DNA of 64,000 nt, from NCBI GenBank assembly GCA_964247055.1, contig OZ176050.1:11408001-11472000 (forward strand), given 5' to 3'. How positions within the stretch are numbered: the first letter of the stretch is position 1; each line of letters starts with the position of its first letter. Below, in pieces: positions 1 to 64,000 of this stretch. The notes beneath the pieces were generated by a model. That model had not been told where the DNA came from. It made no database searches and saw only the letters and a list, made by a program, of their open reading frames with translations. Made by a program: the position numbers and the translations under genes. The stretch is from Paragordius varius (Eukaryota > Animalia > Nematomorpha).

Positions 1-3000
1 AGAGCGTAAAAATATTTTATATATTTTATGAAACACAACTTGGTAAAAAAGCGATCATAGTCAAACTCTTTCGAAACTTCTACTGGAATGACATATTTAT
101 AAAATTGACTTTTTTCCTCTATGTATTTATGATAAAGAGACAAGAATAATATTTACATTAACAATTATTTAAATTTAGAGCCATATTTTATTAGTTTTTA
201 CCTAATAAAATATAACCTTTTCTATAACATAAATGAATATTTCCATTGTTTTTGACAAATAGTAGTATAACTATTTCAAATTTATCAATACCTATGGGGT
301 TATTGTTTTGAATCATTGTTGAAGCATTGGATTTATTTAGATGGTTGTGGCCATAATTTGCATCGACATGATTGGTGGGCAAATGTTCCATTTCATAATA
401 ATACCAAATTCCCAAAGGTTTGTTAAATATGCTATCAGCTAAAATAGGAAGTATAGGGCACTAATTCAAAATATGAGCCTAAAAATAAAAGGCTAATATT
501 TTTTATAAGGGTAACAATATTTTAAACCACGATAAATTATGCAACCCGCAAAAAATTTAAAAAAACTACCAAATTTTAAAATAAAAAAATACTACTCACA
601 AAATATAAGTAAAATTGATATTTCTTAAACAGATATTCCAAATACGTGTCTTCATTTGGAAATGAAATAGTAAAAATTGTTAAAAGATATAGTAACTTAA
701 TATTTATAAAGTATGTTTGTTTGAAATCTAATAAAATATTTGTAAAATCCCATATATTTTTTAAATCCCGTTTTAAACCCTTTATATTTATCCTTTGGGT
801 AAGGAATAGAGATGTTAATTTGTAAAACTCAAGTTTTTATTTCACATTTGTATTAATATAGATTAATTGTACAATTTCACAAGAATCATAAAATATGGTT
901 TTCTTTACAAAAAATATTAGTTTTTTATTTTTGTATTTTATCTTAACAATTTTAATTGATTGTAAATATACATACAATTATCAAGACTATCCTCTGTTGC
1001 AAATGAGGCACGTTTATATGCACACAAAAATTGCGATACAGAACCATTAATTTCTATTCCCAATTTATCGCTTTTGTGTTTATTGGTGGTGTAGGGAAAA
1101 TCACTAACAACATGTTTACTGCCAGTGTGGAATTTTAAGCGTTTCCCTTTTGAAAGCACAAAAAAATATGCTGTTAACGTTAAAAATGGGGTACAAATAT
1201 CGATGTGAAATTAGGTTTTTTACAGGTAAAAAATGAAAACCGATCGATGACCGCTTAAAATACAGTCCTTAACGGTAACCAATCGATTAGTACCACAGAT
1301 GTAATTAAGTGTTTTAAATAAATAAAAACGAAACGGAATTAACCAAAATATTTCGTTTTAAATGTTAAAATATAAATAAAAATGACAAATGTTAATTAAA
1401 TCTTTTTACTTTTTTTTAACCTAGATTGTAAATAAGCGTCAATATTTATTACATTACACAATAAACCCATTAACATTTTTTGAAAAATTATTTTTGAGTA
1501 TAATCAACAGTCAATGCATTAATAACCGGTTAAATCCGGTCTAGAGATCGAAACATTGCATTAATTACCTTTGATGTACGTTTCAACGAAAACTAAAAGT
1601 GTATGTACGACCAAAAAATAATTGTTGGTTGTTAGTGTGTGTGTCACGATAAACGTCAATATTTCGCAACATTTCGTAAATGAAAAAACGTGATGCGGTT
1701 TAAGTCTAACGCGGACCGTATTAAAATCACTGGGTTGGCGATTTTGAAAATCGGGTGTACCAATGCGTTGAATTACTTGCTGATTAATAAATGATGATGG
1801 GAAGGAATAAGGTTCAAGTTGATTCTAAAATAAATTTAACAAATTTATTATAATTAAAAGTTTAGTAATATACAACTATATAGAAGGGAACAATAGGGTT
1901 GAACAATAATTTAATACCTTTTCCACGAAATACCATTCATCTCTTTTGCTATTATCCTCGGATGATGGTTGTGCTATAAAAATTGAATATAAATAAACAT
2001 GATTTATATGATTTTTTTTAAAATCTATAACAAAGATTCAATTTTAATTTACCAAATAGGATTCACCATATTTTAATAAGATATGATTTCTGTTGCACTT
2101 TTTTTTATTAAATATATATGCATTTATTATTCATTTACTCTTTATTGATAAAATTAGGATTGATTTGAAGAAACTTAATATTCACCACCTATATTTTTTA
2201 TAGTTTTTTAATAAAATTATAAAAATGTAACAAAACTAAAAGTAATCCAAAACAACTTACTACTGTGCACATTATCTTCTGCGGGACAGGCACCCTCATT
2301 TTCAGCTGTCGGATTATTTATGATATCCGGCAAGCAACCTTTATTATCGTTCTGACTTTGTTCTTGATTTATAGTATCGATTGTACTTTTGCTATCAGTT
2401 TCCAATTTTTGTGTAGGACTCCGCCCTCCCAATGAAAAGTCGTCCACCATATACAATGGTTCTTCACTAATCGATGTAGCACATATCGCTGGTCCTATTC
2501 GCTCTAAACAAGCCAAAATAACACACCAATCCTGAACACTCAGTTCAAAGGTTTGAGTTGTCGAATCAATCGCTATCAAAGTGCTTTGATTCAATTTAAC
2601 AAACTCAAAAAGTCCAGCGGCACAATGTGGGCTAAGTCTTGTTTCAAAATAATTTGGTGCTGTAGAGTTATAAACATAAACATTGCTGGCAAAATCATCG
2701 ATTTCACGCAACGGTCGATTTTTAACGTTTTTAGTTGAGGTGGGAGCAGGAGTGATATGAGTATGACGACCCATATCATGATGATGATTGGAGTCTGTAA
2801 ATAAATATCCAAAATAAGGCACCGACCGACCGATAAAAATATTAGAATTTATTTTATGATAGAGCATAAAATATCGGGAATATAATTCAGTGTTTATTTT
2901 AATATAGAAACACAATTTAATAAGCAAAAAGACCGCTGTCATTTCGACAAGCCTATATGATTTGGGTTTTTACTGGGTAAGATACCCCAACTCTAATTTT

Positions 3001-6000
3001 CACAAACCCTATCTATACTAATCATATTTTCACTAAAAATATTAAGGAAAAATATAAAACATGACAGTTTTTTCCACTTTTTAAATTTGAGCTCTAAATT
3101 TAAACACTTGGACTTTTACTTTACATATTTCAGGTCTTACCCTGTAAAATATTTAAAAAAATAAAAAAACCTGGTGTGTCTTCAATCATCAAAAAAATAC
3201 GGAGAGACCCTATAACGCGTGAAATCATATGTTGTTTGCGGGCCAATCGTGTTACAAGTCTAAGTAAACCTATAACGGCCCGTTCCAAAAAGAATTCGGA
3301 ATACGGTAAAATTTTTGTGGACAACGAAGGACTTTGATTTGGTTGAGGCGAATCTAAATTTAATGCTGACTGAGATGTTGTGAGGTTTTTTCTGTTTTAT
3401 ATAACAAATAAATGGTTAATTAGACTATTGTATTTATCTCGTTTGAAAAGATTTCATCGCATTAGTATTTTATTATTTGGTATTTGTTAAATCAAATGGT
3501 TTCTTATATTTTACATAAGGGCGAATCGAAAAACAGTAAATTGCAAGAGTAAATCCAAAATAATATTAATCACTTATTGTATCCTACCACCACAAACATG
3601 GTTATCAGTAAACAACATCACTTCTAATTTCAAATTATTTTACCTTTTGTTTAATAAGGCGTTTGGCCTTTTCGCACTCATAGTAGTTCTGAATGCAGTG
3701 TCTGTGTATTTGCCAGACCTTCGATTTATACCGACAGCAGTTATACGGAAACCATTATCCAAATCAAACATTTTTCCATCCCGGTTTGCGGCGGGAAAAT
3801 GAGCATTTTCATTGTATAGCGCATGGCGATATTCGCGACATCGATTCACGATTATGTCATAAAAATAGGATCTAATAGCTGGCCAAGCGAATTCAATTCT
3901 GTCTCTATTACCGTTGAAGAACGCAACAGTGTACAGAAATAATGCAATTATTATGACACAAAAGTAAAAACTAGAGGATTAATATTTTTCATGAGGGCCA
4001 CCATTTTATACATAAATATACCTTAGTATTACCAATAAATCTTAACGTTTTGAGTTGCAAAAATTTGATAGAAATTAAAACTTGCAACATTTTTAATTTT
4101 ATTTCACACTTCTAATTATGGTATTAAATTAAGGCTTGAAAAATATGGCTGTCTGTCTAAAAATAAGTTAAAACTGAATGATTGATTGCCAGACTGACTA
4201 TTATTGTCAAAACCAAACCCTAGTTATAAGATGAAATAAAATAGTTAATACCTATTTTGTATAATAACGCGAATAAGTAATTCTAGCGTAAAAACAAGAT
4301 AATCCTCTGATAACGGTTGTTCGCCCAAATTTGGTGAAACATAATTTGACCGACTGCTAGGCATGTTAATCCCATCTAAAAACCACAAATTTATATATAT
4401 ATATATATATGATGATGATTTGAAGTGTTTTATGAAAAAATATTCTTTTAGTTTTTTGAATTTATTTTTATAATTCAATTTTTCACTGTTTTATACGATA
4501 GATTTTACAATTTTTTATGGAAATTTTTTTCCTGACAACACTTTTGTAAGAATATAAATATACTTTCATAATCCTCATTGTTTTGATTTGAATCCTCTGA
4601 TTTTGTGGTAGTTGCATCAGTACGATATAGCAAATCACTTGAGGTTATAATCATTAAACTCTATACATGTATATGGTTATAAAAAATTAAAAGAAATTTC
4701 TCTCAAATAAATAAAAATGTTATATTTGTATTAAGAATAATTAACACATTTTCAATGCTTCATTTTCATGGTAATAATCAATGTCCAACAAATAGTTGGG
4801 AAAAGGAGATTTAAACCAGGGCTTGGAATCAGAACCGCAAAAACTGGCAGAACAGTTTTAATATTTTAAAAACCGTTTTGGAACAAGTTCCAATTTTTAA
4901 ATAAGCGGTTCTGGATCCGCAAAAATGTAAACAACAGGAACCGAACCAGTTAAATTTTTTAGAATCGTTTCAGAACAGTTGTATGGTAGAGACAAAATAA
5001 TTCATTAAAAGCTTTCAGTATTGTATACCATTATATAGTACTTTAAAATACATCGAGCAATTTATTTTTTCAGATTTTTATAATGTCTGATGAGTTAGAT
5101 TGAAAAATAGATTTATAATGGAATGTTTGCTTAATAGAGAGCAGCAACAACTTAAAAATCCAATGCTTTTCTCTGCAGTGTATTTGGATCTTCGTTTTAA
5201 AGGGGAGCTTTCATACGAAGAAAAATGCACTACAAGAAATAACCGATTGGCTTTAACAGACGTATTACGTCGAATGAAGTAAGACATGGTGGGCGATACT
5301 TTTGAATTGTATTTAATGAGAAAAAAATGAACACTCAAATAATATTATAAATGATATAATATTGGAATTATGGGAACATTTAAAGTTTAAAAATCGCATA
5401 TCACATAACTTTGTTAAAATAACTATGGAAATAATGGCATCCCAAGTATTTTATAATTACTAATATTTTAGGTCAGTGTGGATAAATCATTTTTAACTTT
5501 AAAATTTATTTGTTCGAATCTTAAATCCTCATTGTTCCAAGAGAGTCTGAAAGCCATCCTTTTTTTAAAAATTTAACAAAATTATATTAGATATAATATA
5601 ATTTTTATAGAACCTTTGTAGATGTACTAATATATAAAATATATAAATACTTAATTTTACACTTATCCAATGGTTAGTTGATTATATTGTCAATAATTAA
5701 TTAAAAATAGGTGCTTACATGTGTATGTTTTTGAAATAATTATCAGGTATTTGGATATATAATCTGAACCATTTTTAGACGGTTATATCTATAGAGAACC
5801 GGTGATGGAACTAAAAAAAGGGACCACCCAAACCCGAACAGTTATGAAATTTTGAGAACTGTTTTAGAACAGATTATAGGTTCGGGTTCTAAGCCCTAAA
5901 TAACACGAGTTACAATATTAATTAATACCCAGAAAATATAATTATTTTTTCCCTTACATTCAATAATTCTTGTAGGGCTTCAAGCTTCAAAAATTTGCTA

Positions 6001-8719
6001 TCAAACACGAGGCTATTAGGTTGACATTCTTCGGCTATAAACTTCCGCGCAGTTTCAATATGTTGTCGATCTGTTTCGCTAAATTCTTTGATTCCACAAA
6101 ACAGCAAGAGTGTATAATCAATCGAACTCGATAAAATGTTATATATTTGACTGAGTGATATGTCTTGCGCTTCACGTATCGCACTTAATATTTTGTCCTT
6201 AAATAGATATATGGTGTATTTGTTGAAATAGTAGTAAGGAAACCCCGATTTATAAGAACGCAATCGACCAAAACTTTCAACGTTGTTAATGGGAACGTCA
6301 TTCCCATGTGACGACGATGTTGCTAAAGTTAGATATAAAAGTTAAATTTTTTTAACCTTAATTTTTCTAAATTTGAATTCATTTAAGAATCGTACTAATG
6401 CAACAAAGTACCCGATGTATTATTGTTGGCGTTATTGTTATGTAGAGTGGAACCACTACTCTCTAGTCTTTGTAGGAGGGCATCAATGTCGTATTCAGTG
6501 AAATCAAAGTCGGTGCAAAATGCATACGGAGTTTTCGATTTTTCCCCAGCATAGTTATTATAATGAAAACTTTTCCAAGGTTCTGTTGTATTGCCACCAA
6601 GAGAAGTCGATGTAGCATTATTTGAAGCAAAATACGAATAAAATGAGCTAAGAAATCCACCACCCCCAGAGTTTCCGGCAGAATTTGCAAAGGCCGAAGC
6701 CAAGTAAGATGAATTACCTACGGTGGAAAGGGGAAACGTTTCAACCAATTTGGCAAAACATTGCTCATAAGCCAGAGTGCCATTATTTGCAGCTGGTGCT
6801 GGTAAAATGAATGTAGTAACACCATAATTTTGTGGTGTGTGTAGATTCGTTTTCGTTTGTAAAGAAGTAGTATTAGAATTTTGACGATTAGTTTCATTTG
6901 TACGTTCTTGTTGGTTAGATCTATAAACGCACGCAAACAAATCAAATGTTTAATAATAAATTTTTTTCAAACTTATATATATATATATATATATATATAA
7001 CAAATCAGATTAAATTCACCCTTATTATACAATTCAAATTTACCCTCAAACAACTCAAATTCACCCTAAAACAAATTATATGTTTTTTAAGATTAAAAAT
7101 TATTTAAATTTTTTTAATTTTTAAAAAAAGAAATTACGTTTAAAATTAATATAATACTGAAAAAATAATAAAATAGGCCATAAGATTATATTTCTTATTA
7201 ATAATCAGATATATTAGGCCAAAAACACATAATTCATTTTTAGGGTCATTTTGAATCGTATATGGTATATATAACAAATCAAGATTAATATGCAATATTT
7301 TTTACTCAAAATTAGTAGTGGGCACATATGGCTGTTGCTGTTCAGTAGCTAATATTGGCACTGCAGTTAATGTTGTTGGTGTACTTATTACGACATACTT
7401 TGGTGTGGCATGTAAGTAAGGACCGCTATGATAATGATATCGTACCCGATAGTTATATCGTGTCCGTGGATCAGGATAGTAAAAACGTTCACGGAGAACT
7501 CGACATAATGGAATACGGCCTGATAAGCTTAAATAATCTTCAAGTTCCATAAAAGAGCCAGCTGGTAACATACCAAGTCCAAGGAGTTCGTAAAAAGCGT
7601 ACAAAAAGTATCGCCAACCCTCATCATGACTTACAAAATCGAAATGAAAATATAAGCGTAAGGTAAAACACGTAAAAACTAAATTAAAAGACAAATATTT
7701 TTACTCTATAAAGACAACCCCATATTTTAAAGATAACTTATCATTTTAAGTTACAAAATAAGGGGGAATAGAAATGTATGTAAATTGTTTGGTAACAGAC
7801 TCTATCACACTATATTTCATAATTGTAATCATATAAAAGTTAGTGTATCGACAGCAACTCCCGTAATTAGAAAAAATAAATTTCACTTTTAGAATTTTAA
7901 TTTGCATTGTTTAGTGTAATAGTGAAAGTCAAAATACTAATAACTATAAAATAAAATTTTTTTACTCATTTTTATTTAAATGTTTACTGTAAACTATCCC
8001 CATGACATTTAACTGTAGCAAATAAAGTTTGCAAAGCCCGTAAAGCCTTGTATGATGAACCCAAGCCAATAGCGCGTTCGAACGAAGGTAAGGAAGTACC
8101 CCAACCCCCAGCTAAAGGGTTAAAAGAATTAATATTAACACTACTATTATTATCGGTTCCGAAAGACGTGGTTGTGTTGTAATTGAAGAAAAGATTATTA
8201 TCCACTGTAGATATGGTAGATGATGAGATTGGGACATGATGGCTAGAATTTAAAATGGTACTTCCACCAGTTAGTTGAGAAACTGTGGCATTGAAATTTG
8301 TTGGATCCGAGTATAAGCCGGAGCTGGTACCTAAATTGACCCATGAGTAATTCAAGAAATGTTAAAAAATAGTTACTACGGTATAAAAAAACATTAAAAC
8401 TGCGAACCTCTGGATTAAAATATTTATGGCAAACTTAACAGAGAGCAAAATTTATTTATTAATTAATAGTAAACTAAGGTAAAATGTATATTAGATATTT
8501 ACTGTTATGTATAACTTTAAATCGATAATTGAGAATTAAAAAAGGGATAATTGCGTCGTGCTGAAGAGCTTTAAATGTTTTTTATGTTTTCACTGAAAGT
8601 TTTTACTGTCATGTACCTCTAAATCGATAAATTAGAATTAAAAAAGGGATAATGCGTCGTGCTGAAGAACTTAAATGTTTTTTATGTTTTCAATGAAAGT
8701 TTTAATATATTATAAACCG

Positions 8720-8765
<46 letters not shown>

Positions 8766-11700
8766 GTAATGGATACAAACTTAATTTCGGTGACAAGCCA
8801 CTAATTTTGACCAAGGCAATACATATCTTATCAATGATATCCGAGCGTTGTAATCGATCAGCAATTTCAGCACAATGTGATAAACACTGCATTATGGTAT
8901 CCACCAAAGTTGCATTATTATTTGCCATACTACTTTTCCATTTTGAATGCGGATTCTTGGCCACAGAACTATTTTCTGGCTCCTTATCATCATTAGTAGA
9001 TTGTACGACCATAGGTTCTGATGGTATTTTATCAAAAACGTAAAGATTGGATGCTAGGACCGGTCCCCACAAAAGTTTAAACATATCCGAATAATACGGT
9101 GAAACACGTGGTGCATTGTTTAATTTTGGATTATCATTGCCATAATCTAATTCATGGGTTTTTGGTTTCGACTGATGTGATTCGCCATCCAATAAAATAT
9201 AATGGTATAGGGGTGAATGCCTACGACGAAGCATAATCTATAGATGAAATATGAAGGGATATTTCGTTGGATTTTACAAAAATATACTAATTTTAGAAAG
9301 ACAGATAATATAAATTTCGTATTTTATATCAGTAATTAAAGATTGGATATAATTGTGATGTAAAACATTAAAATCATTAAATTTGACAAAATTATATTAT
9401 ATCGTCTTTTAAATTTTTCATTCGCATATAAAGTCAATCTTATACTATAATTTTCAACAATAAACTAATATTTTAAATGACAAATACCTATAATAATATC
9501 TTTATATATATTAAGACATATTTATAAATTTTTTTTTGTATAATTTCATTACCTTCCATACGTAATTATCGCGCACGAGTCCAGTTTGTTCAGCAGGCAT
9601 GACAATTTCTTCTGATTTAATTGCATTGTAAATTTCAGTGAGCATTTGCTCATCAAAATTTCCACCACCATTAACTTTTCTCAAGTTTTTGATAAAATCC
9701 TATAGCATCGAAACGTTTAATATTTAAAAAAGGTAAGTTTTGTGTGCAAAGAAACTGTATATACCATTTACACCCCCAATTCATAAAACTTAAACACTTC
9801 AAACACATCATATTTCAAGTTACCCTTGAACATAAAAGTAAATTCGATATAGTAAATTTAAATATTATATAATCTTAACAGTATTATTACTTAATCTACA
9901 AATTTATATTTATTAATTAAACTTTGTTTTTACCTCAACAGACATTGGATTCATTTGTTTCTTGACTAATTGATGGTGTTGATCCACATTCAACATAATT
10001 ATAGCATATGCCAAGGCAAATGCGGCATCTTCGTTAACAAACGGTTCCCCATTACTAACCTAGAAATGATTTTTATAAAAAAGCCAGTAAACATTTATGA
10101 ACACTTATAAAAGAAATATTACGACAACTGGTTTTATTTAATATTACAAAAACACTTTGAAATCGGTTCATTTCAACATAAGTTTTATTGATATGATTCA
10201 AATGTTCAATTTTTAAAATAGAAATAATCATATATGTTATACAATTCATCTGGTAAAAAATTTATATTAAAACCAACATAAAAACGAAAAGTCAAATTAA
10301 ATAACCATTAATATATAAGAAATGAAATATTCACACTTTATGTCTAAATATGCTTAATGATTATAAAACCAAAAAAACAACTATACTGATAGCTAAATCT
10401 TTAGTACACATATATAATACTGTATTAAACAAATATATCCTATGCAAGTTTTTTTAAAATGTCTAATAGCCAGTAATTACATACATGCCAATGATGAGCG
10501 AATTGTTCAAGCATAAGTGAGATAAGAGGTGCTTCCCCAGGCAGCCTAAAAGCTTCCAAATACATTCGCAACGCTTCGTCAATTCGTGTATTCACAAATT
10601 CAAACGAACTATTTTGGATTGCAAAATTATGGAATATGTATGAAAATTAGAAAGAAAACATAGAAAAAATATTACAATTGTAAATTTGATTAAATAATGT
10701 ATAAATCTAAATTAAAGGTAATATCAATTCTGTAAATTCACTATAAAACAAAAATATTATTGTTTTGTATTGCACTAATGTTAATAAAGATAAGTACAGG
10801 TAAAATTGACAAAACGTAAAAACTAAAAGACAGTTATCTTTTGATATCAAAAACAATATTTTTTAACCCTTGAATTTTCCTCTAAATCAAAATGATGATT
10901 ACAAGTATGAAAAATTTAATTTTTGCTTATGCATCAATGCGTACAGTGATTTGATAAAATGAGATATTACTTAGCAAATGCCTTTAAGGTTTCCAAATTT
11001 TTGCGGTTACTGAGATATTCACCCAACTGTTTTTTGTCAAGGTTAGGATTTTCACGTAAAAATTTGGCTATTTCCTGAGTTTCATCAAAGCTTTCATCGT
11101 TTATACAGGAGTTATCAGTGTTATCCCCATTTATAATATCGGAACCAAACGCTTTTTCTCGATGTAAAAGGTGTAAACGGCGAAAAAAGCTCATATCCTT
11201 CAGGTATTGAATACCTTTCGATGGTTTATCATTAAATTTTTCCGTGCCAATGAGCAAAATCTATCAACAATAATAATATATTTACCTATTTAACACCCTT
11301 GAACACTTATAATCAACATTAAACAATTCAATTTCCTATCTCCAACATATCAATAGTTTCACCCTAATTATAAATTATGTTTTCATCGGCTAAAATATTT
11401 AATTTAAGGTCAAATATTAATGTTTGTGGCTTTACCATTATTTTTCGTTTTACATAATATTTAGGCTTAAAAATATTAAATTTTTTGAAACATAATTATG
11501 TTGATATCGAATCTTAACTGTTTTAGGAGGTATTAAAATTTTTTGAAGGTAACATATAAATATATTGTCACTCCAACAATTCAACAAGTAATTGCACATA
11601 TAATTTATAATATACCATTTGCACTTCAAAAGTGTCCTTGAACATTTCAAGTTGGTCCTTGAACAATTCAAGTTGGTTCTTTGACTTTTTTGTTTTGTTT

Positions 11701-14700
11701 TTAACTTTTATCAATCAAATCGTAAATAATTCATCTATTTTATTGTTTTTAAGCTATTTTCTATTATTTAACATAAATTTTAAATCAATATCAACTTTTA
11801 ATCTTTGAGAAACCGTATACCTTTATTAATTTCTTAAAATAATTTTGGATATTTATAAGATTTTAACATGAAATGAAAAAAATAAGTTTTCTGGGTTAAT
11901 AATTAAAATTATTCATTGAAAACATTTAAAAGTCAATAATTTTGTTCAATTGAAAAAAAATTGTTTGAAACAAAAAAGTGGTTTTTAAATAAAATTTTTT
12001 ATTTTTAAATGAATAAATATATAATAAAATAAAGAAAATTAGGTTAATAAATAATAAATTAAAAAAATAAATGCAAAAATTATGGTTAAATCAAAATTTA
12101 TAAATTTAAAGGACCAACTTGAAGTGTTCAAGGACCAACTTGAAATGTCAAGGACAAACTTGAACTGTTCAAGGACCAATTTAAATTGTTCAAGGACCAA
12201 CTTGAACTGTTCAAGGACACTCTTGTAAATAGTATATAACAACCTTTTTTATATCCTTTAGGGTTGAATGTAAAGAGACATGGTTCGTCGTCAGTAAAAC
12301 TTGAGTATCCTTTTTATCAAAAGCAGCCTGATCAAACTTATCATTGATACTATTTTTCCCTTTGGTTTCCCCACTACCAACCTTTTTAGGGTATGTAGCC
12401 ATACAATAATCTGAGTTATTATCTGACATATAATTTTGTTGTTTTTGATCAAAAAAATGAGATTTTTCAATCATAACTGGACTACAGCTTGAAACATTGT
12501 CTTCAACGGCTGATGTCAGGGGAGAATTATCGGTGGATTTGGTGAGTAGTTTTGATTCTTTACCATTTATATTTTGTTCTTGTTCAGATGATAAGAAATC
12601 TCCTTCTATATTATTTACATCACTGTTTGATGATTTATTATTAAGCATATACATATTATTGGGGTGTGAACTTAACTTCTTATTTAAATTGAGTGATACA
12701 CCTAAATGATAATAAACGAAATGGAATACACTCTAAAAATTTGTTTTTAAATGCATAATCTAATCAATACTATATTGATTGACAATTTTTAAAATAGGAG
12801 GTCGTGAACAAAAATATTTGACAAAAAATTATAAATGGTCGACATAAAAATTCATAAAAAGATAAAAAAATTTAGCCCAAAAATTTTTCCATATAAAATG
12901 GCTTAATATTAAGCGTCTTATAAATATATTACTTAAAAATAGTTTTGTCCGTTTTTGCCTTTGAATAATGTTTCATATTTTACACAAAAAGCGTTTAATA
13001 GTATTAAATCATAATTTAAATCATTATCAACCACAATTATCTTAGTAGCCAAGAATATTGGGAGTAAAAAAATTATTTGTTGACCATACTTGTATTATAT
13101 TTATTAGTTAGTTGACAATGTTGATAAATATCATAAATCATCGCAATCAAGGATTCGAGTGATAACACATGCACGCTGTAAATTCCGGTAATAGGAAAAG
13201 AATTCTAAAAGAATAAATAAATTAAGACATAAATGAATGTATAATCAAAACAAATTTTTTAGGTTAAAATTAATTAAATACAAATTTTTATGGGGAAAAA
13301 AGAGGTTACTTTAGATAAGAGTTTAGTTAAATCTTCAAATATATCGGTTCCGTACAAATCACAATCGTAATTAAGGTAGAGCTCAGAGCAAAAATTTGGG
13401 AGTTTTAAGAATTGTAAAACGATATCAAGTATGCACTCTTTCTTCTGATACAAAACGCCTTCGGTGTTAATGATTTCGATCAATTTAGCAAAGAATAACT
13501 AGTAATAAAATATGTTTAAATCAAAGTATGACATAAATAAAAGACAATCATAGAAAAATTAACAAATATGCTAATTGTTTATAATTCAATAATGATTAAA
13601 AACCATATCGTGCAAAATTAGCAAACTGTATGAACTTTAATGCAATTCTTAATTATATATATATATAATCATAGTGTCCTCTTTTTATGTTTTGAAACTT
13701 ACACGTGTTCAAATAGAAACGATGTGCTTTCTAAAAAATGGGTCTCCAACTTCATAAAAGAGAATTAAATGCAAAAGCTGATTATTTCAATGGGAAATAA
13801 AGTAAAAAGCTTTATATTATTAATATATTTAGGCCTAAAAAAGTCCAAATATCCAATGAAGCCTCAATGATTCAAAACTTCAATGAGCGTGTTTAGGGTT
13901 TAAATTAAATTAAATTTCAAAAGACTCCCTAATTATTCGCATATTAAATTTATCTTAAATTCTAAAAAACATAGTAAAATCCAAAATTTAAAACATTAAC
14001 CATTAAATAAATCGTTTAAATATAAAATATTAACTAATGAATAATAATAATTCCAAACCTCCATTTGGTATTTCAAATATTGACGTGTTGATCGGAACAT
14101 AAAAAATGATAATCGTAAAGTCGATGCAATTATCGTAATCTTGTCAGATTTTAAAAGCTAAAACAAGAATTAAAAAATTGGGTTAAAATATATTTATTAA
14201 ACAATTAAAGGAAACAAGTATTAAATATTTTAATAAAATATTTTTCAAATATGTTTCCTAGGCACATAATCTAATATTTTTTATTATTGATTATGGCGTT
14301 ATTTTGTACATATTATGAGACATGAATGGACAACATCATAAATTTGCGATTGAATATAAAACTTGGAGAAGATTAGTTTACACAATTATATATTTTAAAA
14401 CTATTTTTCGTTATATTTTTTTAAAATTAACCTTAAACTTGATCAGAAATGTCAATGTCTAAGCATATATGTATATAAAAATGTAAAATAATTTTAAACC
14501 TCAATCAAATTTCGACACAATTTATCTTGAATGAGATTGAGAAAGTATGGGTTAGTAACCAGTAGTGATGATCTTGTTTCAAGCGCTATGGTTAAAAGAT
14601 TAAGGGAATATAGGATTTTTATGTCGGCATTGTTAGTTGAGTTTGACCTTTGTAAAGAAAATGATAAATATAATAGCTTAGAATATCAATCATAGAGGGT

Positions 14701-17592
14701 TAATTAATGCAATAATAATAATAATAATAATATATCCACTATTTTGTTTGTTGGAAACTCATATTTTGCAATTCCATTTCTACGGGTAAAAAATTATTGC
14801 TCGGCAACACCTTATTATCTTAACCAATTGTCGTTAAATAGAATTGCTTTGAAGTGAAAAAAAGTTTGCATACCATTTATTCAAATCCACACTCGAACAA
14901 TTCATTCACCTTTACATAGTTTTTTTTATTATTAAAAATTACCAATATTTTTTTACATTTGTTAGAAAATAAAATTATGTTTATAATCAAAATAATATTG
15001 AAAATATAATAAACAATACCATAAAGATATATTTCTTATTTATGATGATTTATATTAGACCGAAAACACATAATTATTAGAATAAATATCGATTGTTAAT
15101 TCAATTGTTCAAAGGTGAATATGAATTATTCTCGTTCAAGTGTGAATTGAAATGAAAAAAGGTTGATGGCTAAACTGATATTAAATTCTTTAACATAAAT
15201 CAATACTTTTCTATCGTTGTTGAGGGTGTCGTCAAATTAACAATAAACCGTAGGAGCTCATTTAAGCTGGAGTAACCATAAGGCTTTTGGGTTCCAACAT
15301 GCTCTGTATTATGGTCTTGGAGAGCATTTTGCATTTTCTTTTGCATGTCTATAGCTGTAACTGGTATTAAAATATATATAACTATGACAAAATATCCATA
15401 ATGCAATAATATCTAGTAAAAAAATAAAAATTATAAATTAATACCACTTCTTAGTAACACCCGATAAAAACTACCGGATTATCCGCATAATCTTTTTAAA
15501 AACTACAATATAAAACTTTATAATAAAATTTAAATTATTTAATTAAATAGAGTAGTGATTCATAATATTCGCTATATATTCAAAAAATATTTTTTTGACT
15601 GATAATAGGATCTCAAAATGGTAAATAGTAATTTAGTGAAAAGAATTGCTTATTTATTTGAAAAAATTAAAACTTAAAAATTAAAGGAATATTAAAAAAC
15701 GGAAAAGTCTACAGCAAGAACAATTAATTTTTAAGCTGTTGTTTATTTAAAAGGTTTAGGCGGGTCAATACTGACGTGATCTGATGTTCACATATTTTCA
15801 AACATATAAAATATTATTTATTAAAAAATATAAATACTTGGAGTTAAGGCAGTTGTCTTATTAATATTATTATTATTATGGTAATGATGTATATTTTCCT
15901 CTGGCAATAATTCAATGTTCTAACATTTATGTGATAGAAAACTTTATTAGATTAATTACTTTGCATTTAATTATAATTAATATAAATTATAATATGTTTA
16001 CCGAAGTTATGCATTGGCCATCTGAATTATCATTTTGCATTTTCTAATGGACAAAACACATATTAAAATATATAATAATAATACCAATAATTAAATTTTA
16101 AATAATTAATTTATCATAAAACTAAAAAAAATATATTTAAAATATTTTAATAAACATTACATGCAAAGCATCATGAGTTAAATCATTAACAGTGTCGTAT
16201 ATGTGACTTAACATCAACATAAATATTTCCGTCAATGTATTTTCTGCATAGTGTCGCAATAGCTCTAAATAAATTATAAAAAATTTATATGTATATTAAA
16301 AATATGAATATATTTTACATCATTTTCCTGCAATTGCTATTAATTAACTTTATTATACATTTCAAAAAAATTTACGCATTTAATAATAGGAAAAACTATT
16401 CAGCACTAATGTTTTTTAGCGGAAAACGCTTACAATCCTCTAATACATTCTGGATGTCCGTTTTAAATAGAAAAGTACCGTGAAAAAATTATATTCAGTA
16501 ACAAAATCTTTTGGCTTTTACGTAAAATTAGAAAAGTAACATCTTTGAGTAAATGCGAGCATTTATTTTAAAAATTATAAGCATTCTATGTAATTTTTAA
16601 TTATATGCCAATTTTGAAACTAATATTAATTCCTAAAATATAGTATTGAAAAATCAAAACAGCCAACCAACCTCTATTCCAATTATACTGCTTCATGTCG
16701 AAATTTTAAGTAACTAACTCGGTTTTATAACCCTTAATATACTTATATACTGGTCCCAATTCTAACTTCAGTTGTGGTATTAAACGAAATAAAACATTAA
16801 TACAATTATTTAACAAATTCAGAGAATTTTAAAAATTAATATTAAATGACATTCTATGGAATAAAAATTTTGTTAGCAAAATTTTCTCAGTAAATGTCAA
16901 ACAAGCCTTAGACATAAAAAAAATCACCTGCTAAACGCATTTCAAAAGCTATCCGAAAAAAACTGTGAAGTATTCCACAAACGGCTTGATCATTTAGATA
17001 TGGTCCAAGAGGCGAGAAAAACAATGTTTTCATAACCTAGTATAAATATATTAAATTATGGTCATTCAAATATTTGATAATAATTAAAAAAAAACCTGCA
17101 ATATTTTTTGGAGAACAACCTCATCGGACGACGGATCAGTTCCAATAAAACGAGCATGAATCAAAGAATGTGCTATATGCTGAACAGTTTCCAATATATT
17201 AGGACTCCATATATCTGCATTATGATATATATGTTAAATTATACCAATCATATTATATTGTATGAATTTTTGTAGAGAAGAAAGTGCCAATCTTGTAACT
17301 GGCCCTGTTGTGTCTTCGCATAAAATGGCATCCAAAAAGGGGGTTAGAAAAACATTGTGGCTAACATACGAGTCTATACTATTAAATATATTAAACTATC
17401 AAATTTTTTCAAATGGTCCTTCAACCTTGTAAACTCTTTAAGGGTTAAATTATTTGCATCATCCTTAAAAAATAAATTTTTATAATAAACTTGATGTTGA
17501 AGCATGCTCCATTTAGTATTTTTCTTTAAAGCTGCTATTATCATGGCTATTTCACCGTTTACAATGTTAAAATATATTTCACGCGTCTCCAT
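1..17592 (-). CDS. GBF1: Golgi brefeldin A-resistance ARF guanine nucleotide exchange factor (DCB-HUS-Sec7-HDS), 3' end outside the window
   Basis: Manually spliced, phase-consistent GT-AG exons (high to low): 17491-17592, 17397-17463, 17245-17373, 17096-17214, 16928-17036, 16161-16264, 16002-16043, 15838-15919, 15207-15354, 14500-14647, 14059-14157, 13310-13498, 13090-13204, 12244-12701, 10971-11260, 10485-10608, 9934-10059, 9553-9699, 8766-9237, 7988-8330, 7306-7629, 6412-6920, 5958-6322, 4564-4660, 4252-4375, 3644-3904, 3141(or 3171)-3391, 2261-2794, 1918-1973, 1569-1824, 976-1146; tentative exons at about 600-727, about 200-437 and 1-82. Diagnostic motifs: [19 protein letters not shown] (N-terminus), [54 protein letters not shown], Sec7 catalytic [30 protein letters not shown]1 loop [44 protein letters not shown]. 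Confidence 0.95.
4392..4410. repeat. (TA)n microsatellite, just upstream of a GBF1 3' splice site
   Basis: Perfect TA run; the acceptor AG is at 4377-4376 on the minus strand. Confidence 0.9.
4817..5898 (+). mobile_element. Internally deleted hAT-like DNA transposon in a GBF1 intron
   Basis: Imperfect terminal inverted repeats CAGGGCTTGGAATCAGAACC (4817) and GGTTCGGGTTCTAAGCCCTA (ending 5898); several subterminal GAACC/AACCG motifs; internal ORF 5100-5282 carries [13 protein letters not shown], resembling the hAT transposase A-x-x-LDPRFK motif. The 8-bp target duplication is degenerate (atttaaac vs aataacac). Confidence 0.7.
6974..6998. repeat. (TA)n microsatellite
   Basis: Perfect TA run in GBF1 intron 6921-7305. 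Confidence 0.9.
8518..8702. repeat. Tandem duplication, about 102-bp period, two copies
   Basis: taaatcgataa...gggataa(t)tgcgtcgtgctgaaga...atgttttca.tgaaagttt occurs at 8518 and again at 8620. Confidence 0.85.
8723..8764. repeat. (TA)21 microsatellite starting at a GBF1 5' splice site
   Basis: The minus strand reads CCATTAC|GTATATATA..., with the donor GT at 8765-8764. Confidence 0.9.
11613..12233. mobile_element. MITE/foldback-like element with tandem 21-bp subterminal repeats
   Basis: The left end has about 2.5 copies of gtccttgaaca(a/t)ttcaagttg (11631-11685); the right end has about 5 copies in the opposite orientation (12110-12222). Outer ends TACCATTTGCA and TGTAAATAGTA are imperfectly complementary and flanked by TA. 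Confidence 0.7.
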
Positions 17593-18380
17593 ATAGTAGT
17601 AGTCAAAATCTCATATGGTACCTATCTGTATATGAGTGTCATATGAGGCTAAATAGTTAAGCTATTTAAATTGATGATATAATTTCCTGGAATTTTAGAG
17701 TCAAAGGCCCATCCCTTTTCCTCTGTAAACAAAGGTTTTAAAAATATTGGTACCAAATTTTCCTGAAAACATGTATGTTCATTACAATTTAATTGATACT
17801 TTTGAGTAGTATTTTGAATAGCACAGTGATGGGTGGTTTTTAAATAATCTTAGGAAATTAGGTTTTTAAATTTATTTAGAAGCAATTTTTCTATGAACAA
17901 ATAAGAGATGAGATTGTTAGTAACCTCGTTATTTATTATGATAAAACTACTCCACGCCTCTCAACAGTACTTTAATTTGGAGTAGTTGATGGCGACAGGC
18001 CTGTCGATAATCACATATCATAGGTTAATATCATTGCAAAATTTTGCATATATATTTGACCAAAACATATATAAATAATGGACTAAAATGACTTGATATT
18101 GCTTTTTATGGACAATCTGAAGTTAAATATAATTAGGCAGCACAACTTGCATTAGGAATACGAAAAAAGGCGTTTAAAATTCATTTATTTATGTTAAATA
18201 TCATAATAAAATAAATTAACTATGATTTCAACGATAAAATCAAAAAATTTTTGTTAAAAAATAGTAGAATAATTTGGCATAAAAATATTTTGCTTTTTTA
18301 TAACAAAATTTAAGCCTTTGTGTATTTGATAAGATACAACCATAAATCTAGTTTTTTAATGGTGTGCATTTAAAGTTTAC

Positions 18381-18457
18381 CTGACCTTGCTAGTAATACC
18401 AATTAAAATCGAATTGTTTAGCTGCATGGCAGGAATTCACTCTCTGTATAATACGCC
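18381..18457 (-). other. Putative non-coding 5' exon of GBF1
   Basis: Flanked by ttttag| and CAG|gtaaac on the minus strand; an acceptor (tacagatag|) lies at 17622, 29 nt before the GBF1 ATG. No transcript evidence. Confidence 0.4.
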
Positions 18458-18733
18458 CTAAAATATAAAATAGGTTTTCTTTATAATTAGAGCTTTGTTA
18501 TCACTTTTTAACGGGCTGATACTAGTCCCAATTTATTTACAAATATGGTAGTTGATAAGTTGAACACAGGGCACATAAAAAATATCATAATCAAAAATAT
18601 TTATAGATAAATAAAGATCATGGTGCTGGTGTTTGCATTACCGTATGTAAGCATATATTTTTTACATTTACACTTATGTAGATATAGCTCCTTAAAAAAA
18701 TCCAAATTGCTTTCATAAAATAGGATTTAAAAA

Positions 18734-18838
18734 TAGTGGAATATCAACCAACAATACGTACAAATCCCAAAAATATTAATTTGTCTTAAAACAGACTTGT
18801 TACTGGGATTTGTAAGACTTGTGGTTGATATTCCACTA
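18734..18838. repeat. About 105-nt inverted repeat (MITE or hairpin RNA candidate)
   Basis: TAGTGGAATATCAACCA (18734-18750) pairs perfectly with 18822-18838, and TACAAATCCCA (18759-18769) with TGGGATTTGTA (18804-18814). Confidence 0.7.
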
Positions 18839-19739
18839 CTTTTAAATATTTTGCATAAATTAAATGCGTAACAATTCCCAATCATGTAAGATAAACAGTA
18901 TAAATTTATTATACACTCATAAATTAGATGACAATAAAAATGCAAAAATAAAAAAGAATATTTTTGATTTTATTTTCATTTATAATTTTTTTTCTAATTA
19001 AAATATGTAGGTTAAAATTTTAATAGTCATAGGTAGTAAATAATTAAAATTTTTTTTATATAGTTTCATTAAAATATTTTGTCTTTTAAGTGTGTTAAAA
19101 GAACGCCATGTTTTAAGCTGAAATTTTAAAACCCTAACTATATGATTTTAGACTATTTATACATTAAACATATATTCTAAATTGATAATAAACCATAATA
19201 ACTCAAATTTTATCATTATTTTTGAATCATCCTTATATATCACTTTTTACCCGATTTTAATTTTCTCTCAATATTTCAAAAACTAAGTTGTCAACAAATA
19301 ATATTTTTTTACGTCAAATGACGCTGGTCATAAGGTATCTCATAAAAAAATTTTGGACACAGTGTATTTTTTAGAAGGCATTTAGTGATTGACAAATAAT
19401 TATTTTAAAAATATGAGCCGTTCTGCGATTTTTCTATATGGAGCAATGGCGAGAAAAGTGTAAATTTGAATAATTTGCTTTCACTAGTAAGAAAACCGAA
19501 AGTACAGTAGAATCCTGACACATTTATTTACCAGAGTATTTATATCTATTCCTCGATTTTGTGCACAGTGTGGTAAAAATAATTGAATAAGGGACGTCTT
19601 TTTAATATCAATTTTATTGAATGACAATGGTAAATGCAACAAACCCTAGAATGGCAATATTTTTTTAACTTTCGATTTTAGTAACTTTTTCTCTACATTA
19701 ATTTATTGCCCTTTTATTAGGCCTATACATAATTATCAT

Positions 19740-19779
19740 ATAATGCTAAGTCAAATCGACGCATGATAGGGTCAACTAG
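19740..19779 (+). mobile_element. Probable solo Helitron 3' end
   Basis: AAGTCAAATCGACGCATGATAGGGTCAACTAG|T resembles the 3' end at 22145-22174 (ACGTCACAGGGAAGCGTTACAGGGCCAGCTAG|T); the 5' end was not found. Confidence 0.35.
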
Positions 19780-20232
19780 TATTTTATGGAATATAATAGG
19801 TTAGATCTACGGGAAACCTCGTATCAGATTTGCAATTATTATATCAAATGCGAATCGCTAAAATACTCATACTATAGTAATAATATAATTTTTTTGCACC
19901 ATCTAAATAGAGTTTTTGCCAAAACATTTTAAAAATATGTATGTATAACATGGTATTATTAATTTATATAGTCAAACTATATAAAAAAATTTTCCCGATT
20001 CACATGGGTTTATTCATATTTAAATAATTGATATATGTATTTCAGTTAAAATTTTACCATCAGACCCTAACCAATTACATCATGATGCGGGTCTTCCCGC
20101 ACTTTTTTTAAACTACAGGAATAGATACAAACTAAAATTCTTTTACTTAAAAAAGTTGTTAATTCTTTTTTTTCTTTAAAATATGATGATTGGGGAGCTT
20201 GTAAATATTAAAGATTTTATGAAATATGATAA

Positions 20233-22174
20233 TCTATATATTTATAACAAGAAATGCTGGCTTTGTGATCTGTTTCCAGAAAACCGGTAAACCCATTCAA
20301 ATCCAAAAGTCGAAAAATATAATCAATGCCCCGATAATAGCTTCGCAGTTTTTTTGAATTGAGCCCCTGTTTCGGGTACTTTTTTTAATTGCACCACACA
20401 TGGTCGGCTCGCCTTTTTAATTTAAGCCCTCTTTTTACCCGCTCCCCCCGTAAAATGCCATTTTTTTCAAAAAAACTAAATCAACAAAAAGAATTTGTGA
20501 ATCTATTTTTCGCCCAAGGTATGAGGACCGTAAAAATTTAATGAGGATTCCAGGTATACCCTGTAGAAATGCAAAAATATTAATCGTGCGTTTCTATTAT
20601 ATTGGTTGCTGGGTAATAATACCCGTTAAAAACTGCCCCATCATAGCGAATTAGCGTGCTTTTGGGGTTAAACTTCAGAAAACCTATCAGGCCATATGAG
20701 TTCAATAGGTGCTTAAAATATTACCTTATAGTCGCGTGGTTTTTTAAAATTAGCCGTTAATTAGGCCCTTCTAACCCTGAAAATGCGCAACCATAGAATG
20801 ATTTTTTAGTTTTGAGGCAATTTTCCCAAAAACCAATGATAGCCTATAGAATCAATCATGATTCTAGGCATTCTCCGTAAAAATTTTAATTAGCCATATT
20901 TTTTAGGCTCTGGGTAGGAAGCTACCCGCCAACAACTGAGCCACCATATCGATACCACGTGACTTTGGAGGCAAATTATCGAAAACATATCAGGCCATAT
21001 TAGTTAAATAAGAGCTTGAAATAATACCCGTAAAAATGCATTAATTTGAGTAGGGCGGTTTTATTAAATTACCCCTTAATTTGGCCCTTGCCCTGAAAAA
21101 TGCGCCACCAGAGAATAATCTTTTGGTTTTATGGCGATTCAAAATCCTACGAGAGCATATGGAATCAATCATAATTTCAGGTATTACCTGAATTAAAGCA
21201 AAAATTTTAATCGAGTGTTTTTTTGTTTCGCCCCTAATTAGGGGGGACCCGTGAAAACTGCGTCACCATATCGATACAGCATGTCTTTGGAGCCAAATTT
21301 CAGAAACCTATGAGACTGATAGGAACATATGGAATCCATGATAATTTCAGATATTCCCCATATAAAGGCGATTTTGCCCAACGCTTTTTATACCTGTCCC
21401 GGTTTAAGGAACCACCCGCCAAAACCTGCGCCGCTATATAGAAATTGCGTAGTTTTAAAGCTATACAGAAAACTTATAAAGCCATACGAGCTCATTAACC
21501 TGAAATATTACCCGTAACTAGGTAAAATTAAGGACAGGCCTTTTTTTTATTAGCCGCTAATTTGGGTCCTTACGCCCTGAAAATACGCCATCAAACAAGG
21601 TATTTTTTCGAATAACCCATGAGACGCTGGATCAAAGATGATTCCAAATATTTGCCCTATAATGACAAATAATTTAGCTCAACGCTTTTTCCATATTGGT
21701 CTATGGGTAGGGGTCTACCGGTTTAAGCTGACGCCATACAAAAATGGCGATAGAGCTGATTTTCAAAAAACCCAAGAAGCCATACGAGACACTTTTCTGG
21801 GGAATTGGTATAATATCATTCTTTCCTTTAAAAAGAAACCACAAATGATTTATTTTTTATATCCCTTAATCCCAGATATGTGAACACAATTTCAAAATAC
21901 ATCTTTTAACCATGATTTTGAAAAATGAAAATCTTAAAATATATCCGATAATAGTTGAATATTACCATTAATAAGGGACAGTTTAAATATTGTCAATTTC
22001 GAGTCAATATTTGAGCCTATGCAAAAACCCGTAAAAGCATAATTATTAAAAACGTTTTTTTTATTAAATATGTTTTTTATTTTTTTTTATCTCCATTACC
22101 TCTATTCAATGCAAATTATTAAGGATAATTATTGGTGAGACTACGTCACAGGGAAGCGTTACAGGGCCAGCTAG
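20233..22174 (+). mobile_element. Non-autonomous Helitron with diverged internal tandem repeats
   Basis: Begins A|TCTATATATTTATAACAAGAAATGCTGGCTTTGTGATC and ends CCAGCTAG|T. Its first ~400 bp are the reverse complement of the 50.9-52.4 kb repeat. The interior has recurring ~150/300-bp subunits (aaacctatcaggccatat at about 20680 and 20985, related copies at about 21470 and 21770; ccctgaaaatgcgc at about 20775, 21090 and 21575). The 3' hairpin is degenerate. Confidence 0.7.
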
Positions 22175-22885
22175 TTTTTATATACATTGGCTAACCTTTG
22201 ATTGCAGCTTTATAAGACTTAATAATGATGCTAGATAATTTTATTCAAATCCATGTTTTCACACGTATATACAGGGCAAAATTTCAATATATAAAACTAT
22301 AAGAACAATACTTTATATGCCGAGTTTTTAATCAATTTTATATGGGTATATAAAAAGTGATTTTAAATAATTACACTTTAATTTTTTTAAGTTCATATTC
22401 ATCTAAATTTGGGTTATTTTTAGGAATTTTCACTATAGTAGATTAACCCATTTTTGACGCAAAAAGTATTTAAAGATTCAAGTAGCGATATAATAAGTTT
22501 CGCGTTATTCAGATCTGTTGTGGTATTTGCGATTATTTATGTGGAATATTATGTGAAATAAAAACGATTTCTTTCCTATTCAACCCTATACCAATCATGT
22601 AGCTAAATAAATGTCCTTAATTCTTTAGCAAATTAACCCTATCAACACAGCAAGGTAATAATGAAATTGTTGGCCAATTTTAACATATTTTCATTGCAAA
22701 GACGAATTCCCAATGAAATCTACCCTGTAATAAAAAAGTTTTTTTTAACATTTTATGTATTCGCACACAATGATTTTAGATACATATATAAAAGATATGA
22801 TAAAAATAGGATTATAAAACTTCGCTACAATAATTTATTATATATTTTTAAATAAATGTAATCTTTATCTAATATGGTATAAAAT

Positions 22886-25800
22886 TTATTTTCGCTTTAA
22901 AGTTGTAGGACTGTCTCTTTCCTCGTGACTGGCAAAATTGATGGTGAGATCGGTATGATCGTTTGGTGATGAAAGGGGTCGTTGGTTTTGGTTGTTAAAT
23001 TCACTGTTATTTTCTAAATTTATTATGTGAGAAGACATAGTTAATGTTTTGAAATGTTATATAAGCGATAAAAAAGTATACCTGGAGAATAACTTAAGCG
23101 TTTAGTCTTTTTTATTTCGTCGCCCATTAATTCCATATATTTTGGTTCTAACCTAAAATATGTAAAATATTAGTAATAAATATAATAAAAATTGTAATGT
23201 GCATTGTAAGCTTTACTTGTTGGATAAATATGTATTCATTTCGAGATTAGTAGAAGAAAAAGTAGATATTTCGGTAAATTGAGCAGATTTACTAAACGAC
23301 AACTCACTACTGCCTTTTCCTGAATCTAGGCTCTGAAAAATCCGACTTCCACTTGATTGTGAATCATGAGAGGAATAATCTGCACAAAAAATATTAATTA
23401 TATTATTGTATATAAAATTTTCAGAATTAAAACCAGAACTGTCTTTGGTTCTGCGGCTCCATTGTATTTCTAATTAAATAATTTTAATTTAAGTCCCATT
23501 ATATAATAAATTTAATATAAAGAGCTTTAAAAATTATTGTTAGCCACTAATATTTAAATTTTTAATATATATTCTTTTAATTTAAATTAAATAACAAACA
23601 ATAATAGTAAATATAGTTAAACCAGTATTAATAAATAAAAAAAATGTTTATTTCTAAAGGCGTTTTGATAACTTTATTTGATAAAGTATAATCATGTGGC
23701 CGTTTTTAATGCCAGATATTTAAAGATATAGAATTTTTAATTGAAATAGGCGTCATGTATAAGGTTAAGTAACAATAAACACAAATTGAATAAATTCTTT
23801 ATGTCAATTAAAATTAAACTTTAATTCTTAACTTAATATTTCGTTTGTACTACTACGCACGCACTTACATTGGCTTGTCCGTGATAATTGAGATTCATTA
23901 TCATCGTCCAAACTTCGTTGTGATACGTGTTGAGTTTGTAATGTGGTTTTGCTCATGGTATAATGTGAAGTAGAACCAATATTTACGATATTAAGATGGC
24001 CAACAGTCGTCGTATGGGACATTGAATTTGTGCTCATTACAATTACTATTGGTGGACATGTAACATTGACCAAATTATTACCCATATTGAGATTAGTCAA
24101 GTCATAATTACTTTTTGTATCACATTGTAGTGAAGTAGGAAGAACGTTTTTGGAAAATGAACATGTTTTTGCATGAAAATTATGTGTAAGTGGCTGCTTT
24201 TGAACATTTAAGTGTTGAGGATTTGATGTGGAGCTGTTGAGGTAAGGGTGTGGTGGCTTATTCAGTAAATTTCGACCCTGATGACCTAACCGGTAAAAAT
24301 AAGGATATTTGGGTATGATAAAAATCCTACTACTACGTCTACGCGGTGTTGAGTGAATCACCTTTGGTGAAGTAACAGAAATGGCCAGTTTTGGATGTTG
24401 CGGAATCATATACTTGGCAAGGAGTTTTTTAACAAGAGCAAAAGTAATAGTCTCAACTTATACATAATGTATTTGAAATGATTGTAAGCTTCAATTTTAA
24501 AATCCAAGCATTACCAACATAGCAAATGACTGGTTCAATAAGTATTTATTTGTAAAACCAACATATATTTTTTAACCAATGCCTAAACATTTAATAAGCA
24601 AACATTCTTCCCCAATTAACGAAAAAACACATCGAAAACTTTCCTATACGAATAAATTTGATAAATTATACAACATCATATTTTCAGATTTACTTAATTG
24701 AATAGGTATGTTCCGAGAGTTATTGGTCATCTGTGGAGGTGGAAGTATAGTGGCTGCTTTGTATTTGGTACGTTCAGATAAAAACATTAATCGTTCCATT
24801 GATTGAGGACATTCAGTACCTTAAATATTATGTCAAAATTAATAGCACTGTTAAAATTAAAATTTATTCTCGAAAAATATAATGACATCTACTACCATTT
24901 AAAATTGACACTTAAATTTTGCAAATTTGTCCTTAATCCTTTAAATATAGGCTAAAAGATTTAATATTGACCGTCCACATTACAAATATATAATTATAAT
25001 AATAACAACATTAATCCTACTTCCAATATGATGTTTGTATGATGATTTTGAAGGTGAAATGTTTGTTGAATTAAGCTGTTTCTTTAGAACTTTAGAAAAA
25101 ACTGGTGGATACAATTGCTGTATATGTTCGGCCAAATTATTGGAATTTATTGTAGAGCTCCCACTCACAGCTGTGATTGGCCATTTAGTTTTAGCAAATT
25201 GGGTTAAAAATTGTCCGGGTTTATTAATATTATTACTTTTGAGGTAAGGGTTATCTATTGAGTGAATAGTAATGAATATACTATTAAATAGGACTTTGTA
25301 AAAGTAAATCGATTCAATGATATTTTAAACATTTACTACCGGTATAATGTTGAATGGAGTTATTTCTTTTCAACGTAGATGGGATAAGAGAATGTTTTGT
25401 TTCTATAACATACAATAAAATATCAGTACATAATTTGAAATCTTATATAGATTTTATAAAAGAAAAATTGTTATTTTCATAAAATAAATATATCCGTCTT
25501 TCACTAAAAATACCAATTAAATATTATTAATATATAATCTTCCTTATTTGGTTAAAAGCTAAAGACCATAACATGTTTATTCGAAACTTGAATAAAGTAT
25601 TAAATAAATAATAAAATTGTCTAAAGTTACAAACCTGAAGTACTGGGATTAGATTGATACATGGCAGCTTTAATTTGTTTTTCACGTTGTGCAGCTAACC
25701 TTTGTTTTCTAAGGGCATCGTTATGAGAAGGATTTAAGTTAGTTGATTTACCTAAAATTTAATTAATAATAAGTTTATTTTAATTTTTTATAATAAACCA

Positions 25801-28800
25801 GTAATTCTTTCCAATTATTGATTAAAAAAATATTTTGCTCTTTTCAAAATAAAAAAAAGATGAAGGAAAACTTAGAGCCTTATAAATGCTATTTTTTTCA
25901 ATCCTAAAAGTTTGGAACTATACATTCTAAAAGGTAAAGCATAGTATTTTAAAGTATACTTGACAGTAAAAAATGTTTAAAAAATTTGCATAACAAATTT
26001 TGTTCAGATACTTTCAAATTCATAGATTAACTGATTGATTTAATACCGTAAATTTTAATATGTAAGAAATTTCCTCCTACACAAGCCATTAAATACCATG
26101 TGTGTCATACTGTAAATAACTTTATTACCTGTCATCATTAACTTGGGAAAATTTTTCCATATCGAGAGTGAGGAAAACAGTGCAGTGTTGAGCCCATCAG
26201 TTTGATCATTTGTGGCCAATGTTGATTGTGGCATTACATTAGGTCCCGATATCGTTATATTACTATTATTTGGTGGTTCACATGCATAAGATAGCTGTAA
26301 CAGTGTATCTTCATCCATAATGGGGGGACAGTTTGACCAGGAACTAATATCTAAAATGATTGCGGAAAATAATTATGGTTAAATTTTTTTAACATAAAAA
26401 CATTTTAAGCGTTTAAAATATAAATAAATGCATAGATTATGAGGGAAGGGGGTTTGATTTTCGCCTTAGAGTAGTAAATTTTTTTAAATAATAGTCGTTA
26501 TAGCGGTAATTTAAAAACAAAACTTAATAACCTCTTATAAAATTAGATAAGATATTGTATAAAATGTTTGATGTGTAATTTTAAACTTATATATTAATTA
26601 ATAAATAGTTGGGTTATTAAATTTATTTTCAAATCCCCAAAATGCGTGAATTTATTAAACAATGTATATGATCATGACTTCCAATCTTAAAACTCATATT
26701 GTATGTAAATAATATGAGATTGTTTCTTACTATATAAATCTTGAAATGTTTCCGCATTGGTTTTGGGTTTCTTTGTATCCTTAATGGTTGATGTATTATT
26801 ATTGTGGTCTGTACCACAAGCATCTAATACAGATAATATATAGGTTCTAACACGTCGTAATGATTGAGCATTTTCATAATTTTTTTTTGGGTTTGGGGGT
26901 GTGTGAGTTTGTCCAGGATTATCTAAACAAATAAAATTGAGAATTTTTTAGAAAGATATACTGTTTGATAGGAAGACGAGTTAAGACGAAATGTGTAAAA
27001 TATTCAAAATGCAATATTATTGTGTTTTATCAAGTAAAAATTATATTTTTTTTCAAAAAAATTAATATTAAATTTATATCAAAAAATGAATAATTATTGT
27101 GGTATTAATTACTATTTTAGACCACTGAATATATTATCTTGTTGAATTTAATGTATTAAAATATTATTCTTTATAGGTCATCATCTCAATTAACCAAATA
27201 TATAATATAAATTTAAATAAATTTATCATTGTTTAACCATAAAAACAAGTAAAATTATTATATGTATATGGAAACGCACTTGAATTTTGCCCCATTATAC
27301 CGGGCAAAACAACATCGATGGTAGAAAAATTGAAGTGTTTTGAAACGCTAAGTGATTTTTTCTTATTCAAAGTATTTTGTGTTGTTATATCATCATTATC
27401 TTGAGTACAAATTCCCTGTTGTGAAGTAGCACCTGTTCTTTGAATATCGATCGATGGAATCTGTCAATTAAAGAAGCATAGATAGACTATGGCTTTTCCA
27501 CAAAAATCAATAAATAAAAGTGCAGTGTTTGTAGGAGAATTTTAATAAATGATAACAGAGATCTAAATTAATCCTCTTGTGGAAAAAAACTCCCGGCTTA
27601 ATATCCGAGTCAAAACCCTTTTTCAAATAAATCAAAATTGAATTGTTATAGTTTCAATTAATATCCAATTTTTTACAAATATACTGGTAAACATTATTAA
27701 AAAGAATGATTAATATTAATTTTTTATTGTTTATGGCTCCCTACAAGGGCTGCCTCGCAAACCACCAGAGGTTGGAAAGGTATATTCAACACTCTTTATT
27801 ATAATTTTAAAAGCAAGATATAAAAATTAGAACTGTCCATTTCAAAAAGCTTATTATAAAGGGGTTATCACAAGAAAGAATCCACTGTACGCTAAAAGTT
27901 TACAAACTAAGGAATTAATATATTTTTACAATTAGTTTGTATACGCATTTTAGATGAAAACAGAAAACAGTAAAAATATTATTACGCGTTTTTTTAAAGT
28001 AGAACTGCTAAAAGTAGTTGATTGTGGGATTGCAGAATAATTTGGATCGCACGTTAAGGTGGACGGAGAAAATACTTTTGATAATTCTCTGTCAAGTATT
28101 TCGGAACCGGTAGAGAATCGGCGATTGTGTCCACCAATAACTGCTGGTTCTAAACGAAAATATGTAAAAATAAATATCCTATAAAAAATTTTTAATTATT
28201 GCCGTGGTTTATTAAATATTTGCGAGCGTTTATAGTAAAGAATATTAGTATTAGATTAAATTGATTAATAATTAGAAATATTTTTTTTGCTGTTTCAAAT
28301 TAAGTTAATATTGCTTGCTGTAAATACTACCTGGTAATATAATAAATACAATTATCACATATTTTTTTCTAAACTAAGTAAAATTTCAAAATTGACAGGC
28401 AACACATTTGATTAAATCTGTTATTTAATTAAACAAAAAAATAAATGATAATAATGATCTGTTTATTACATACCCATAACAATGGTTTGTTTTTCTTTGA
28501 GATGTGCATTCCGTTTTTGTTTCCAAGAGAGTTTGGTTTTCAATGGTTTAGCTAATTTTCAAAAAATATTTTAGAAAAAAAACTTTTATATTAACAACTT
28601 TTAAAATAAGAAATATATATATATATTAATTTGAAAACTATTTACCATAATTATCTAACTTACAGCTATTCTCTTCTATTGATGTTGATGTGGCATAACC
28701 CTCTTTAATCTTTTTAAGGCTAGTTGAAAAAACATTACTTTTTGTATGGGTGGTTGATGGTACATGTAATTTTTTTTCCTGACATTCTAAAGTTTTATAA

Positions 28801-31800
28801 TTAAATATAACAAATAAAGTATTATTTTATATATGTTTAATCAAAGGCATTATTAAATGAAAAAGGTGGTATTTTATAAAACAAAAAACTGTTAAATATA
28901 AAGATTAATTATTCGCCACCGATTAACTAGTTTTGGCCAAAGGAACATCAAATTTGAAATATGCATAATATAAAGTCAATTTAACAAAAATGGTATTCCA
29001 GTTTTACAGCAATGTAAATAAATAATTTCTTTTAAAAATAATTAAAAACAAATTTCATACGTGGACTATTGTTTAGGGAAGTTATTACATTATTTTGCGT
29101 AGAGACATAAGGTGATGTCGTCCGATTGTTTTTAACATCGTTTGTAATACAATGTTTGGTATCATTGGAATCTAACATAATATTACATAAATTATGGTCT
29201 TCGGAACTAAATTTTTATTAAAAACCAATTATTTTTTTAGATTGTTAGCAAGCATTGATAGACATAAACTTAAAAGTTATCCAAAAACTAAGCTTATAGT
29301 ACTTTGGTAAAGTGATGCGCCTTTCAAAATAGCTTTTCAAATCAAAAACACCTTAACTAATAAGTTTATGCTGACATCATGCTCTTTTATGATTTTTATA
29401 TAAGGTCGTACTTTGTGAATAATAATAGTTAGCCCTCATAATGACCCCTTAAATAGAAAAAAATATAATTAATCATTTTTTTAAACAAGAATCATGATGT
29501 CGATGATTTTGTGCCATATTAATCCCCACAATCCTGGTGATATGCCGGAAAGGGGGGAGGGAAAATTTAAATATAATTAATATAAATTATTTCCCAAACT
29601 CGATATTAATAAAGAATCCGTGGTGGTAGTTTCGTCAATCTTTGGTGATAAATGACCTAATAATTTAGACGAGTCGTTATCACAACCCCCCGTTGTTAGA
29701 ACTAATGTTGATGATTGTTGATCTTGAATTATATCAGTATTACTATTCGGAACAGGAGGAGGTTTACACCCGGGCCAATTATCAATCATAACTTGGTAGG
29801 TGGGTAAGGCAAAGGGGCCACCCAACCCATCAAGTGCTTGAGCCATTTCAAGCGTTACCGATTGCATTTGTTGTAAACGCCGAATTTCACGGGCCACACA
29901 AGATAATTTGTCAAAATTTATGACGCGTTTTTCAACGGTCTGTGATTCATTAGGTAGTACTTCTGGAACTATATCTTTTGAATCTAAAAAACAACAATGG
30001 ATAACGAGGATATAATATACAGTAAAAACTTAAATAAAGCAAAAAACATAAAAAGCAAAAAAACATAAATATTTTGAATCAAGAAAACCATATATTCTTG
30101 ACTTTTTTTAAAATATAGTCCAGTACTAAATTTAATGAAATGCCAATTTACTCCTTATTTCACTAAAATGATATGTTTATATTAAAAAAGATTTAAAAAT
30201 ATGGTTTTATTTTTAAAAAAAATTAGTTGGCTTTACATGTTGTTCAAGTTATAATTTTTACTGTATTTTGCTGGTTTATAATTTGGATGAAATTAAAAAG
30301 AGGATACACTATTATTGTATCATTTATGTCAATATTCCCTAGAGCTATAAAATGATATTTGGATCTTATATTATTCAGTGTAAAATAGAATATATGCATT
30401 TTACAATATTATTTAGAAATGAATAAAGCAAAGATTATTTTTAATAATAAAAGCGACTAAGAGTAATTATATTTTGTGAAAAATTATTTCTAATTTGTGA
30501 TTTATAAATTAAATTTTTCTTTCACTACTATAACGTTGTCGACGAATCGGGTTCATGAAAAATATATAAAAAATTTTAAATTACAAGTAAAGCCCTAGTA
30601 CTTTACATGAAAATCAACAACAAAATTCTTCAATTTAAAATAAACGTGAAAGCATTTCCCCCAATCTAAAAGATTCTCAAAAAATTATAAAAAACATAAA
30701 TAGCAAACATATAGAGCCATACTTTTTTCATCATCCTCTATGAACGTTGAATTTCCCAAATGTATAAATGTCAAATCTTTTTTGAACAAAGGGAAAAATG
30801 GAATTAGGGGTGTAACGTAAGCGCTTTTACGCAAAACACTCCGATAATTTGCCATATTTCGGCTCGGATCAAGTAGCTTTTTAAGTTCCTCAATTATAAA
30901 TCTGTAAACCATATAAGAAAGAATTAATTCTGTCGCTAATTATTAGCAGGATCTATAAATTTTTGAATATAGGAAAACTAAGAACTGCCTTTTTAAAATA
31001 ATTAATGCGAAAAATTGAAAATGATTTTATTAGTGTTTTAGTTCCATTTTTCGATTATTATTATATAAAATAATTATTTCGGATTATTATTTAGTAAATA
31101 GTTATAAATGATTCAACATTAAAACTAAATTAAAAATTTGAAAACAAAAATTTGTAATTTGAAATATTTTTGGCAATACCTATATTTTGCGGGTAATTTG
31201 GCCCATGTAAGTTCTAGTCGAGATACTGAATTATGACACAACCCACTACATATGGCAAATGTTGTATTGTAATTCCGTAATGCGCGACAATACTGTGCCA
31301 ACTTGATGAAAAATTTGATTTTCTTGCATCGTTTCAACAAACTTTTGGTTTCGGAAACAATTTCATAAACGACCCAAAACATTTCTTTGTCAACAAGCTA
31401 TTATAGGAAAAAAATGTATATTTAAAATGTTTCGTAAAAAAGGAAAAAATAAACTTTAACCCATAATTTTAGATAACATTTTTATTATGAAAAAGTGTGG
31501 ATAAATACTTTCTTTCTCGAAAAATCAAAAGTTTAATAGCTTTTAATAAAAATTCAATCAATAAACCTTTTCAAACTCAAGTAAATTTTGTGTGGCAAAA
31601 AAACTGGGAGGTACTAAAAAACTTTCATCATGATTAAAATCATTAGCAGTGTTGTCGTTTTCATTGTCCAGAGGTGATAATTTTAATTTATCATTCGGTA
31701 AGTCAAATAAATTGTTAATGTATTCGGATGCCTCAATACGCCGAAAATAAAAAAAGTCCCGCAAAGTTAGTAAGATGGCTAATTCGGCACAAGGTAACGT

Positions 31801-31878
31801 TAGGAGAGGAATTTTAAATGTTTCTATATTATTTGATGAAAAAGGATTAAATAGTCTTATTTTGAATAATTTGAATTT

Positions 31879-31923
<45 letters not shown>

Positions 31924-34900
31924 AAATTCAATTATAAAGATAAAACGTAAAAATTAAAAGAATATTTTTTTCATGAAGCTAAGATATGTTTAATATTTTC
32001 GAAAGTAACCGATCGTCGCGTAAAGCGGAAAAGATAAAATTAGTAAATTTCATATATATATTTACCAATTATAATTTAAGTTACTTAAAAAATCAAGGTT
32101 TAAAGAATGATAGCTACCTTAATAAAAATATTTTTTTAGTATTTAGGTTTAATCTTTATAACTTTTTACTGTATTTAAATAAAAAATAGATAAAACCTTT
32201 TGAAGAACCAACATTTTCAATTTCTAATCCCCCTTCAACCAACAATTCAGTAGCTAGATTTTTGTCCGATAAACTCCCACCATCATTATTAATCAGCGCA
32301 ATACTGTCATTTGTCTGAGACGTAGCATGGTTAATTGTTTCCGTTTTATTCGATGATTGATTTGTAGATTGTAAATTATTATTATTATTATGGTTAAGAA
32401 GTTTATATTTTGTTAGCTTTGAAAATGTGGAAGGTAAGGATGGTTTACCAGAATTTAAAAAAGTGCAATTATTATTGGCTGTTAAATTCATACCGGTTCC
32501 GCTTGTTGTCGTTGTGGATGATGATATGTTTCGTTTTATATAATATCTAAGACAAAAGTAAAATTGATAGGTAACCAAAAAAAGACATATAGATATCGTA
32601 AGTCATATTAATAGTCAATGCCCAGACGATATACATTTTTACAAAAACGTTTCAAAACTATTTTGGTTTTATTTTAAAAGTCTGATATATCGGTTTCATA
32701 TCAATCTTGAAAGGGATGGGAATTTTCCATTAATTCAAATAATTGGGAGCAAAACTTGACTCCAAAATAATAAGCTGTATTTAAATCCTATAAATCTAAT
32801 ACTAGATTGATTTACATAAAATGGAAAATAAAAAAAATGTAAGGTTCCAATACGCAAAAGCTAAAATAAACCTGGCATTTAAATTAAGTCTATCTGCTAG
32901 GTTTGTCAAATGATCCGGCAATCGTTTGCGTTTCAACACTCCTCCATTCTGCAATGATACTTCAAACAGGGCATAAAAGCTATTGAGGAAAAACAACATT
33001 TTATAAAAAAAATTATTAACAAAACTATGATGAATATAGAAAATTTAATTTTAAATTGCTACCTAATATTATTATCAGATAAAAATAGTATTTTTTAAAA
33101 AAAAAGGTTATAGGGAAAAATTTAAGATAAATCAAAAACCTGCTTGAATCTGTAATTCCGAATTCTCTAAGGGTTAGCATTACAACTTCCTTGGCGGATG
33201 TTTCCTAATATAATATTAAAAATGTAATGGATTAAAATAATATAATAATTAAACAAAATTTTTTTGAGATATTTTCAGTTAAAAATAGGATACAACTAAA
33301 ATTACACGGTTTATATCAAATTACTTTATGAATAAGCAAATATTTGAAAGCACTGTCATTAATATTTCGGTAAACTTTAATGACATATTCGGGGTGAGGG
33401 GCCATAGGACCACCGTTTGAAATGGAAAATTTCGATTTTGATGTGCTTGAAGCAAGGGACAGAGGTTTAATGGAGTGAATATTACCTAATTTTGGGTGGT
33501 ATTATTTATTAAATCAAATTGTAGTTTTAATAAGTTTAATAAAAATTATTATTAATCCATCAATAGGGTATAATTATAAAAATGTACAATTGAAATTATA
33601 TGTAAGAAAATACAAAATTCTCTTTTAACCGAAATAGTAAAAAGTGATTGTGTTTAATTTTATATTTTACCATTAGATAATGTCATGAGTAAAAAAGGTA
33701 ATTTTTATCCCACAAAAATATTTAAAACTTAATTTAATTGATAAAAAACAATAGATTAAGACAATTTGATTTATTACTAATAACATATTTGATGTATAAT
33801 GTTAAAAAAATTTAGTAAGATTTTTTCACAAGATAGCTTATTACTAGAGAATTTATGCCGCAAAAATTCTCAAGAAAAATATGATAATGATTTAATAGAT
33901 TGCTTTAATAAATTAAAAACAACCAAATAAATTTTTATTTTGGTGATTAAATGTTGCCTATCATACCAATAACAATTTATGGATAATTATAAATTTCCTC
34001 CTAATAATTGAATAGGAAATCCAAGACTAAAAAAATGCATTGCGATCGTAAAATATACTTGTCAAACCAAAAATGCTTTGCTTATGTATAATTTAATATT
34101 TATTGATCATTTTATCATCTTATATGGTTATTAAATGCATAATATTTATATGATCATTCGAAAAAGGTGTATGCCACATATTCTCCAATCATGCTTATAG
34201 ATTGACTCGGTAAATATCTTTACATATGGTTAAATGTGTGGTGGAATCTTTTCCCAGTTTGGTCACTCAAGACTGATTTTTGAGAAAATATTCATAATCC
34301 TGAACCATATCCATTTCTATTGTCATATTAACACTTAAAGGATATACTTAACTTTATAAATACATTCCCGCCTTTATATAATCGTGTTAAAAAACCATAT
34401 CAATTCGCATTAAAATATCTACAACAGCGTTACCGATTTATTTATAATCTGACGCTTTATACCGACTAATGAAACCTTGATTAAAATGTTTTAAAGTATC
34501 CCATACTCTTGCTTGGTTGTATTAAGGATTAATGAATTATTCGTCCTTGAACATTTTATGCAATTGGGGGCCGGTTCTTTGGAAAAGGAGGATATAATGC
34601 TAGGAAAAGTAGACGGCAAACATGGAAAGCGCCGAAGACGTATCCGTTAGATGAACGAAATATTATCCCTTTCTAAAACAACCCAACAAAAACTATCCTT
34701 AAAAACGCATGACAGGACCGAATGGACCAAGTTTTCCTATAAAATCGCTAACGGTCGTTAATCAAATACAAGCTTTCAACCATACATAGTATCTATTTTT
34801 TGATTGTATAGCGGGATTTTTTATTTTTCCTGTGTATAAATGCAAGGGCTCGTGATTTTTCTTAATGTTGGTAAAAAAGCTCCTCTTCGAACCTAGGAGG

Positions 34901-37900
34901 TGCGCAAGGGTTTCAATCGCATAAAATGTTCAAGGACAAATATTTTACAAATCTCCTAAGTAGAACCTAACAAAGGATGCTTTAAAAATCTCAATCAAGG
35001 AGGTTTCTTTGGTCGTTATAAAGGGCCAGATTATAAAGAATTGGCAAATGCGCTGTTTAGCTAGTTTTTGCAAATTGAGTAAAATATTTTAAAATTATAT
35101 GGAGATGGAAATGTATTTATAAATATATGTATATCCATTTGGAGCAAAATGACAACGAAAATGCAATTGTTCAGGCTCACTTGGAATATTTTCCCAAAAG
35201 TTAGTCTTGAGTGACGGAATTGGGGAAATTTCCCACCAAAAATTAAAACATATAAACAAAGATACTTATCGAGTCAAGCTAATTGAGATTTTATGTGGCA
35301 TAATAACCTTTTTAACAAATGATAATTATGAATATTTAGTATTAAATAAACATATAAGATAGTAAAATGGTCAACAATTATGACATCACATAGCGAATTC
35401 TTTTCACATTTAGTTTTGATTTCCTAATTACATTTGCATATTTATTTTCATATCCTAATTATTGTGTAAGTATTCAAAAAATTAGGTGGTCTATAATTTA
35501 AAAATGTTGCAACAAATTTTTTCCTAGTCATCTAATGAGTAAAAATTTCTCATATATCTATCCTCTTTTTTTGCACACATAGTATAATTTCACTAAGAAA
35601 ATTAAATTCTTTCGTAAAAAAGTGTTATTGTAATAAGAAAAATATTATATACCCACACTCCCAGAGTTATGTTGTTGCTTAATAAGGGCAATAGATTTTT
35701 TATTTGTTCGCAATGTGTTATTGTTATTATTCAATGATTTATCAATCACATAATTATTTTTGTTGTTTTCAGGATGTAAGAATAATAATTTGTTTTGGCT
35801 CACCAGCGATGATGTTTCACATAAAAAACCATCCTCATCCATGAGGGAGGAATTATGTGACGATGAGATGGAAAACCTTCACCAAATTAAAACATACATA
35901 AAAAGATTTTTGTAAAAATTTCTTTTATAATAAACTCTTTTTGTGCAAACCTTTACATTTTTTTAAAAAAACCGGCATACTAAAAAGGCGCACCAAAAAA
36001 AATTTTTTGGTATTAATTTTTAATATGATCTTTTTTATCGTATTGTATTTCGTATTATTTACTAAAAAATTAATGTAAAATTATTCCGATTTGTATATTT
36101 ATATATTTGGCCATTTAACTTTCATTGTTTAAAAATAATTAAGCTTTTACATATTAATAAAGGAACCGAAATTATAATTTAGAGAAAAAAAAGTCATTTT
36201 AGAAGAAAACGATAAAAATAAATTGGAAATCATATTTTTTTTTAACTAAAACAATCAAATCTCAAATTTAAATTAACAATATAATAAAATCCTTTATTCC
36301 TTTATTTTTCAGTTTAATATTGTATAAAAATAAAACCTTTTTCTATGGGCTTGAATATCATATGGGTTAGTGCTTTTTGAAAGCGACGAGGGCTTAATTT
36401 TGTAATGCGTGTTCGTTGATAAATGCATGAGAGATTTCAAATTTTGAGATTCTAGCGATGTACCGTCCATATCATAATTCCCCGAAATATTTGAGGAACC
36501 AATCGAAGGAGATGAACTGAAAAAATCATATAATTTAGGTTAACAACACGTCACTACCCTTTGAGGTAATAAATTAATCCAATTTAATATAAATATTACA
36601 AAAAATATCACTAAGCACTGGCTCTGTGTTAAATTCATACTATGATCTTTTAAGCGTATTATTATTGAAAAAAGGGCCTATTATGTCAAACTTTTTGGCG
36701 TTAAATATATTGTAATTATTGATTTGCAAAAAATTTATAAATTTTGAAAACCATTTAAATTAGATTTATTTATATTAAATAAATTTAATTGTTTAAATTT
36801 TAACTTTGGCATATATAGGAGACAATGTAAATAGACTACTAATTCCCAAAATCAATCCCCAAAAATTATTCATACCATATGTAATAAGGCGTGGTCAGAA
36901 TGTATATAGTATAAATTAAAAAAAACCAATGACATTACCCAGAAATCGATTTATTCAAATCATTCTTCATGTCAGTAGGGACACAACAATGTTGTTTAGT
37001 AATATCAAGCCTATTATTGCTATTGGCGGCTGTAGATACGGAGGAAAGGATGACTTGCTTAAATTTATTTTTACGATTCTTCCAAACCATGGCATTAAAA
37101 AATTTTTTGGACCCTAATGAGTTAAAACTCATATTGTGTAACGAAGTTTGTTGGTTCGACTTTTCCGTTTTATGAGAGCTATTCACGTAATTAACATTTT
37201 AATCTTTTTATGTAATCAATGGAACTTTTCAAAAAATAAACATCATTTACAATATTTTTTCATAAACCCACTTATTTTATAAGAAAAAAGTTTGTGTAAT
37301 AATGAATGTTGGTTTTATAAAAATAATGTTGATCTTCAACAATAAAAAGATTTATTATTCAAACATTTAAAAAAATTATTAAACAATTTATATGGTTAAA
37401 AAATATAATATGAAAATAAAAATAAACCTTTCAAACGATGTATCCAAATGTTGTGGACATAGAGAATCATTAGTTGCCTTGTTAAAATCTATAAATAAAA
37501 TTTGTATACTCGCATATAAAATATTTTTGAGATGTTTACAAAGTACTAAAAAGCATATTCAAAAATACGTAAAGCGAAATGCGATATTATTTATAAAAAA
37601 TATAGCGACTCAATAATCTGGTTTTATCGAAAAAAATAAAACCTATATTCTAACCGACCAGTGTCTCAAATTAATTTCGATATTAAACAGACCGTTATGG
37701 CACAAAATTTGGAATATCATATAGCAAGTAAAGTGTCAAGAAGATAGCGCAGCTGTTTTAATATACGTTTAACTGAAAATCTAATTCAGAACACAAACTT
37801 TTTATTACAAAATATTATATTCCTTACTTACGACAGAGAAAATTTGCGCACATTTAACTATGAAAAAAACTATAAATCGACCTCGACAATACAATATTTA

Positions 37901-40900
37901 TATATTCTTACGAAATTAAACATATACATAATCTCTATTCAAATTTTAACTAATATGAACAGTTGTATAGCGCACCTATTAGCATAATTATATTGCATAT
38001 TATGAATATAAAAAACCCGTATAAATTTTCTAAAATCTTATATATATAGCTCAAAAAATATAAAAATACTAACGTTCAGAATTTCTATGGTGATCGTTTT
38101 CCTGAAGCGCTTGAAAGCAAGTTGACGTACTTTTCCTGGGGGGTAGTGGTATTGGATTTGATTGAATGGGCGGTAGGTGCTTAGGTGAACCAGTTACAGA
38201 AGACATTGTAATAAATTGTTTTAATCCTATATTGTAAAAAAAACAAAATCTATATTATCAAATAAATAATGCTTTTAAAAAGTGAATCAATGGTTACCCA
38301 CATAACCATTTTAAATTTATAATCTAATAAGATTATTTGTTAAAAAACCGGAAAAAATCATTTTAAAACTATGAAAAAGAATTAATACTGTTTGACCTGT
38401 TACCTGATATATTAGACTTGACAACGATACACAGATGTGTACTGTTTCGAAAGATATCAAGTGCTCTTGTATGCGATATGTAGTCAAAGTTTTGGCCATT
38501 TACCTCTAAAATCTATACGAGGGGTGATAAAACAAGGATATTTAGAAACAATGTCAATAAAATAAATTTTAATTTGTAAATTATCAACTTTGTGTAAAAA
38601 AAAGTATAGTTACCCCCTTATAATGAACTTCTCTAACAAACAGTAAAGGCTAATTGGCTCTTAATTATCATGAACTTTTTAATTGTACATTATGGAGGTA
38701 CTGATTAGTAATACACAATCGCTAAAGATACATATCCACTCCTGACTTGTTTTAAGCCATAAAACAAAAATTAATTAACGTTTAAACATTATCATCTTAT
38801 TAATTGTAATTAATTGATTCTATATTAATAATTATACAAATCTTTGATTCAAATAATAAATCATAGTATTATCCAAACAATTCGGATAATGAGTTTAATT
38901 AAAGGAGGTTGATTGTAATTGCATTAATTTTTCTTTGATTTTTACCAAAGCATACATATTTTTACAGCGTATAAATTATAAAAGAAATAACCTGATCTCC
39001 TCGACGCAGACCCATTTTATGGGCTTTGGAATGTTTTTCAACCTTAGAAACGAAAATGGGACAATTACGTTCCCAACCACCCAGAATGGAAAAGTGTAAG
39101 ACTTCATCTCTCATTGAACGATTCAGTATAATGGTACGTGGTTTAGCTTTTGACACACAAGCCATGTTAAGTAGGGTTAATTGACCTTGCATTTTCTGTG
39201 TGTAACATATAATGTGTAAAGGAAATATGTAAAAGAAACAAAACATTTAAATATCATAGTTTTCACAATTATAATATAATTAAAATATTAAAAAAAAGGA
39301 AAAGCCAAATATTTTATTTGCTTTAATTTTCAATAGAAATTGGCAAAACACTCATACTATTTAGAAAAGTTATCATATAAGTTATGTAGAAAGTATGAAT
39401 GATCGAAAAATATGGTTTATTTATTGATAAAATATATGATGTTTTGTCCTTATAATTATTTTAGCTGTATTATGCATGTGAAATAGGATATATGAATGTA
39501 TTTGCTTAAAGTTCATTATAAAAATATAGTAAAATTTTTTAATATATTGTAGTGCAATATATTATACTTCTGTTTCAAGTAATGTTTCAAATTCCTCAAG
39601 ATAATCCATCATCCACGGAATTTTTTCAAAATCACAAAAATGATTGTTGACCCATAACAAAAGAATTTTTGTAGCCTTTATAAATTTGATAAAAACATAT
39701 ATCACCACAACCAATCTAAAAACTATTTTATTGATTCCCCTATATTTCTCTCTTTATTTTTAAAATAGTTGATACCATATGAATATATATTTATAATTTT
39801 TTGTTAAAAATTACAGTTGACATATTATTGTAAATCACATTTATTGTGAAAATAATCCACAAAAGATATACTTTAATCTTGTATGAATTAACATTATTAT
39901 TGTCTGGCGTGTTGAACCATTCAAACAATTTACGCATTAGGTGATTTGGTGAATCCAAAAATATGCGGTAAGTTAAAAGGATATTCTCCATAAAAACGGA
40001 TAAATTTGCAATTTCATCGGAAACAAGATAATTGATGAGTTGAGTCAGGGTGCCCTACAAATAAAGAATTGGTGGAATAATACATAAAGAAACAAAGCAA
40101 ATAAAATTGATTACATTCAAAATAATTAAACATATATGATTATGATAAAAACTGATATAAAACAATAGTGTTAAATTTATTGAAAACGTAAAAGTTTATA
40201 TCTTGAGCAAGTTTTATGAATTGAAGTTAATATATTAAAATCAATTTAAACGGTTAACTTTTTTGCTTTATATCTAAAATGTGTGCGAAACGATTTTAAT
40301 TGTTTTTTGACCACTCAAATCTAATTGAATGAATATAAATTAAACTACCAACCTTTTTAACAACAATGTTTTTAAGGTTTGGTTGTTGATATTGGTGTTG
40401 GGCACTTTTATAATCAGGTTTACCCTCATTGACGCCATGATAATCGGTTTGATATGTTGTGTTAAAAACGTCAGAACTTAATTCATTTATTCTATCATGT
40501 AGATTAACTTTATTGGTTGAAGTGTAAGGATACATATTTTCACAGTCAAAATCATCAAAGTATGAATTGGTGGATTGCGAATTCGCTTGCTGTAATCTAA
40601 AATCGCAATGATGATCTTCCAATGCTTTAAAATCGTCATGGTCTTCGCTCAAATCCTCATCATCAAATATGGTATCATCTGGCCACGAGGAGGTCGTATC
40701 CTCTAAAAAACTCATGTTAGATCTATGAAAATTGGGTAAAAATATATTTTAAGGACAACATTTTATGTGAAAAAATATTATAAAAAGATTGTTATACATA
40801 CAGTTAGGTGAAATAAATGTTTAATAATTTATAGTAAAGGGTCACATTATTGGGCATATGGGCTTTTTAAATTGCTAATAAAGAGAATTTTAATATAATA

Positions 40901-43900
40901 GCTCTCAACACATTTAAATTTTTATATAATCGATATTGTTTGTATATATCAATTTAATATTTTTTAATTTATATATTTAATTCCATTTTTAATTAAAGCA
41001 TTTACTCATTGTCATCATCGGTAATGTAACGATCGAAAAATGCTGCTGTAGTATCATTTTCTCCATAGTTTCTAATATATAGTAAAGGGGAAAAATATTA
41101 ATTAAAATCAATTCAGATATTAATACACAATAAATTTATACAATTATGTTTACCAAATGGTTAAGCTAAGGATTAACAATTTTTTTTTCGCATTATAATG
41201 TTAAAAATTAACCCTATTTAACATTACAAAATTTTAGATTAACAAACGTTATTTATTCATGATAACACCTAAACAATATATGCTAAGCAGCAATCATCAA
41301 AAACTTTATGATATGCTATATACGGCCAATTTAAAAAAATAAAAACTTATACCATAAACTTAATGACATATTTTTGACAGGAAAATGGTATAATTCAAAG
41401 TTAAACTTAAAAAATATGAATTTTAAATTACGCTCGAGTTGGAGATATTTCATGCGCAGACAAAACACCATATTCCTGCCATAACTGGTAATAATCGTAC
41501 TGGCCAATGCATATAAAGCAACAATTCGCACTCAAAGTTTTCATACATGCTTCAAAGTATTGAGCCCGTAAATTTGGTCGAATGCCAAATGTATCGCCGG
41601 CATTTAACTGAATTGAAACATCTCCTCCTTTAAAACGCACGTAAGTTAAAAATAATATAAAAGTGATGTAATGTAGCAATTATATATATTCTCCGTTCTT
41701 ATGACTTATTTAAAATATAATTAATACTTTAAAAATATTTATTTGAATATACACAAAACAATTAGACAGTAAAACAACCTATCAAAATATAATTTTTAAT
41801 ATTTATATTATGTAATGATATTTAATGAATCAACTGTGTGAAATAAAATATTGACCTAAACTTGAGTGAATTAGATTGTCATAATAGTGTTAAGGTTACA
41901 CAAAAAATATATATTGAAATCAAATATAATTGGGTTAAACATATAAAATCCAACTTAAACAAAAAGTAAGCTTAATTAAAAATAAAGTAAACCCCGATAT
42001 TTTTGTTTTGTTTGTCCTGGGTCATCAAATGTAAAAGTATTATTGCTTTCATACGGAGATGATTCTAAATCATCGTTATTGTAAGCATTTGCTGTTATGA
42101 TTAATTGACCAGAATAAACTATACACCATGAGTCTAACCTTTCACCCACGTTTAAAACCGTAGTGTTGGTGGTTTCAGTACTCTGGACCTCGGCAAATAG
42201 AGCTTTGCGACAAACTTCACTCAAGAATGAAATATATGCCGTGCGAAATTCCGAATTAGTTAACAAACAATTGTAAATTTCATTTCGAACGTGGGAATAT
42301 TTATCATTATCATTAACAATTGTTTTAGGCATTCGAACTGGTGCCATTCGTTGGAGTCGTAAAAATAGATTTAGTAAGGATAAAGCTAAAGTAGTAAGAA
42401 TCTGTTCATCTTTATTTTGTTCCCGGCTATTTTCACAGAAAGTAGACTCGGTTTTATGATTAGTAAGGCAGGACAAAAGGACACCTACCATGTAATGTAG
42501 GTCTTCGGGTGTCCGTTGTAAAGGATGGCACTCCATACAATGACGAAAATTATTCTCGGTATGTTCTTCCGAATTTGTAATATTTGTGGAACAAGGGATG
42601 ATAAACTTATCATAATCCTTCTAGTGTAAAAATGTAATAATAGGAAATTATTTAAATTTGACACGCGTATAAAAGAGCAATCTATTTTTTGTTGTAAAAA
42701 TTTTTTTTGTAATCACATGTTAGCGAGCGCATATTTAAAAAGCTAGCTATATTTTTGTCTACTTATGCGATATTAAAAACACATGACACCTACGGCACTC
42801 TTTAAAATATAATGTGCTTTATAATTGTCCAAAATTAATTAATAAGGAAATATTTAATATGCACTATGTAAATATTTAATATATACCATGTTTATTGTGC
42901 TATCTTCCTCATTTCCCTCTGAATCATTGAATTTCGACGTTTTTCTAAAATATTAAAAATAATATATGCATATTTTATTTATAACTATTTATTGTTGATA
43001 ATTGTGTGCATAGACGGTGTTTAAAAATTAAAAAAAATTTAATGATACTTATGATAATTAAACCAGAAAAAATGGTGAAGACCTCCTAAAATATATGTAT
43101 TTGAGAGCATAATATTTATAGTTAATTAGTGATTAATGGGTCAAATTTCATACGCCAAAGGCACAAAATAATTTACAGTTTATAAAAAAAGTCCATTTGA
43201 TTATTGTCGAAATATGGTAAATACCAAAAATAGTAAATAAAAATTTTTGTATTTTGGTGAATATCATTTTATTTTTAAATCCTATGGAGTTTCGATTACT
43301 AATAATACTCAATTGATAACATTAGACAACAAATTTTGACTTTTTTAACTGCCATTCTTGTAAATTTAAAATTTATTTCATTAAGTACATAAATGGTATA
43401 TAATGGTCTAACACTTGGGAAATATTTTTTATTAGGGTTTTGGGGCATAATCATAAAAAATCAAATTATTAAAAATTGTTAGGTGGAATCATAATTTTTA
43501 TTTCAGATTAACTGTTAAAATGATAGTAAATATCGGAAAATCTAAAAAGAGTGGCAGAAAAATTGTTATCTGGTGTTATAAAAAAACCATTGATTCTTTC
43601 TGCTGTACAAATGGTAAATTCATGAGCCTAATTAAAAAATGAGCTAAATTATCGGTTAAAAAGAATAAAACATAGCTTATATACTTTACCTATCGACGAT
43701 TTATGCTAATTTTGGAGATATTCTTTTAAATTATTTCAATATGGTTTTTTAATGTGCAAATTGTGATTACATTTTAAAAAATGAGAATAAATAAAAAAAA
43801 TTTAATGTCGGAAATGGTTTGTCATATTTATTAATAATTTAATTTTTATAAACTAAACCTATCAATAAGTTGTCGAAATAAATTTTTTGTGATTATATTA

Positions 43901-46900
43901 TATCTATATTTTTTAACCTTGAATTATTAAATAAAAAAATATAGGTTGACAAATACCAGGCATTTTATGAAAGACAAATGACAGATTCACAAGTTAGGGA
44001 GTAACTATAAGTATGTGTGTGGTATAATATAAAGGGAAAATTATTAACTGTATTTATACAATATACAGTTATTAAAATTTAAACCACAAAACTCATTCTA
44101 ATTTTTTCCCTGAAATAATCGATATATAGATATAAATATGGTATGGTCTTATTTTTAATACCATTAGGACATTAATAAGTTAATCTATATAAGTACTTAT
44201 TAATCATAAAAACGTATTTTTATCATCTCACGGTCAAAAACGAGTCAACGATATTGTAGTATTTATATAATTGATGGAAAAAACCAATTATATTTATGTC
44301 AAAAGAAAGAAAAAATGTAATTACCGTAGTAATATGTGTCATTTTAATAGTCAGTCAATTACTCCTAATAAATAATAAAAGGATGGATGATTTGTTATCC
44401 AAAATAAAAATTAAAAAACAGCTTTGAAACCACAATATATATGACTAAATTGCTTTGAATCTAAAAAAAATATATCCATTTTAAATTTAACGACTGGTTT
44501 AAAAGCAATTTGTCATTTATAAAAATGTACATGACACTACACAATATAAGTGCAAAATTGAATATGATATCATCTAATTGAGTGGACTACCCGTTATATA
44601 ATATCATCTATATTCCAAATCCTTTTTAAAAATACTCAACAATCCATCACCAATACGTTCAACGATAAAAAAAGGGTAAAAACTCATCGAATTAGCGGAA
44701 TCAAACAATTTAAAACTGTTAAATAAATAAGAAACTAATCCATCACTATAAACATTAAAAAATCATAAAAATTTGTCGCAAAATAAAAAATATTAAAGTT
44801 TTTCATTTCCTGTATCTCTTAAAGCGCTAGATACTTTAGCTTCATATTAAAACCTAAATCAAATACACATCATTTTTACTCACATATTTTAATGTCAAAA
44901 TTATGGTTTTTCCGCATAGATTATAATAGTAAGAAAAAAATAATATAATCCCTATTGTGTTCAACACATCCGCTACTCCTTATAAAGAAAAATTTAATAT
45001 TTAATTGATTGCGTTTAAAAGTGAAATTTCTACGTGAAATATAATGAATGGTAATCCCTTAAATAAAAATATAATGGGAGAAAATATAATATAAAATTAT
45101 TTTAAAACACAACAATGACCGATATAATAAATTTTTTTAAATTATAATAATTCATTTATGAGAAAAAAACGTTTTTTTGTAAAATATGGGAATTAACCTA
45201 AAAAACAATCATACTATTGTACCAAGTAGCTTAATATATTTTAAACATTAAAAATTATATAAAATATTTTTAAAAACAGCTAAAGATATTCAATATGTGG
45301 TTAAAATATGTTTTCAACAGATGATCGCTTAAGCATTTTTAATAAAAAAAAATTATTTAGCGATTGAAGAATTGCGACCAAATTTAATTTTGGATGTTAG
45401 TCAACTTAACTGAAAGAAATTAAATATAATTTAAGGTATTTTTTCATAATTTCTTTTTTAAAAAAAACTATAAATGGGTAAATACAATTACGCATGTATT
45501 CAAAAAGTTATCCATCAACTAAGTTTTTTTTCTATTTTATAATAATGTTATATAATTTCTGAACTGAAAATAATGCACATCTATGCCTCCACTCACTAAA
45601 ACTTAAAAAATCATCTCTTAAACTAAAAAAATTCTAAATTATATTGTATTGCACCCAACATAATTTAAAAAATTAAAATAAGGCTAACCGAATTTTAAGC
45701 GAAGATGGGGATGAGGATAGTCTTATCGGAATAAAAACTTCATTTGTTCCGTTGGCGTCACGCGAAAATTTAGAGTTTAAAAGGTTTGCCATACAATTTT
45801 CATTTATGTCACCATTGTTGTTCAAATTATTGTTTCCGTAAGAATTGGCATTTTCATGACAAAATGTTTGAGAGGTAGGAAAATTGTTTGCGGCAAAGCC
45901 CTCAAATATTATATCCTTTTGTTCTTTATCTTTTTGTGTCATATTATTTAAATTATGGCGTTTAGTTCGACTACGTCCAAGTGAATTGCTGGAATAATGG
46001 GGATGTGAAACATTGTTTTTAGTGATTCCATTTTCTTTTAAATTAAAATTATTGTTTTGAGTGTAAAGTAGTAGGTTTGTATTAGTAATATTTTCATCAA
46101 TACTTTTTACAGCATTATCGGTCATTGTTTGTGTACAATGTATCATAGATGAAACGTTTTTATTTTTATTTTTCGGATATGGGATCTAGGTTCACAAAGA
46201 AAAATGATTTAAATATATATATGATTTAAAAGGTTATGCGTAAATATGTATGATATTAAATTTTGTTTAGCTGTTGAATATTTCAAATTTTAAAAAATAA
46301 AATATTTGAATGCTAATATAACAATAATATATAGAGAAAATAATTATGATAAAATATTTATAATAATCATATTTAAAAGATTGTTAAGCAATCAATTTAA
46401 ATTTGTGCATCTATGTTATAAAAATATTATTAGATTACCATAAGAAATTCAGAATATTCCAAAACTGTACATTCTTTTAATCGTTTGATACTTCCATTGG
46501 TTCTTTGGCCAAATCTATTTTTGCAAAATAAGATATATTACCTTACCATTTCATTTTATTGCCAAAAAATATTAATTGATTAAACAAACATTCATATAAA
46601 ACAAAACACAAGACAAAAAATTAATTAAATATTTTCAAAATAAATTATTAATTACATTTTGTAAGGTAAGATAGGTGGTTCTCCAACTATTCGAACGCTT
46701 CCAGACAAAAGAATATACCATCTATCGGCAAACTCACCGCGACTAATAAAAATAATTTAAAAGTAATTTTTTTCATAAAAATGTGAACTATATAAATAAA
46801 TACCAATATAAAATATCATTTGCTCCATGAACTTCATATATAGCATATTTGCTAGCATATTCAGTATTGTAAATACTATCACTTAGTTCATCTGATGAAA

Positions 46901-47450
46901 ATATATTTTTCTCATTTAGAAAGTTTTGTAGATAATAGAGATCCTGATTTTAAAAATTGATATTTTACTTGATCAGTTCGCTCATTAGCATGCTTGGTGG
47001 TAATACTGATAAATTTAAATTTGGTTTTATGGTCTATAAACATTTGAATAAATGCATGTGGAGGCGTAAATGCTTTTTATTGTAAATTTTAATCTACCAC
47101 AAGGTAGTGAACAACAGGTATTTATTTGCAATATTTTATACCGCTTGTACCATCAATTTTAATTAAAATTATCGAATTGATAATAAATTTTGCTACTATG
47201 CTTTTTTACAAATGTTCTAATATACATCTTACCTTGATATATTTGCGAGTATCAAGGGTCAGTAAAAAGTATATTTTGAGATCAAAGACCTTTATGTTTA
47301 CCATTGTAGAATATATTAATAATATTATTAGTTAATTTTGATGATCAGTAGGCATGTATTATTCATAACAGGTTTATCATGTTGTTTTTGGTTTTGGCCC
47401 TTGTGATTGATTTCAGAAAGTTATTTACACTTTTGTGGTGATTGCTCCAT
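22886..47450 (-). CDS. RAPGEF2: PDZ-domain Rap guanine nucleotide exchange factor, RAPGEF2/RAPGEF6-like (cNMP, cNMP-like, REM, PDZ, RA, RasGEF)
   Basis: Exons (high to low): 47429-47450 (start tentative), 46969-47033, 46804-46943, 46656-46742, 46439-46514, 45689-46185, 42887-42944, 41993-42620, 41432-41627, 41006-41071, 40353-40722, 39872-40054, 39568-39675, 38992-39195, 38404-38512, 38074-38226, 37428-37488, 36939-37178, 36337-36516, 35653-35876, 33325-33485, 33140-33204, 32872-32979, 32197-32546, 31567-31823, 31180-31397, 30723-30901, 29600-29983, 29061-29171, 28664-28786, 28474-28551, 27986-28149, 27301-27460, 26731-26922, 26129-26350, 25635-25751, 25340-25402, 25021-25254, about 24650/24694-24819, 23833-about 24412, 23308-23379, 23082-23147, 22886-23013. 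Motifs: [62 protein letters not shown]...[26 protein letters not shown]...[22 protein letters not shown], RasGEF FWVVYEI...[12 protein letters not shown]...[18 protein letters not shown]...[24 protein letters not shown]. The 24.4-24.7 kb junction and the start codon are uncertain, and RAPGEF2 cannot be told from RAPGEF6. Confidence 0.92.
31883..31920. repeat. (TA)19 microsatellite
   Basis: Perfect TA run in intron 31824-32196. Confidence 0.9.
33950..35530. mobile_element. Degenerate DNA-transposon relic (Chapaev/CMC-like) with long inverted arms
   Basis: About 33950-34330 and about 35165-35530 are imperfect reverse complements (e.g. tatgccacata/tatgtggcata, gtcactcaagact/agtcttgagtgac). The plus strand at about 34970-35290 translates with stops and frameshifts to CFKN...[18 protein letters not shown]...[22 protein letters not shown], resembling the HLDFFPENLGAVSDEHGERFHQDI-type transposase. 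Superfamily assignment is from memory. Confidence 0.55.
34440..34790 (+). mobile_element. RTE-clade LINE 3' remnant nested in the inverted-arm element
   Basis: Translates to [27 protein letters not shown]...HDRTEW, like the RTE/BovB C-terminus LEKxIMLGKxEGxRxRGRPxxRW...DRxxW. Confidence 0.7.
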
Positions 47451-47879
47451 ATCATTTTTTAATTAAATTTTTAGGCGAATATGCTTTTTGAAAAATATGA
47501 CTAAAATCGAACTTTATATAAAAATAAACAATATTTTTATAGAATTCCAATTATTTAACGCTGCGAAAGCCCTAAATTTTTTTGCTATTATAAAATGTAT
47601 GCTAGATTTAATATCAACAATGAATATTTTTAAAAAATGCACATTTTGAAAAATAAAATTTTCAGCTTTGCTAACACTTCATTACCTTTTGGGGTAGCCT
47701 TATATATTAAGAAATTTGAATATTTAAAAAGTATGTAAGATATTAAGTCGAATTTAAAAAAATGAATAATTCCTCATCTCAAACTTTTTGTTGCCATTTT
47801 CAATAATTTTTTTATTCGTTATTGCATCAAGGAAGTAAATTCTGGTTAAAAATGATAATTAACTTCAAATAGCTTTCAT

Positions 47880-48590
47880 GCCCCATTTTACCAGTAAAAA
47901 CGAGTTGCATGAGTTGAAGGAATTGGTGAACAAATGGATTGATCTGTTACGATTGTGAGGTTAAAAAGCTAAAAAGAAAACGGAACTTAATTATTCGTAA
48001 GAAAAACGACAAGTGGAATTACAAGGTTGGGTTAAAATCCAGGAGATATGCAAATATTTAGGAGCTATTTTAGCATCATATGGTTCTTTAATGCATGATA
48101 AAAATCTAAGAAGAAATGGGCCAATTATAAAAAGATTTCAAATGTTTCTTACGATAAAAATATCGATTAAAAGTTAAGGGTAAGATATACAGGTATGTTG
48201 TACGGCCAACAATGATGTACAACTCACAGACATAGGCATTGAAGAATCAGAGAGGCAGCTTAATTTTACTGAAATGAGAATGTTTAGATTGATGTGCGGT
48301 GTAATAAGGAAAAGTGAGCAATGTATACATTAGCGGAAGGACAGAAATCCAGCCGATAACGTAAAAAATGATGTAAATTCGTCTTAGATTTGGACATGTG
48401 GAAAAAAGAGATAATAACTACAATGGTTAAAAGATTGATGCTTATATTGAAGGTAAGAGGGCGACCTAAAATGTAATGGATTGACAGGGTTAAGGGGGAC
48501 ATGGTAAAACAGAACTTAAAACGCGAGGACGCCATAGACATTATTATATGGCAAAATAGTTTACGGATATCCGCTCAGAAGGGTGATATT
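47880..48590 (+). mobile_element. RTE-clade LINE remnant (end of reverse transcriptase plus C-terminal domain), pseudogenised
   Basis: Fragments CKYLGAIL, KGKIYRYVVRPTMMY, TEMRMFRLMCGV, RLRFGHVEKR, RPKM*WIDRVKGDM and EDAID..W, with stops and frameshifts. Confidence 0.85.
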
Positions 48591-48609
48591 ATATAATGTA
48601 ATTATTATT

Positions 48610-49790
48610 ATATATTTAATATATCTCTCGCGCAATCATGGCCCTGTCGTCCTTATTTTAAGAGAACTTGCCCATTTTAGACAGGTCCAAAAATTAGCGA
48701 TTTCGGATAAAAAATAAAAAACATGGTTTTGCTTTTTCTCTATAGTTTTTGATATTTTTTGGAATAAAGCATCTAGCTTTCATCAATAAAATTTTATTGA
48801 TATTATATTAAACACAAAAAAAGTCACATACATCATCCACTTCATTTTAGGCATTATATAATTACAAGATAATATATCATAGTTATAAGATAATAAAGCT
48901 AACACACTTTACATATTATTTAAAAAATTGGTTTTTTAGATATTCCAATGTATCTAATAAATAAAAAACCCTTAGTTTCTTTAGCTATAAGCGTATTAAG
49001 GGGCGATTAACAAAATGCGGGGTTAATGAAAAAAATGTGGCTAGAACAGTGTTAAGCGGCCAAAAGTGCTTTTTTATGGCCCTAAATTAATAAAAAATTT
49101 TAATGCATTTATTTTAAGTATAAATATCTGCAAATGTATCAAATAGTTATAAAATTTTAGGTATTATATGGTGCACGGCCCTGAAAGATAAATATTTTTT
49201 TCGGCCCTTTAAAATTTTTTGGTTAGTGCAAGTGGGTTAAATTATGTTTGGCGGACCTGTTTAATTCTATGAATTCTTTCGAAACTGAATGCGACTCTCC
49301 ATTTACCAAGAAATGCTAATTGTTTTCGCACATCCGAATTATCATCACTCATTAAAAAGGAAAAAATCAACTAACAGATTGCGTATCATTGTTTATGCTT
49401 ATAGGGATGCCCATTACATTTGGCAAAAGTAGGGACCGCCACTTTTCCTTATCTTTATGTTAATTACAAATACAGAATGTTGGCTTTAAGTCAATTTTCC
49501 GGAAAACGCCAACGGACAATTGAAATCAATTAAACTTTTTATTCATTTATAAATTTGTCAAACATAGTAGAAATATTGTTTTAAACGCTCGGCCCACCTT
49601 GTATGAAAATTAGGTTATTTGAAAAATTCAATTCCCTACTATATTTTCGGAAAACACAGGCCCTTTCAGATTCAATAAGGTATAGTGACCAGATAGGCTG
49701 TTTTTCGCAGTACTGTACTGGGTTTTCTGAAAAAACTGCGCCTGTACTGCGCCCACTTTTGTACTGCTTTTTGAAATAAAAAAATTAATT
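48610..49790. mobile_element. Probable DNA-transposon/MITE debris
   Basis: GC-enriched patches with repeated ggccc motifs and tandem gtactg(c) motifs at 49710-49770; no clean termini or ORF found. Confidence 0.3.
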
Positions 49791-50269
49791 TTTAAATATA
49801 CATTATTTACCTTTTATTTATTCAAAAAAAATATTTTAGAATTTAATATAGTACCCTCTGTAAAAATAACCTCATAATTGGTTACAGAAATGCATTTTGA
49901 GGTACAAAACTAATCTGCTCGAATACATAAAACATAGGATTACGACCTTTCGCGCAGTGGCGAAACTATAAATCTCGGAGTCTACACCGTAAGATTCAGG
50001 CTAATGGTTCTTTCACTTAGGGCTTCGTTTAATTAAAAATCTAATTTATAATATTTTTATATTTGACAGTTAGAAAGTTTTGTTAAAATTATTAAACGGA
50101 AAATTATAAAATTTAAAATTTATTATATATGGCAGATGATTTCGAAATAACCTTTTTTCGTAAAAAATAGAGTTTTTACGGTATGATATTTCTTAATTTT
50201 TTTCCTAAACATTAATTTTTATTTTTTTTACAGTTTAGAGTCTCTTTTTTCCTTTTAATTAAAGGGCAA

Positions 50270-50418
50270 GGACTTAAATTGTATCCGGACTTGTGAAGGC
50301 TTTAACACTCGCCTGCCCAGGGCTGATAGTGATGATGGAAAAATTGCGTAGTTTCGAGGTTCAAACTCTGTCATGCAGTGCAAGAGTCCGGCGCCCTACC
50401 TACTATACCATCACGCCT
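50270..50418 (-). mobile_element. tRNA-derived SINE-like head (not a functional tRNA)
   Basis: The minus strand reads GGCGTGATGGTATAGTAGGTAGGGCGCCGGACTCTTG...GAGTTTGAACCTCG, with A-box-like and B-box-like motifs at tRNA spacing; there is no closing acceptor stem, and a non-tRNA body follows. Confidence 0.5.
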
Positions 50419-50726
50419 CTGAACATTAATTTTTATTAGTTATCTTATTTTTTTGCATAAATAAAATTGAGATATTTTGTTGAAGCGTACTTCAAACTGT
50501 TTTGAAGCATGATGGAAACTGTATAACGCTTTGAGATATAATAAAATTCTTTTTCCAAATAATTCGATGATGTTGAACATTCATAGTTTAATGTTTGCTT
50601 GCAAGTTTTGGAGCATTTTGGTGAAAAAAACAATTTTTATTTAACATAATTTTGAAAACGAACAAATATTTCAATCAAAATCCGTGTGAGAAATTAGCAT
50701 TATCGAATTATATATATATAATGTTA

Positions 50727-50886
50727 CTAGCGTGAATCTCGTGCTGCTACGCAGCCCGAGGAAGTCCTTCGGACTTCTGGGGGGGGGGGGGAGGGGGGGG
50801 GTTCGAAGTTTGGATTTGATTGGGTCAACCGGTTTTCCTATACCAGATCACAAAGCCAGCATTTTCCATTTTTATAAATATATAGA
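50727..50886 (-). mobile_element. Minimal 160-bp non-autonomous Helitron
   Basis: Minus strand: A|TCTATATATTTATAAAAATGGAAAATGCTGGC...CGGGCTGC-GTA-GCAGCACG (hairpin) AGATTCACG CTAG|T, giving a TC start, a subterminal GC hairpin, a CTAG end and an A|T insertion site. Confidence 0.78.
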
Positions 50887-50939
50887 TCACCATAAATAAT
50901 TTAATATCCATATATCTTTTAACATGCTATACATATGAT

Positions 50940-52415
50940 AGATACTCCTTACTCAGCATCTATCATCAAAGAAACGCTTGACTAAAATTGTTGCCTTTTA
51001 ACAGGCAATACGAAAAATCTTTCTCGAATTTTTACAGTCTCATACCGTGGGCAAAAAAATACAATCGAAAAAATATTTTTGTGGACTTTGTTTTTTTTTG
51101 AAAAAAATGGCATTTTACGGGGGGAGCGGATAAAAAGAGGGCCTAAATCAAAAAAGTGGCTCGACTATGTTCGGCGCAATCGAAAATGAGTAAACAAAAA
51201 TCATATTTGAAATTGAATGGTCCAACACGTTCTCCAAAAAATTGACTTAACCCATTTTTCACACGGGATGGGCCCAAACTGGGGACCTAATTCCAAAAAA
51301 TGGCGAAGCTATTGTCGGGACATTTATCAATGATTAAATTTTTTCGATGTTTGGATTTGAATGGGTTCACCAGTTTTCCGGAAACAGATCACAAAGTTAT
51401 ATGAAAAATAAGTTTTTAGCGGGTAGCTCCTTACCCAGCAGCTATCATCAAATAAACGGTGGACTAAAATTTTTGCCTTTTAACAGGGAATACGTGGAAT
51501 CTTTATTGAATTTTTACGGTCTCATACCTAAGGCGAAAAATCGATTTTAAAAAATATTTCTGTGGACTTTGTTTTTTGAAAAAAATGGCATTTTACGGGG
51601 GGAGCGGGTAAAAAGAGGGCCTAAATCAAAAAAGTGGCTCGGCTATGTTCGGCGCAATCGAAAATGAGTAAACAAAAATCATATTTGAAATTGAATGGTC
51701 CAACACGTTCTCCAAAAAATTGACTTAACCCATTTTTCACACGGGATGGGCCCAAACTGGGGACCTAATTCCAAAAAATGGCGAAGCTATTGTCGGGACA
51801 TTTATTAATGATTAAATTTTTTCGATGTTTGGATTTGAATGGGTTCACCAGTTTTCCGGAAACAGATCACAAAGTTATATGAAAAATAAGTTTTTAGCGG
51901 GTAGCTCCTTACCCAGCAGCTATCATCAAATAAACGGTGGACTAAAATTTTTGCCTTTTAACAGGGAATACGTGGAATCTTTATTGAATTTTTACGGTCT
52001 CATACCTAAGGCGAAAAATCGATTTTAAAAAATATTTCTGTGGACTTTGTTTTTTGAAAAAAATGGCATTTTACGGGGGGAGCGGGTAAAAAGAGGGCCT
52101 AAATCAAAAAAGTGGCTCGGCTATGTTCGGCGCAATCGAAAATAAGTAAACAAAAATCATATTTGAAATTGAATGGTCCAACACGTTCTCCGGAAAATTG
52201 TCTCAAAAACACGATTTTGTGGACTTGTGTTAAAAAAACCCGTTTTTCATACGGGGTGGGCCCGAACTGGGGGCCTATTTCAAAAAAAGGGCGAAGCTAT
52301 TGTCGGGACATTTATTAATGATTATATTTTTTCGATATTTGGATTTGATTGGGTCAACCGGTTTTCCTGTACCAGATCACAAAGCCAGCATTTTCCATTT
52401 TTATAAATATATAGA
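50940..52415 (-). mobile_element. Helitron 5' portion with about 3 tandem copies of a 478-bp unit
   Basis: Identical ORFs at 51347 and 51825 give the 478-bp period; the 5' terminus A|TCTATATATTTATAA at 52415 is shared with the copies at 50886 and 20233. Confidence 0.8.
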
Positions 52416-54487
52416 TAACATCACCGTTTATATCGTTTCCATCATGCTCAAAATAGTATAAAAGGGAATTTTACGTTTATTTTGAGAGAACGGTTAATTT
52501 TAAAAGAGCCAAAAAAATTGGGACTTTTAGAGCCACATCTAAAAATTAAAAATTTTTAAAACATTGTTTTTATATGGAGTTTATGTTATATTTTAGTGAT
52601 ATTTTTTGAAATTATACATTTAGCATTCACCAAAAAATATATTTGAAAAATTGCGCCCCTTTTGCAATTTTATACGGAGCACTTACTGTAAATAACTTTT
52701 TTTAATAACTCGTAAAGGTTCAAACCAAAAGCACCATGATAATCCTGATATTTTCCTATCAGAATATATATATATATATATATATTTCATCAGGATATTT
52801 TTAACTGTGGAATATTCCACACCGATGGTTTAAAAACAAGGCAAAGTATGTTTTAATTTTGTACTGCGTTCAAGTTAAAAATATCTGATCACATTACAAT
52901 AAGGGAATTTACGAAAGCCATGGTCGGGCAATTTTTATTAGCCCCCGTCCGCTCCTGATAAATGACTTTTCATGTGAAGTTTGATAAAAAATAATATTTT
53001 GAGGAAATTTCCTCCAAGAGAGTGGTTTTAGCCATTTCTATTGTAAAGGCAAATCTTTTATTTGAGTGCTTTTCTTAAATTAGATGCTGGGTAGGGCTCA
53101 ACCATAGTATACGCCACACCATGCATTGGCTTGAAAATTTTCGGAAACTCACCAGAAGGATTTATTAATACTTTAAGGTATTTCCTGTATAAAATAAAGT
53201 CCAGCGCTTTTATAAACCACTGGATAGGGATCCACCCTCTGACCATATGAAATTAATGTGGCTGATTCGGATTATGAGATTATATGTAAATAATGGTTTT
53301 AGATATTTCCGTATAAAGGCAAAATTGTTGGTCAAAATGACGGCCAAAATCTCAGACCTAGTAACAAGGCACAATGCCTACCGCAACATTGCAAAAATAA
53401 GAAAATTAGTGTAGTGTAAAATCCTTCATACCAGGAGATTCTAAACTATCTTTTTAGTTGAAAATTGAATTTAATGATCTCGATACACCCAATAGCTTCA
53501 CCATAGATTTGGTCGGCAAAATTATATAACAAATCCAAACAACCAATGGCAGTCAAAACGCGGCCCTTATTTAAATGGCCGTGAATTATTGAGTTATTTT
53601 TAAATTGCTATTAGAAATAACTCGTTAATTTTGACATTTATTTATTTTTAAGTAAATAATTTAGGTTTAGATATTTTGTGGTAATTTCCTTAACCCATAT
53701 AAATTTATTTTATTGAATTGGCTTTTTTGAAACCTTGGCGATTCGTTTTAAGCATGCGCGTTTTGTTGAAAAAGTCATGTATTTAAAACTGATTCCAATT
53801 TACGATAAAGAAAATCTTAAAAAATAAAGGTATAGTGAATTTAGGCAAGTTGTGTCAAATATGAAAATATAATAAAATATGAAATAATATTTCTTTTTCC
53901 CACACAAGTTATGCATGGATTCAAAAAATTTGCCTCATGATATTAAACCATATTCAAATTGTCGGTTAATGTTAAATTATGTGGCACAAGAGACATATTA
54001 GCTGGATGTGTATGCGACCCGCAAAAAATATCGGAGTATAAATATCTGAACATCACGATGCAACAACTGGCCTTGAGACAAAAAATATATTCGGGGCGTC
54101 TGAATTTTCGGTGTATACCACTCATCTTAACTATTGGAAATGGACATGTGAAATTTTACTATATTGTTTATTACATGTTAAAACCATTTTCTGCTATTAT
54201 CAAACCAACATTTAATTGTTAGCCTATATAACACAAATGATTTAATTTTTAAATATATACATCTAGAATAATTAGTGAAATGAGAATTGTCTTAAGATAA
54301 CAGGTAAGAAAATGTAATTTGTGTAAGGGAAACGCTGTTTTATAGTATTTTTCCCAACGTTTAAATAGTTAAAGAAACCGAAAACTACGTATTTGCTAAA
54401 TCAGCGAATAGCCAAAAAAGCTTTGTAAAAACCACAAGCATCTAAATATTATTAAAAAGCAATTTTAGAGATCATGTGAAATAAAAA

Positions 54488-57400
54488 TTAATAATAAGGT
54501 ATTAATTTATATATTGCTACACTTTCATCAAGAAGTGATAATGGATAAATAATGGTGGTTGATAAGTCAATAGTATTATTGTTGCTAATGTTATCCAATT
54601 CGGGCATATTCAATATATTTTGTAGTTTGTAACTGCATTGTTTCGCTTGACATTTGATTCCAAGTTTAGAATATGACAAGTTCATTGCCTCTTCCATATT
54701 ATCTTTTTTATTCCAAACAAATGAGTTAGGGTTATAAAACATCATGGCCCAAGCATGTGGCTTATATAGTCCAAGCATTTTAATCCAAATTTCAATATTG
54801 TGCTATGATTCAAATAAAATACATATAAACAATTTGTTTTATATATAAAAAATAATTTAGGTATGTTTGTGAGGTAAATTAAATCGCCCAATTAATGTAT
54901 AAATACCAGGAATGAAACCGGAAATGTTTTAGAATCAAAAGAAAAACTGAAACTATTCATAGTCCCAAATATATGATTTATTTTAATTTTTTACCATGTT
55001 TTATATTTTTGATTATATCAATTTTAATATTATTTAGCATTATAAAGTAGTACGAGTTAATCTCTATAATTTAACCAAATTTAGTGATGTAGCGTAATAA
55101 AACGTATATTGTTAAATTTTGCAATACTATCCTTTAGCAAATAAGATAGCGACCCCCATAAGTAACGGACACGAAATTATGCTGAATCCAGATGGAGAAT
55201 GCTTATATTAGTAATAAACAAAAAAACGAACAAAAAAATACGCCTGACCAATGCCAACCTAATCATATGGTATGAAAGATGAACAATGATGAAAGGGGGT
55301 GAGAAAAATTACAGCGTATGTATTTTTCTGTTGGAGAAAATCTTAACCTAACATGGAAGAATAGGATACCCCACCAAGACCTTTTTCTATAAATCATGAA
55401 ACAAAAGTTATCCAATATCGGCCATGTTATAAGTGGGAACTCCCAAAAAGTTAACGATTAAAGCAGAAAGCGAGCACCAATATGTGCTCGCTGGGTAGAT
55501 GACCTTTTTAAGTTCACAAATTCTCCCTACTAACATTAACACAAATGACATAAAATAGATAGAAATGGATGAAATATTCATATGATATTACTCAAGATTG
55601 GCAACTACTGTAAGCATAAAATCAAAAAAGTATTTTTATGATATTTTTTAAAAAATGTAGCATCCAAATTTTTTGCAAATTATTTTAAAGATTATTTTAG
55701 TTGAAACATGTCAACTGTATTAATAAAAATATTAAACCAAAAATTCAATAAAGTGCAACAAATGTTTAAAGTGGGTACATAAAAAATGCTCCACTTTAAA
55801 AAGTTTATATGATAATAAAAACTTTATTTGCTCTCCGTGCAGTACAACAAACACAATAACCATAAAATCTCCTTCCCCCGAGTCCTCCACTTTATTCGAA
55901 TTTGTCGACAAATTTACATACCTAGGTGATACTTTAGATGCTGGTGGTGGTATAGAATCAGCCTTATATCAAAGCCGCCTGGAAAAAGTATCATATACAG
56001 TCTTATTCAACCAATAAAAAACAAAAAAGGCAGACTTTATAAAACCTGGCAATCCACCATTCAAGAAGACCTAGATTATCTCAATATCGACGAACAAGCA
56101 GAAGACAAAAACAAATGGAAAACTACACGCTTACCTCCTTTGAAAGGAGAAAATAGGGTATAAAGGTGATATAAACCAAAAAAACTATATTATGAAATTA
56201 TGGAACCAAAACCAGATACATTTTTTAAAAAATATTTAAAACCGTCTCCGTAACCATTCAACCAAAACTGTTTACAAAAACATTATGTGTTAAAGAATCG
56301 AAACAAAAAATGACTTAGTTGAACGGTACCGGTTCCGATCCCTTTTAACATCCAATATTAACTAAAGAATGAAAATAAATTTTGATAAACTTTATAAACT
56401 CTGTGGCCCATGTAACCAAGATCGTCTTGATTCAATTCAATGAGTTGCTTATGTTGTAAGATTTCGACAGTTTTTGCATCCAATGCCTCAACATCATTAG
56501 ACATGATTAATGGTACGGACATAAAAGACCAAATCGCCATTTGTGTTAACATTTGATTGTAATTCATCCCTGAATTCCCAATAACCAGCTAAAATTATTT
56601 TGATAAAAACGTTTAAAAATTTATACCATGTCAAATAACATAGGCAATTTTTGGGTAATTGGTTATCATGTCTTGAAAAAATTTTAATCAGTTATGAAAA
56701 AAATAATTACACATCAAAAGTTTCTAAATCAAAGGAGCTAAAATAATATTGTCAATATTCAATGTTTTAATTCATAATATTAATTTATCAGTGTTTAAAA
56801 CACAGTGTGCTACCATTTTTCCTAACATCATTACATCCAAAACATTATATAAAAAATAAAATTCGTAGAATCAATAACGAGAAAAGTTTCGGAGGCCTAA
56901 TGAATGCAAACAATTTTTTCGTATTATCATCTTTTTTGATATAGAAAAATGTTTTAAAAATTTTATTTATACTTGATCAGCATCAAACCAACGGTTCGGT
57001 CCGTGATAAGGTACAAATGTGTGTCCATACTCACTGTAATACCTTATGATACCGCTAACACTTGGCCAATTGGTAGCAATGTCATAAAAGTTACGCCAAG
57101 TATGAGCATGTTTTCCAATATACCTATAATCAGGCTAAAAAGATATTTAAAATAAAAATAAAATTAAATTTTTGTAAATGTATTTGATGTGGTCTGAAAC
57201 ACAGTAAAAATAAATTTAAACCATTTTTTTTAATAAAGATAATCATACCTTTTAAACTTTAATTTTCTCTATAAAAACTATATAAATATATTAAATTTAA
57301 TATATGAGTGTAACAATTTACTTCTCTATTTCCCATGCAAAAAAACGATGAGTTATATTTGATCAATATTTTAAAATGATTGTCTTTTAAAAAAACATTT

Positions 57401-59352
57401 ATCGATCAAAATTTTTACTGTCAAGCTTAATATAAAACATACAAGCATTGTAAAAAACCAAACTTATCAAAAGAATGCAATAAAGTGATATATTTACCTG
57501 AATGTGAGCAAGAAACTGATAAAATGGCCAGCTAAAAGAGTAAACCATATTTCTACCGGTTTTATTCAAAAAATAGCTCATCATTGCATAACCTATAAGT
57601 AAAAACTATATCAAGCATTTTTTTAAATAAACTATTTCCAATAATTAAAAATATCTCCAAATTATTTTATTTTATGTTCTCATTATTAAATTTATTTTTT
57701 TCAGATTAAATAAATTACCAAAAACAACCGAGTAAATTTAAATATAAGCTTATTCAGGCGAATTATATTGTAATGTATTCACATAATTATATATAAATTC
57801 AATAATTTCACGTTTTTAGCATTTTAAAAAATGATATGCGCATTTACGACGAATTTATACATTCCACATTTACTACTAATTTGCATTTTAGTTATTTAAG
57901 TGTTAATATTACTGACAAAAAAAAAACGAAAGCAATATAACACATATCTCGCATAATTGAACAAGAAATACATGAATTAACCCATTTTTCTGTTTTTAAA
58001 TCACATTACAAAAGTTTATGGATAGAAATGATTAAAATACGATTAACTAAAACAAAACTAAAAACCAGTATCCATTAGAGTAGTATCTGTGAAACAACCA
58101 TCAACCTTGATAAAATCAACGTGCCATTCAGCCATAGTGAGCGCATCGATTTCCATTGTGTGCATTGAACCCGGGGTATGTCCCATACAAGTCGTTTCAC
58201 CATAACTTAGGTAAAGGCCAAACTTTAAACCTAGTTTATGGATCTGTAATACAATATGGCTATGTACATTAAATATTAATAAATTACAGACAAACGTAAA
58301 ACATAAAAGACAAATATCTTTTAAGGAGAAACCAATAAATTATTTTTTTTAATATAACTTATCGTTTTGGGTCGCAAAATAGAGAATAGCCAAGTAATTA
58401 TGCCTGAACTCTAATAGTTTAGTAATGGAATTATAGAGGGAAAAACCAAGGTTAAAAAGTATGGTTTTCCTTTAAGTTTTGTATTTATATTCAATTTTTG
58501 CATAGCTTGTTACAAATTTTTCATATGAAACTGTGTAAAATTAATATTTTTACCCTTATTTTATCCACTTTAATTTCGTTAATATTGCAAAATATCGGTT
58601 ACGCTCTTAAGAAACTAATCAATCAATTAATTTCATATAGAATAAAATCCAAAAATATTATTTAAGTCATTTATTATCTAAAAAGTACATATTATTGAAG
58701 TTTTAAAAAAGCTGAATTTTTTATCTCAACTGAATCAAAGTTCCAAAAAGAATGATCTAATTAGCTAAATATATTTTTTTTATTTTATGCACAAGTTTTG
58801 CGAAAGCATCAAAATATATAAAATAGATAATCATTCAATAATTTAACATTAGAGTTTTTTACAAGTTATATTTTTTTTAAAAAATTGTTATCTATATTTT
58901 TTATTTAAATATCAATTATTTATTTTAATTACGTGATCTGCGATATATTTCATCCCATTTGGAAAACGCACAGGATCTGGAACAAGTTTGCCTAAAGGAT
59001 CTCTGGACTTTAATGCCCAACAATCATCAATACATATATATTCATAGCCAAATTTTAAAAAGCCACGATTTATTATCGAATTAGCAGTTTTAATAAAAAG
59101 TTTTTCGCTATAATTAATTATTCAATACCTTATACAATTGTTAGGATCATTCTGACAATCAATATTACACATATATTTTCCCCAGGCCATCCAACCCATG
59201 GGGGGTTTTTTAGCGCTATCAGCCTTAAAACCCTGACTACATTTACATAACAAAAGCACTAAACAAATCTTAAAAATATACAGCTTGCATGTGCTTTCGA
59301 CAAGATCCAAATGGTGTAGTGATTGAATAACACTTGGATACAACACATTCAT
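54488..59352 (-). CDS. NAGA: Glycoside hydrolase family 27, alpha-N-acetylgalactosaminidase/alpha-galactosidase, about 448 aa
   Basis: Exons 59129-59352, 58933-59107, 58066-58243, 57498-57592, 56973-57134, 56391-56588, 54488-54802 (1347 nt, phase-consistent). Motifs PPMGWMAW, CNIDCQNDPNNCIS, YICIDDCW, DPVRFPNGM, IHKLGLKFGLY, IKVDGC (nucleophile Asp), WRNFYDI (acid/base Asp), QMAIWSFMSVPLIMSND, NQDDLG. The start codon is uncertain, and NAGA versus GLA specificity is uncertain. Confidence 0.92.
55240..55510 (+). mobile_element. Degenerate RTE-type LINE 3' remnant in the last NAGA intron
   Basis: Fragments resembling CWRKIL..TW.NRI, KQKLSNIGHVI and RWVDD. Confidence 0.6.
55885..56165 (+). mobile_element. 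Internally deleted RTE-type LINE remnant
   Basis: EFVDKFTYLGDTLDAGGGIESA joined to KKGRLYKTWQSTIQEDL...AEDKNKW. Confidence 0.7.
56185..56343. mobile_element. Solo hAT-like end
   Basis: Ends GGTACCGGTTCCGATCCCT (reverse complement AGGGATCGGAACC) with several subterminal AACC motifs; the partner end was not found. Confidence 0.4.
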
Positions 59353-59357
59353 TTTAG

Positions 59358-59392
59358 TCCTTCGATAAATTGGGGTAGTTAAATACCCCAGG
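59358..59392 (+). mobile_element. piggyBac-like terminus, copy 1
   Basis: TTAG|TCCTTCGATAAATTGGGGTA-GTTAAA-TACCCCA, a subterminal palindrome and a direct repeat of 59937-59972. Confidence 0.45.
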
Positions 59393-59750
59393 CCTGTTTA
59401 GAATTAAATTTTTTAAAAATATGAAAGGAATCGAAACCATTACAAAATTGTGCACTTTTATAAAATTAATAAACCGAAATTGTAAAAAAATTATATTCAA
59501 AAATACTTGATATTACTTATTTTAAGCTAAAACCGAAAGGTAAAAATTTAGTCAACGTGACATGTGTGCAATGGTAAAATGGAAAAATAATACAAAATAA
59601 ACCGCTTTTTCTATTTTCATCAATGTTAGATATAATTCATATAAAAAATAAGCTTTAATTTTACCCTTAAAATAAATGAAGACGATATTTTGCAAAATTT
59701 TGGCAAAATAAAAATGGCGTCTAAGTAGTTTGAGATGGAACTTTTTTTTC

Positions 59751-59934
59751 AAAACAAAATTTTATCCAGATATTTTGGCATATTTATATTTTTTATGAGG
59801 ATAGAGGCATAAATTTAAATTTGGACCGTTTCCTTTAGTAGTTTTTTGAAAATCCTCATTCATATAAAAAAATACTGAAACGGTCCCAAATTAAAATGCG
59901 TTTACGCCAAAATATCTAAATAAAATTTCGTTTT
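59751..59934. repeat. Imperfect inverted repeat (MITE-like)
   Basis: aaaacaaaattttatccagatattttggc pairs with gccaaaatatctaaataaaatttcgtttt; atttggaccgtttc pairs with gaaacggtcccaaat. Confidence 0.6.
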
Positions 59935-59936
59935 AA

Positions 59937-59972
59937 CACTTCGATTCAAATTGGGGTATCTAAATACCCCAG
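59937..59972 (+). mobile_element. piggyBac-like terminus, copy 2, directly before the satellite
   Basis: TTAA|CACTTCGATTCAAATTGGGGTA-TCTAAA-TACCCCAG. Confidence 0.5.
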
Positions 59973-59987
59973 ACTAAATTTAAATTA

Positions 59988-62900
59988 AAATATCCCCGCA
60001 TTATGGTTAATATAATTGAATGTTAAAATATACAGGCTGAATGAAAACAATCATAGTATGAATATGGATATAATTTGGTTGTTAAAATATAATGGTTGAA
60101 TGTAAACAATACCCGTATGAGTATGGTTAATATAATTTGATTGTTAAAATTTTATAGTTGAATGTAAACAATACCCGTATGAGTATGGTTAATATGATTT
60201 GATTGTTAAAATTTTATGGTTAAATGCGAACAATACCCGTATGAGTATGGTTAATATAGTTTGATTGTTGAAATTTAATGGCTGAATGTAAATAATACCC
60301 GTATGATTATGGTTAATATATTTTGAATGTTAAAATATACAGGCTGAATGAAAACAATCATAGTATGAATATGGTTATAATTTGATTGTTAAAATTTTAT
60401 GGTTAAATGCGAACAATACCTGTATGAGTATGGTTAATATAGTTTGATTGTTGAAATTTAATGGCTGAATGTAAACAATATCCGTATGAGTATGGTTAAT
60501 ATAATTTGATTGGTAAAATATATTGGCTGAATGTAAACAAACCCGCATGAGTATGGTTAATAAAATTTGATTGTTATAATTTTATGGTTGAATGTAAACA
60601 ATGCCCGTATGAGTATGATTAATATAATTTGATTGTTAAAATTTAATGGCTGAATGTAAACAATACCCGTATGAGTATGGTTAATATGATTTGATTGTTA
60701 AAATATGGCTAAATACCCGTCTGAATATGTTTAATATAATTTGATTGTTAAAATTAATGGCTAAATGTAAACAATACCCGTATGAGTATGGTTAATATAA
60801 TTTGATTGTCAAAATATAATGGCTAAATGTAAACGATACCCGCATGTGTATGGTTAATATAATTTGATTGTTAAGTTTTAATGGCTATATAAACAATACC
60901 CGTATGAGCATCGTTAATATAATTTGATTGTTAATATATAATGGCAGAATGTAAACAATACCCGTATGAGTATGGTTAATATAATTTGATTGTTAATATA
61001 TAATGGCAGAATGTAAACAATACCCGTATGAGTATGGTTAATATAATTTGATTGTTAAAATATAATGGCTTAATGTAAACAAACCCGCATGATTATGGTT
61101 AATATAGTTTGATTGTTAAGTTTTAATGGCTAAATATAAACAATACCCGTATGAGTATGGTTAATATAATTTGATTGTTAAAATTAATGGCTAAATGTAA
61201 ACAATACCCGTATGAGTATGGTTAATATAATTTGATTGTTAATATATAATGGCAGAATGTAAACAATACCCGTATGAGTATGGTTAATATAATTTGTTTG
61301 TTAATATATAATGGCAGGATGTAAACAATACCCGTCTGAATATGTTTAATATAATTTAATTGTTAATATATAAAGGCAGAATGTAAACAATAGCCGTATG
61401 AGTATGGTTAATATAATTTGATTGTTAAAATTAATGGCTAAATGTAAACAATACCCGTATGGGTATGGTTAATATAATTTGTTTGTTAATATATAATGGC
61501 AGAATGTAAACAATACCCGTATGAGTATGGTTAATATAGTTTGATTGTTAAGTTTTAATGGCTAAATGTAAACAATACCCGTCTGAATATGTTTAATATA
61601 ATTTAATTGTTAATATATAATGGCAGAATGTAAACAATAGCCGTATGAGTATGGTTAATATAATTTGATTGTTAATATATAATGGCAGAATGTAAACAAT
61701 AGCCGTATAAGTATGGTTAATATAATTTGATTGTTAAAATTAATGGCTAAATGTAAACAATACCCGTATGGGTATGGTTAATATAATTTCATTGTTAAAA
61801 TTTAATGGCTAAATGTAAACAATACCCGTATGGGTATGGTTAATATAATTTCATTGTTAAAATTTAATGGTTGAATGCATACAATACCCGCATGATTATG
61901 GTTAATATAATTTCATTGTTAAAATTTAATGGTTGAATGCATACAATACCCGTATGAGTATGGTTAATATAATTTGATTGTTAAAATGTAATAGTGGAAT
62001 GTAATCAATACCCGTATGAGTATTGTTTATATAATGATATTGTTATAATATAATGGCTGAATGTAAAAAATACCCGTATGAGTATGGTTAATATAATTTG
62101 ATTGTTAAAATGTAATAGTGGAATATAATCAATACCCGTATGAGTATTGTTTATATAATGATATTGTTAAAATATAATGGCTGAATGTAAAAAATACCGG
62201 TATGAGTATGATTAATATAATTTGATTGTTAAAATGTAATAGTGGAATGTAATCAATACCCGTATGAGTATTGTTTATATAAATTTATTGTTAAAATATA
62301 ATGGCTGAATGTAAAAAATACCCGTATGAGTATGGTTAATATAATTTGATTGTTAAAATGTAATAGTGGAATGTAATCAATACCCGTATGATTATTGTTT
62401 ATATAATTATATTGTTAAAATATAATGGCTGAATGTAAAAAATACCCGTATGAGTATGATTAATATAATTTGATTGTTAAAATGTAATAGTGGAATATAA
62501 TCAATACCCGTATGAGTATTGTTTATAAAATTATATTGTTAAAATATAATGGCTGAATGTAAAAAAATACCCGTATGAGTATGATTAATATAATTTGATT
62601 GTTAAAATGTAATAGTGGAATGTAATCCATACCCGTATGAGTATGGTTAATATAATTTGATTGTTAAAATGTAATAGTGGAATGTAATCAATACCCGTAT
62701 GAGTATTGTTTATATAAATTTATTGTTAAAATATAATGGCTGAATGTAAAAAATACCCGTATGAGTATGGTTAATATAATTTGATTGTTAAAATGTAATA
62801 GTGGAATGTAATCAATACCCGTATGAGTATTGTTTATATAATTATATTGTTAAAATATAATGGCTGAATGTAAAAAATACCTGTATGAGTATGATTAATA

Positions 62901-64000
62901 TAATTTGATTGTTAAAATGTAATAGTGGAATATAATCAATACCCGTATGAGTATTGTTTATATAATTATATTGTTAAAATATAATGGCTGAATGTAAAAA
63001 ATACCCGTATGAGTATGGTTAATATAATTTGTTAAAATGTAATAGTGGAATATAATCAATACCCGTATGAGTATTGTTTATACAATTATATTGTTAAAAT
63101 ATAATGGCTGAATGTAAAAAATACCCGTATGAGTATGGTTAATATAATTTGATTGTTAAAATGTAATAGTGGAATGTAATCAATACCCGTATGAGTATTG
63201 TTTATATAATTATATTGTTAAAATATAATGGCTGAATGTAAAAATACCCGTATGAGTATGATTAATATAATTTGATTGTTAAAATGTAATAGTGGAATAT
63301 AATCAATACCCGTATGAGTATTGTTTATATAATTATATTGTTAAAATATAATGGCTGAATGTAAAAAATACCCGTATGAGTATGATTAATATAATTTGAT
63401 TGTTAAAATGTAATAGTGGAATGTAATCCATACCCGTATGAGTATGGTTAATATAATTTGATTGTTAAAATATAATGGCTGAATGTAAAAAATACCTGTA
63501 TGAGTATGATTAATATAATTTGATTGTTAAAATGTAATAGTGGAATATAATCAATACCCGGATGAGTATTGTTTATATAATTATATTGTTAAAATATAAT
63601 GGCTGAATGTAAAAAATACCCGTATGAGTATGGTTAATATAATTTGATTGTTAAAATGTAATAGTGGAATATAATCAATACCCGTATGAGTATTGTTTAT
63701 ATAATTATATTGTTAAAATATAATGGCTGAATGTAAAAAATACCCGTATGAGTATTGTTTATATAAATTTATTGTTAAAATATAATGGGAATGTAAAAAA
63801 TACCCGTATGAGTATGGTTAATATAATTTGATTGTTAAAATGTAATAGTGGAATGTAATCAATACCCGTATGAGTATTGTTTATATAATTATATTGTTAA
63901 AATATAATGGCTGAATGTAAAAATACCCGTATGAGTATGATTAATATAATTTGATTGTTAAAATGTAATAGTGGAATATAATCAATACCCGTATGAGTAT
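59988..64000. repeat. 62-bp tandem satellite, about 65 monomers, running off the window
   Basis: Consensus aatacccgtatgagtatggttaatataatttgattgttaaaatataatggctgaatgtaaac (period measured at 60108/60170 and 62007/62069/62131); alternating A/B monomers give a 124-bp repeat from about 61980. Confidence 0.98.

What the first reader, a model, noticed from the sequence alone, without database searches (positions are those of the whole stretch)
17215..17490. Three consecutive micro-introns (27, 23 and 30 nt) at the start of GBF1
Introns 17464-17490 (gtttattataaaaatttattttttaag, 27 nt), 17374-17396 (gtttaatatatttaatagtatag, 23 nt) and 17215-17244 (gtataatttaacatatatatcataatgcag, 30 nt) separate exons of 102, 67, 129 and 119 nt. 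The 23-nt intron is needed to change frame and remove a TAG, and the 30-nt intron carries an in-frame stop. The 27-nt intron is in frame and stop-free (VYYKNLFFK), so it is inferred only from alignment to WSTHTPL|DEERDPL. The fourth intron is also short (59 nt).
Basis: partly seen in the sequence, partly recalled or inferred. Interest (0 to 1): 0.75.

Follow-up and report, generated by a model that had tools for sequence, protein, structure and literature searches.

The report
Three tiny introns in hairworm GBF1
The start of an ordinary Golgi-trafficking gene (GBF1) in a horsehair-worm-type genome is split by three almost certainly genuine introns of 27, 23 and 30 bases. They sit where insects and other invertebrates have 46-286-base introns, but no RNA data were available to show them being cut out.

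Summary
Observation confirmed, interpretation supported.

- **Coordinates.** The GT..AG pieces at 17464-17490 (27 nt), 17374-17396 (23 nt), 17215-17244 (30 nt) and 17037-17095 (59 nt) are exactly as described, on the minus strand.
- **Gene.** It is a GBF1 orthologue. Its closest known relative is GBF1 of the hairworm Gordionus (55% identity over 1,422 codons).
- **Splice model.** A spliced alignment guided by Gordionus recovers the same four introns.
- **New here.** GBF1 genes on eight invertebrate contigs from metagenomes (seven distinct; three insect-like) have introns at the same codon and phase as all three micro-introns. Those introns are 46-286 nt long. The in-frame, stop-free 27-nt piece is therefore a shrunken ancestral intron, not a 9-residue insertion. 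It is also more AT-rich than any of 996 in-frame coding 27-mers of this gene.
- **Context.** Only the first three of about 31 introns are tiny. I verified a 21-nt intron in a neighbouring gene and seven 22-29-nt introns in PSMD12.
- **Limits.** No RNA evidence was available.
- **Prior work.** The scan has already reported such introns many times elsewhere in this genome. Introns under 30 nt are published only for myxozoans and dicyemids.

The parts
17491..17592 (-). GBF1 coding exon 1 (102 nt, ATG at 17592-17590), start of the DCB domain
   Evidence: Translation. It aligns to Gordionus GBF1 residues 8-33 and to 10 other metazoan GBF1 N-termini.
17464..17490 (-). Intron 1: 27 nt, phase 0, GT..AG, in frame and stop-free, 7% G+C
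   Evidence: Absent from all 11 orthologues aligned. Recovered by the guided spliced alignment. Same codon and phase as introns of 61-286 nt in L058, L067, L078, L056, L034 and L073. 0 of 996 in-frame coding 27-mers of this gene are as AT-rich.
17397..17463 (-). Coding exon 2 (67 nt)
   Evidence: Translation. It contains the conserved F-x-x-LK-x-x-L motif.
17374..17396 (-). Intron 2: 23 nt, phase 1, GT..AG, shifts the frame and ends in TAG
   Evidence: Best of 8 frame-keeping alternatives. Same position (seven residues after the LK motif, phase 1) as introns of 46-65 nt in L054, L047/L062 and L058.
17245..17373 (-). Coding exon 3 (129 nt), DCB core (…EDTTGPVT…)
   Evidence: Translation. Weak Pfam DCB match. 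64% identity to Gordionus.
17215..17244 (-). Intron 3: 30 nt, phase 1, GT..AG, in-frame TAA
   Evidence: Best of 5 alternatives. Same split Asp codon (G|AY) as introns of 52-76 nt in L054, L047, L067, L078, L056 and L073.
17096..17214 (-). Coding exon 4 (119 nt), …[19 protein letters not shown]
   Evidence: Translation; alignments.
17037..17095 (-). Intron 4: 59 nt, phase 0
   Evidence: Same position as introns in L047, L058, L078, L056 and L034.
16265..16927 (-). Intron 5: 663 nt, phase 1, the first long intron
   Evidence: Same position as introns in L078, L056 and L073.
1555..16264 (-). Rest of the GBF1 gene: about 26 further introns of 82-1297 nt. HUS domain near 13274-13483; Sec7 domain in exons 10971-11260, 10485-10608 and following.
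   Evidence: Guided spliced alignment and Pfam. Junctions in poorly conserved stretches are approximate.

Best explanation
The three segments are genuine U2-type (GT-AG) spliceosomal introns of a functional GBF1 gene, in a genome of a horsehair worm (Nematomorpha) or a close relative. They are old introns, inherited at positions shared with insects and other invertebrates, that have shrunk to 23-30 nt.

The pre-mRNA is read from the minus strand. Each piece is removed between its GU and AG, and the four exons join into the conserved N-terminus of the DCB domain.

The 5' splice sites (GTTTAT, GTTTAA, GTATAA) can pair with the canonical U1 5' end at little more than the GU. Recognition therefore probably works across the intron. 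It would use the very short GU-to-AG distance, the sharp drop in G+C (7-20% in the introns against 28-37% in the flanking exons), and a branch A a few bases before the AG.

The 27-nt intron is the one case where failure to splice would go unnoticed by frame-based surveillance. Retention would add nine residues in a loop after the first helix.

What is shown:
- the boundaries, frames and colinearity with orthologues
- the conserved intron positions
- the compositional contrast between introns and exons
- the presence of canonical U1 and U2 genes

What is inferred:
- the excision itself
- the branch sites
- splicing efficiency
- whether a retained isoform exists
For: - **Boundaries and frames:**
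- **Guided alignment:** the Gordionus-guided spliced alignment returns exactly these introns.
- **Alternatives:** exhaustive enumeration ranks this model first at every junction.
- **Orthologue alignment:** 11 metazoan GBF1 N-termini have no insertion at the 27-nt site, and lengths match to within 1 residue across the other two junctions.
- **Intron positions:** they are conserved. 25 of the 26 introns found in the first 180 codons of eight metagenome GBF1 contigs (L047 and L062 are two copies of one gene) fall on one of the window's five intron positions, two of them within 1-2 residues. This includes 33/phase 0, 55-56/phase 1 and 99/phase 1.
- **Composition:** the 27-nt piece has 2 G+C. 0 of 996 in-frame coding 27-mers are that AT-rich, against 7% of intron 27-mers.
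- **Same class elsewhere in this genome:** a 21-nt intron lies between Pfam Melibiase_2 positions 26 and 28. Seven 22-29-nt introns in PSMD12 have abutting Pfam coordinates (2-94|96-129|130-216).
- **snRNAs:** canonical U1 (ACTTACCTG) and U2 (GTAGTA) genes are present.
Against: - No RNA evidence of any kind was available. No transcript-derived protein of this species or a near relative was found.
- The 27-nt piece keeps the frame open, so coding sequence alone cannot exclude retention.
- The 5' splice sites are weak against the canonical U1 sequence.
- Homology-free tests did not separate GT..AG from control dinucleotides (ORF bridging; longest ORF with skips).
Confidence: 0.86

Rival explanations
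1. The 27-nt piece is not an intron, or is constitutively retained. It would encode a lineage-specific nine-residue insertion (VYYKNLFFK) in the DCB domain. Only the 23- and 30-nt pieces would be introns.
For: The piece is in frame and stop-free. Retention is the second-best model at that junction. The site lies in a variable loop.
Against: It starts with GT and ends with AG exactly at the alignment gap (0.2% expectation). It is more AT-rich than any in-frame coding 27-mer of the gene. It is absent from Gordionus and 10 other animals. It sits exactly where six other GBF1 genes have a phase-0 intron.
Confidence: 0.07
2. Junction 2 uses a longer intron, either 65 nt (17425-17361) or 47 nt (17425-17379), instead of the 23-nt one.
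For: Both alternatives keep the frame open and have GT..AG ends.
Against: They score 188 and 128 units lower over six orthologues. Their donor position matches no intron in other GBF1 genes, whereas the 23-nt intron matches L054, L047 and L058.
Confidence: 0.03
3. The pieces are not removed from RNA at all. The locus would be a decaying pseudogene, or the pieces would be assembly insertions or DNA segments eliminated from somatic DNA.
For: No RNA evidence was available. The genome is rich in repeats.
Against: 1,422 codons align to Gordionus GBF1 at 55% identity with no stop inside the aligned exons. About 31 GT..AG introns restore the frame throughout. The boundaries are GT..AG, not TA..TA. 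The positions are ancestral intron positions. The same class interrupts PSMD12 and an alpha-galactosidase gene.
Confidence: 0.03

Closest known systems
Ultrashort introns of myxobolid Myxozoa (Henneguya salminicola, median 27 bp; Thelohanellus kitauei and Myxobolus rasmusseni, median 22 bp), PMC13644364
   Same: Animal GT-AG introns of 20-30 nt at conserved positions between conserved exons. The 5' splice-site motif is reduced (GT plus little else), and the introns are AT-rich with A residues shortly before the AG. Canonical U2 snRNA is present, and short introns cluster next to other short introns.
   Different: In myxobolids the median intron of the whole genome is tiny. Here only 3 of about 31 introns of the gene are under 31 nt, and they lie next to introns of 59-1297 nt. 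The lineage is also different: the closest relative here is a hairworm, not a cnidarian.
Dicyema japonicum (Dicyemida) short introns, as summarised in PMC13644364
   Same: The second published animal lineage with introns under 30 nt and reduced splice-site motifs, also in a parasite.
   Different: A different phylum, and according to that paper a genome-wide short-intron regime rather than a mixture within one gene.
Ciliate tiny introns (Paramecium about 25 nt, 10.1101/2021.08.05.455221; PMC5014332)
   Same: The same size class, AT-rich, GT-AG.
   Different: These are protists in which nearly all introns are tiny. From my own knowledge, not tested here, stop-free 3n introns are depleted there. 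Here 1 of the 4 verified 3n micro-introns is stop-free, which is too few to test.
Human ultra-short introns (43-65 nt; PMC4463651, PMC8363638)
   Same: Rare very short introns that coexist with long ones in the same genome and need special handling at the 3' splice site (SPF45 instead of U2AF).
   Different: About twice as long as those here. No factor dependence was tested here.
Gordionus sp. m RMFG-2023 GBF1-like protein XP_065314924.1 (P0002)
   Same: The closest known relative of the gene: 55% identity over 1,422 aligned codons, and the same N-terminal join (…WSMLQHQ directly followed by DD…).
   Different: Only protein models are available here. Its exon-intron structure could not be read. 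Its isoforms differ by in-frame blocks of 15, 15 and 10 residues.

Membership tests
U2-type GT-AG spliceosomal intron | GT at the 5' end and AG at the 3' end | tested here: met
   All three pieces and the 59-nt intron have them.
U2-type GT-AG spliceosomal intron | Removal restores an open frame colinear with orthologous proteins | tested here: met
U2-type GT-AG spliceosomal intron | Position and phase shared with introns of orthologous genes in other taxa | tested here: met
   Positions 33/0, 55-56/1 and 99/1 are shared with eight metagenome GBF1 contigs.
U2-type GT-AG spliceosomal intron | Excision seen in RNA (junction reads, cDNA) | not testable with these tools
   There is no RNA data source. 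Protein searches found no transcript-derived fragment of this species.
U2-type GT-AG spliceosomal intron | Branch point and pyrimidine tract upstream of the AG | tested here: inconclusive
   Across 11 micro-introns, positions -12 to -3 are almost only A or T, with T favoured at -8 and -5. TTAAT- or CATAAT-like motifs are present, but a branch site cannot be assigned from sequence.
U2-type GT-AG spliceosomal intron | Canonical U1 and U2 snRNA genes in the genome | tested here: met
   Rfam U1 (124 bits) and U2 (178 bits) are present. The U1 5' end is ACTTACCTG and U2 carries GTAGTA.
Ultrashort-intron regime of animals (myxobolids, Dicyema) | Intron length of 30 nt or less | tested here: met
   27, 23 and 30 nt here, 21 nt in the alpha-galactosidase gene, and 22-29 nt in PSMD12.
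Ultrashort-intron regime of animals (myxobolids, Dicyema) | Reduced 5' splice-site motif (GT plus a weak third base, no AAGT) | tested here: met
   11 micro-introns show GT, then T or A, then T in 9 of 11. None has GTAAGT. The sample is small.
Ultrashort-intron regime of animals (myxobolids, Dicyema) | Tiny introns are the genome's typical intron (median under 30 nt) | tested here: not met
   In this gene 3 of about 31 introns are tiny; the rest are 59-1297 nt. The genome-wide spectrum was not measured.
GBF1/Gea subfamily of large Sec7 ArfGEFs | Sec7 domain with HUS and DCB domains upstream | tested here: met
   Sec7 E=6e-14 and 4e-11, HUS E=2e-07. DCB is weak on a single 42-residue exon (E=0.028).
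GBF1/Gea subfamily of large Sec7 ArfGEFs | Closest relatives are GBF1, not BIG or cytohesin | tested here: met
   The best full-length hits are all named GBF1 or garz. The N-terminus is colinear with 11 GBF1 proteins.

The most novel reading that the evidence does not exclude
Horsehair worms would be a third animal lineage with spliceosomal introns under 30 nt, but in a mixed regime. One canonical U1/U2 spliceosome would remove 21-30-nt and kilobase introns from the same transcript, with the tiny ones clustered together, often at the 5' end.

In-frame, stop-free cases such as the 27-nt GBF1 intron could then yield small protein isoforms when retained. Gene finders and read aligners that refuse such short introns could be mis-modelling genes, and so inflating the reported 'gene losses' and low BUSCO scores of Nematomorpha.
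Probability: 0.7. Interest if true: 0.7.

Novelty: new member of a known kind. Interest (0 to 1): 0.55.

Why it matters
Introns under about 30 nt were long held to be absent from animals. The held literature reports them for only two parasitic lineages, myxobolid myxozoans and a dicyemid (PMC13644364). A hairworm-type genome in which ancestral introns of a large, essential gene have shrunk to 23-30 nt, while neighbouring introns stay long, would add a third and independent case.

It would also be a more informative case, because the same spliceosome has to handle both size classes within one transcript. That makes the minimal-intron question testable in an ecdysozoan.

There is a practical side too. 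By default, as far as I recall, common annotation tools disallow or penalise such introns. Hairworm gene sets and their reported gene losses may therefore need re-examination. The Gordionus assembly scores only 71.6% on BUSCO (10.1101/2023.06.26.546503). The link between that score and tiny introns is my inference and was not tested.

This locus is only one more instance of something the scan has already flagged many times in this genome. Its specific additions are a stop-free in-frame micro-intron and direct positional homology for all three introns.

Tried and rejected
- **ORF-bridging test**. I counted short GT..AG pieces that join two open frames of at least 20-40 codons and compared them with control dinucleotide pairs, with and without a G+C filter. 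There was no enrichment in 64 kb. Short open frames are too common for the test to have power.
- **Homology-free search for the longest ORF with skips**. It recovers the 23-, 30- and 59-nt GBF1 introns and all seven PSMD12 introns. However, control pairs such as GA..TG or TA..AT reach similar scores, so it is not a statistical proof. The Pfam coordinates carry the evidence instead.
- **The look-up of encoding contigs for the Gordionus gene**.
- **Search for shorter relatives or transcript fragments** with the 674-residue Gordionus fragment: nothing found.
- **Search among the 80 metagenome loci for a hairworm-like contig**: none, with best exon identities of 50-70%.
- **Pfam on the flanks of other candidate micro-introns** at 46944-46968, 41971-41992, 43299-43320, 57249-57278 and 24929-24950: no family on both sides, so these remain unverified.
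- **First fetch of PSMD12**: I refetched it.
- **Joined model.** Exons were searched one by one, by reference. The joined reading was used only inside local scripts, to print it once and to score alternative splice models against six orthologue N-termini.
- **Human DNA.** I took no contig for human.
Full report
**Observation**

On the minus strand, the ATG at 17592 opens a 102-nt exon. It is followed by GT..AG pieces of 27 nt (17490-17464), 23 nt (17396-17374), 30 nt (17244-17215) and 59 nt (17095-17037). Exons of 67, 129 and 119 nt lie between them.

Read without splicing, the frame passes through the 27-nt piece as nine sense codons. It stops at the TAG formed by the last bases of the 23-nt piece. 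The 30-nt piece has an in-frame TAA.

**Gene and organism**

Single exons, searched by reference, hit Pfam Sec7 (E=6e-14 and 4e-11) and HUS (2e-07). They hit DCB only weakly.

A search of 1.84 billion representative proteins with the first Sec7 exon gave one clearly closest full-length relative, P0002. This is GBF1-like XP_065314924.1 of the hairworm Gordionus sp. m RMFG-2023. Its summed tblastn score on the window is 1329 bits, against at most 644 for tick, annelid, insect and other GBF1 proteins. Identity is 55% over 1,422 aligned codons.

The window has about 27% G+C, as does the Gordionus assembly (26.93%; 10.1101/2023.06.26.546503). I therefore read the genome as a nematomorph or a near relative. 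The assembly available to these tools is 110.6 Mb in 44 contigs, smaller than the 200-300 Mb quoted for published hairworm genomes (10.1101/2024.06.11.598342). I cannot name the species.

**Tests of the splice model**

- *Guided alignment.* I wrote a protein-to-genome spliced alignment (BLOSUM62, affine gaps, GT..AG introns of at least 18 nt, three phases). It finds 27 further introns of 82-1297 nt.
- *Enumeration of alternatives.* I listed every GT/GC..AG pair within 70 nt of each junction that keeps the frame open, and scored each against six orthologue N-termini. At junction 1, "no intron" is second, 112 units lower. At junction 2, the 47-nt alternative is 128 units lower and the 65-nt alternative is 188 units lower.
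- *Orthologue alignment.* In an alignment with 11 metazoan GBF1 N-termini, from Trichoplax to toad, none has an insertion at the 27-nt site. Exon lengths match to within one residue. Six Gordionus models from two annotation pipelines all read …WSMLQHQ directly followed by DD….
- *Composition.* The 27-nt piece has 2 G+C. None of 996 in-frame 27-mers of this gene's aligned coding sequence is that AT-rich, against 7% of 27-mers from its long introns. Only 0.2% of in-frame coding windows of 18-36 nt begin with GT and end with AG.

**Intron positions in other animals**

I therefore scanned metagenome contigs with an alignment of GBF1 proteins and ran the same guided alignment on 18 of the 80 loci returned. 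In Gordionus numbering, the window's introns lie after residue 33 (phase 0), 56 (phase 1), 99 (phase 1), 139 (phase 0) and 175 (phase 1).

| Window intron | Position / phase | Contigs with an intron at the same place | Lengths there |
|---|---|---|---|
| 1 (27 nt) | 33 / 0 | L058, L067, L078, L056, L034, L073; within 1-2 residues in L054, L047/L062 | 61-286 nt; 56 and 64 nt |
| 2 (23 nt) | 55-56 / 1, seven residues after the LK motif | L054, L047/L062, L058 | 46-65 nt |
| 3 (30 nt) | 99 / 1, splitting the same Asp codon G\|AY | L054, L047, L067, L078, L056, L073 | 52-76 nt |
| 4 (59 nt) | 139 / 0 | L047, L058, L078, L056, L034 | 53-283 nt |
| 5 (663 nt) | 175 / 1 | L078, L056, L073 | 52-68 nt |

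The table counts eight contigs: L054, L047, L058, L067, L078, L056, L034 and L073. L062 is a second copy of the L047 gene and is not counted. Of the 26 introns found in the first 180 codons of the eight, 25 fall on one of the window's five positions.

By best match, L067 is mosquito-like, L078 cockroach-like and L073 wasp-like. The others resemble non-arthropod invertebrates. More divergent loci (L030, L013, L040, L075) have other positions, and four transcript-like contigs have no introns.

All three micro-introns are therefore ancestral introns that became very short.

**Context in this genome**

Only introns 1-3 of the gene are tiny. The lengths run 27, 23, 30, 59, 663, 117, 82, 456 nt and so on.

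In the same window, a 21-nt GT..AG piece (59108-59128, minus strand) separates Pfam Melibiase_2 positions 2-26 from 28-86. This is the first intron of an alpha-galactosidase gene whose later introns are long.

About 9.2 Mb away, PSMD12 reads as a 1,371-nt frame once seven pieces of 22, 22, 24, 25, 22, 29 and 26 nt are skipped. Pfam PSMD12-CSN4_N coordinates abut across them (2-94 | 96-129 | 130-216), followed by PCI and RPN5_C.

The eleven verified micro-introns share these features:
- a 5' end of GT, then T or A, then T in 9 of 11, and never GTAAGT
- positions -12 to -3 that are almost only A or T
- 7-27% G+C

Four of them are multiples of three. Three of those carry an in-frame stop, and only the GBF1 27-nt intron does not.

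**How it probably works**

The genome has canonical U1 genes (5' end ACTTACCTG) and U2 genes (GTAGTA branch-site box). This is ordinary U2-type splicing with very weak 5' sites. I infer recognition across the intron, helped by the short GU-AG distance and the AT/GC contrast, with a branch A a few bases before the AG. None of this is shown.

Retention of the 27-nt intron would add nine residues without a stop. This is possible but untested.

**Comparison with the literature**

PMC13644364 (2026) states that introns under 30 bp occur in animals only in myxobolid myxozoans and Dicyema japonicum. It describes reduced "GTa" and "AG" motifs and clustering of short introns, much as seen here.

The Gordionus genome preprint and a comparative hairworm preprint never mention introns. 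Searches for hairworm genomes and introns found nothing on the subject. The first hairworm genome paper (Cunha et al. 2023) is not in the held library, so I could not check it.

The scan itself has already reported this intron class many times elsewhere in this genome, in ATG3, CARS1, PSMD12, SREK1IP1, MRPL2 and others.

**Limits**

- No RNA evidence was available.
- No hairworm-to-hairworm comparison of gene structure was possible.
- The taxon is assigned from one gene and base composition.
- Junctions in poorly conserved parts of the gene are approximate.
- The metagenome contigs are unnamed, and their taxon labels are best matches only.
- Homology-free statistics failed to discriminate.
- The joined spliced model was not sent to any search, scan or fold. 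Exons were searched singly by reference.

**Verdict**

This is a real and well-documented instance of an intron class that is new for its phylum but already known to the scan. I rate interest as moderate.

Noticed in passing
window 59108-59128 (-): A 21-nt GT..AG intron (phase 2, in-frame stop) is the first intron of an alpha-galactosidase/Melibiase_2 gene. Pfam positions 2-26 and 28-86 abut across it, and later introns of that gene are hundreds of nt long.
   Followed up: yes
window 60002-64000 (runs off the end): A satellite array of a 62-nt unit with at least 65 copies and 84% matches. It explains the strong positive GC skew of the last 4 kb.
   Followed up: partly
window 11634-11681 and 12102-12218, inside the 983-nt GBF1 intron 11261-12243: Two short arrays of a 21-nt unit lie in opposite orientation about 430 nt apart. 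The units are near reverse complements of each other, so the intron could form a foldback. Their open frames are artefacts of the repeat.
   Followed up: no
window about 11099-11182 (-), first Sec7 exon: An in-frame, stop-free 28-residue insertion relative to Gordionus and to the Pfam Sec7 profile. The guided alignment found no GT..AG pair that could remove it, so it is probably coding.
   Followed up: partly
Gordionus GBF1 isoforms P0002, P0152-P0155: The models differ by in-frame blocks of 15, 15 and 10 residues. One block starts with V and ends with K, as a retained GT..AAG short intron would. Another block removes conserved sequence (EGWKYF…), which looks like a mis-called short intron. 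The DNA could not be fetched.
   Followed up: partly
Pfam found nothing on either flank, so I could not verify it.
   Followed up: partly
window 8723-8764: A (TA)21 microsatellite inside a GBF1 intron, next to a 102-nt tandem duplication at 8498-8703.
   Followed up: no
G000:C3:257000-528000 and C6:565000-634000: U2 and U1 snRNA genes occur in large clusters with many degraded copies: 46 U2 and 17 U1 matches.
   Followed up: no

Follow-up and report, generated by a model that had tools for sequence, protein, structure and literature searches.

A putative 21-nt spliceosomal intron at a conserved position in a GH27 glycosidase gene of the horsehair worm Paragordius varius

Does a 21-nt segment that breaks the reading frame of a glycosidase gene in the horsehair worm Paragordius varius leave the transcript as an intron, at a length well under what most animals splice? 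The segment lies in a 64,000-nt stretch of P. varius DNA, which is called the window below, and a preliminary description of this DNA had proposed it to be an obligatory spliceosomal intron. The gene was resolved into seven exons on the minus strand. Every intron was of the GT-AG type, with lengths of 21, 689, 473, 363, 384 and 1588 nt from the first to the sixth, and the range given earlier for the introns other than the first, about 360–1600 nt, was measured as 363–1588 nt. The predicted features, from 5′ to 3′ on the coding strand, are the following (a slash marks a splice junction throughout):

59129..59352, minus strand: exon 1, 224 nt if the start is the ATG at 59352; a signal-peptide-like stretch, then KKPPMGWMAWGKYMCNIDCQNDPNNCI
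59108..59128, minus strand: intron 1, 21 nt, GTATTGAATAATTAATTATAG, phase 2 in the Ser codon AG/C
58933..59107, minus strand: exon 2, 175 nt; equal in length to exon 2 of Gordionus and Saccoglossus
58244..58932, minus strand: intron 2, 689 nt, GT-AG, phase 0
58066..58243, minus strand: exon 3, 178 nt; KVDGC motif with the catalytic nucleophile Asp
57593..58065, minus strand: intron 3, 473 nt, phase 1, in the Gly codon matching human Gly183
57498..57592, minus strand: exon 4, 95 nt
57135..57497, minus strand: intron 4, 363 nt, phase 0
56973..57134, minus strand: exon 5, 162 nt; WRNFYD with the acid/base Asp
56589..56972, minus strand: intron 5, 384 nt, phase 0
56391..56588, minus strand: exon 6, 198 nt
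54803..56390, minus strand: intron 6, 1588 nt, phase 0; repeats of raised read depth at about 55692–56213
54488..54802, minus strand: exon 7, 104 codons and TAA; C-terminal domain

The exons were searched one by one against proteins and profiles, and all seven matched GH27 enzymes. Exons 1–4 and 6, scanned separately, each scored 25.6–58.5 bits against the Pfam Melibiase_2 profile PF16499 (cut-off 23), and exon 5 matched solved chains of alpha-galactosidase A (GLA) and alpha-N-acetylgalactosaminidase (NAGA). The KVDGC motif of the window was aligned to KLDGC of human NAGA and the WRNFYD motif to WRNYDD of chicken NAGA. With PF16499 matched above its gathering score and the catalytic motifs present, the GH27 identity assigned in the preliminary description was upheld, and the locus is judged from its sequence to be an intact gene for a lysosomal glycosidase of the GH27 alpha-galactosidase A/alpha-N-acetylgalactosaminidase-like type. 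At the positions discriminating GLA from NAGA (Glu203 and Leu206 in human GLA, small Ser and Ala in NAGA), the window reads S-W-P-F, with a Ser at the first position as in NAGA and a bulky Phe at the second, and a NAGA-like substrate specificity of the product is plausible. The predicted start ATG (59352) was found within a repeat that is high-copy as judged by read depth; at up to 3 mismatches this repeat had a single copy within the window, and the read depth marked it as very abundant genome-wide. Because the ATG lies inside this repeat, the 5′ limit of exon 1, and with it of the gene model, is uncertain.

Re-reading of the minus strand across the junctions gave aattgtataag, followed by gtattgaataattaattatag and cgaaaaactt, with the segment at exactly 59128..59108, so that the coordinates, sequence and frame logic proposed earlier were exact. 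On this strand, the segment is bordered by AATTGTATAAG on one side and CGAAAAACTT on the other. The upstream frame is open from the ATG at 59352 and reads KKPPMGWMAWGKYMCNIDCQNDPNNCI, and on the 3′ side a single base C (59107) is followed by 58 open codons (EKLFIKTANS...GMKYIADH) up to a GTAATT donor at 58932. Retention of the segment results in the translation C-I-R-Y-stop-I-I-N-Y-S-E-K-L-F, in which the in-frame TGA, also noted earlier, corresponds to intron bases 5–7. Its excision results in NNCI-S-EKLF, with the Ser derived from the split codon AG/C.

The ends of the segment on the coding strand, GTATTG...TATAG, agreed with the GT-AG type that had been claimed. Three equivalent placements of a 21-nt deletion lead to an identical product, and only one of the three has GT...AG ends; for a random 21-nt insert at about 27% GC, which is the GC content of the window, the chance of finding GT...AG in one of three placements is about 0.7% by our own arithmetic. 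The TTAAT motif, put forward earlier as branch-like, is indeed present at intron bases 12–16, and its second A lies 6 nt ahead of the final G. In a segment with a GC content of 14%, however, the motif is expected by chance and carries no statistical weight. No polypyrimidine tract was seen upstream of the AG; this agrees with the other animal ultra-short introns (PMC13644364) and does not count as positive evidence. The 5′ site past GTA and the branch motif are both weak and not statistically meaningful in such AT-rich DNA. A U12-type intron was ruled out, as the ATCC-type 5′ site is absent.

Homology of the encoded protein continued across the junction. When the exons were scanned separately, both exceeded the gathering score of PF16499, the upstream one matching profile positions 2–26 and the downstream one positions 28–84. 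Against human GLA (PDB 1r46_A), the matches comprised residues 6–33 and 35–91, and for human NAGA (3h53_A) and chicken NAGA (1ktb_A) the upstream exon likewise stopped at chain residue 33 and the downstream exon started at 35. The one residue absent between the exon matches is filled by the split Ser codon AG/C. Removal of the 21 nt restored the CIS-E(K)LF junction, as had been predicted, without a gap relative to Pfam, human GLA, human NAGA and chicken NAGA. In a tblastn comparison of the homologous Gordionus protein with the window, a clean seven-residue gap faced RY-stop-IINY.

The closest protein, found in an exhaustive representative protein search with exon 2, was CAK9297103.1 (435 aa) of 'Gordionus sp. 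m RMFG-2023', taken to be the horsehair worm Gordionus montsenyensis. It was about 51% identical to the window exons and was the best of 274 proteins compared with the locus by tblastn. The Gordionus locus (OX940784.2) has exons of 164, 175, 178, 95, 162, 198 and 333 nt and introns of 42, 58, 274, 1790, 601 and 411 nt. Exons 2–6 (175, 178, 95, 162 and 198 nt) are equal in length in Gordionus and the window, and all six intron positions are common to both. A tblastx comparison of the 4-kb flanks of the window gene and the Gordionus locus gave no match; synteny provides no confirmation that the Gordionus gene is an orthologue rather than a paralogue.

The position of the segment was then compared with the human GLA gene. 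The chain numbering of 1r46_A equals the precursor numbering minus 31, and the aligned stretch A-R-T-P-T-M-G fits the variants P40S, T41S and G43V; with this offset, the missing chain residue 34 is Ser65 of the precursor. The remaining exon starts of the window gene fell on chain residues 93, 153, 183 and 237, i.e., precursor residues 124, 184, 214 and 268. Exon starts fit the human GLA junctions that we take to be c.369/370, c.801/802 and c.999/1000, and human GLA exon 2 is presumably 175 nt long. They also fit the junctions c.547/548 (c.548-1G>C; PMC10671142) and c.639/640 (c.639+761 and c.640-363 in 'intron 4'). Two splice-site variants, c.194+1G>T (under '1i' in PMC11610007) and c.195-1G>A (PMC10671142), show that intron 1 of human GLA interrupts codon 65 behind its second base, at c.194/195. 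By this alignment, the 21-nt segment occupies the same site as human GLA intron 1 and has the same phase (2).

The same site was occupied in other animals. In Gordionus montsenyensis, intron 1 (NACI/NEKLF) is in phase 2 and is 42 nt long, with an in-frame TGA directly past the donor; it occupies OX940784.2:47720761–47720802, which is 4165–4206 of the locus sequence L001. The hemichordate Saccoglossus has an intron of 889 nt at this site in phase 2 (DPDNCI/GEKLF), followed by a 175-nt exon, and the rotifer Brachionus has a 64-nt intron at the same site and in the same phase (FPDECI/SEKLI). At each of these sites, as in human GLA, the interrupted codon is the one next to Cys-Ile in the motif C-I-S/N/G-E-K-L, and the intron comes behind its second base. 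The homologous introns thus form a series of 889 nt (Saccoglossus), 64 nt (Brachionus), 42 nt (Gordionus) and 21 nt (window). A Caenorhabditis bovis homologue has no intron at the corresponding site, and the Nematostella gene examined is intronless. The alignment of intron positions with orthologues, suggested in the preliminary description as a check, therefore returned the same site and phase in human GLA, Saccoglossus, Brachionus and Gordionus. A site shared across these animals dates to the last common ancestor of bilaterians at least, and the 21 nt are best read as the ancestral first intron of animal GLA/NAGA genes in a shrunken form.

Several other explanations of the segment were weighed. 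For an assembly or sequencing artefact, or an insertion private to the sequenced individual, nothing speaks but the oddity of the segment itself, and contigs from other material bridge the site. One of them, from another sample of the same study (S3, run X5), covers 58922–59313 with 14 substitutions and no gaps, and another, from a different study and organism label (run X3), covers 58974–59305 with five substitutions and no gaps; both extend more than 130 letters on either side of the segment. An assembly error, raised as a possibility in the preliminary description, was looked for at these contigs and was absent, and the probability of an artefact or a private insertion is negligible. Two runs with a word share of 0.2 represent DNA of a lineage 4–7% diverged from the window, with contigs that include introns. 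The contigs listed over the long introns for the same diverged lineage contain 5–17 gaps each. The length of 21 nt is stable between lineages several per cent apart. It is also extremely unlikely that the 21 nt are kept in the mRNA with the TGA recoded (by read-through, selenocysteine or bypass) or are excised from somatic DNA. Divisibility of the length by three would suit recoding, but the seven added residues would then fall within a motif that aligns without gaps between human and hairworm. Removal from somatic DNA is contradicted by the contigs, none of which lacks the segment, and by the listed indels and joints, none of which is at the site. Neither scheme would explain why the segment has GT-AG ends and sits at a conserved intron site.

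A recently dead pseudogene, in which intron 1 shrank below the limit of the spliceosome so that the TGA stays in every transcript and the enzyme is no longer produced, would agree with a length at the extreme lower limit and with the position of the start ATG within a repeat. None of the sequencing runs containing the locus was recorded as RNA. All four aligned runs covered introns as well as exons, which shows them to be DNA. Transcript-derived P. varius proteins were sought by word searches, for which exon 2, the 76-aa ORF that terminates at the intron TGA and the Gordionus protein served as queries, and by the exhaustive representative search; the protein collections contained none, and nothing closer than Gordionus was found, which would also suit a dead gene. 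Nevertheless, no stop or frameshift interrupts the roughly 445 codons of the seven exons, where a random codon would be a stop in about 8% of cases (about 1 in 12), the catalytic residues in KVDGC and WRNFYD are retained, and the diverged lineage preserves the 21-nt length without an indel. Moreover, the 12 differences listed for exon 7 of this lineage comprise 7 synonymous changes and 5 that are mostly conservative, a pattern that points weakly towards purifying selection. A pseudogene is considered unlikely. The mature transcript could also have a different junction, formed by an alternative first exon or by another donor joined to the same acceptor, with the 21 nt never excised as a unit. 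Such a scheme draws on the RefSeq protein of the Gordionus homologue (XP_065314267.1), which begins with MGEKLF. Exon 1 of Gordionus contains a consensus GTAAGT donor after position 4112 of the locus sequence (L001), and the joining of this donor to the acceptor of the 42-nt intron, giving ATG-GG/C-GAG-AAA, would account for the MGEKLF start and would correspond to an alternative intron of 94 nt. However, the RefSeq model begins so late that the signal peptide and the first 54 residues are lost. The RNA-seq-guided model of the Gordionus submitters, by contrast, excises the 42 nt. In the window, no GTAAGT is present within exon 1, and a product of this kind would lose the signal peptide and the conserved PPMGW...C..C..CI, which is aligned from human GLA chain residue 6 onwards. 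A different junction is therefore very unlikely here. Micro-introns can evidently derail standard annotation in the hairworm phylum.

The segment is thus very probably a genuine ultra-short spliceosomal intron of the U2-type GT-AG class. Both 'spliceosomal' and 'obligatory' are terms that we infer from sequence features. As 21 is a multiple of three and the TGA is in frame, a transcript retaining the segment would be truncated, and the splice would be obligatory and not optional. The intron would be recognized via intron definition in ordinary U2-type splicing, on the basis of minimal signals: the 5′ site AAG/GTATTG, an A-rich stretch and a bare TAG 3′ site, essentially without a polypyrimidine tract. 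The branch adenosine would probably belong to TTAAT, which puts it some 14 nt past the 5′ site and 6 nt short of the 3′ end. An unspliced transcript would lead to truncation after 76 residues and would probably be removed by nonsense-mediated decay (NMD), and excision from the pre-mRNA would be required for production of the GH27 lysosomal glycosidase. Intron definition with minimal signals was proposed for other animal ultra-short introns, found in genomes which keep canonical U2 snRNA and U2AF (PMC13644364).

Other genes of the same window also contain micro-introns. Three GT-AG micro-introns of 27, 23 and 30 nt were found in a GBF1-like gene, and one of 25 nt in a RAPGEF-like gene. Like the 21-nt intron, they are AT-rich and of the form GT[A/T]...AG. 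A window-wide scan based on ORFs only, for frame-restoring GT...AG segments of 18–40 nt, returned 23 loci for GT-AG, and all dinucleotide pairs taken together averaged 33. In such AT-rich DNA the scan has no discriminating power, and no count of micro-introns was drawn from it.

Introns shorter than about 30 bp were previously thought to be absent from animals (Hadjez et al. 2026, PMC13644364). Among the 51 genomes of that study, they occurred only in myxobolid myxozoans (median 22–27 bp) and in Dicyema japonicum, and nematomorphs are not mentioned in its text. The lineages listed earlier as having introns this short should be extended by the myxobolid myxozoans (PMC13644364). These animals resemble the hairworm in several respects: they have GT-AG introns of 20–27 bp at conserved positions between conserved exons, the 5′ signal is approximately GTA, there is little or no polypyrimidine tract, A residues are present upstream of the AG, and the hosts of the introns are parasitic in both cases (PMC13644364). 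Validation by conservation of position is also common to that study and the present case, and there the junctions were confirmed with long RNA reads (PMC13644364). In contrast, the short class forms the bulk of introns in the myxobolids and the dicyemid, and the neighbours of short introns are short (PMC13644364), whereas in the window gene 21 nt stand beside introns of 363–1588 nt. The gene thus does not show the genome-wide miniaturization of the myxobolid and dicyemid type. The hairworm lineage is, unlike myxobolids and the dicyemid, ecdysozoan.

A second parallel is offered by flatworms. Opisthorchis felineus has two intron length classes, with microintrons clustered near the transcription start (Ershov et al. 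2019, PMC6530080), and flatworm microintrons have often lost the polypyrimidine tract and are missed by software with a high minimum intron length (PMC6530080). The flatworm class, defined as <75 bp, peaks at about 37 bp (PMC6530080), whereas the window intron of 21 nt is about half that length and belongs to a different phylum. The 5′-proximal position is shared, as intron 1 of the window gene has 21 nt and the rest at least 363 nt. The Gordionus gene likewise begins with its two shortest introns, of 42 and 58 nt, and the others have 274–1790 nt. The 21-nt intron may belong to a class of tiny introns at the 5′ ends of genes, located upstream of introns of 0.3–1.6 kb in the same transcripts. 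The same size range is known from protists, with Paramecium introns of about 25 nt, Stentor introns of 15–16 nt and the tiny introns of chlorarachniophyte nucleomorphs. In these protist lineages, all introns are described as tiny, whereas the window gene mixes tiny and long ones.

With 21 nt, the intron is among the shortest proposed for any animal. Ultra-short animal introns are already known as a kind, and the present case stands out by its lineage, the deeply conserved site and the kilobase introns in the same transcript. On a slightly favourable balance, Nematomorpha may represent a third independent animal lineage that splices introns of about 21–30 nt, the first with a sharply separate promoter-proximal class beside kilobase introns, and one whose micro-introns are mishandled by annotation pipelines. 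If RNA confirms the splice, an ecdysozoan spliceosome works at a size limit documented so far only in myxozoans and a dicyemid, excising 21 nt from the same pre-mRNA as introns of 0.4–1.6 kb. Miniaturization could then strike single 5′-proximal introns and not the whole genome, and hairworms would provide a natural system for studying the minimum intron length and the coexistence of intron and exon definition.

The default minimum intron is about 20–21 nt in common RNA-seq aligners and about 39 nt in AUGUSTUS. With such defaults of aligners and gene finders at or above 21 nt, hairworm gene sets may need re-annotation, and so may any conclusions on gene loss that rest on them. The Gordionus assembly has a GC content of 26.93% and a BUSCO completeness of 71.6% (hairworm genome paper), and part of this low value could be an annotation artefact if the above reading is true. 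The hairworm genome papers covered did not discuss introns.

A further observation concerned the micro-introns whose length is divisible by three, namely those of 21, 27 and 30 nt in the window and the one of 42 nt in Gordionus. All four carry an in-frame stop, which in such AT-rich DNA would occur by chance with a probability of about 10% according to our own arithmetic, and this is only consistent with a quality control backed by NMD. In Paramecium, as reportedly described by Jaillon and colleagues in 2008, introns of a length divisible by three tend to contain in-frame stops, so that their retention is caught by NMD; the parallel with the hairworm introns is only suggestive.

In Gordionus montsenyensis (OX940784.2, locus L001, 4001-4210), the homologous gene had RefSeq isoforms that were truncated at the N-terminus. 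The first residues of XP_065314267.1 were MGEKLF, which apparently resulted from the use of a GTAAGT donor within exon 1 together with the acceptor of the 42-nt intron 1. In the submitters' model CAK9297103.1, the 42-nt intron was spliced out, and their second model, CAK9297102.1 (402 aa), lacked exon 4.

The locus fetched from Caenorhabditis bovis (CADEPM010000001.1) carried a 702-aa model whose fusion of a mitochondrial-carrier gene to the GH27 gene probably reflects an annotation merge. Thirteen of the 15 introns of this model were 39-55 nt long and none of the 15 was located at the CI|x-EKL site, the conserved phase-2 position of intron 1. The homologue fetched from Nematostella vectensis (DS469569.1) was intronless, with 386 aa encoded in one open frame, and may be a retrogene.

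A very high-copy repeat adjoined the GH27 gene at 59328-59500 of the window. The summed contig word depth reached 1e5-1e6 in this region versus a few hundred in most neighbouring bins, and sharp loose-end boundaries were detected in the contigs of all four sequencing runs at 59328/59329 and 59366/59367. Within the window, the repeat was present as a single copy at up to 3 mismatches. The predicted start codon of the GH27 gene (59352-59350) and its first eight codons were located in the repeat, and the actual 5' boundary or start of this gene is therefore uncertain.

The word depth was also raised (1.6e3-4.4e4) at 55692-56213, inside intron 6 of the GH27 gene. Small indels varied within this stretch, and the contigs of three runs skipped 40 nt at 56021-56062. 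The stretch probably belongs to a family of repeats or MITEs whose members differ in length.

Over 54484-58574, the contigs of runs X4 and X5 were about 4-7% divergent from the window and carried many intronic indels. Both runs had the same organism label and came from the same study as the best-matching run, and their contigs stem either from another haplotype or from a cryptic sister lineage. The sequence of run X3, deposited under another organism label, was nearer to the window, with a difference of about 1.5% over 332 nt.

Four more putative GT-AG micro-introns, read from the sequence alone, were noticed in the window:

17215-17488, minus strand, a GBF1-like gene with three predicted micro-introns of 27, 23 and 30 nt
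46944-46968, minus strand, a RAPGEF-like gene with one predicted micro-intron of 25 nt

The 27-nt and 30-nt candidates of the GBF1-like gene contained in-frame TAA stops.
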